32,000 bases of DNA from Candidatus Saccharimonadota bacterium (GCA_002952755.1 CP025011.1:540001-572000), one strand, 5' to 3'; counted from the first letter of the stretch, positions 1-32,000 are shown. The notes: generated from the letters alone by a model not told the origin. Translations and numbers: made by a program.

Positions 1-149
1 GTTTGATGTGATCCATAGGCCTACATAAACGGAATATGTAGAAGTTGTGTACTTTTGGCTTGGGCAAAGAATCGAGTTATCCAACGTAGCGATGGCCTCT
101 GTTAGGAGGGAGCCGTAAGAGACAGTCTGTCGTGAATTGCTTTTTATTT

Positions 150-593
150 TTATACTTGCTGCTTGGCCAGTGCTGCAGTTTGGGCAACGACGCGCGCGTG
201 GACTTCCCGGGCAAAGGCTGCCTTGTCGGCTTTGGCCTTTTTGAGATCATCTAAGCGTTCCTCGGGGATCGGCACGGTGGCATGCTTTTCGCTCCAGAGA
301 ATAATTTCGATAAAAAGCGGAATGAGGTCGATAGTCATGTCGGTGAGAACGTAGATGTATTTCGTTTTGTTAGCAGGATCACGGAATTTTCGTACAAAAC
401 CTCTGTCTTCGAGCGTGGCGAGACGATTCGCGAGAATGTTCGTTGCGATCTTTTCATCCGAGGCCATAAAGTCGCCATATGATTTTTTATGTGCAAAGAG
501 CATGTCACGAATAATAAGCATGCTCCATCTATCGCCGGCGAGCTCAAGGAAGTAGTTGATTGGACAGTCTGACCGTAGATTGCATATATCCAT
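150..593 (-). CDS. HxlR-family winged-helix transcriptional regulator
   Basis: ORF 150..665 trimmed to the internal ATG at 593 (MDICNLRSDCPINYF...). It carries an HxlR-type signature: CPINYFLELAGDRWSMLIIRDM...YGDF...IATNILANRLATLEDRGFV. The 24 extra upstream codons lie in AT-rich promoter DNA. The gene is divergent from an MFS exporter. Confidence 0.8.
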   Translation of the reverse strand: MDICNLRSDCPINYFLELAGDRWSMLIIRDMLFAHKKSYGDFMASDEKIATNILANRLATLEDRGFVRKFRDPANKTKYIYVLTDMTIDLIPLFIEIILWSEKHATVPIPEERLDDLKKAKADKAAFAREVHARVVAQTAALAKQQV

Positions 594-611
594 ATAAACA
601 GTATAACAAAA

Positions 612-657
612 ACACTTGCAAAATAAAAGTGATATGATACACTTGTAAAGTAAAAGT
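612..657. promoter_or_regulatory. Imperfect 19-bp direct repeat in the divergent HxlR/MFS promoter region (candidate operator)
   Basis: ACACTTGCAAAATAAAAGT (612-630) and ACACTTGTAAAGTAAAAGT (639-657) match at 17/19 positions with a 27-bp period. The second copy supplies a TTGTAA box (644-649) 18 nt upstream of TATAAA (668-673), facing the MFS gene. Confidence 0.4.
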
Positions 658-712
658 AATAACAATTTATAAAAGCCTGCAAGAAAAAGAATAGGCGAGA
701 GGTACTAATGCG

Positions 713-2182
713 ATGAGTTCGCTCCAAAAGAAAATAATATTACTGGTAGCATGCCTGACTAATTTTATGGTTGTGCTGGATATCGCCATCGTAAACGTCG
801 CACTGCCAACTATGAAACTCGACCTTCACTTAAGCCAGAGCGTACTGCAGTGGATCGTCATCGCCTATGGACTACTGCTCGGTGGTTTTTTGCTGCTCGG
901 TGGCCGGCTGGGCGACTTGCTTGGTAAGCGCCGGGTGCTACTCACTGGCTTGGGTTTCTTTACGATTGCTTCGCTCGTGGCTGGTTTGTCGCACTCTATC
1001 CAGCTTCTGTTGATTTCTCGCGGCGTGCAGGGTTTTGGGGCGGCTCTAATGGCCCCTTCGGCTCTATCAATCATCGCTTCCACCTTTACTGAAGGGGCGG
1101 AGCGCAATGCCGCTTTAGGTATCTTTGGAGCTGTAGGTGGGACCTCGGCCTCTGTAGGAGTTATTGCCAGCGGTCTGCTTACGGACGGCCCTGGATGGCG
1201 TTGGATCTTTTTTATGAATGTACCAATTGGCATATTACTAACTGCCATGGCCATAAAGTTCTTGCCAAAAGATCAGCGCATGACGCAACCCCGACGGTTT
1301 GATGCGCTTGGGGCAACCACGGTTACCTCGGCCCTGCTGCTGCTTGTATATGCCTTGAACAAGGGTGCGGACTTTGGATGGACCTCACATTCGACCCTTT
1401 GGCTGTTCGGCGGCAGCCTTGCGCTGCTCGGCCTATTCGCCTGGGTTGAGTCTCGGTCGAAGTCGCCGCTGCTGCCTGGAAATGTCTTTAAGAATCGCGA
1501 CATGGTAGCGGCAGATGTAAGTGCATTGCTCATCTTTGGCGCATTCTTCGCCTTCATTTTTATCGGTAGCCTGCTTATGCAGCAAGGATTTGGGTACAGC
1601 CCGGTCAAGACAGGTGTATCCTGGCTGGCGACATCTATTATAGCCTTTATAGTCGCCGGACTGACGGGTACTAAGCTGATTGCTGCATTCGGTGTCCGCA
1701 AGCTGTTACTTAGTGGTATCTTTTTGCTCGTCGTGGCGATGAGCCTGCTTGCCAGAATACCGGTGAGCGCGAGCTATCTTAAGGATGTTTTCCCCGCGTT
1801 CGTTCTGGCTGGCATTACTATCGGTTTGGTCGCTCCTTCGCTACAAATTTCGGCCATGACCAAAGCTAAAGATTCTGAGACAGGCCTGGCAGCGGGATTG
1901 GTGGAAATGATGCGCGAGATTGGTGGAGCTATGGCGATCGCAGGTGTATCAACCATCCTAGCTACGCATATAAAAACGGCTGCTATGATAGCTAATCCCA
2001 GCTTGCGCCAAGCTGCCGTATTGCACGGCTTTCGCCTGGCATTTGTACTGATCGCTATCGTTGCTGCGGTTGGTTTCGTCGTTGCTGCTATAGCTTTCCC
2101 GAAGAGTATTGAGCACGATGTAGAGGCAATGCCTGAAGGCAATCGTCGGGAGGCTATTGCTGTTGGCGAGGCCGAGATTTAG
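713..2182 (+). CDS. MFS transporter, DHA2 (EmrB/QacA-like, 14-TMS type) drug:H+ antiporter
   Basis: 489 aa and hydrophobic throughout, with about 14 spans. MFS motif-A-like GRLGDLLGKRRVLL follows TM2. A GAGAGG SD-like element lies about 10 nt upstream of ATG 713. Confidence 0.85.
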   Translation: MSSLQKKIILLVACLTNFMVVLDIAIVNVALPTMKLDLHLSQSVLQWIVIAYGLLLGGFLLLGGRLGDLLGKRRVLLTGLGFFTIASLVAGLSHSIQLLLISRGVQGFGAALMAPSALSIIASTFTEGAERNAALGIFGAVGGTSASVGVIASGLLTDGPGWRWIFFMNVPIGILLTAMAIKFLPKDQRMTQPRRFDALGATTVTSALLLLVYALNKGADFGWTSHSTLWLFGGSLALLGLFAWVESRSKSPLLPGNVFKNRDMVAADVSALLIFGAFFAFIFIGSLLMQQGFGYSPVKTGVSWLATSIIAFIVAGLTGTKLIAAFGVRKLLLSGIFLLVVAMSLLARIPVSASYLKDVFPAFVLAGITIGLVAPSLQISAMTKAKDSETGLAAGLVEMMREIGGAMAIAGVSTILATHIKTAAMIANPSLRQAAVLHGFRLAFVLIAIVAAVGFVVAAIAFPKSIEHDVEAMPEGNRREAIAVGEAEI

Positions 2183-2203
2183 CTAGCGGTCCACAGTAAC
2201 TAT

Positions 2204-2233
2204 CTACCACCCGAACGCTTTGCCGGGTGGTAG
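2204..2233. terminator. Stem-loop between convergent genes (likely bidirectional terminator)
   Basis: Perfect 10-bp inverted repeat CTACCACCCG (2204-2213) / CGGGTGGTAG (2224-2233) with a 10-nt loop. It sits 22 nt after the MFS stop and 10 nt after the HAD gene stop. A short T-run (ATTT) follows on the + strand. Confidence 0.55.
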
Positions 2234-2242
2234 ATTTGACTA

Positions 2243-2830
2243 TTAGGAGGTAGTCAGCAGTTTGACAACTGCCGGCCAGTCTTTGACTCGTTCAATAAGT
2301 GCAGGTAGGTCGGATGAAGTGTTCCATGGGTAATCTCCGAAAAGCAGCACGCGGATGCCGCAATCTGCGACTACCTTGGCATGGTGCAAATGATCATCAA
2401 TAAGCAAATCTACCTGTAGTGCCTGACACACTTCGGATTTAGAGCGTGGTTTGTCGCTGAAGAAATTAGTGTATTGCACAGACTGAAAGAGGTCCGGGAA
2501 GTATTGGTCCAGCATTTTTTCAGTAGCTGTTGCCAGAAAATCGCGTCGTCCGGTAATGATATGCAGATCGTGCTGCTTGCTAAGTGTTCGTAAGGCATCA
2601 ATCGCTTCGACGAATGGAAGGGCCGACTGATATTCGTCGCTCATCAGGTACTCGTCCACGCGCGCAACGGCGGTTGCATCGTCGTCCACACCCCACACCT
2701 TCAGGTCATATGAGTAGAGATTCTTGAGTTCAACTGACGTCCCGTAGGTTTTATTGTAGTGATCAACGATGAGTGATGCGGTAGGCACGATCACGTCGTC
2801 GCAGTCTACTGCTATGGTTAATTTTTGCAT
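2243..2830 (-). CDS. HAD-superfamily hydrolase, 5'(3')-deoxyribonucleotidase (NT5C)-like
   Basis: N-terminal HAD motif I is DCDDV (IAVDCDDVIV). The C-terminal LLIDDHLHH...LLFGDYPWN is typical of NT5C-type nucleotidases. 195 aa. Confidence 0.7.
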   Translation of the reverse strand: MQKLTIAVDCDDVIVPTASLIVDHYNKTYGTSVELKNLYSYDLKVWGVDDDATAVARVDEYLMSDEYQSALPFVEAIDALRTLSKQHDLHIITGRRDFLATATEKMLDQYFPDLFQSVQYTNFFSDKPRSKSEVCQALQVDLLIDDHLHHAKVVADCGIRVLLFGDYPWNTSSDLPALIERVKDWPAVVKLLTTS

Positions 2831-2967
2831 AGCAGTATCGTAACAAAATAAAAAGCTTGCCGGAAGCGATGAACGGCTATTATATTTGTTTCTGCAAAAA
2901 CAACACCTTAGGCTCTATGCACGCATGTTGGGCGCTGTCATCGATTATGCCCTAGGTAGAAGCGGAT

Positions 2968-4098
2968 CTACGCAATTGCGGCAGCGACGGCTTCTGCAAG
3001 TCCGGGTGTAAAAGCACCAGGGATGATTTCGTCGGCGGTGGGGGAGGGAACGAGGTGGGCCAGCGCTTCAGCAGCAGCAACCTTGTGCGCATCGGTAATG
3101 GTTGTCACGTGATTATCGAGCGCACCACGAAAAATACCAGGGAAGGCCAGCGAATTATTGATTTGATTGGGGAAATCGCTGCGCCCGGTGGCAACGACTG
3201 CTGCCCCGGCGGCGTGGGCTTGGTCGGGCATAATCTCGGGCGTTGGGTTGGACATGGCGAAGATAATTGGCTGTGGCGACATGGTTTTAACCATCTCGGC
3301 CGTCAGCAGGCCAGGTTGCGATACACCAATAAAGATATCTGCGCCGCGTACCGCATCCGCCAGACTGCCCGAACGTGCGTGCGTATTGAACGTCAATAGT
3401 TTTTGCTTTTCTGAGTTTAAGTCAGTCCGGTCGGCGCTAATGATACCCTTGCTATCAACGGCCACAATATCGGCACCAGCATATAAGTGAATCAGCTTTG
3501 CAATCGCGACGCCTGCCGCACCTGCGCCAACGAGCACAATCTTGCAAGCGGCAAGTGACCGGCCGGTCACTTTGGCAGCATTTATAAGTCCGGCTAAAAC
3601 TACAACAGCCGTGCCATGCTGATCATCATGCATAACGGGGATAGACAATTCCGCCTTAAGACGTTCTTCGACCTCAAAACAGATCGGGGCAGCGATGTCT
3701 TCCAGGTTGATGCCGCCAAAGCTTGGCGCGATTGCCTTAACGGCCGCTACGATCTCATCGGCGGAATGCACGTTAAGCACAATGGGCACAGCGTCGATAT
3801 TGGCGAAGTGTTTAAATAGCATTGCTTTGCCTTCCATCACCGGCAGTGCGCCGTAAGGCCCGATGTTTCCCAGTCCCAAAACGGCCGAGCCATCGCTTAC
3901 CACAGCTACGTTATTATTGAGCCAGGTATAATTGCCCGCCTCGGCTGGGTGTTCGGCGACATAGCTACTCACTGCCGCGACCCCTGGCGTGTAGTACATG
4001 CTCAATTTTTCGCGACTGTCGGGTGTGTCTTTGAGCGTAATACTGATCTTACCCTTTAGCTCTTTGTGCTTTTCCAGTGCCAGTTTTGCATAGTCCAT
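2968..4098 (-). CDS. NAD(P)-dependent malic enzyme (short, about 376-aa bacterial type)
   Basis: ORF 2968..4191 trimmed to ATG 4098 (MDYAKLALEKHKELKGKISI). Motifs read: YTPGVA, GLGNIGPYGALPVMEGKAMLFK, FGGINLEDI and the Rossmann segment VLVGAGAAGVAIAKL. Confidence 0.85.
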   Translation of the reverse strand: MDYAKLALEKHKELKGKISITLKDTPDSREKLSMYYTPGVAAVSSYVAEHPAEAGNYTWLNNNVAVVSDGSAVLGLGNIGPYGALPVMEGKAMLFKHFANIDAVPIVLNVHSADEIVAAVKAIAPSFGGINLEDIAAPICFEVEERLKAELSIPVMHDDQHGTAVVVLAGLINAAKVTGRSLAACKIVLVGAGAAGVAIAKLIHLYAGADIVAVDSKGIISADRTDLNSEKQKLLTFNTHARSGSLADAVRGADIFIGVSQPGLLTAEMVKTMSPQPIIFAMSNPTPEIMPDQAHAAGAAVVATGRSDFPNQINNSLAFPGIFRGALDNHVTTITDAHKVAAAEALAHLVPSPTADEIIPGAFTPGLAEAVAAAIA

Positions 4099-4236
4099 AT
4101 GCTTATTGTAGCTTACGACACAAACCAAATCATGATAGAAATGTAACTTAAGAAAGTGAAATCGGCTGGAAATCGCGATGCTGGTATGCAAAAATATTAG
4201 CTTGTATCTCTCAAGATCAGCAGATTCTAATGTGTC

Positions 4237-4884
4237 TTAGGGTGTTGTGGCCAGGGCTTCGTTGAGTAAGGTGACGACCGGCGTAAAGTGGTCTTCCTCG
4301 TCGAGTATGCCAAACGTGCGGTGGCTTAGCTCACGTTGCAGCACTGGGAGACCACGGTCACTAGTAACTAGCTCGTGCTGGAAGGTATAGGCGTTTATGC
4401 CAGTCTTATCCAATCCTGGGATATCGTCAAGCTCGACTATATCTAGGACGCTCTCACTGGTAAAGGGACGCATATTGACATCCGCTACTTCTACTCCATC
4501 GCGATTTAAGAAAATTACATCGCGTTCGCAGTTCGCGGCAAGCCACGCCCGCTCTCTTAGGTATTGATCTACGCTGGTTACGCCGGAAACGGTTCGTTCT
4601 ACGGCTTGATCTATAAGCGTAAATTCAGTATAGCTATTATCAATCGCTAACGCCCTCAAGAAGACTGGCTCATTCCAGGGAGATGATATATAGGGAGTGC
4701 TAGGATGCATATATAGGTCGTGCAGAACTGTCTGTGCCTCTCTGAGCGTTATCTCGTTCATAGCAGCCGCGCCGATGAGTTTTGTTGTTACATATTCCAA
4801 TTCGGATTGTATAGTCGCAGGTTCGCCGACGAGGGCAAACAGGGGTGTATCCATATCTGGTGGCAGGAATTCAGCGATAGGCAT
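4237..4884 (-). CDS. Hypothetical protein (215 aa, no recognisable motif)
   Basis: Long uninterrupted ORF with protein-like, acidic composition. I recognise no family signature. Confidence 0.55.
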   Translation of the reverse strand: MPIAEFLPPDMDTPLFALVGEPATIQSELEYVTTKLIGAAAMNEITLREAQTVLHDLYMHPSTPYISSPWNEPVFLRALAIDNSYTEFTLIDQAVERTVSGVTSVDQYLRERAWLAANCERDVIFLNRDGVEVADVNMRPFTSESVLDIVELDDIPGLDKTGINAYTFQHELVTSDRGLPVLQRELSHRTFGILDEEDHFTPVVTLLNEALATTP

Positions 4885-4955
4885 TTATTTATCGTAGCAC
4901 GATTACTGTTATTAGCTATTTAGAGAAGCAGGCGCGAGCAGCCCTTGAAGTAGAC

Positions 4956-4976
4956 ATATATCTAAGTTAGATATAT
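4956..4976. promoter_or_regulatory. 21-bp perfect palindrome, candidate PadR operator
   Basis: ATATATCTAA-G-TTAGATATAT: two 10-bp perfect arms with a 1-nt centre, ending 9 nt upstream of the PadR ATG (4986). Confidence 0.5.
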
Positions 4977-4985
4977 AATACGAGC

Positions 4986-5327
4986 ATGAAGAAGCAGTAT
5001 AACCAATTGCCGCAAGTCGCGTTTAGCATATTACTCGCCTTAAGTCTGAAAGAGCGCCACGGATACGAGATTATTAAGCAGGTCTTAGAGGATAGCAATG
5101 GCAAGATACGCCTGAGTCCGGGGGCGCTTTATACTAGCATCAAGCAATTGTTGGAGCAGGAACTCATTAAGGAAGTGTACCGGGAAGATGATAGCCGCAG
5201 GCGGTACTACCAACTTTCAGCCAAGGGCAAAGCCATACTGAGTGCTGAGTTGGACTACTACCAGAACACCATCGCTCTTGCCAGGCAGCGCCAACTATTG
5301 GAGATCGGATATGGATTCTCCTGTTAA
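4986..5327 (+). CDS. PadR-family transcriptional regulator
   Basis: 113 aa. PadR winged-helix signature: LKERHGYEIIKQVLEDSNGKIRLSPGALYTSIKQLLEQELI...RRRYYQLSAKG. Confidence 0.85.
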   Translation: MKKQYNQLPQVAFSILLALSLKERHGYEIIKQVLEDSNGKIRLSPGALYTSIKQLLEQELIKEVYREDDSRRRYYQLSAKGKAILSAELDYYQNTIALARQRQLLEIGYGFSC

Positions 5328-5931
5328 AACCAGATCAACAGGCTTGTATCGTGCTGCCCTTCATCTCTACCCGCGTGCGTTCCGCGGGCACTATGGACCA
5401 GCAATGGAGCAGACGTTCGACGATCTGCTTGCAGGCGAACCTTCGCCGGTCAAACGTATGGGCATATGGGTACGCGCGCTGCTGGATACCCCGGTGAGCG
5501 CCACAAGGGAGCATATACATAGCAAAGGAGTATATATGACACGCACAGCTAAACTTTTAACGCTATCTGCGAGTATGGCCATCTTAGTAGTAGGCATCGG
5601 TTCGTATTGGTTTGGCAACCTACACGCCAGAGAAAACGTGGGCATAGAACGAGTGAATGTCATGCAATTGGCAGACGCTATGCAGCACGACAGTTTTTAT
5701 AGTAATTACGGCGACGCTGCTCTGTTGTTTGACGACAAGATTTCCACTGTTACCCATAAGGATAATGCAACTCTGGTTACCTTTGTTACAAATCGTCCGT
5801 ACACGGTCAGTTGCCAATTTCCTGGCACCCTACCGCTACAAAATGGCCAGACAGTATCGGTAGCCGCCCCGGGCGGCAGCGCCGACCGCCTAAAGGCCGG
5901 CGTACTTTTGCATAATTGTTTGCAGAATTAG
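5311..5931 (+). CDS. PadR-associated single-pass membrane protein
   Basis: ORF 5242..5931 trimmed to ATG 5311, which overlaps the PadR 3' end by 17 nt. The N-terminal LYRAALHLYPRAFRGHYGPAMEQTFDDLL resembles the prefix domain commonly encoded after PadR genes. One TM segment (LLTLSASMAILVVGIGSYWF) precedes an extracytoplasmic domain of about 120 aa. Confidence 0.65.
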   Translation: MDSPVKTRSTGLYRAALHLYPRAFRGHYGPAMEQTFDDLLAGEPSPVKRMGIWVRALLDTPVSATREHIHSKGVYMTRTAKLLTLSASMAILVVGIGSYWFGNLHARENVGIERVNVMQLADAMQHDSFYSNYGDAALLFDDKISTVTHKDNATLVTFVTNRPYTVSCQFPGTLPLQNGQTVSVAAPGGSADRLKAGVLLHNCLQN

Positions 5932-5973
5932 CAGGTTCTCTAGATGATATTCGTAATAGGCGAATGATACGTG

Positions 5974-6558
5974 TTAAGAATCAGCTACGGTTTTGGTGAT
6001 ATCGAGAAGTTCCCCAGCGAGGTATTGTAATGCGTCAAAGTAGCGTCGGGGGTCATCAGGAACCGCCAATATTCTCTCATATGGCATAGAAGAGGTTAGG
6101 CTTCCGCTCCTGTAATCCAATGAATGTACGCTTGGCGACCGAAGGTGCTCGCCTGGCTGTAACAATTCATCGATGACGGGGTCGCTCGGAATCAGTATAT
6201 GACATTCTGGGTGCATATCATCTTGTTCTTTCCTATCGGTCCCCACCCAGACAAAATCATGAAACGGGCTAGTCTGTGCCCATACTACCCGTTTTCCAGC
6301 GGTTTGTGCGGGGTTTGGCGGATTAACCTGCCTTTGGCTAGCGCTAGGTTGCTTCAGCTTGACTGGCTCCTGAAAGTAATCACCTATTAAGGTAGAGACG
6401 GCGCTAGCGACCCCTCTAAGTCTCTCGCTCAATAGTCCTGTGTCGGCTGCCGGGGGTAGGCCCTCATCGTGCGTACGGGCTAGTACTAGGCGGGCCAGCT
6501 CTTTAGGCGTAGGCGCTAAAACGTCGCTCGTTATGCCGAATTCGCTTGAAATACTCAT
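5974..6558 (-). CDS. Hypothetical protein (194 aa)
   Basis: ORF 5974..6615 trimmed to ATG 6558, which has AGGGGG 6 nt upstream on the coding strand. No recognisable motif. Confidence 0.5.
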   Translation of the reverse strand: MSISSEFGITSDVLAPTPKELARLVLARTHDEGLPPAADTGLLSERLRGVASAVSTLIGDYFQEPVKLKQPSASQRQVNPPNPAQTAGKRVVWAQTSPFHDFVWVGTDRKEQDDMHPECHILIPSDPVIDELLQPGEHLRSPSVHSLDYRSGSLTSSMPYERILAVPDDPRRYFDALQYLAGELLDITKTVADS

Positions 6559-6631
6559 ATACACCCCCTGTTTGACACGGTTAATTAAGCTTAAGCTTTG
6601 TATACTAGCAGCCAACAGGTTTTTTGTAAAA

Positions 6632-7621
6632 CTAGCGGATGTCAGTGTGTATGCGGTCTTTGTCTACCGAGTATTGTCTCGCTGCCTTAATAAAGCCTTC
6701 AACGGCCTTTCGGGTGGGTAACTCGCTCCGGGATATCTTTAATGCGCTGGTTGCACCTGCAAACCGCATACTGTCTTCGATCGACATCCCCTCGTCATGG
6801 GCTAATACATAACCAGCGTTATAGCTATCGCCTGCCGCAATAGTATTAATTGCGTGTACCTGGTAAGCGGGGATGGTTATAATCTTGCCATCTATTATTG
6901 TGTGAGCGCCATACCTGCCGTCTTTGACAATTACTTGGGCGTTGGTTTTGCTTGCAAGCTCTCCTAAGCCTTCCTCGATCGACGACACCGACCAGAGCGT
7001 CAACTCTCCAGTGCTTGGAAAGTAGTAGTCTGCCTCGACCACAATCTCTTTGACGAGTCCGACCTCTTCCTGGGTGACACCTTCTACTATTCGTCCATGG
7101 TCGACAACGATTTTGGTGTCTGAATCTTTGGCGGCGGCTACAATCGACCCAAGCACGGGTAGTAGTTTCTTTAGTTTAAATAGGCTGCCGAGCATCAGAT
7201 ACTTGGTTTCGGGCAATAGCGGGCTTATTTTTGCCTCGACTTCTTCACCTGTTAGGCGCTGCTTTGCATTACCGCCTACTGCCATAATGGTTTGACCAAC
7301 ACTATTTACGAAATTAACACTTATATTCGTTTTTGCCGCAGGATCGACAATAAGTTCTGAGCGGATTTTGGACTCTTCTAATAAACTGGTAATGTTCGAG
7401 CCCATTCGGTCTAGCCCGATCTTTCCAACAAATGCTGTCCTGAAACCCATCTGTGCACAGATGAGCGCAGAGGTAAGCGCGGAACCTCCGGGCGCTTCCC
7501 CGTAGAGGTCGCCAACAATTTCGGTTTCCGGCAAGAGCCCCAGTTCACCAAAAGGGAAATCGATAAAGTTTAAGTCAAAATAAGCGGCACCTACCCCTAG
7601 GACATCGATGGATTTAGTCAT
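6632..7621 (-). CDS. PfkB-family carbohydrate/nucleoside kinase (ribokinase fold)
   Basis: ORF 6632..7759 trimmed to ATG 7621 (MTKSIDVLGVGAAYFDL). PfkB features: N-terminal GxGxxxxD-type strand, GGSALTSA, and the C-terminal anion-hole motif NTIAAGDSYNAGYV. Confidence 0.8.
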   Translation of the reverse strand: MTKSIDVLGVGAAYFDLNFIDFPFGELGLLPETEIVGDLYGEAPGGSALTSALICAQMGFRTAFVGKIGLDRMGSNITSLLEESKIRSELIVDPAAKTNISVNFVNSVGQTIMAVGGNAKQRLTGEEVEAKISPLLPETKYLMLGSLFKLKKLLPVLGSIVAAAKDSDTKIVVDHGRIVEGVTQEEVGLVKEIVVEADYYFPSTGELTLWSVSSIEEGLGELASKTNAQVIVKDGRYGAHTIIDGKIITIPAYQVHAINTIAAGDSYNAGYVLAHDEGMSIEDSMRFAGATSALKISRSELPTRKAVEGFIKAARQYSVDKDRIHTDIR

Positions 7622-7691
7622 ACTGTGATAGTAGCATACTGGATTTTGGCCGAGACGTAGCCGGGCTGCTACAAGCCCTATGGAGGCATGT

Positions 7692-9005
7692 TTATTTAGA
7701 ACTGGTTTCTGCTGTCGTAAATTGTTCGCGCAGCCATTCGTCGAGGCTGTTATGGCCACTAGCAGTCATGGCTACAACGAGGTCGCCGCGCGCCAAATGG
7801 TCTTTAATGTGCGCCAGCAGCTGCTTGTCGATAGCAGCTGGTTCGGCAATGGAAGGGTCGCTGAGATGTTGGATGAGTTCGGCCGGAGCGAGCATCGGCA
7901 AGTTGGGGTCTTCGCGCGCCAGATACGACGGCACCCAGTAGACTTTCTTGGCGCCTTTGAAACAGTCTCTGTACTCGTCTTTTATATAATGCTGCCGGCG
8001 ATTGGTAAGCGGCTCGTAAATAACTACCAACTCCTGGTTATTTTTTTTAGCGATCTCGAGCGCTGTGCTCATGCCGCCTCTAATCTTTTCGGGTGTATGC
8101 GCGTAGTTAGTGTAAAGATTTGGCGCAAGCAGTTCCATACGCTGCTTAAGCCCCGGGAATCTATCCATGATGGGCTGGAGCGTAGCGAGCGGGATCTCGG
8201 TTATACGAGCTACGGTATGCATTGCCAGCCAGGCGTCCTCACGGTTAAAGCGTCCAGGCATAGCCAGCGTATCGATTGTTGGATCGGTACCATCTAGCAC
8301 AGTAATCTGCTCGTTAACAGTGAGCTGTACCCTATCAAGATCACTCTGCCAGATGAGGGTGTGCTGGCTTTGAGCAATAAAGTCACGGAAAGCTTGATTG
8401 TAATTATCGAGCGTAGGAAAGATCTCGTGATGGTCCCAGCTTAAGCCGGTAATACCACTTAGGTAGGGTTTGAATGACAAGAAATTGCGGTCAAATTCAT
8501 CGCACTCATATATAAAATATTTGCTTTCAGGGTCGAATAAGCTTAAGTCGCCAAAGCTCACTTTTGCGCCCAGTGAGTAGCTGACAGGCAAGCTGAGTTC
8601 TTTAAACAGCCAGACGACCATAGCGGTAGTAGTGCTTTTGCCGTGTGTCCCGGCCAGCGCAACGAGCTTCTGGTTCTTTTTATCTAACAGCATGTTGAGG
8701 AATTCATCCCGCTTCGAGGTTCGGATGCCGTGCTCCTCGCAGAAGCGGATCTCTTCTGGCTTTGCTTGCCCCATGCTTACTGCAGAACTGTACACAAACC
8801 AGTCAATGGGGTGTGCGGCATGAACTTTGGCAATATGGTCATAGCTTTGGTCGATTGCGATATCGCGCACGTTATTTTTGCGTAGGTAGTCGATATAGGC
8901 ACTTTCTTGCATGTCTGAGCCCGATACTTCAAAATCAGCTTGCACTCCAAGCAGCGCAAACGAGCTAATACCTGCTCCCCCAATGCCTGAAAAATAGATA
9001 TGCAT
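7692..9005 (-). CDS. murC: Mur ligase family protein, MurC-like (UDP-N-acetylmuramate--L-alanine ligase)
   Basis: ORF trimmed to ATG 9005 (MHIYFSGIGGAGISSFALL...VSGSD). Other motifs: P-loop GTHGKSTTTAMV, ECDEFDRNFL (MurC E-x-DE-x-D-x-SFL-like) and NYAHTPEKI (DYAHHPTEI-like). 437 aa, similar to Gram-positive MurC. Mpl cannot be excluded. Confidence 0.7.
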   Translation of the reverse strand: MHIYFSGIGGAGISSFALLGVQADFEVSGSDMQESAYIDYLRKNNVRDIAIDQSYDHIAKVHAAHPIDWFVYSSAVSMGQAKPEEIRFCEEHGIRTSKRDEFLNMLLDKKNQKLVALAGTHGKSTTTAMVVWLFKELSLPVSYSLGAKVSFGDLSLFDPESKYFIYECDEFDRNFLSFKPYLSGITGLSWDHHEIFPTLDNYNQAFRDFIAQSQHTLIWQSDLDRVQLTVNEQITVLDGTDPTIDTLAMPGRFNREDAWLAMHTVARITEIPLATLQPIMDRFPGLKQRMELLAPNLYTNYAHTPEKIRGGMSTALEIAKKNNQELVVIYEPLTNRRQHYIKDEYRDCFKGAKKVYWVPSYLAREDPNLPMLAPAELIQHLSDPSIAEPAAIDKQLLAHIKDHLARGDLVVAMTASGHNSLDEWLREQFTTAETSSK

Positions 9006-9125
9006 GCTCGCCCTCTTTTCGAACTCTATATAACAAGTATTATAGCACATAGGCTGAAAAGAGTTTGAACGCGTGGCAATTGCGATAGCGAAGATGTACC
9101 GCCGCGAGGTATGCTGGTTATCATA

Positions 9126-11165
9126 TTAAGCGTTAGCTGCTGTAGGCAGTTGACCCAGTCGACGCAAGAAAGCTTGCTTGTCATCTGCGGGGCGACCTAT
9201 AAAATCCTGTACAGTTTCCGCTGGGGGCTTTGATCCACCAGGGGCAAGAACTTTTTCCCGGAAAGCCATCCCTGTTTCTACGATGCCGTTCGTTTGCCTA
9301 TAGTCTCGTATATTGTCGCCTATTACTTGTCCCCAGGTATATGCGCTGTAGAGTCCATCGTAGCCGTTGCCAAAGAGGTGCTGAAGCGACATTGCCCAGG
9401 ACACGCCGTCGACATAAGGGGTGCCTGAAAATTTTGTCGCTTCTTTTTCTGCCTTTTTAATGTAGTTTGTGTCCTTTAGTCTAGTTCTGCCATGTATTGC
9501 AAAATCGAATCTGCCAAGCTGGAGATTGCGGATTGTTTTGAGTCCGAAGGTAATGTCCCGTGCGGCAATAAGCTTGTCGACTATATCCTGAGGAATCTGT
9601 TCGCCGGTCTGCCAATGCTTCCCAATTTGCGGTAGTACCTCTTGCAAGAGGGGAAGGATTTCCATCAGTTGCGAGGGAGCTTCTCCGAAGTCTTTTGGAA
9701 CCTGTGAACCTGTTAAGATGGCGGCCTCGGGGCCGTGCCCTAGAGTTATATGCATGACATGCCCGAATTCGTGGAACATAGTTACTACTTGGTCGGGCAG
9801 TAAGAGACAGGGTTGGCCTTCAGGTGGCTTTTGGATGTTTGTGACATATACGGATGTGGCCTGTTGGCGTTCGCCCGATGGCAGTAAGCTTGGCAGCTGC
9901 AGGGTGTAGGTAACGCCGGTGGCACCAGTTCCTGTCTTATCAGGTCGGGGAAATAGATCCATATAGAAGGTGCCAAGCGGCCTACCTGTGGCATTATCGC
10001 GTATACCAAAGTACCTCACATCTTCGTGCCATGTGTTCGTAGCTTCCAGCTCCGTAATCTCTACTCCGTACATATTGGCAGTAATACCGAACATTCCTTC
10101 CAGGACATTTTCAAGCGAGAAGTAATTTGCTATTTCTGCTGTGTTAATGCCGTAGACCTCTTGGCGGATTCTCTCGGCATAATAGTCGGTATCCCAGGCT
10201 TGTATTGGTCCCTCGAAGCCATCTGCTGTGAGTAATTCTTGCATAGGGGCAATCTCGTCGGCAACCCTTTGGAGTAGGGGCCCCTCAATGGAATCATAGA
10301 ATGCCTCGACGGCCTCATAACTACCCGCCATACTACCTTTGAGCCGGAGATCAGCCCATGATTGATAACCTAGTAGGTTGGCGACCTGGTGGCGGTCGGC
10401 CACGATCTGGTCCACAAGGGGTCTATTGGTCTCCATCCCGACCATGTTTTTAGCCCGCCAGACTTGCTCGCGTGTATTACGGTCGTGTACTTGCTTCATG
10501 ACTTGGACATAGTTGGCGGTGGTGACAGTATAGTTTCCCTCTGGAGTCTGCAAACGCGTAAGATCCGACTCGGGCAGTCCCTGGAGTTGTTCCTTAGTAA
10601 GCGTAAGCGGAGCTTTATTTTTCTGCACGTTGCCGTTGAAAGTGGTGCAATTGGCAGTTATGCCTTCCATCAACCTTTGAACTTCCGCCCTATCTGCTTC
10701 GCCCAGTCTTTGGCCATTGCGCTCGAATTCGGCCATAATTTTCTCGATTAGGATACTACGTTCTGAATCTAAAGGTTCAGGGCTTTTATTCTCGTTCTGG
10801 ACCTGCAGGTACGCGGCAATTGGTTTGTACATGTCCTTGTCAGCGAATAGAGCTCCAAAATGTCTTTGAACCTTACCATAGGCCTGCCCACTGGCATCCC
10901 GAACGCTCTCGTCGGGGTGGACGCTGCCCCAGAGTAGTTGGTCACGAGCGTATTCACCCTCATATCCTCCAGCATCCATGGCCTGACTAATACCAAGGAA
11001 AACATCTTTATAGGTGGGGTCTACAGTTGCGGCCATTACCACTCCCGCCAGCTGTCTAACGCTTCCTAGCTGGGCTTCAGTAGAGTCGGCTACTGTGTTG
11101 GCCGTGAGCTCATCAAATCGATATGGTGTGGGCTGAAAGTCTGCTTGTGGTCCCAGTGTTAGCAT
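9126..11165 (-). CDS. M3-family zinc metallopeptidase (oligopeptidase / Dcp / thimet-like)
   Basis: 679 aa with the HExxH zinc site in MFHEFGHVMH and a downstream FGEAPSQLME glutamate ligand region. The length is typical of M3A. Confidence 0.85.
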   Translation of the reverse strand: MLTLGPQADFQPTPYRFDELTANTVADSTEAQLGSVRQLAGVVMAATVDPTYKDVFLGISQAMDAGGYEGEYARDQLLWGSVHPDESVRDASGQAYGKVQRHFGALFADKDMYKPIAAYLQVQNENKSPEPLDSERSILIEKIMAEFERNGQRLGEADRAEVQRLMEGITANCTTFNGNVQKNKAPLTLTKEQLQGLPESDLTRLQTPEGNYTVTTANYVQVMKQVHDRNTREQVWRAKNMVGMETNRPLVDQIVADRHQVANLLGYQSWADLRLKGSMAGSYEAVEAFYDSIEGPLLQRVADEIAPMQELLTADGFEGPIQAWDTDYYAERIRQEVYGINTAEIANYFSLENVLEGMFGITANMYGVEITELEATNTWHEDVRYFGIRDNATGRPLGTFYMDLFPRPDKTGTGATGVTYTLQLPSLLPSGERQQATSVYVTNIQKPPEGQPCLLLPDQVVTMFHEFGHVMHITLGHGPEAAILTGSQVPKDFGEAPSQLMEILPLLQEVLPQIGKHWQTGEQIPQDIVDKLIAARDITFGLKTIRNLQLGRFDFAIHGRTRLKDTNYIKKAEKEATKFSGTPYVDGVSWAMSLQHLFGNGYDGLYSAYTWGQVIGDNIRDYRQTNGIVETGMAFREKVLAPGGSKPPAETVQDFIGRPADDKQAFLRRLGQLPTAANA

Positions 11166-11385
11166 TCTAGCGTAACTCCTGTAATAAGTAACGCATTACT
11201 ATAGCACGTCTGCATGGGTGCAACAATTAAAAAGTGATTGGCTATGTGTGAGCACTCTGGTAAGTACTGTTGCGGTAGGCGTTTGCGTCTTCTGGAGCAA
11301 ACCGACGTGCTGGCTGAGGACAAGGAATACTTTAGGATCTCAAAGTCGCTATCTGCTTTCCGTATTTTTTGATAGCCCAAGGGGG

Positions 11386-12456
11386 CTATTTTGAAGTGGC
11401 ACTGTCTTTAGGCGGCGTTTGGTCTTTTTCCGCCTTTGCTTTCGGCTTTTGCCGTAAACGGACAATTTTACCCGATCGAAGCGCGAAAGCCAAAAGTGCT
11501 CCCAGGATGATTACCGCTAAACCGATGGTTATCCATAGCGCAGTGTGCTTTTTCGCACCGGCAGAGGTGCTGACTATAGCTGCCGTTTTTGATTGCACTA
11601 CTTTAAAAGATAATACTTTTGTTGGCGTTGAGAAGCTGCCGGTGCTATCTGCCTGACTTGCTTCCACGTAGTGGTCTCCAGGACTCAGCCCGCTGATAGT
11701 ATAGTTCCACTTTCCGCTACTGTCGGTAGTAACGGTTACCGTTTTTGGCGTGGAATGTATGGTCAACTTAACAGTGCTATTCGGGGCCCCGGTGCCAGAT
11801 AAGAGCAGCGATTGGGAAGAGCTGATCGTGACTGAACCGGTGGGAATAGATGTTTTTCCATCTATAGTAATCTGTTGTAAGGCGACGCCAGCGGGCGAGA
11901 GGGTAGTGGCCTGGGCCTGTGGGCTGTCTGAAGTGCTAGTAGACGGAGTCCCGGATCGGCTAGGGCCGCCAGAGCTTGACGGACTACTGCTTGGCGGCGG
12001 TGAGGGTGCGGCTGCTGGCGGTGCATCGGCGTCTATAAAGGCCAGCTCAAATGGTCCGCCGTCCAGACAACTCTCGCCCACGCCAAAGTTGCCTACAAGC
12101 ACTAAGTTTTGCTGAACGTTGCCAAAACTACCCTCCCATGTGTTGCCACTTGTGTTTGCTAAGGAGCCTATAGGAGAATAAGTGCTGCCGGCATGCGCTT
12201 CATATTGCGAACGAATCCATACCTGAAACGAGCTAGGATAGCCCAAGTTGTTAGTAAGTTTCATAGAGAGGTCATTGCTCTGAGGCATGTGTGTCGTGTC
12301 TGAGCCGGCATTGCCGTTTACGAGTATTGGGCAGGAATGCGACCCATTCCAGTCTAGCGTCACTGCATAATTGCTGGTATCTGCGAAGAGTGGTTTCGCA
12401 GGCATACTCAAAATTATCAATAGCAGGACGCCAGTGATAGTGAGATATTTTCTCAT
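11386..12456 (-). CDS. Secreted, C-terminally membrane-anchored surface protein with Ig-like domain
   Basis: Signal peptide MRKYLTITGVLLLIILSMPAKPLFA. An N-terminal domain of about 115 aa is followed by a Pro/Ser/Ala-rich linker (PPAAAPSPPPSSSPSSSGGPSRSGTPSTSTS, nt about 11917-12027). Next comes a bacterial Ig-like segment (TVTISSSQSLLLSGTGAPNSTVKLTIHSTPKTVTVTTDSSGKWNYTISGLSPGDHYVEA). The C terminus has a TM segment (ALWITIGLAVIILGALLAFAL) and a Lys-rich tail. Confidence 0.7.
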   Translation of the reverse strand: MRKYLTITGVLLLIILSMPAKPLFADTSNYAVTLDWNGSHSCPILVNGNAGSDTTHMPQSNDLSMKLTNNLGYPSSFQVWIRSQYEAHAGSTYSPIGSLANTSGNTWEGSFGNVQQNLVLVGNFGVGESCLDGGPFELAFIDADAPPAAAPSPPPSSSPSSSGGPSRSGTPSTSTSDSPQAQATTLSPAGVALQQITIDGKTSIPTGSVTISSSQSLLLSGTGAPNSTVKLTIHSTPKTVTVTTDSSGKWNYTISGLSPGDHYVEASQADSTGSFSTPTKVLSFKVVQSKTAAIVSTSAGAKKHTALWITIGLAVIILGALLAFALRSGKIVRLRQKPKAKAEKDQTPPKDSATSK

Positions 12457-12674
12457 GTTTTTATTCTTTTTGCTTTCAAACTTATTGTATCACCGCACAT
12501 TACTGGCAACAAGCGACTGAGGTGTCCTGGATGCTAGCCAGCTTCAGCTCTTTGGATATCCGCGTCGTATCATCGTCCACAAACCAAGCATGACGGCGTC
12601 CAAAGGCGAGGGCGGCTCGTGCGTATCTGAATTACATAGGTCATACTTATTGGCGCGCGGCTAATCTATGCAGG

Positions 12675-12935
12675 CTATAGGCTTTCTTCCAGGTGGATAG
12701 TTATGGTATCGCCTGGTTGCTTGTTCATTGTCTTGAGTAATTTTTTACTCACTGGCAAGAATTGCGTGCCATCACCCCATGGCATAAAGGCGGTTTGGAA
12801 GGAGACGCCATCCATCGTGCCTTTTACTTTAACCGAACGGGTAGAGCCAAAAAAGGCTACCGACTCCGGCCAGGTAATGCATGTCCAGCCATTAAGATTT
12901 TGAATAGGTACCTTGATAGTTTTATTAATCATCAT
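12675..12935 (-). CDS. DUF1905-domain protein
   Basis: 86 aa. The pattern GWTCITWPESVAFFGSTRSVKVKGTMDGVSFQTAFMPWGDGTQFLPVSKKLLK...GDTITIHLE matches the DUF1905 (YdeI N-terminal-like) beta-barrel family. Confidence 0.7.
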   Translation of the reverse strand: MMINKTIKVPIQNLNGWTCITWPESVAFFGSTRSVKVKGTMDGVSFQTAFMPWGDGTQFLPVSKKLLKTMNKQPGDTITIHLEESL

Positions 12936-13337
12936 ATGTAATCTCCTTACCTTGTTCGTCTGCCTCTAAAATAGAGGCAATTGATTCGAGCTGCTGCGAA
13001 AGTTGAATGAGCTGGCCATCGTCCAGTTTCGTTGCCATATGTGCTGTCTACTTTGCGTTATGGACATAGATGGCGGCGAGTACTTTTGTCCCTTCAGGCG
13101 TAAGTGTAAGCGGCTGTGCGCGTTTGTGTGCTGGATTGGGGCGGTATGCCACCAAGCCGTTATCCACTCGGGTATCGGCAATTCACTGCACGCTCTGGCG
13201 CGAATGCCTCATGCTCTTAGCGATTGGGATACGGTCTGCGGCTCTCTGTCGATTCTCCCCAGCACTTGTCAGCGGGCGCTACCTTGTCCCGGGCTTTTTG
13301 TTAGCTTGTCGCCATTGCGAAGTAACAGGCCATTCAT
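12925..13337 (-). pseudogene. Decayed MarR-family regulator gene (3 premature stops and at least 1 frameshift)
   Basis: My minus-strand translation from ATG 13337 gives MNGLLLRNGDKLTKSPGQGSAR*QVLGRIDREPQTVSQSLRA*. After a frame change near 13210 it continues MRHSRQSVQ*IADTRVDNGLVAYRPNPAHKRAQPLTLTPEGTKVLAAIYVHNAK*TAHMATKLDDGQLIQLSQQLESIASILE. This follows the MarR wHTH-wing-dimerisation layout but is interrupted by TGA (13269-13271), TGA (13183-13185), TAG (13048-13050) and a frameshift. The last frame ends at 12925, overlapping the DUF1905 start. Confidence 0.5.
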
Positions 13338-13413
13338 GCGAAAAATAGTTATCGCAAGTCTGTTGAGTGATGTTGCAAATGCTGGTTAGAAACCATAGGT
13401 TGAAGGTACTATA

Positions 13414-13431
13414 TTGACAGTACACTGTCAA
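13414..13431. promoter_or_regulatory. Inverted repeat TTGACAGT-AC-ACTGTCAA (candidate operator/promoter element)
   Basis: Perfect 8-bp arms with a 2-nt centre. It lies in the divergent region between the MarR pseudogene (start 13337) and the TetR gene and contains a TTGACA hexamer. Confidence 0.3.
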
Positions 13432-13521
13432 ATCTATTGTAATACCCCCTGTCTATACTGCTGCGACCTCCAACCTAGAACGCGATCTTCTTACCCAAGC
13501 AACAAATTGCATTGACTTTTA

Positions 13522-13533
13522 ATACGTACGTAT
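13522..13533. promoter_or_regulatory. 12-bp perfect palindrome ATACGTACGTAT inside a putative TetR promoter (candidate TetR operator)
   Basis: The palindrome sits in the 17-nt spacer between TTGACT (13512-13517) and TATTGT (13535-13540). ATG 13547 follows the -10 element by 6 nt and has no SD. Confidence 0.45.
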
Positions 13534-13546
13534 GTATTGTTTAGTC

Positions 13547-14128
13547 ATGCCAAGGAATTCAAATCGCTCTGCAATTTTAGATGCGGGCCGGTCGGTTATG
13601 TTTCGTTCGGGGTACAACGGCGCCAGCGTACGAACTATCAGTGCGGCTGCCGGTGTGCCACTTGGTTCATTTACGAACCATTTTCGTTCGAAAGAGGCAT
13701 TTGCAGCCGAAGTGCTGGACGCCTATTTCGTTGATCTTACTGGTGTCGTCAATGCAACACTGCGCAACACAACTCTACCTCCACTAGACCGCCTGCAGCA
13801 ATATTTCCAGGTGATCAGCGAAAGGCTTGCCGCCGATGAGTGGGAACGGGGCTGTCTTATTGGCGACCTGAGCGCTGAAGCAACTACACAAAGCGACCTG
13901 CTACGCCAACAGCTTAAGACGATTTTTGAGACCTGGCGCGCTCCGTTTGCGGAATGCATTGCTGAAGCGCAATCCGAGGGTAGCTTACGGAACTCGGAGG
14001 ACCCCACAGAGCTTGCCGAATTTATACTCGCTGCTTGGGAAGGAGCAATCCTTCGGATGAAAACTGAGCGGAGCGCAGCAGCGCTTAAGAGGTTTCAACA
14101 AATAATATTTCGCACTCTACTGCGATAA
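13547..14128 (+). CDS. TetR/AcrR-family transcriptional regulator
   Basis: ORF 13532..14128 trimmed to ATG 13547 (MPRNSNRSAILDAG...). TetR HTH: GYNGASVRTISAAAGVPLGSFTNHFRSKEAF, followed by a helical C-terminal ligand domain. Confidence 0.85.
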   Translation: MPRNSNRSAILDAGRSVMFRSGYNGASVRTISAAAGVPLGSFTNHFRSKEAFAAEVLDAYFVDLTGVVNATLRNTTLPPLDRLQQYFQVISERLAADEWERGCLIGDLSAEATTQSDLLRQQLKTIFETWRAPFAECIAEAQSEGSLRNSEDPTELAEFILAAWEGAILRMKTERSAAALKRFQQIIFRTLLR

Positions 14129-14137
14129 GGAGGAGAT

Positions 14138-14362
14138 ATGTCAGAGATAACAATCACTTATTGTGTTCCATGCGGATACTTGAAGCGAGCAACGCAAGCT
14201 GCCGAGATGCTCAAACAACAACTCGGAATCGAGGCGACCTTGATCCCCGGTGCGGGAGGCGTATTTAAAGTTATGAGCGGTAGTGAAGTTATTACTCAGC
14301 GAACTCGTGAGCATTTTCCAGACACAGAAGAAATTGTGGCCCTTGTACAGAATCGCAGTTGA
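14138..14362 (+). CDS. Rdx-family (SelW/SelT/SelH-like) thioredoxin-fold protein, Cys form
   Basis: 74 aa. ITITYCVPCGYLKRA carries a CxxC redox motif after the first strand, followed by LIPGAGGVFKV, typical of bacterial Rdx proteins. A strong SD (TAAGGAGGAGATATG) lies 9 nt after the TetR stop, so the two are probably co-transcribed. Confidence 0.7.
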   Translation: MSEITITYCVPCGYLKRATQAAEMLKQQLGIEATLIPGAGGVFKVMSGSEVITQRTREHFPDTEEIVALVQNRS

Positions 14363-14433
14363 CCAGCAGTATACTGCTTACGGAGTTGGTCTATCCGAGG
14401 TGATGCATAGGATTAGCTCCGTGGCCGCTACTT

Positions 14434-14874
14434 TTATCTCTTAGGGGCCGGTTGGTCGCGGCCGATGACCACTATAAACTGCGCGTCGGGATACGTTTTA
14501 TCTAGCGCAGTGCTCTCAGCCCGGACTGGGCCAAATAGAGACTCCAGCGCTTTGAGAGTGGCGGTCTTTTTGCCCTGGGAATTATCGAAAATCATCGTAC
14601 TCGATTGCCAGCCCGACGAGTTTACAGTTTTCGCAACTTTCATACCATTGGCTTCAATGGCTGTTTTCCATTGAGCGCCTATGTGCCAGACGCCTTCGCT
14701 CGACATCAGCACAATAGTAGCCTTTTCATCATGGGCTGCACCTGAGACTGTTCGCGGGAGTTGGGTACCCCCAGAATTGCGACTATGCTGGTGATAAGCC
14801 AGGGAAGGTCCTGCAATTCCAAGGACAAGCAATACTACGCTTACCATGACCGAACGATTGCTATGCCACTTCAT
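14434..14874 (-). CDS. Membrane-anchored protein, possible LytR_C-like extracytoplasmic domain
   Basis: ORF 14434..15072 trimmed to ATG 14874 (MKWHSNRSVMVSVVLLVLGIAGPSLAY = N-terminal TM). The following ATIVLMSSEG...AIEANGMKVAKTVNSSGWQSSTMIFDNSQGKKTATLKALESLFG loosely resembles LytR_C domains. The family call is weak. Confidence 0.5.
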   Translation of the reverse strand: MKWHSNRSVMVSVVLLVLGIAGPSLAYHQHSRNSGGTQLPRTVSGAAHDEKATIVLMSSEGVWHIGAQWKTAIEANGMKVAKTVNSSGWQSSTMIFDNSQGKKTATLKALESLFGPVRAESTALDKTYPDAQFIVVIGRDQPAPKR

Positions 14875-14917
14875 ATTTCTAGTGCAAATCCATAAGTTGC
14901 CGGCGCATCTTGAGAAT

Positions 14918-15220
14918 TTACCAATTACCCGTACGCAGCTCGACTTGATCGCCGAAGGTGAGATTGCCCAGAGACTGTGGCAACTCACTACACAGGTATA
15001 GCTCTGGGTGATCTTCTCCGGGCCGGATAGATACGTGGTTGCTTTTAAAGAGCTCCCCCTGATGTAGCGCATACAGCACGTTCGCTACAGATACAGAGGG
15101 ATCGGTTTGGATACTTACGTAGGGCCATTTTTCACCTTCCTCAAGTTCGGGGGTGACCGTTGCCTCTATGCCTCTATTATGTAAGGCCTTAATGATCTTT
15201 TCGCGCCCTTTTTCGTTCAT
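14918..15220 (-). CDS. Hypothetical small protein (100 aa)
   Basis: ORF 14918..15292 trimmed to ATG 15220, which has AGGAG 8 nt upstream on the coding strand. No recognisable motif. Confidence 0.45.
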   Translation of the reverse strand: MNEKGREKIIKALHNRGIEATVTPELEEGEKWPYVSIQTDPSVSVANVLYALHQGELFKSNHVSIRPGEDHPELYLCSELPQSLGNLTFGDQVELRTGNW

Positions 15221-15317
15221 CGGTGTACTCCTAATATTGTAAGCATACTGGCGCAGAATTGATACTGGGTCAATAATCTTATTATATAGCAACGCATGAG
15301 ATGAGGGCGCAATTAGC

Positions 15318-16091
15318 TCAGTTGCTGGCCGCGATCGTCTTTTTCTTGTATTGCCGGATGGCTAGGACATACATGATGACGAGAATACCGACACACCAGG
15401 CTATCGCCAGCCACGCTTTATCGCCAGCTGTGCCGTTGGTTAATAGTGAGCGCATGGTCTCGATAATTGGCGTAAATGGCTGATTCCTGGCGAAGCTCCG
15501 TAGCACGGGCGTCATAGATGAAGTGGGGACAAACGAGGGACTAAGAAAGATAAGGAGCATGAGGATGTAACTAAACGACCCGGCACCCTCAGCAGATTTT
15601 GCCTGCAGTCCAAAGTACATTGCCATCCATGTCGTTGCTAGCGTAAACAGAGTGAGCAGCCCTGCGAACAACAGCCACTCTGCCAGACCGGCACTTGTCC
15701 GAAAGCCCGCTGCGAATGCGGCGGCTAAGACTAGTACCGAGGAAAACAAGTTAGACAAAGTTGACGACATCGCTTGCCCGCCCAAGATAGAAGAAGGGGC
15801 AACGGGCATTGTCCGAAAGCGGTTGATAATACCTTTCTGGAGGTCGGCATTAAGCCGGAACGCCGCATAGGCAATGCCGCTAATTACGGTCAGGATAATG
15901 ATCCCAGGTGTAATGAAGTCGATATATTTTACCGAACCAGTTTGCTGTCCGAGCGCGCCGCCCAGCACGTAGACAAACATCAAAAGTAGTGCGATTGGTG
16001 TCAGTACTACCGTGATAATCGTGTCGGGGCTGCGAACGATATGACGCAGGCTTCGCTTAGTCATGGTCCAAGTATCTGTGAGTATCCGCAT
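15318..16091 (-). CDS. ABC-2 type transporter permease (DrrB-like)
   Basis: 257 aa with about 6 hydrophobic spans. It starts 2 nt after the upstream ATPase stop. This is the typical DrrA/DrrB-type exporter pairing. Confidence 0.85.
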   Translation of the reverse strand: MRILTDTWTMTKRSLRHIVRSPDTIITVVLTPIALLLMFVYVLGGALGQQTGSVKYIDFITPGIIILTVISGIAYAAFRLNADLQKGIINRFRTMPVAPSSILGGQAMSSTLSNLFSSVLVLAAAFAAGFRTSAGLAEWLLFAGLLTLFTLATTWMAMYFGLQAKSAEGAGSFSYILMLLIFLSPSFVPTSSMTPVLRSFARNQPFTPIIETMRSLLTNGTAGDKAWLAIAWCVGILVIMYVLAIRQYKKKTIAASN

Positions 16092-16093
16092 CG

Positions 16094-17023
16094 CTAATTT
16101 TCCTCTTTTTTACCTGTAAGTTTGAAAAATACGTCGTCGAGCGTGGGCGAATGTTGTGAGAAATCGGCTGGTTCGATGTGCGCATCGCGCAGTTTAATAA
16201 ATAATCCAGCGAGCTGAGCAGCGCTTTCGCCGGCAGTAACGGTTAGTTTGAGGTTTTCTCCCTCGGCAATCTTATAATCGTTTTTCAGTATATTCAGTGC
16301 TGCTTGGGTCTGCTTCTGGTCATGGAAGGTGAGTTCGACAAGACCGCCAGGTACGAGCTTTTTAAGCTCGCGGGCTGTGCCGCTGGCTACAATCTTGCCG
16401 GCATGGAGCAGGGCGATCGTACTGGCCAGCTCGTCGGCTTCGTCCAGATATTGTGTCGTTAAAAATACTGTCGTGCCGCTAGCGGCGAGGTCCCGGATAG
16501 TTTGCCACATATTGTTACGTGCTTCGGGGTCGAGTCCGGTGGTAGGCTCGTCCAAAAAGATAACCTCTGGGTTGCCAATCAGGCTCATAGCGATGTCTAG
16601 CCGGCGACGCATGCCACCAGAAAATGTCGTCACCCGTCGATCGGCTGCGTCGGCTAGCTGGAATTTTTCGAGCAACTCGTTCGCTGTTTGGGATGAGTCT
16701 TTTATATGCCGCAAATCGCCGATGAGCGCTAGATTCTCGCGGGCAGTGAGTGTGTCATCGACTGCTGCGAACTGCCCAGTCAGACTAATGGCAGAGCGCA
16801 CTTTCTCGGGCTGCTTGGCAACGTCATAACCGGCAACTTCTACGCTACCGCCGTCGGCCGCCAGTAGCGTGGCCATAACGTTGATGGTAGTCGTTTTGCC
16901 TGCGCCGTTACTGCCGAGCAGAGCAAAAATTTCGCCCTTATTGACGGTAAAGTCGACCCCTTTCAGTACCTGATTTGCTTTATACGATTTTTTCAGCCCT
17001 CTGACGATAATTGCCTGCTTCAT
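16094..17023 (-). CDS. ABC transporter ATP-binding protein (DrrA/daunorubicin-resistance-like)
   Basis: Walker A GSNGAGKTT, Q-loop LTGQ, signature FSGGMRRRL, Walker B VIFLDEPTTGLD and H-loop LTTQYLDE. SD AGGGGGG precedes ATG 17023. Confidence 0.9.
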   Translation of the reverse strand: MKQAIIVRGLKKSYKANQVLKGVDFTVNKGEIFALLGSNGAGKTTTINVMATLLAADGGSVEVAGYDVAKQPEKVRSAISLTGQFAAVDDTLTARENLALIGDLRHIKDSSQTANELLEKFQLADAADRRVTTFSGGMRRRLDIAMSLIGNPEVIFLDEPTTGLDPEARNNMWQTIRDLAASGTTVFLTTQYLDEADELASTIALLHAGKIVASGTARELKKLVPGGLVELTFHDQKQTQAALNILKNDYKIAEGENLKLTVTAGESAAQLAGLFIKLRDAHIEPADFSQHSPTLDDVFFKLTGKKEEN

Positions 17024-17035
17024 GTCCCCCCCTGT

Positions 17036-17380
17036 TTATTTTTCCAGCTTCTTGGTAATAGCGCGGTTCAACTCTTCACGCAAGCTGTCCTCGTAAGTTT
17101 TTTTGTCGTGGACAAGACTGTCGACGAACGTAGCAACGTCATCCCCGGTAACTTCCAACACATGTTTGCCGGCGGCTATGCCTGCTTCAAATTTGTCTAC
17201 AATCTGCGTAAATAGATCGGTCGGGTCTATGGCTCCGACGCCACCATGCCATACGAAATTTTTGATCTCATTGTAGACGGTTCGGTACTCTTGGGGCAGG
17301 GAGTTGGCACGTGCTTCTATCGCCTTCCATTCTTTTTTGCCTTGCAAGTCGCCAATGATTTTGTTTAGTAAGCCGTTCAT
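17036..17380 (-). CDS. DUF1048-domain protein
   Basis: 114 aa. KKEWKAIEARANSLPQEYRTVYNEIKNF... matches the DUF1048 family, which is usually found next to PadR-like regulators. Its ATG overlaps the upstream regulator stop (ATGA). Confidence 0.75.
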   Translation of the reverse strand: MNGLLNKIIGDLQGKKEWKAIEARANSLPQEYRTVYNEIKNFVWHGGVGAIDPTDLFTQIVDKFEAGIAAGKHVLEVTGDDVATFVDSLVHDKKTYEDSLREELNRAITKKLEK

Positions 17381-17868
17381 AGCATCTCCTTATTTTTATA
17401 TTCCTGTGATTTTTTGTGATACGCCGCCCACTCTTCGTACAGTTGCGGCAGTCTTTCTACCATAAATTCGTTCAGTGAGGCAACGGCTTCAAGCGATTGA
17501 CGCCGCTCTGACGGCTCATTTCCAAGTAGCTCTAGCCCCTCCCGTGCTAGATTTGCCATGTGCTGGTACTCAGTGGGGTCAAAGCCCATACTTTCCTTGC
17601 TGAGCGGACTAAGATGAATGAGGTCTGCCCGGGTACCGGCTGGTCGTGAGCGTGTAATAAGCCGTTGCGCCTCCAATGTTTTGACGGCGCTGTTAATAGC
17701 GCTGCGACTCGTAAGAAGGGTTTTAGCGATATCGTTTATCGATTGTTCTGCCGGCTGGCACACGTATAGATAGCCAATTAGCCGGCCTGCTACCGGCGAA
17801 AGCCCATAGCGCTCAGCATAAAATCGCCCCGTATGGTCGGCCATGATGAGTACTTTATCTCGGTCCAT
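17377..17868 (-). CDS. GbsR/MarR-type winged-helix transcriptional regulator
   Basis: ORF 17377..17901 trimmed to ATG 17868 (MDRDKVLIMADHTGRFYAERYGLSPVAGRLIGYLYVCQPAEQSINDIAKTLLTSRSAINSAVKTLEAQRLITR). This matches the GbsR-like pattern: G-x-P-x-x-x-GR-I, HTH, then wing. ATG 17844 is an alternative start. Confidence 0.7.
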   Translation of the reverse strand: MDRDKVLIMADHTGRFYAERYGLSPVAGRLIGYLYVCQPAEQSINDIAKTLLTSRSAINSAVKTLEAQRLITRSRPAGTRADLIHLSPLSKESMGFDPTEYQHMANLAREGLELLGNEPSERRQSLEAVASLNEFMVERLPQLYEEWAAYHKKSQEYKNKEML

Positions 17869-17889
17869 ACGACAAGTATACACAAAATT

Positions 17890-17937
17890 CCGAAATGACA
17901 CAAATCTGAGTCATTTCAGTAGAAACATCCATTTCGG
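17890..17937. promoter_or_regulatory. Cluster of GAAATG/CATTTC half-sites upstream of the regulator-DUF1048-ABC operon
   Basis: GAAATGAC (17892-17899) and GTCATTTC (17910-17917) form a perfect 8-bp inverted repeat with a 10-nt spacer. CCGAAATG (17890-17897) also pairs with CATTTCGG (17930-17937). The cluster lies 22-70 nt upstream of ATG 17868. Confidence 0.35.
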
Positions 17938-18118
17938 TTCCTCCGAAGAGGCGCTCCAAAGAACAGCAGCACCCCGTTAGCAGCGGAAGATGGTCGCCTT
18001 TAATCCCATAGCGTTTTGTGTTTTAGTATGCATGAAATAGACAATGGGGGTACGGACACATCTGCAGAGGGGCGTGATGCGAAGTATTATCGTGGCATCG
18101 TGCTATCACTCCGTTGCT

Positions 18119-18146
18119 TTGTCTGCTATACCAGCTGAGATATACT
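18119..18146 (+). promoter_or_regulatory. Putative sigma70-type promoter for the nitroreductase/ligase operon
   Basis: TTGTCT (18119-18124), a 16-nt spacer, then TATACT (18141-18146). ATG 18163 lies 17 nt downstream. Confidence 0.3.
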
Positions 18147-18162
18147 ACTAAAAAGAGCAAAC

Positions 18163-19164
18163 ATGCAAGAATTTCTAGAGCTTATAAACCGCTATCCTTC
18201 CCCACATAACGGGCAACCCATTCGATTGAAACAGACCAGCAACGAGGCATTTGAGCTCTATTTTGATAAAAGCAGGGGTTTGCAGGCTGCCGATATCTCT
18301 TTCATCTTCAGTTTTGTTTCCATGGGTGTATTTGTGGAGCATATGAGACTGTGTGCGCAGGCACTCGGACATGGCTTTATCTATACTTCACTGTTGCCTT
18401 CCGAGAAGGAATTGCACGGCAATGGCACCATACTATTCGCGCGCTGTAGGGTTGATTGGAATGGCGCAAAGAAAGATATGCGGCTCCAGCAAACATTGCG
18501 TTTCCGTCAGACATCCCGAAAGAAGTACTACGAGGGACCGAGCGTTGAGCTCGTAGACTGTATTCAGCGCATTGCCTCGGACAATCGTATGAGACTCTCT
18601 GAGCTGGATGCTGCCCAGGCCGTGCAGGCTATATGGCTGAATCAGCGTGCGGTATTTGATGATTTGCGCGACGAACCATTGCGGCGCGAGCTCGATCATT
18701 GGCTGCGATACACGCAAGCAGAGAAGCAACATAAGAAAGACGGCCTAGCCTATGATTGCATGGAACTCAATGGCCGATTCATGAAGTACACCGTCGACCA
18801 TCCGGGCATACTACGAGCTCCTGGCATTTCTCAGTTCCTCAAGCAGTACTATTTGCGCACGATGAAAGATGCGAGCAGTGTTTTTTATATGATGGCGCCA
18901 TTCGGCTCGGAGCAAAACGCATTTGACGTGGGTATGGTTATTATGAAGATCTGGAAAGAGGTGGCAGAGGCTGGCGATTACCTTCATCCGTTTGGTACTA
19001 TCATGAGTAACCACGCTGCTCATGGCGATTTTCTCCGGCTTATCGGCGAAGATCATGAGTCTCGCGAGCGTTCGTATTTAGTCTTCATCTTCCGTTGCGG
19101 AAAATCGAAGCCACCAATCCCCAGCCTGCGATTGCCCTATACAGAACACCTAATAATGGAGTGA
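18163..19164 (+). CDS. Acg-like double-domain nitroreductase-fold protein
   Basis: 333 aa. N-terminal RYPSPHNGQPIRL resembles the R-A-P-S-x-H-N-x-Q-P-W motif of Acg/Rv2032-type proteins. A second LRFRQTSRKKY segment resembles the R-R-T-D-R motif at about residue 110. The size matches the family, about 330 aa. Confidence 0.65.
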   Translation: MQEFLELINRYPSPHNGQPIRLKQTSNEAFELYFDKSRGLQAADISFIFSFVSMGVFVEHMRLCAQALGHGFIYTSLLPSEKELHGNGTILFARCRVDWNGAKKDMRLQQTLRFRQTSRKKYYEGPSVELVDCIQRIASDNRMRLSELDAAQAVQAIWLNQRAVFDDLRDEPLRRELDHWLRYTQAEKQHKKDGLAYDCMELNGRFMKYTVDHPGILRAPGISQFLKQYYLRTMKDASSVFYMMAPFGSEQNAFDVGMVIMKIWKEVAEAGDYLHPFGTIMSNHAAHGDFLRLIGEDHESRERSYLVFIFRCGKSKPPIPSLRLPYTEHLIME

Positions 19165-19167
19165 GTT

Positions 19168-20703
19168 ATGTTCGAAGGTCTATATATTGGCTTTGTCGCC
19201 CTATTAGATAAAATAATCTGGACGATTGACGTTGGTCCGTCGGTGCACAAGATCTTTTTGTCGCCCAATATCGGCACCTTTCGTGAAGGTCTGGGGCGAG
19301 TGCGGGCGGTACGCCTGTACCGGCATGCTGTCAGGCGGGTGCCGGCGTATGGCGACTATATATCGAAGCATTCTAGCCATGGGCCCAAAATCAGTATGTT
19401 TAAGGCCTCACTACGGGACGTGCCCGAGATGGATAAGGCCAACTATATTAGGCAGTACTCACTGACGGATAAGATATGGGATGGGGCGCTACCCATGGGT
19501 GGTGTCATGTTTGATGAATCGTCAGGAAGCAGTGGTACCCCTACCAGCTGGGTCCGCGGCACGAAGGAGCGGCGCTTCACGCAGCGGATCATGCAAGTGG
19601 CCTTTCGCCACTATATCGAAGACAGGCATCCGATTGTCATTAATACTTTTTCTATGGGTGCATGGGCCACGGGGCTTAATACCACGATCAGTTTACTGGG
19701 CGTTAGCCGCGTAAAGTCTACGGGGCCAGACATCACAAAGGTGATCGATACGCTCAAAGAACTAGGAAGCCAGTTTGAATATGTGATCACCGGTTACCCA
19801 CCATTTTTAAAGCAGGTTGCCGATAGTACCGAACTTGATTGGAAAAAGTACCGTATCGCTGCCATCTATGGGGGCGAGGGCATTAGTGAGTCAATGCGGG
19901 CTTCCCTTTTGGAGCGCTATGCTGACGTGGTTGGCTCTTACGGGGCGTCGGACCTCGAGATTAACATTGCACATGAGTCCAGGTTTACGATCGCGCTTAG
20001 GCAAGCTTTAATTGAGGACGAAGCGCTGCGCCAGGCGCTGTTGCAGCAAAATCGGGGCATCGTGCCGATGATATTTCAATATAATCCGTATGATTACTTA
20101 TTTGAGACAAACGAAAAAGGCGAGCTGCTGGTAACGATCTGCCGCTTGGAAAACCTCAGCCCACGCATTAGGTATAACATCCACGACCTCGGGCATGTGG
20201 AGCAATTCTATATCTTAAAGAAGAAGCTAAAGGAGCTTGGTAGAACTGATTTGCTGAAACTTGCCGAGCTCGATTTTGCAGTGCTTTTCCATTATGGTCG
20301 GAGCGATTTGTCGGTGGACTATAATGGAGCAGTCGTGGGGCCTGAAGAGGTTAAGCAGATCATCAACGCCCACAAGAAGTTTGCCGAAAAGATCGAGGGT
20401 TTTCGCCTAATAAGTTACGAAGACAAACAATCGCATAAGCACCTGCTCATAGCCATTGAGTTGGCTAAAGATCAAACCATACAGACGGTAGATGCAGACG
20501 CGCTGCTTGGCCATATTACTGAGCAGCTGCAAGTTATGAATCTGGATTTTAAATCCGCTCACCACACAGCGCCATTAAAGCCGGAGATGCGAATATACGC
20601 ACATGGCGAAGGCATATTCGACCCTGCTCATCAAAAGCTTAAGAACGACTACGTGTGGAATATCGACTATGCGCGCGCTCAAAAAGAGGGCCTGGTGCAG
20701 TAG
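19168..20703 (+). CDS. Adenylate-forming enzyme, phenylacetate-CoA ligase / CapK / coenzyme F390 synthetase-like
   Basis: 511 aa. ESSGSSGTPTSW is a variant of the SSG(T/S)(T/S)G-x-P AMP-binding loop of the PaaK/CapK family, with YGGEGISE and YGASD downstream. GGAG SD lies 7 nt upstream, and the ATG is 4 nt after the nitroreductase stop. Confidence 0.75.
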   Translation: MFEGLYIGFVALLDKIIWTIDVGPSVHKIFLSPNIGTFREGLGRVRAVRLYRHAVRRVPAYGDYISKHSSHGPKISMFKASLRDVPEMDKANYIRQYSLTDKIWDGALPMGGVMFDESSGSSGTPTSWVRGTKERRFTQRIMQVAFRHYIEDRHPIVINTFSMGAWATGLNTTISLLGVSRVKSTGPDITKVIDTLKELGSQFEYVITGYPPFLKQVADSTELDWKKYRIAAIYGGEGISESMRASLLERYADVVGSYGASDLEINIAHESRFTIALRQALIEDEALRQALLQQNRGIVPMIFQYNPYDYLFETNEKGELLVTICRLENLSPRIRYNIHDLGHVEQFYILKKKLKELGRTDLLKLAELDFAVLFHYGRSDLSVDYNGAVVGPEEVKQIINAHKKFAEKIEGFRLISYEDKQSHKHLLIAIELAKDQTIQTVDADALLGHITEQLQVMNLDFKSAHHTAPLKPEMRIYAHGEGIFDPAHQKLKNDYVWNIDYARAQKEGLVQ

Positions 20704-20808
20704 GGGTGACCTCGACGGGCGGCTACGACACTTCTAAGGCTTGGCACCATCGCAGGTTTATGCAAAGACATGGTGGCTTTACAGCACGCTGCCCTGTTAG
20801 GCCGGCAC

Positions 20809-21384
20809 TTATTGGCCTGTAAGCTTTAAAAATCGCCCAGCGGCTTCCGGGTCCAATGAGGTTTTTAGGGTGAGGTTAGAATTTTCGACTCTTAGCTTTT
20901 GCAGCTCGGCATCGTTCTGAGGTGATTTAGACAAGATAAGCCGCTGTAGCAATATTGTTAGTGGCTCGCCTACAGCTTTCTTAAAGTTAAAACCAACCAA
21001 TTGCATGACGGTAATTGTTTCTTTTGACAGGACAGCTTTTATAATAGCCACGTAACTTTGTAACTTTTCGCGCTCCGCCCCTTCGCTATTATTCTCAATA
21101 AGTTTTTCGAGTAACGGCACGATGGTGTGTGTGATGTATTCAATGTCCTCTTCGGAGATTTGTTGAGAGACGAGCTCGTGCTCATAGGCCTTTGCGATTC
21201 GGATCCCTTCGTTCTTATCGGCCAATAATACGTTTATAGTTTCTTCAAGGTATCGGATCGTTTTTTCGTGTTCTTTGCTTTGCTTATAAGATTCTAATTT
21301 CGTATTAATGGATGCAGCTGTGTTTCTTGCCAGTAGTTCTGCAAGCCGCATGGCAAGCTCCGAGGTCTGTCTTTCCGTGTCCAT
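20809..21384 (-). CDS. Hypothetical all-helical protein (191 aa), partner of upstream nuclease-like gene
   Basis: Composition is rich in E/K/L/A and reads as predicted helices or coiled coil. No catalytic motif or TM segment. The gene lies 71 nt downstream of the nuclease-like gene on the same strand. Spot GC counts are low (22/60 and 26/60). Confidence 0.55.
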   Translation of the reverse strand: MDTERQTSELAMRLAELLARNTAASINTKLESYKQSKEHEKTIRYLEETINVLLADKNEGIRIAKAYEHELVSQQISEEDIEYITHTIVPLLEKLIENNSEGAEREKLQSYVAIIKAVLSKETITVMQLVGFNFKKAVGEPLTILLQRLILSKSPQNDAELQKLRVENSNLTLKTSLDPEAAGRFLKLTGQ

Positions 21385-21455
21385 TTACACTAGATCTCCT
21401 TATCCTATGTTTCTATGTGCAATATACGCCCGCTCAGGCAATGCTTACCAGTGAG

Positions 21456-22358
21456 TCAAGCCGATGAATGCAAAGGGAGTGGCCAGCCAACCACAATAAC
21501 ATGCACGGTAAGGCCGTTACTGTCGCCCGAAAGATCACTTTCGAAGCCAGCGCTGTTGGTAAAAGTCGAAGCTAGATCGTACACCACAGCGATAAGTGTC
21601 TTGACGCTCGGATGTTCTTCATAGTCGTGTATATCAACGAGCAATTCTTTCTTAATGTCTTTTTCGTGGCGACCGGGCTTCGTTACCTTGACCTCTACTG
21701 CAATCTCTTCTCTTTTGAGTAAAAAATCCATGGTGCTTGATGATCCTGCGCTGCTGGGACTTCGTTCTTCCGCTCTTACATCTGGGTAAAAGGAATTTAG
21801 CATAGCATGGACGGCGTCTTGTACATCATATTCGTCGGTGATAGAGAAGGGTACACGACCTTTCCGAGTCCTGACGACCAGTGGCCGCATGGCGTTCGGA
21901 AGGCGGCGGAGTGAGCTTATGAGTAGTGCAGTACTAGGTATGGAATGTTCGAGTGTATCTACGACGAGTGTAGGAGGTTTCGCTATCGGTGCGTTTGGTG
22001 CGGGCTTGCCGCTCTTGCTGGAGCTGCTGCGCCAGTTGACGAACCCTTCTGGTGTCAGCGAGTGGCCATGCCTTGAAAGGGCGATTGCAAGTACTTTTCT
22101 CTTCGGGTCCTTAGGGTCATCAAAATAGCCTTGCGAGCGCAAAACGTTGAGCAGTTCTTCTATAAGGGGCTGTATGACATCATCGCTGGCGTCTAAAATA
22201 GCCTGACTTATTCGAGCGCTCTTGCTTGCTGGCCGTGGTTCGTCTTCCATATAGCCGGCAAGGATAAAGGCAGTATCGATTGAAGAATGGGAGGGTCCCA
22301 TGCCATTAAACCAATAAGCGTTGAACGCGCTGGCGACTTCTCTCCGGGGAAAATCCAT
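21456..22358 (-). CDS. Two-domain protein: N-terminal helical domain + C-terminal PD-(D/E)XK nuclease-like domain
   Basis: 300 aa. The C-terminal segment reads ITDEYDVQDAVHAMLNSFYPDVRAEERSPSSAGSSSTMDFLLKREEIAVEVKVTK...LLVDIHDYEEHPSVKTLIAVVYD. It contains an acidic helix, then D (MDF), then 10 residues, then E-V-K, which is canonical PD-(D/E)XK spacing. The N-terminal domain of about 110 aa (NAYWFNGMGPSHSSIDTAFILAGY...) is joined to it by a Ser/Pro/Lys-rich linker. Confidence 0.6.
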   Translation of the reverse strand: MDFPRREVASAFNAYWFNGMGPSHSSIDTAFILAGYMEDEPRPASKSARISQAILDASDDVIQPLIEELLNVLRSQGYFDDPKDPKRKVLAIALSRHGHSLTPEGFVNWRSSSSKSGKPAPNAPIAKPPTLVVDTLEHSIPSTALLISSLRRLPNAMRPLVVRTRKGRVPFSITDEYDVQDAVHAMLNSFYPDVRAEERSPSSAGSSSTMDFLLKREEIAVEVKVTKPGRHEKDIKKELLVDIHDYEEHPSVKTLIAVVYDLASTFTNSAGFESDLSGDSNGLTVHVIVVGWPLPLHSSA

Positions 22359-22413
22359 ATGATCAGTATAACTGATGTAACTTATTACGGAAGAGAGCCG
22401 TCAAGACGGAGCC

Positions 22414-23319
22414 CTACTGCGTTGGGCCAAAGTTGATCGCATCAAGATTAGCACCAGCCACTCGGTCGCCTTCAGCCAGGTCAACCATAAAACCGGTGTG
22501 GTCTAGGGTTCGGCTATACTTTATTCTGTAATCTTTACTGATCACTAGGATGTCGCCAGTCGCGCCAGGATTGCTATACGCCAAATGTCTGCCGGGAGCG
22601 ATGCCTCGGGTATCGGTTGCACTGACATTAAAGCTGCCATTGTATAGCTTGGCCAAAATAGGCGGATCTGTTGATGCTACTAAGACGGGCGTAAACGTAG
22701 CTGTTTTCAGCCTGTCGCCGGATAGCTGCAATTTGTCGCCAGCGGCTAGGAGTGTCCATGCGGTGTTTGTGCCATATGGGTCGGCAGCAATGTTATCTAA
22801 TATCACGCTAAAATTTCCTGCCGAGCTCGTTATATCAAAATTTCCGCTTTGCTGCGGCCCGGGTGAGACGGCATACAAACCTGGGACGACATCTTTGCCA
22901 GTGCCTACAGTAAAAGTACCTGGACCAAGCGTTGCAGCGACGCCACTCGTAATTTGCGGGCCAGGGGCGGGCTTGGCCGACTTTGATTTACTTGTTGGGG
23001 TATTCGACGTTACAGGGGCGGAGTGATTTTTATAATGCCAAAACCAAGCTCCGGCACTCCCAACTGACACAACTGCAATGATAATCCCGACCAGTAGAAC
23101 AGACCTATGCTTTTTGGGGGCAGGCCCCGACCGGTCAACATATCCTTGATACCCTTGAAGATTAGACAGCGAGGCTGTTGGATGGAGTTGATCAAAAGGC
23201 TGTTCTGCTATAAATGGTTGCGTACCCGGTGCCACTTGGTCATCTATCGTGGGCACAGGCGAATCCTGCCTTAATTGCCCAGTATGCTGCCAGTTCTGCT
23301 CAGGCTGTTCGGGAGTCAT
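22414..23319 (-). CDS. Single-pass membrane protein with Pro/Gln-rich cytoplasmic head and duplicated extracytoplasmic beta-domain
   Basis: 301 aa. The N-terminal 80 aa are rich in P/Q. TM segment: SVLLVGIIIAVVSVGSAGAWFW. A Ser/Thr/Lys/Pro linker is followed by two related segments, GTFTVGTGKDVVPGLYAV...AAGDKLQLSG and GSFNVSATDTRGIAPGRHLA...AEGDRVAGAN. Confidence 0.65.
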   Translation of the reverse strand: MTPEQPEQNWQHTGQLRQDSPVPTIDDQVAPGTQPFIAEQPFDQLHPTASLSNLQGYQGYVDRSGPAPKKHRSVLLVGIIIAVVSVGSAGAWFWHYKNHSAPVTSNTPTSKSKSAKPAPGPQITSGVAATLGPGTFTVGTGKDVVPGLYAVSPGPQQSGNFDITSSAGNFSVILDNIAADPYGTNTAWTLLAAGDKLQLSGDRLKTATFTPVLVASTDPPILAKLYNGSFNVSATDTRGIAPGRHLAYSNPGATGDILVISKDYRIKYSRTLDHTGFMVDLAEGDRVAGANLDAINFGPTQ

Positions 23320-23436
23320 CTGCTGCTTCCTTATGTCGTTTCATGCTTATGCTGATATGGTATCACGATCAAGGCGCTGTTTAGTCGCCGGTATTATTAT
23401 CTGACTCCTTGATGTTGAGGCTAATCTTACGTAAGT

Positions 23437-24237
23437 CTATACCACAGCTTTCGGTTGTTTGCCTGCGGATTCAAGCACCTCTCTCGACGCTTCTCCGCAA
23501 TTAAAGATAAGATCAAAAATACTAAGCCTAGGCATAAAAGGTTCATTCGGCTCGAATTGATACTGTCGATAGACCGGATGATGGAAAGGATAGGGGCTCA
23601 GCGCAATACCTGCATCGACGATCTTTTCTCCCTCCGTCATATTACTTCCGTCAAACTTCTTATTCAGGTAAGAGTCTTCCCGTATGGGGCCGCCTCCGGG
23701 AAGATAAATGACTTCATCATATTCATCTGTAGCGACGGCTCTCTTGATGCAGTCAACGAGAAAATCACCTTTCTTATAGCCGTTATTCATCCAGCCATTC
23801 TGACTATCTCGGACGTAGGGCGTATCGATATTGAGAATGGATTTTGCATAGAGCGTAAGCGCATCGCATAGATCATTAAGGTATAGCCATTCTTGAGAAT
23901 AGATTTCCTGTAATGGCTCGGCGTAAGCCTTGAAGAAAGGCGTTTTTTGATACACGTCCTTTATATATCTCCAATGATCCCATAAAGCTCGTGTATTCGT
24001 GATCTTCTTTGCCATAATAGGCTCCGGTCCATTATTCACCGAAACCGAGAGCCATTTGTCCCTGCCCGCATAGTGGAATTTTTGCCGATTTTGCCACTCG
24101 CGCTTTACGTACTGCGCGGTATCCATAGAAACAAACACGTCGCTCAGCAGCATCTTATAAAAATAGCCAGAATATCGGTGGTACCCGGGTTGATGTACGG
24201 CGACAGCAATAGATCTTTTGGCGGTTCTTGTGGACAT
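23437..24237 (-). CDS. WbqC-like family protein
   Basis: 266 aa. The N terminus IAVAVHQPGYHRYSGYFYKMLLSDVFVSMDTAQYVKREWQNRQKF matches the WbqC-like pattern (Q-P-x-Y-x-P-x-x-G-Y-F...D-x-F-V-x-x-D-x-x-Q-(F/Y)-x-K-x-x-W-x-N-R). The biochemical function of this family is unknown, and members are usually found in glycan loci. Confidence 0.75.
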   Translation of the reverse strand: MSTRTAKRSIAVAVHQPGYHRYSGYFYKMLLSDVFVSMDTAQYVKREWQNRQKFHYAGRDKWLSVSVNNGPEPIMAKKITNTRALWDHWRYIKDVYQKTPFFKAYAEPLQEIYSQEWLYLNDLCDALTLYAKSILNIDTPYVRDSQNGWMNNGYKKGDFLVDCIKRAVATDEYDEVIYLPGGGPIREDSYLNKKFDGSNMTEGEKIVDAGIALSPYPFHHPVYRQYQFEPNEPFMPRLSIFDLIFNCGEASREVLESAGKQPKAVV

Positions 24238-24356
24238 CAGAAAAATCTCCTGATAATTTTATAGGTCAGGGAACCCGACCTTGGTAACGATAATAGCATG
24301 CTTACGCACAGCTGATATACTTTACAGAAAATGCATAGGGGGTGCTTGAAGCAGAG

Positions 24357-26042
24357 ATGGATTTCTATTTTCAAGGTCTATTGTCTCAATATCATAAGTC
24401 CAGTGTTATTAAATACCAAATAGCTCGTGTATTGGAAAATCGCGGTGATTTTCTCCCCGCTGGCTTCATACCTGCAGATCAACACTCAAAGCGCCTTAAC
24501 ATCCTCATGTATGACGAGGTTATTGCGGCTGCTATGCAAAGTAAGCAACATGCTGTTCGGCTACTGTATCAAGAGCTCCACGGGGGTATTGGTACTGGTG
24601 TACAGCGTGATACCTATCTGCGGCACAGGCAGCTCGGGCCGGTTACGGCAAAGGGGATGGATTTAGCCTTTGAAGTATTGGCGCGAGGCGAGAGGCACTA
24701 TTTGAGCATTCTAGAAATCAGGTTGCTTAGATTGTTGCAAGAAGCCGATCGTTATAGCGAGATCGCTCTTCAGTACATCATTAATCCCGACAATCAATTG
24801 GCCCTGGATAGAATCCTCGATAAACCTAATTTCGACTTACTGTCTCAAGGGTTACCAGAAAAATCTTACCGCCGCTACCTCGCTGAACACGATCGTCTAA
24901 GCTTAGGAAGTTTTTTATACCAAGACCTCAATCCCACTGTCGAATACACTAGTGGCAATTTGAGTCAGGAACATAAAGCCCCTGGTGGGCATGGTGAACT
25001 AGCGACATCCTCGTTATATCAACTTGCGACGAAACCAGAAAGCCACGCTGTCAAAACTATACGGGTCTATTGTAAGGGTAATTCTGTTAATGAGTCTCCA
25101 GACGAATCAATAGTTCGATGGATGTCGAGTAATTGCATTCCCATTGTTATGACGGCAAGACTGCGCACGCCGACCGATACTTACGGCGGGATCTTCGGCT
25201 TGGAAAGACTCTCTAACGGTGCTGAGGTGCTGCAGCTGTTTGAGCGAGATCAGGCAGAGGAGAGCGGTCAGATAGACATGTTCTTGGACCACTCATACCC
25301 TCAGTACTATGACACTAATACTATTCTCGTAAATGATAGCGTCCTTGCACCTTTCTTAAGCGAGCTGAGGCTCCTTATAGGTGATGAGACTTATCGGCGT
25401 ATAATCACGGCTGAATTGCATCAAAATTGTAAGGAAGTCAACGGAAAGCGATATATCCAGCTCGAAGGTATCTTAGCTAGCCCTTTCTTAAAATTGAATC
25501 GTTTTATTATGGGGAGTTCTAGCCCGCGCATACTTGACCTACGAAACAAATATGGTTTTGATAAATTAATCTATCTTATCAACGTTGATACCCGCTGGCC
25601 TGCGTCGACATCGATAAAGACAGCTTTTAATTTTTGGCTTTTTGCACACACAGACCACTTTTACCTTGATACGAAAAAATGGACCCTTGTAAATAGGCGC
25701 CCAGGGCATGCAGTAATGTTGGGTAGGGAGCTGTTAGGAAGCGTATATTATAACGATCTCCATGACCTTATTGGAGCGCTCAAGGATGTAAGTGTAGTTG
25801 ATCTCGACTATCTTGATATCAAAGGCAAGGTGAAGCTGTCGGGTGCGAAATTTGCAGGGAGCGTTCATATCGCCAACGATTCAGGCAGAGTTTTTGATTT
25901 AAATATGCCATCTTCTAGGAATGCGTTACTCATCGGCGCCGATAGGCGAATACATTTAGAAAATGTATTCGTTTCGATTAATAAAAGCGGCCAGGTAAAG
26001 GTACAGCGATTACCTAAGCCTGAACAGAAGATACGCCTGTGA
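24357..26042 (+). CDS. UDPGP-family (eukaryote-type UTP--sugar-1-phosphate uridylyltransferase-like) nucleotidyltransferase
   Basis: Motifs: ELHGGIGTGVQRD (cf. L-N-G-G-L-G-T), APGGHGELATS (cf. P-x-G-H-G-D), YYDTNTILVND (cf. F-N-T-N-N-L). The C terminus has a beta-helix-like region (VVDLDYLDIKGKVKLSGAKFAGSVHIAND). The ORF opens at GTG 24342. ATG 24357 is chosen as the start, but this is uncertain because the AGGGGG at 24336-24341 fits neither start well. Confidence 0.7.
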   Translation: MDFYFQGLLSQYHKSSVIKYQIARVLENRGDFLPAGFIPADQHSKRLNILMYDEVIAAAMQSKQHAVRLLYQELHGGIGTGVQRDTYLRHRQLGPVTAKGMDLAFEVLARGERHYLSILEIRLLRLLQEADRYSEIALQYIINPDNQLALDRILDKPNFDLLSQGLPEKSYRRYLAEHDRLSLGSFLYQDLNPTVEYTSGNLSQEHKAPGGHGELATSSLYQLATKPESHAVKTIRVYCKGNSVNESPDESIVRWMSSNCIPIVMTARLRTPTDTYGGIFGLERLSNGAEVLQLFERDQAEESGQIDMFLDHSYPQYYDTNTILVNDSVLAPFLSELRLLIGDETYRRIITAELHQNCKEVNGKRYIQLEGILASPFLKLNRFIMGSSSPRILDLRNKYGFDKLIYLINVDTRWPASTSIKTAFNFWLFAHTDHFYLDTKKWTLVNRRPGHAVMLGRELLGSVYYNDLHDLIGALKDVSVVDLDYLDIKGKVKLSGAKFAGSVHIANDSGRVFDLNMPSSRNALLIGADRRIHLENVFVSINKSGQVKVQRLPKPEQKIRL

Positions 26043-26351
26043 TGTATGGCTGAGTCACTATAAATCTTCCTGAGAGACGTGGTGGCTCGAGGCATACACG
26101 CTTTCGAATAAAGCGTAAGCATGATATCCTAGTGCAGTTGCCTACATGATACGCTACAAAAACGGAACATACGGACTGCTAACAGAGTGAAACTTTGTAG
26201 TGACGCAAGGGGTACGATCGGACTGTACTAGTTTTCTGACATTTTGAATACATGCTGCTATCTCATGCAGTATCGAGTGCGATGGCGGGGTTGTTTTAAC
26301 TATAAGTGGGTACGATTTGGGAGTGCCCGGCATTTTTAGAAGGGGGTATAA

Positions 26352-27773
26352 ATGCGTGAAAAATTGTCGATTGGGTCAGCTCACTATGTAGAACAGAAGA
26401 CCAAAGAGATAGCGACTCACATCTCTGACAGATATAAAAATATGCCCTATAAGGACTTGCGAGAAAATGACGGCAAGTACTTATGCCGTAGCCTTGTGCC
26501 TTCATCTGACCTTGTTTTTCTAACAGGTAGGGGCATTGTGCTCAAGACGAACAACGGCACGTTTTATGACTTTGGGTCGATGTCGTTAAATTGCTTGCTG
26601 GGCCAAAACGATCCTTGGGTTAATGCTAACCTTGTTTCCTATATATTGAGTGGCAGTCCTTCATACGCAACTACGAGCGCTGGTACGCCGTTGTATTATG
26701 AGCTAGCAGAAAAACTCTCGAAGCTGAGTGGTATTAAAGACGCCGTAGTAAATCATCGTCAATGTAATGGGTCGGATGTAACAGAACTGGCCATAGTAGC
26801 TGCCTATAAGCACAAGAAAAAAGGACAGCGTTACGTTGTATCGTTTAAAGGCTCGTACCATGGTCAGAATCTTACCTCCTATGCAGTTTCCGATCTGCAG
26901 CGCGAGAATCGTTTTCTGGTTGGTGACGAGACCTCGACTGTGTTCCTGGACACCCCCTCTCATACTCAGGCGGATGATGATCAAACGAAATTGTCGGACA
27001 ATGATAAAGACATACTAAAGAGCCTAGAGAGAGTTGGGAAAGAGGCCTTTGCGGTAATTATAGAGCCAGTTCAAGTCAATAATCGGGTTAATATAGCTTC
27101 CAAAGTATTTCTGGCATCCCTAAAACAACTATGTGAGCAGCTTGAGATCCCGCTCATCTTCGATGATATCCAAACAGGATACGGATGGCTTGGTACGTTC
27201 TCCAGTTCAGAATATTTTGGCGTGACCCCAAATATGATGGCCGTGAGCAAGGCGCTTACCTCGGGCTATGGTCCGCTTGCAGCGCTTATTATGGATCCTA
27301 AGTATGGCGACCTACCGGATAGTACGGTCAGGAAGACTAACGGCGCTGACATGAGGTCTTTGGTCGCTGCTAAGGCTGTGATTGAGCGTTTAAGTGGGAT
27401 TGAGGAAGACTTAATCCCTAGTGACCTCGAAGAATCTTTTAAACAAGAATTAAAAGACGGATTGCTTGCCTCATTGCCAGAGAAAGAGACATCCCTAAAA
27501 TTTCACCTTGTTCATCTCAAGACGAGATATCCCAAAGTGTTTGGCGAGCTGCGAGGAGCTGGTCTTATTTGGAGTATCGATATTGTTGATAAGGAAGGCC
27601 AGCTAGACCTTAAAGCCTGCAAAATGATCCAACAAGGGCTTTTAAAGCGCGGAGTCTTCGTGCGGGACGTGAGAGGCGCCCTCCTATTTAAGCTCCCTAT
27701 TGTCTTTGAAGAAGATGAATTGCAGCAAGGCTTCGACATAATCGACAGTTACCTTCAGACACTGTCTCGTTAA
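26352..27773 (+). CDS. Class-III pyridoxal-phosphate-dependent aminotransferase family protein (transaminase or phospho-lyase)
   Basis: 473 aa. Motifs: FYDFGSMSLNCLLGQNDPWV (cf. DF-x-sg-x-x-x-x-LGH-x-x-P), NGSDVTELAI, SFKGSYHGQN, AVIIEPVQ, FDDIQTGYGWLGTF (cf. DEVQTGFGRTG), and AVSKALTSGYGPLAA with the Schiff-base Lys. SD AAGGGGG lies upstream of ATG 26352. Confidence 0.85.
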   Translation: MREKLSIGSAHYVEQKTKEIATHISDRYKNMPYKDLRENDGKYLCRSLVPSSDLVFLTGRGIVLKTNNGTFYDFGSMSLNCLLGQNDPWVNANLVSYILSGSPSYATTSAGTPLYYELAEKLSKLSGIKDAVVNHRQCNGSDVTELAIVAAYKHKKKGQRYVVSFKGSYHGQNLTSYAVSDLQRENRFLVGDETSTVFLDTPSHTQADDDQTKLSDNDKDILKSLERVGKEAFAVIIEPVQVNNRVNIASKVFLASLKQLCEQLEIPLIFDDIQTGYGWLGTFSSSEYFGVTPNMMAVSKALTSGYGPLAALIMDPKYGDLPDSTVRKTNGADMRSLVAAKAVIERLSGIEEDLIPSDLEESFKQELKDGLLASLPEKETSLKFHLVHLKTRYPKVFGELRGAGLIWSIDIVDKEGQLDLKACKMIQQGLLKRGVFVRDVRGALLFKLPIVFEEDELQQGFDIIDSYLQTLSR

Positions 27774-27808
27774 ACCCGCTAATAAATACCCTAAGAAGGA
27801 GGTGGATC

Positions 27809-29194
27809 ATGGAGGATGTAGATCGTATTGTCAGGAACAGGTTCTTAGGCAGCAAGATTGAGTTGAACGATAGTTATAAAGAGATTGTAGAGTATGTCAA
27901 TCGCAGGACTCCTACGGCGTATGGTGAAGTCAAATTTATTAGTGAGGGGGATGTATGTAATATTACGCTGGATGATCCTCGGTCAAGGGATGCATTGCTC
28001 ACCATCATTTCAGACGTCCAACGTAATAATAACTACAATGTAGCTCTCCAGTGTCAGCTGGAGGATTTCATCCGAGACGGCGAAAGCCTCGTAAGAGTTT
28101 TGTATGGCGGGTCAGCGGGACAGATCCTGCTGCTTAAGCGTGATGCCAGCGGCGAGCTTTTTGTTCGAAAGGTTGCAGCGAGATTCGGGGTTGAAGGCAA
28201 TGGCACCCCTAAGCTCGAAGCCGAAATCAATTTTTTGCTTGAGATTAATCGAGAGCTGGCATGTGACAAATTAAAAGATCTATTCCCCCGAGTGTTCGGT
28301 TATTCTCAAGGGGATAAATTTATTACGCTTGACCAGGAATACGTGGGTAAGGGAAGAAACGTATTGACTCTGCTTGTCCGGAACGGAATAGCACCCGAGG
28401 AACATTTCGAATACATCGATACACTTCTATCCTCCCTAATACCCCATGGCTACGCCTTGAAATCACGCCTTGTCCACAAGGACGAGTCGTTGGAACAGCT
28501 AGAAGATTACTACCTGCGCCGGGCTGAGGGTAGAATACGGTTTCTCCAAAAGTGTGACGATTTCCAACTAGATTTTCCTACGACTAAGCTAACTTCACTA
28601 CCAGAGTTGATAAAAAGAAAAGATTTTCGGATAAATGGGGCTACTTATCGAAATCCCCTAGAGATCATAGCCAGCATTAGGGCCAATGGTTCTTTGGCAC
28701 GGATACTGAGGCCACGAACGGAGAGTTTTTGCGCCCATGGTGACCTAACGTTCTTAAATATAGTGTTTGATGACGAAGCAAGAGCCTACAAACTAATTGA
28801 CAATCGGGGCCACATCGGCAACTGGGACCCTCTATACGACTTTGGTAAACTGAAGTTTACTTTGAGCGGCTTTGGGCAAATTATGCTTGGGGATTTTGCA
28901 CTTAGCGAAGACGCTAGCGGCGCTTTTTGTCTTGATATAACGGGTGGCGGCAAGAAAGCTCTACAAGATCTAAACGATTCTTTCTTTGAGGACATTTCAA
29001 AAAATGAAGCATTTAGGGAGCTTATTAAAGATGAGCCATATTGGCGGGAGAGAATTCTATTTGCAGAAGCGATACATTACTTATCTGATATTCCCCACCG
29101 GCTCCTCTTGGACAAATCACCAAAAAATGCGGTAGGCGTATTCCTTCTAGGGACCAGACATCTCAATATGCTATATGAGGATCTCTATAAATGA
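27809..29194 (+). CDS. APH/choline-kinase-fold small-molecule kinase with about 95-aa N-terminal extension
   Basis: 461 aa. Gly-rich loop YGGSAGQILL, beta3 Lys in FVRKVA, alphaC Glu in EAEINFL, catalytic loop CAHGDLTFLNIVF and Mg-binding LIDNRG. Strong SD AAGGAGGTGGATCATG. Confidence 0.75.
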   Translation: MEDVDRIVRNRFLGSKIELNDSYKEIVEYVNRRTPTAYGEVKFISEGDVCNITLDDPRSRDALLTIISDVQRNNNYNVALQCQLEDFIRDGESLVRVLYGGSAGQILLLKRDASGELFVRKVAARFGVEGNGTPKLEAEINFLLEINRELACDKLKDLFPRVFGYSQGDKFITLDQEYVGKGRNVLTLLVRNGIAPEEHFEYIDTLLSSLIPHGYALKSRLVHKDESLEQLEDYYLRRAEGRIRFLQKCDDFQLDFPTTKLTSLPELIKRKDFRINGATYRNPLEIIASIRANGSLARILRPRTESFCAHGDLTFLNIVFDDEARAYKLIDNRGHIGNWDPLYDFGKLKFTLSGFGQIMLGDFALSEDASGAFCLDITGGGKKALQDLNDSFFEDISKNEAFRELIKDEPYWRERILFAEAIHYLSDIPHRLLLDKSPKNAVGVFLLGTRHLNMLYEDLYK

Positions 29195-29994
29195 GCGACT
29201 ACCAAGAGCAGGAGTTTACACTCGCGGATCTCATAAGAAAAGAGGGGCTAATCTTAGAAGAGGCCCTAGATCCGGGCGGTGTTATTGAAGCAATCCTGCC
29301 TGGAGAAGGAGGGCTAAAGCCTCCACTTATGATTGGTATCGATGGGTCTGTAACAGCCGGTAAGTCGTATATATCCTCTAAAATACATGAATGGTTAGTC
29401 CAGCACGGTCTTGACTGCGTGGTTATTCATGGCGACTGGTATATGAGTCCGCGGAAGGCAAGAGCGCAAGAGGTTGAGAAAGCTATGCAAGCAACATATA
29501 ACATCGCCACATACGATGAGGTAGCTTGTGACTATGAAAAGATTACGGCTGCCCAGACAAACATTTTTGACTTCTTCCAGGCGGGCGATGACTCTTATGA
29601 ATTTAAACTATCTGGAGCCTATAGCAGAGAATCGGGGAATCTTGATGGGACGATTGATATCCCAATAACTAGCCAGTCGGTTGTCATATTCGAAGGGACG
29701 GGCGTTATTAATTCTATCACGAGTTCAAAGTTTGACTTAGCGATACGCGTAGATGTGGGCACCTACGACGAGACTGTTAGGCGTCTATACGAGCGGGAAT
29801 CTCAAAAAGACGTGTCGCTCCGAATTCCAGAGCCTCTCGTTAAGCAACGCTACGACCATATCGATTATCGTTACGACTGCTATCTACGATTGAGAGATAG
29901 TCAGTTCTTTGACATTTTATTAGACACGTCAGATACATCCTTAATAAGGATGTATAGGCGGAAATCGGCAGGGAATGTTTCCGTCGAAGTGTAA
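29191..29994 (+). CDS. P-loop kinase, uridine kinase/phosphoribulokinase (PRK) family-like
   Basis: 267 aa. Walker A is in MIGIDGSVTAGKSYISSKI, with VVIFEGTGVINS as a Walker-B/lid-like strand (cf. Udk). The start overlaps the upstream kinase stop (ATGA), so the two genes are translationally coupled. Confidence 0.7.
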   Translation: MSDYQEQEFTLADLIRKEGLILEEALDPGGVIEAILPGEGGLKPPLMIGIDGSVTAGKSYISSKIHEWLVQHGLDCVVIHGDWYMSPRKARAQEVEKAMQATYNIATYDEVACDYEKITAAQTNIFDFFQAGDDSYEFKLSGAYSRESGNLDGTIDIPITSQSVVIFEGTGVINSITSSKFDLAIRVDVGTYDETVRRLYERESQKDVSLRIPEPLVKQRYDHIDYRYDCYLRLRDSQFFDILLDTSDTSLIRMYRRKSAGNVSVEV

Positions 29995-30105
29995 TTATGT
30001 TATAATAGTATGTATAATCTTGAGACAATGTATCATGAGCCATGAAGCAATAGAAAATGCTGGTGAAGTCGATTATTTCCACCACCTCGACCCAAGAGGG
30101 GTAGA

Positions 30106-30127
30106 CTGCCAATTGACCAATTGGCAG
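30106..30127. promoter_or_regulatory. Perfect 10-bp inverted repeat CTGCCAATTG-AC-CAATTGGCAG just upstream of the methyltransferase gene
   Basis: The arms are exact reverse complements and also contain CCAATTG twice in direct orientation. The repeat ends 10 nt before ATG 30138. No U-tract follows, so it looks more like an operator than an intrinsic terminator. Confidence 0.4.
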
Positions 30128-30137
30128 TAACTAGCTT

Positions 30138-30896
30138 ATGAGCGCGTTCGAAGAGGCATTTGGCACAGAGCCCCCTTATATCCCAGAGCTAACTCGCCTC
30201 AGCGCGGGACCCAACTATACTACGTACTGTCATAAAGACCGGACGCTCGCCGTCCATGAAACTCTCCTCGGTTTTTCTGCAGCCGAACTACCTGCCGGGG
30301 CACGGCTTTTGGTTATCGGACCTGGTGCGACGCGGCGGTTTGAGCGGCAACTTAATGAGGCGCGTCCAGACATATATGCAGTTAGCGTAGACCCGCTTCT
30401 GCGATATGGAATACGAGAGCGGCATCTTGAATCAATTCGTTGGGGTGGCCGTCGTAAAGGAAGCAGCTTTATCTATAAGAAAGATGAATATCCAACCGAG
30501 ATTATGAACGGCCATCCCTACTTTCGACAAGCGGCTGTTTGCGGTGGCTTTGTAGCGCTGCAGCACGATGGAGCGGGCGGACAGTCCGAGACGCAGTATA
30601 ATTATCTTCCTTTTCGGGACGATACCTTTGATGCGATTCTAGGGTTGCATTCGGTCCCGCAATATGTCCCAACGGAACATATACCGGCACTTATGGCGGA
30701 CATTATACGCGTTGCTAAGCCCGCTGGCCATGTGGCATTGTTTCCTGTTCTCAACGAAGATATTCCCGCTGTTACCGAAATAATTAAAAAATCCCCGGAC
30801 ATAGGCGAACCATTGCTCGATGATCCCGCACACTCCTATTTCGATAGTATCTGGCCGGACGAGGGTAAGCGATTCAGTTTTACCAAGGTGGCGTAG
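30138..30896 (+). CDS. Class I SAM-dependent methyltransferase
   Basis: 252 aa. Motif I-like ARLLVIGPGATRRF, an acidic post-I residue in AVSVDP, motif IV-like FDAILGLHSVPQYV, and IIRVAKPAGHVALFP. A spot GC count (35/60) resembles the flanks rather than the upstream cassette. Confidence 0.7.
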   Translation: MSAFEEAFGTEPPYIPELTRLSAGPNYTTYCHKDRTLAVHETLLGFSAAELPAGARLLVIGPGATRRFERQLNEARPDIYAVSVDPLLRYGIRERHLESIRWGGRRKGSSFIYKKDEYPTEIMNGHPYFRQAAVCGGFVALQHDGAGGQSETQYNYLPFRDDTFDAILGLHSVPQYVPTEHIPALMADIIRVAKPAGHVALFPVLNEDIPAVTEIIKKSPDIGEPLLDDPAHSYFDSIWPDEGKRFSFTKVA

Positions 30897-31055
30897 TCTT
30901 GGCAATTAAATAATTGGAACGCTGGCTAACGAAAAACCTAGAGGGCGCCAATGAGTATGGGGCCAGGGTTGCAAGAAAATCTCGGGTGAGGCTATTAAAA
31001 CCGGAAGACTTTCTAAGTATCTCTGTCCAACTCCTATGGCTCGAATGCCGCGGCT

Positions 31056-31475
31056 TTATGCGCTAAGTTGGCGCATCATACTGCCACTGTCCCAATATTC
31101 GCGGGAACGAATGATCTTGCCATTCTGAATATTAGCCAAAAAACAAATCTGTAAAGTGATTTCTTTCGTAACACCTGCCGGTATCTTGATGTTATGCGCG
31201 TCCATGGGGCCTTGCACTTGAGAAACGACAGTGTATTCTGCACAAACCCAATCGTTATCGGCAAAAATATGAGTGAGCGTTTTGCGGCCGTGCGATTTAA
31301 CTGCCATTTTTGCTGCTTCACGCAGTTCATCGATGCCGTCGTAGATTTTCCCGGTCGGTACAATAGTCATCTCGGCGTGGTCGTCCCAAAAAGCTAATTC
31401 ACCTTCGACATCATCACGATTGTGCGCTTCTAGCCAATCTTCTATGACCTGGATGTTTGCTGCCGTGTTACTCAC
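31056..31475 (-). CDS. SnoaL/NTF2-like (ketosteroid isomerase fold) protein
   Basis: 139 aa. NIQVIEDWLEAHNRDDVEGELAFWDDHAEM...DWVCAEYTV...NGKIIRSREYWD is typical of SnoaL-like polyketide cyclase/NTF2 family proteins. Confidence 0.7.
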   Translation of the reverse strand: MSNTAANIQVIEDWLEAHNRDDVEGELAFWDDHAEMTIVPTGKIYDGIDELREAAKMAVKSHGRKTLTHIFADNDWVCAEYTVVSQVQGPMDAHNIKIPAGVTKEITLQICFLANIQNGKIIRSREYWDSGSMMRQLSA

Positions 31476-31516
31476 TTTTTCTCCTTTATTTTATGCGGGT
31501 AGCTACCTAAGCGCCT

Positions 31517-31996
31517 TTATGGCGAAGAGGTAGCCGCTAGCTCTTCAATGATGTGGGTGAGCATGGTGTTAGTTTGCTGACGATGTGTAATGAGATCTTG
31601 AATAGCGCTGTTGCTCGTATTTTCTAGAATGCTTTGTAATTCAGTTTCGGAAAGTTTGCGGATAGCCTGGAATTGCTTCGGCAATTGTTTTGGACGAATA
31701 ATGGCACGGCGCTTGTCATGCGGGTCGCGCTCTCTACTGATAAAACCGCCTTTTTCAAGCCTGATCAGTGCAGCAGTAGTTGCGCCGGTCGTGAGGCCTG
31801 CTATTTTGCTTACTTGGCTGGCGGTGGCAGCTTGGTTTTCGTATAGAAAAAACAAGATGGCTGCGTCCGTGGGATAAATCCCTGCGAAGGTAGCGGCAGC
31901 ATCGTTCCAGGCTATAGCCAGGCGCATCTCTTCGCGGATAGTTGCTGTTAGCCTGCTCAACAATTTTTGACGCTCATTCGACGAACCGGAGGACAT
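31517..31996 (-). CDS. MarR-family transcriptional regulator
   Basis: 159 aa. wHTH and wing: ATASQVSKIAGLTTGATTAALIRLEKGGFISRERDPHDKRRAIIRP. It lies 41 nt upstream of the SnoaL-like gene on the same strand. Confidence 0.8.
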   Translation of the reverse strand: MSSGSSNERQKLLSRLTATIREEMRLAIAWNDAAATFAGIYPTDAAILFFLYENQAATASQVSKIAGLTTGATTAALIRLEKGGFISRERDPHDKRRAIIRPKQLPKQFQAIRKLSETELQSILENTSNSAIQDLITHRQQTNTMLTHIIEELAATSSP

Positions 31997-32000
31997 ACTA

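What the first reader, a model, noticed from the sequence alone, without database searches (positions are those of the whole stretch)
23437..29994. Five-gene cassette (WbqC-like, UDPGP-type nucleotidyltransferase, class-III aminotransferase, APH/ChoK-fold kinase, Udk-like P-loop kinase) that fits no pathway I recognise
Seen in sequence:
- A WbqC-like gene (-) is divergent from a UDPGP-like gene (+).
- After a 309-nt gap comes a tightly packed trio: aminotransferase, then a 35-nt gap with an AAGGAGG SD, then the kinase, then an ATGA overlap into the P-loop kinase.
- Catalytic motifs are intact in all four enzymes: LHGGIGTG/PGGHGE/DTNTILVN; DDIQTG...VSKAL; GGSAG...VRKV...HGDLTFLN...IDN; GIDGSVTAGKS.

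Established knowledge: an APH-fold kinase plus a nucleotidyltransferase is the recurring two-step route to NDP/CDP-activated sugars or amino alcohols. Examples are NahK plus UDP-sugar pyrophosphorylase, AmgK plus MurU, and LicA plus LicC. WbqC-like proteins of unknown function sit in glycan loci.

Inference: the cassette builds or salvages a nucleotide-activated amino compound. The mix is atypical in three ways:
- The aminotransferase is class III, not the DegT sugar type.
- There are two unrelated kinases.
- The nucleotidyltransferase is eukaryote-type.

No glycosyltransferase, LicD-type transferase, flippase or polymerase lies in the window. There is a loose parallel to the aminoribosyl branch of uridyl-nucleoside antibiotic pathways (aminotransferase, uridylyltransferase and an APH-like resistance kinase). 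The dioxygenase, phosphorylase and glycosyltransferase of those pathways are absent here.
Basis: partly seen in the sequence, partly recalled or inferred. Interest (0 to 1): 0.8.

Follow-up and report, generated by a model that had tools for sequence, protein, structure and literature searches.

The report
Orphan amino-compound activation gene cassette
The five genes are real and linked, but the conserved unit is a pair of unrelated kinases (usually with an unusual aminotransferase) that recurs almost only in tiny symbiotic Saccharibacteria-type bacteria and always sits beside some nucleotide-attaching enzyme, so it most likely builds a still-unknown nucleotide-activated amino sugar or amino polyol.

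Summary
All five ORFs, their junctions and their motifs are as described. The five-gene set recurs in only two other contigs. The conserved core is the protein-kinase-like kinase (KIN; no Pfam, NCBIfam or PDB sequence match) plus the Udk-like P-loop kinase, found together in 23 of 28 assessable loci, mostly Saccharimonadales and other CPR.

The class-III aminotransferase sits directly upstream in every locus where KIN lacks an intact N-terminal NDP-sugar-type SDR domain (12 of 12 assessable). It is never present where that domain is intact (0 of 13). Transamination therefore seems to have replaced a redox step.

A nucleotidyltransferase accompanies the core in non-homologous forms: UDPGP-like here, GT-A type NTP_transferase elsewhere, NadD-like HIGH type in Saccharimonadales. 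KIN-related domains also occur fused to SDR, GT-A NTase, UDPGP-like, class-III aminotransferase and PRK-like domains. NUDIX and HAD phosphatases recur in relatives but are absent from this window.

Best reading: kinase then nucleotidyltransferase activation of an amino sugar or amino polyol. The substrate, the role of the second kinase and the role of WbqC are unknown. No described pathway, defence system or paper found matches it.

The parts
23437..24237 (-). WbqC-like protein (266 aa), divergent from the UDPGP-like gene. A lineage-specific accessory gene of unknown chemistry.
   Evidence: PF08889, E 1.3e-37. No NCBIfam or PDB hit. Conserved at 68-69% identity in the same divergent position only in L011 and L012. 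Absent from all other KIN loci.
24238..24356 (.). 119-nt divergent intergenic region between the WbqC-like and UDPGP-like genes. Presumably holds the divergent promoters.
   Evidence: Sequence read. GGAG lies before the WbqC start on the minus strand, and a G-rich stretch lies before ATG 24357. The promoter scan is not above chance.
24357..26042 (+). UDPGP-family (eukaryote-type UGPase-like) nucleotidyltransferase, 561 aa from ATG 24357. An alternative GTG start at 24342 gives 566 aa.
   Evidence: PF01704, 22.5 bits against cut-off 22. The profile hits only eukaryotic UGPases in the PDB, E 1.6e-10. GGxGT, PGGHG, NTN and Lys421 are invariant. Only 4 family members were found among 5.8 billion proteins. 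A 26%-identical domain is fused directly to a KIN domain in P0159. The AlphaFold model was unusable (pLDDT 41).
26043..26351 (.). 309-nt gap upstream of the aminotransferase. Probably holds the promoter of the AT-KIN-PLOOP operon. It contains a 23-nt motif at 26138-26160 shared with L012.
   Evidence: No Rfam match even at E<=1. No conserved leader across loci.
26352..27773 (+). Divergent class-III (fold-type I) PLP enzyme, 473 aa. Presumed aminotransferase.
   Evidence: PF00202, E 2.2e-41, with no NCBIfam equivalog. Lys300 and Asp271 are invariant. Canonical GRTG is replaced by GWLG, EPIQGEGG by EPVQVNNR, and the C-terminal carboxylate Arg by invariant Lys447. It lies directly upstream of KIN in 12 of 12 assessable loci whose KIN lacks an intact SDR domain.
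27809..29194 (+). KIN: protein-kinase-like-fold small-molecule kinase, 461 aa, of a rare family with no Pfam model. Its first ~40 residues are a remnant of an SDR domain.
   Evidence: No Pfam, NCBIfam or PDB sequence hit. Only 28 close relatives. AlphaFold pLDDT 88, pTM 0.89. Foldseek top hit is methylthioribose kinase, followed by protein kinases. K121, E139, H310, D312, N317 and D331 are invariant. N-terminal R11, G14 and P35-T36-x-Y38-G39 are invariant and align inside the SDR region of the fused forms.
29191..29994 (+). PLOOP: Udk/PRK/CoaA-superfamily P-loop kinase, 267 aa, translationally coupled to KIN through an ATGA overlap.
   Evidence: Sub-threshold Udk/PRK hits. The profile hits 1rz3 (3.8e-8), uridine kinases (2e-6) and pantothenate kinase (6e-5). 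Walker A G52-K58, D82, E168 and lid arginines are invariant. It lies next to KIN in 23 of 28 assessable loci. It is fused with SDR~KIN in P0038. The 4-nt overlap is conserved in L004, L010, L011 and L012.

Best explanation
The cassette is a lineage-specific version of a conserved, almost CPR-restricted module. That module converts a small carbonyl-bearing sugar or polyol precursor into a nucleotide-linked (NDP-) amino compound.

Proposed steps:
1. The class-III PLP enzyme aminates a keto or aldehyde group. In sister lineages this carbonyl is handled by an NDP-sugar-type SDR domain fused to the kinase.
2. KIN phosphorylates a hydroxyl, probably the anomeric or terminal one, as MtnK, NahK, AmgK and ChoK do.
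3. The UDPGP-like enzyme joins the phosphate ester to an NMP from an NTP.
4. The Udk-like P-loop kinase, translationally coupled to KIN, performs a second phosphorylation. Either it makes a transient bisphosphate, as in the heptose 1,7-bisphosphate logic, with HAD phosphatases present in relatives. Or it phosphorylates the nucleoside moiety.
5. The WbqC-like protein tailors the product.

Shown: gene linkage, fold and family of each enzyme, intact catalytic residues, the fusion network, and the SDR/aminotransferase exclusivity.

Inferred: order of steps, substrate class, the role of the second kinase, and the role of WbqC.
For: (1) Synteny. KIN and PLOOP are adjacent in 23 of 28 assessable non-redundant loci. 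The aminotransferase is directly upstream in 12.

(2) SDR/aminotransferase exclusivity. Loci whose KIN carries an intact GxxGxxG SDR domain have no aminotransferase (0 of 13). Loci with a degenerate or truncated SDR remnant have it (12 of 12 assessable).

(3) A nucleotidyltransferase accompanies the core in non-homologous forms:
- UDPGP-like in the window, L011 and L012.
- GT-A type NTP_transferase in L004, L007, L010, L024, L025, L027 and L028.
- A NadD-like protein with GTFDPQHIGH and SSSRIKELR motifs in the Saccharimonadales operons.

(4) Rosetta-stone fusions among the top profile hits: 38 carry an SDR domain next to KIN, and 19 carry a GT-A NTase next to KIN. P0159 is UDPGP-like~KIN, P0112 is class-III AT~KIN, and P0038 is SDR~KIN~PRK-like.

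(5) The fused SDR domains resemble NDP-sugar enzymes: dTDP-glucose 4,6-dehydratase, RmlD and HldD. Distant relatives are strongly RmlD-like, E 1.7e-49.

(6) Accessory genes fit sugar or polyol phosphate and NDP-X metabolism: HAD close to hexitol phosphatase HxpB (E 4e-49), NUDIX of NudE/ADP-sugar type, and GT4, a GalE/TviC-like epimerase and an ATP-grasp ligase in L004.

(7) Catalytic residues are intact and invariant in all four enzymes.

(8) An aminotransferase homologue (43% identity) in Cupriavidus sp. WGtm5 sits with a TagD-like cytidylyltransferase, a TagF-like glycerophosphotransferase and an Fe-ADH.
Against: - No substrate is identified.
- The window has no oxidoreductase or dehydratase to make the carbonyl, and no transferase to use the product.
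- Class-III aminotransferases are not known to act on NDP-sugars; those enzymes are DegT-type (established knowledge).
- The aminotransferase has lost several canonical class-III motifs, including the carboxylate-binding Arg. It may not be a transaminase at all.
- The role of the Udk-like kinase is unexplained by simple kinase-then-NTase logic.
- Three loci (L003, L008, L014) show no recognisable NTase; they carry an unidentifiable 400-aa protein instead.
- NUDIX, the NadD-like NTase and the Udk-like kinase would equally suit nucleoside or dinucleotide metabolism.
Confidence: 0.45

Rival explanations
1. Nucleoside, nucleotide or dinucleotide-cofactor salvage or remodelling. The Udk-like kinase phosphorylates a (modified) ribonucleoside, an NTase makes a dinucleotide or NDP derivative, and NUDIX and HAD enzymes recycle it. 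The aminotransferase or SDR modifies the ribose or base moiety, as in aminonucleoside-type chemistry such as the puromycin pathway.
For: - The P-loop protein's only relatives are uridine/cytidine kinases, pantothenate kinase and, weakly, NR kinase.
- The Saccharimonadales operons carry a NadD/FAD-synthetase-like HIGH-type NTase, a NudE-like NUDIX and two HAD phosphatases.
- The HAD_2 member also scores on pyrimidine 5'-nucleotidase, E 8e-14.
- The probable host genome cannot make nucleotides de novo (PMC6031116).
- From memory, the puromycin pathway combines an oxidoreductase, an aminotransferase, a NUDIX, a phosphatase and methyltransferases.
Against: - UDPGP-like and GT-A NTases are sugar-1-phosphate enzymes.
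- The fused SDRs resemble NDP-sugar enzymes.
- GT4 and a GalE-like epimerase occur in L004 and L028.
- The HAD's best match is hexitol or sugar phosphatase.
- SDR and aminotransferase are mutually exclusive rather than sequential.
Confidence: 0.2
2. A catabolic or detoxifying pair. KIN O-phosphorylates a 1,2-amino alcohol and the class-III PLP enzyme acts as a phospho-lyase that releases phosphate and ammonia. This is what hydroxylysine kinase plus PHYKPL, and ETNPPL, do in animals. The remaining genes would be unrelated.
For: - Class-III lyases exist, and their known partner is an APH-fold kinase (Veiga-da-Cunha 2012, cited in PMC8154272).
- The PLP enzyme has non-canonical active-site motifs and Lys in place of the carboxylate Arg.
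- It scores on the PbfA ammonia-lyase model at E 6.5e-30, a score no better than for many transaminase models.
- An AT~APH fusion (P0112) matches the KIN profile.
Against: - It does not explain the strictly linked second kinase, the recurring NTases and NTase~KIN fusions, NUDIX, GT4, or the SDR/aminotransferase exclusivity.
- The aminotransferase precedes the kinase in every operon.
- P0112's aminotransferase is only 23% identical.
Confidence: 0.12
3. There is no pathway. The five genes are unrelated housekeeping genes (GalU/UGP, ArgD/GabT, Udk and a stray kinase) that happen to be neighbours.
For: - Only 3 loci have all five genes.
- The 309-nt gap separates the UDPGP-like gene from the trio.
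- The cassette neighbours differ between loci.
Against: - No protein reaches any NCBIfam equivalog cut-off. For example, udk scores 21.7 against 220 bits, and the best aminotransferase model scores 134 against 552.
- The KIN and UDPGP-like families are extremely rare, with 28 and 4 members among 5.8 billion proteins.
- Synteny is conserved and start/stop codons overlap across phyla.
- Domain fusions link every component to KIN.
Confidence: 0.03

Closest known systems
Sugar-1-kinase plus pyrophosphorylase salvage: NahK + UDP-sugar pyrophosphorylase, plant sugar-1-kinases + USP (PMC3659416, PMC6329318), and AmgK-MurU-MupP (PMC5371407)
   Same: A protein-kinase-like-fold small-molecule kinase is coupled to a nucleotidyltransferase. 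Related loci add a HAD phosphatase, as MupP does. The window's NTase is of the UDPGP/USP superfamily. Kinase~NTase fusions exist among relatives, as in FKP-type enzymes.
   Different: KIN is not detectably a member of PF01636 and has no close characterised relative. A second, P-loop kinase is obligatory. A class-III PLP enzyme, or an NDP-sugar-type SDR, is part of the unit. The substrate is unknown, and no NCBIfam equivalog (MurU, GalU and so on) is matched.
ADP/GDP-heptose biosynthesis (HldE or HddA kinase, GmhB HAD phosphatase, HldE-C or HddC NTase, HldD extended-SDR epimerase)
   Same: The Saccharimonadales versions have the same parts list: two phosphorylation activities, HAD phosphatase(s), a HIGH-type NTase (GT-A type in other lineages) and an extended SDR. 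This would give the second kinase a role through a bisphosphate intermediate.
   Different: The kinases are non-homologous (PKL fold and Udk-like, against PfkB or GHMP). There is no GmhA-type isomerase. The window version has no SDR, HAD or HIGH-type NTase. This is resemblance by composition only.
Branch point in deoxysugar pathways between an NDP-4-keto-sugar 4-ketoreductase (RmlD) and a 4-aminotransferase
   Same: An RmlD/NDP-sugar-type SDR and an aminotransferase are mutually exclusive alternatives in otherwise identical operons. From memory, WbqC-like genes occur in O-antigen clusters that make N-acylated 4-amino-6-deoxyhexoses.
   Different: The aminotransferase is class III, not DegT/VioA type. 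No 4,6-dehydratase is present in the cassette. Kinases have no place in classical deoxysugar pathways.
Hydroxylysine kinase + 5-phosphohydroxylysine phospho-lyase, and ethanolamine-phosphate phospho-lyase
   Same: An APH-fold kinase is paired with a class-III fold-type I PLP enzyme.
   Different: Those pairs are catabolic and need no NTase, second kinase, NUDIX or SDR. Sequence similarity is only at superfamily level.
Aminoribosyl branch of uridyl-nucleoside antibiotics (LipL/LipO/LipP/LipM/LipN)
   Same: An aminotransferase, a uridylyltransferase and a kinase-like protein lie in one locus.
   Different: The dioxygenase, phosphorylase and ribosyltransferase are absent here and in all 40 related loci. 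The host lineages are CPR with minimal genomes, not actinomycetes.

Membership tests
UDPGP (PF01704) nucleotidyltransferases | Pfam score at or above the gathering threshold | tested here: met
   22.5 bits against a cut-off of 22, which is marginal. Homologues P0030 and P0032 carry PF01704.
UDPGP (PF01704) nucleotidyltransferases | Collinear similarity to solved UGPases, including the GGxGT loop, the PGGHG/NTN core and the C-terminal catalytic Lys with the beta-helix | tested here: met
   The profile hits only eukaryote-type UGPases, E 1.6e-10 to 8e-7, in three collinear segments. G77, G79, G211-H212-G213, N321 and K421 are invariant.
UDPGP (PF01704) nucleotidyltransferases | UGPase fold in a structural model | tested here: inconclusive
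   The AlphaFold model built from 4 sequences has pLDDT 41 and is unusable.
GalU/UGP housekeeping orthologue | Match to an NCBIfam equivalog model | tested here: not met
   No NCBIfam family at E<=0.01.
APH/ChoK phosphotransferases (PF01636) | Pfam model match | tested here: not met
   No Pfam hit for the window protein. Only distant relatives (P0089, P0108, P0121, P0129) hit PF01636.
APH/ChoK phosphotransferases (PF01636) | Bilobal protein-kinase-like fold | tested here: met
   pLDDT 88. Foldseek probability is 1.0 to methylthioribose kinase (E 3.5e-6) and to protein kinases, but TM is only 0.39-0.44.
APH/ChoK phosphotransferases (PF01636) | Catalytic Lys, Glu, the HxDxxxxN loop and the metal-binding Asp | tested here: met
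   K121, E139, H310-G-D312-x4-N317 and D331 are invariant in 28 sequences.
Uridine kinase Udk (TIGR00235 / PF00485) | Score at or above the curated cut-off | tested here: not met
   TIGR00235 scores 21.7 against 220.3 bits. PF00485 scores 17 against 22.
Uridine kinase Udk (TIGR00235 / PF00485) | Walker A, the substrate Asp after strand 2, and the Arg-rich lid | tested here: met
   G52-K58, D82, and R186, D188, R198 and R202 are invariant. The profile hits uridine kinases at E 2e-6.
Class-III aminotransferases (PF00202) | Pfam match, Schiff-base Lys and PLP-N1 Asp | tested here: met
   E 2.2e-41. K300 and D271 are invariant.
Class-III aminotransferases (PF00202) | Membership of a characterised subfamily (ArgD, GabT, BioA, EctB and others), and the conserved carboxylate-binding Arg | tested here: not met
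   The best NCBIfam score is 134 against a cut-off of 552. The Arg is replaced by invariant Lys447, and GRTG by GWLG.
WbqC-like (PF08889) | Pfam match over the whole domain | tested here: met
   E 1.3e-37, profile positions 1-216 of 218.
AmgK-MurU-MupP / LicA-LicC type two-step activation | A PKL kinase genetically coupled to an NTase | tested here: met
   Adjacency is seen in the window, L004, L007, L010, L011 and L012, and in the Saccharimonadales operons. NTase~KIN fusions also exist.
AmgK-MurU-MupP / LicA-LicC type two-step activation | The kinase product is the NTase substrate | not testable with these tools
   This needs coupled enzyme assays.
Uridyl-nucleoside aminoribosyl pathway | Presence of the UMP dioxygenase, the phosphorylase and the ribosyltransferase | tested here: not met
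   None is found in the window or in any related locus.
Known anti-phage defence systems (PADLOC) | Any cassette protein matching a defence model | tested here: not met
   0 hits for all five proteins.

The most novel reading that the evidence does not exclude
The module may be a CPR-specific pathway to a previously unseen nucleotide-activated amino sugar or amino polyol. In it, a class-III PLP enzyme has evolutionarily replaced an RmlD-like NDP-sugar ketoreductase domain. That would be the first class-III aminotransferase in nucleotide-sugar chemistry. A new Pfam-less kinase family and an obligatory Udk-like partner kinase would supply a bisphosphate or doubly activated intermediate. The product would be a cell-surface or small-molecule determinant of the epibiotic lifestyle.
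Probability: 0.2. Interest if true: 0.8.

Novelty: new variant of a known kind. Interest (0 to 1): 0.62.

Why it matters
Saccharibacteria and other CPR bacteria have tiny genomes, so a tightly conserved operon of four to seven genes is likely to matter for their biology. This one contains a kinase family that no domain library recognises. It also shows an unusually clean evolutionary swap of an NAD-dependent redox domain for a PLP enzyme, and non-orthologous replacement of the nucleotidyltransferase.

Identifying the product would add a new activated building block to bacterial glycobiology or cofactor chemistry. It would give functions to several orphan families: KIN, the Udk-like partner, the divergent class-III enzyme, this bacterial branch of UDPGP, and possibly WbqC. 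It could also reveal a molecule involved in the epibiont-host interaction.

The enzymes might serve as tools for chemoenzymatic synthesis of NDP-amino sugars.

Tried and rejected
- **Rfam.** Searches at the gathering threshold and at E<=1 found nothing, and upstream alignments showed no conserved riboswitch or leader in the 309-nt gap.
- **Promoters and terminators.** The scan was not above the shuffled expectation.
- **UDPGP-like structure.** The AlphaFold model failed (pLDDT 41), so no fold search was run on it.
- **F11 and the NadD-like protein.** The F11 profile found nothing in the PDB, its three members found nothing in Pfam, and the NadD-like profile found nothing in the PDB. Reading F11's 'LPHMHI.KGG' as a HIT/GalT-like motif remains speculation.
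- **PADLOC.** No defence-system match for any cassette protein.
- **Window accessories.** A search of the window for NUDIX, HAD, NadD-like, F10, F11 or EgtD-like homologues found none.
- **Literature.** Searches for WbqC, Saccharibacteria + aminotransferase/kinase, class-III aminotransferase + NTase clusters, and nucleotide-sugar salvage in Saccharibacteria found no description of this module.
- **Cupriavidus 754-aa protein.** The KIN HMM does not detect it. Its kinase-like and pol-beta-NTase-like motifs are my reading of the sequence only.
- **Rejected readings.** Housekeeping-gene coincidence, a known antibiotic aminoribosyl pathway, and a known defence system.

Full report
**Observation**

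I checked the junctions base by base:
- The WbqC-like and UDPGP-like genes are divergent across 119 nt.
- A 309-nt gap (26043-26351) precedes the aminotransferase.
- AAGGAGG lies 7 nt before the kinase ATG at 27809.
- The kinase stop overlaps the P-loop start as ATGA at 29191-29194.

Family assignments hold, but with very different strength:
- WbqC (PF08889, E 1e-37) and the class-III aminotransferase (PF00202, E 2e-41) are solid.
- The UDPGP match is at the Pfam threshold (22.5 against 22 bits). A five-member profile hits only eukaryote-type UGPases in the PDB, E 1.6e-10 to 8e-7. The hit covers three collinear segments that include GGxGT, PGGHG/NTN and the C-terminal Lys.
- The 'APH/ChoK-fold kinase' (KIN) matches nothing in Pfam, NCBIfam or PDB sequences. 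A confident AlphaFold model (pLDDT 88, pTM 0.89) is protein-kinase-like. Methylthioribose kinase is the top Foldseek hit, but TM is only 0.39-0.44. The Lys/Glu/HxDxxxxN/Asp set is invariant in the family.
- The P-loop protein (PLOOP) is sub-threshold for Udk/PRK. Its family profile hits 1rz3, uridine kinases and pantothenate kinase, E 4e-8 to 6e-5.
- None of the proteins reaches an NCBIfam equivalog cut-off. They are not GalU, ArgD/GabT or Udk orthologues.

**Origin of the window**

The identical proteins lie on an NCBI contig of 1,450,269 bp. The window's GC content is about 49%. This fits the closed 1.45-Mb, 49.95% GC rhizosphere Saccharibacteria genome of Starr et al. 2018 (PMC6031116). The match is plausible but I did not verify it. 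That organism cannot make nucleotides de novo.

**What is conserved**

- KIN is rare. There are 28 clusters among 5.8 billion proteins.
- The UDPGP-like protein is rarer still, with 4 clusters.
- I examined the genomic context of KIN relatives from protein look-ups, a GTDB genome scan and a metagenome scan. This gave about 31 non-redundant loci.
- Named records are almost all Candidatus Saccharimonadales/Saccharibacteria. There is also one Zambryskibacteria and one 'Gammaproteobacteria' MAG.
- All five genes recur only in L011 and L012, where KIN is 73% and 68% identical.
- The true core is KIN followed by PLOOP, adjacent in 23 of 28 loci where this can be assessed. The pair often shares the same 4-nt overlap.

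**The SDR/aminotransferase swap**

KIN occurs in three forms:
- With an intact N-terminal extended-SDR domain carrying GxxGxxG (685-730 aa).
- With a degenerate SDR domain (about 660 aa).
- With only a roughly 40-residue remnant, as here. Its invariant R11, G14 and P35-T-x-Y-G39 align inside the SDR region of the fused forms.

The aminotransferase is directly upstream of KIN in 12 of 12 assessable loci of the second and third forms. It is present in 0 of 13 loci of the first form. The fused SDR domains resemble NDP-sugar enzymes (dTDP-glucose 4,6-dehydratase, RmlD, HldD). More distant KIN relatives carry a strongly RmlD-like domain, E 1.7e-49. The simplest reading is that a PLP-dependent amination replaced an NAD(P)-dependent step on the same carbonyl intermediate.

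**Nucleotidyltransferases and other partners**

A nucleotidyltransferase accompanies the core in non-homologous forms:
- The UDPGP-like protein in the window, L011 and L012.
- GT-A type NTP_transferases in L004, L007, L010, L024, L025, L027 and L028.
- In the Saccharimonadales operons, a 340-aa protein with GTFDPQHIGH and SSSRIKELR motifs. It gives weak NadD/FAD-synthetase hits.

A profile search of 1.84 billion representatives found 1782 distant relatives. Among the top 150:
- 38 carry an SDR domain and 19 an N-terminal GT-A NTase. Both counts are lower bounds from seed searches.
- P0038 (2116 aa) joins SDR, KIN and a PRK-like P-loop domain.
- P0112 joins a class-III aminotransferase and an APH-type kinase.
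- P0159 (6244 aa) joins a UDPGP-like domain directly to a KIN domain. That domain is 26% identical to the window protein, E 1.5e-49.

Every enzyme of the cassette except WbqC is therefore linked to KIN by a fusion somewhere.

Recurrent accessories are:
- NUDIX hydrolases of two types.
- HAD phosphatases of three types. One is close to hexitol phosphatase HxpB, E 4e-49. One is Cof-type. One is recognisable only by its DxDxT motif.
- An EgtD-like methyltransferase in L003, L011 and L041.
- In the Zambryskibacteria-type operon, a transketolase-like protein, a GT4 glycosyltransferase, a GalE/TviC-like epimerase and an ATP-grasp ligase.

None of these accessories has a homologue anywhere in the 32-kb window. 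The window holds a minimal version of the module.

**The PLP enzyme**

It belongs to a tight, highly conserved clade. It keeps Lys300 and Asp271. It replaces canonical GRTG by GWLG, EPIQGEGG by EPVQVNNR, and the carboxylate-binding Arg by invariant Lys447.

Its best PDB relatives are racemases and beta-alanine:pyruvate transaminase, at only about E 1e-24 to 1e-26.

Homologues at 62% identity or more share contigs with KIN hits, judged by matching contig lengths. Homologues at 40-50% identity occur in other CPR phyla, in Cupriavidus sp. WGtm5 and in Acidiferrobacteraceae. Homologues at 33-37% identity occur in actinomycetes.

In Cupriavidus the homologue sits with a 754-aa unknown protein, an MFS transporter, a TagF-like glycerophosphotransferase, a TagD-like cytidylyltransferase and an Fe-ADH. 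The 754-aa protein is not detected by the KIN HMM. By eye it carries 'WGDMAPRNILV...ILDFE' and 'SDIDIGVF' motifs. This is again a setting of activated polyol phosphate.

**Mechanism**

The best-supported model is a kinase-then-nucleotidyltransferase activation route, as in NahK/USP, AmgK-MurU-MupP or LicA-LicC. It would act on an amino sugar or amino polyol whose amino group the PLP enzyme installs on a carbonyl precursor.

The obligatory Udk-like kinase is not explained by that simple scheme. There are two options:
- A second phosphorylation that gives a bisphosphate trimmed by a HAD phosphatase. The ADP-heptose pathway has the same parts list of kinase, HAD, HIGH-type NTase and extended SDR, but with non-homologous kinases.
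- Phosphorylation of a nucleoside moiety.

WbqC would tailor the product. Its chemistry is unknown. From memory, WbqC-like genes sit in O-antigen clusters for N-acylated 4-amino-6-deoxyhexoses. That would fit the ketoreductase-versus-aminotransferase branch point of deoxysugar pathways.

Shown: linkage, folds, intact active sites, fusions, and the SDR/aminotransferase exclusivity. Inferred: substrate class, step order, and the roles of PLOOP and WbqC. Confidence is about 0.45.

**Rivals**

- Nucleoside or dinucleotide salvage, or aminonucleoside chemistry (0.2). The Udk-like kinase, the NadD-like NTase, NUDIX, the HADs and a nucleotide-auxotrophic host favour it. The sugar-1-phosphate-type NTases, the NDP-sugar-type SDRs and the GT4 count against it.
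- Kinase plus class-III phospho-lyase catabolism of an amino alcohol, as for hydroxylysine kinase/PHYKPL (PMC8154272) (0.12). The odd active site and the AT~APH fusion favour it. It leaves PLOOP, the NTases, NUDIX and the SDR swap unexplained.
- Chance neighbours (0.03). Synteny, overlapping genes and fusions contradict it.

**Comparison and novelty**

No PADLOC model matches any cassette protein. No Rfam element is present. No curated family names the pathway. Literature searches found no description of it.

The logic is a known kind, small-molecule kinase plus NTase. The composition is new: a Pfam-less kinase family, an obligatory second kinase, a class-III PLP enzyme replacing an SDR domain, and interchangeable NTases including a bacterial UDPGP branch. 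I rate it a new variant of a known kind, with interest 0.62.

Noticed in passing
window 21456-22358 (-) and 20809-21384 (-): A 300-aa protein with a DpnII/MboI-type REase domain (PF18742, E 5e-36) matches the PADLOC model 'Aga_Helical-REase' (E 4e-23). It is followed by a 191-aa protein with no hits. This may be a small defence gene pair right next to the cassette.
   Followed up: partly
window 18163-19164 (+) and 19168-20703 (+): A tightly spaced pair. A 333-aa protein has a weak nitroreductase-like hit, and a 511-aa protein has a weak PaaK-like (adenylate-forming) hit. The pair is not conserved in L011 or L012, and its function is unknown.
   Followed up: partly
window 30138-30896 (+): A 252-aa protein with weak SAM-methyltransferase hits lies 143 nt downstream of the P-loop kinase. 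It has no counterpart in related loci. Those loci instead carry an EgtD-like Methyltransf_33 gene (L003, L011, L041).
   Followed up: partly
window 26138-26160; L012 7098-7120: A 23-nt motif, TTGNNNAYATGWTRYRCTWCAAA, is shared about 200 nt upstream of the aminotransferase gene in the window and L012, with a looser copy in L011. In L012 it overlaps a TTGACA-N17-TGTAAT promoter-like site. It may be a promoter or an operator.
   Followed up: partly
P0159 (6244 aa, from the profile search); residues ~726-818, 1468-2006, 1957-2341: A giant predicted protein has an N-terminal membrane anchor, several NUDIX domains, a membrane segment and a directly fused UDPGP-like~KIN unit. It could be a gene-calling artefact or a real multi-enzyme protein.
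   Followed up: partly
L003 12186-13406, L008 12211-13383 (-), L014 5089-6300: A conserved protein of about 400 aa (F11) lies next to the P-loop kinase in the three loci that lack any recognisable nucleotidyltransferase. It has no Pfam or PDB hit. Its invariant 'LPHMHI.KGG' stretch is reminiscent of HIT/GalT-type motifs, but this was not tested.
   Followed up: partly
L023 (Cupriavidus sp. WGtm5, JALHRY010000013.1) 9570-17730: An aminotransferase homologue (43% identity) sits in a cluster with a 754-aa unknown protein, MFS, a TagF-like glycerophosphotransferase, a TagD-like cytidylyltransferase, Fe-ADH and a LuxR regulator. By eye, the 754-aa protein has kinase-like and pol-beta-NTase-like motifs. 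This is a culturable handle on the aminotransferase family.
   Followed up: partly
window 6632-7759 (-) and 7692-9050 (-): A PfkB-family sugar kinase ORF and a Mur-ligase-like ORF overlap by about 68 nt as listed. The true start of one of them is probably further downstream.
   Followed up: no
L010, L011, L012, L007 flanks: The closest relatives of the cassette sit beside toxin-antitoxin pairs (PIN/RHH, BrnT/CopG, HicAB) or recombinase/RhuM genes. This suggests a variable or mobile genomic neighbourhood. The SDR-fused versions lie among housekeeping genes such as ribosomal proteins, gyrB and ftsZ.
   Followed up: no
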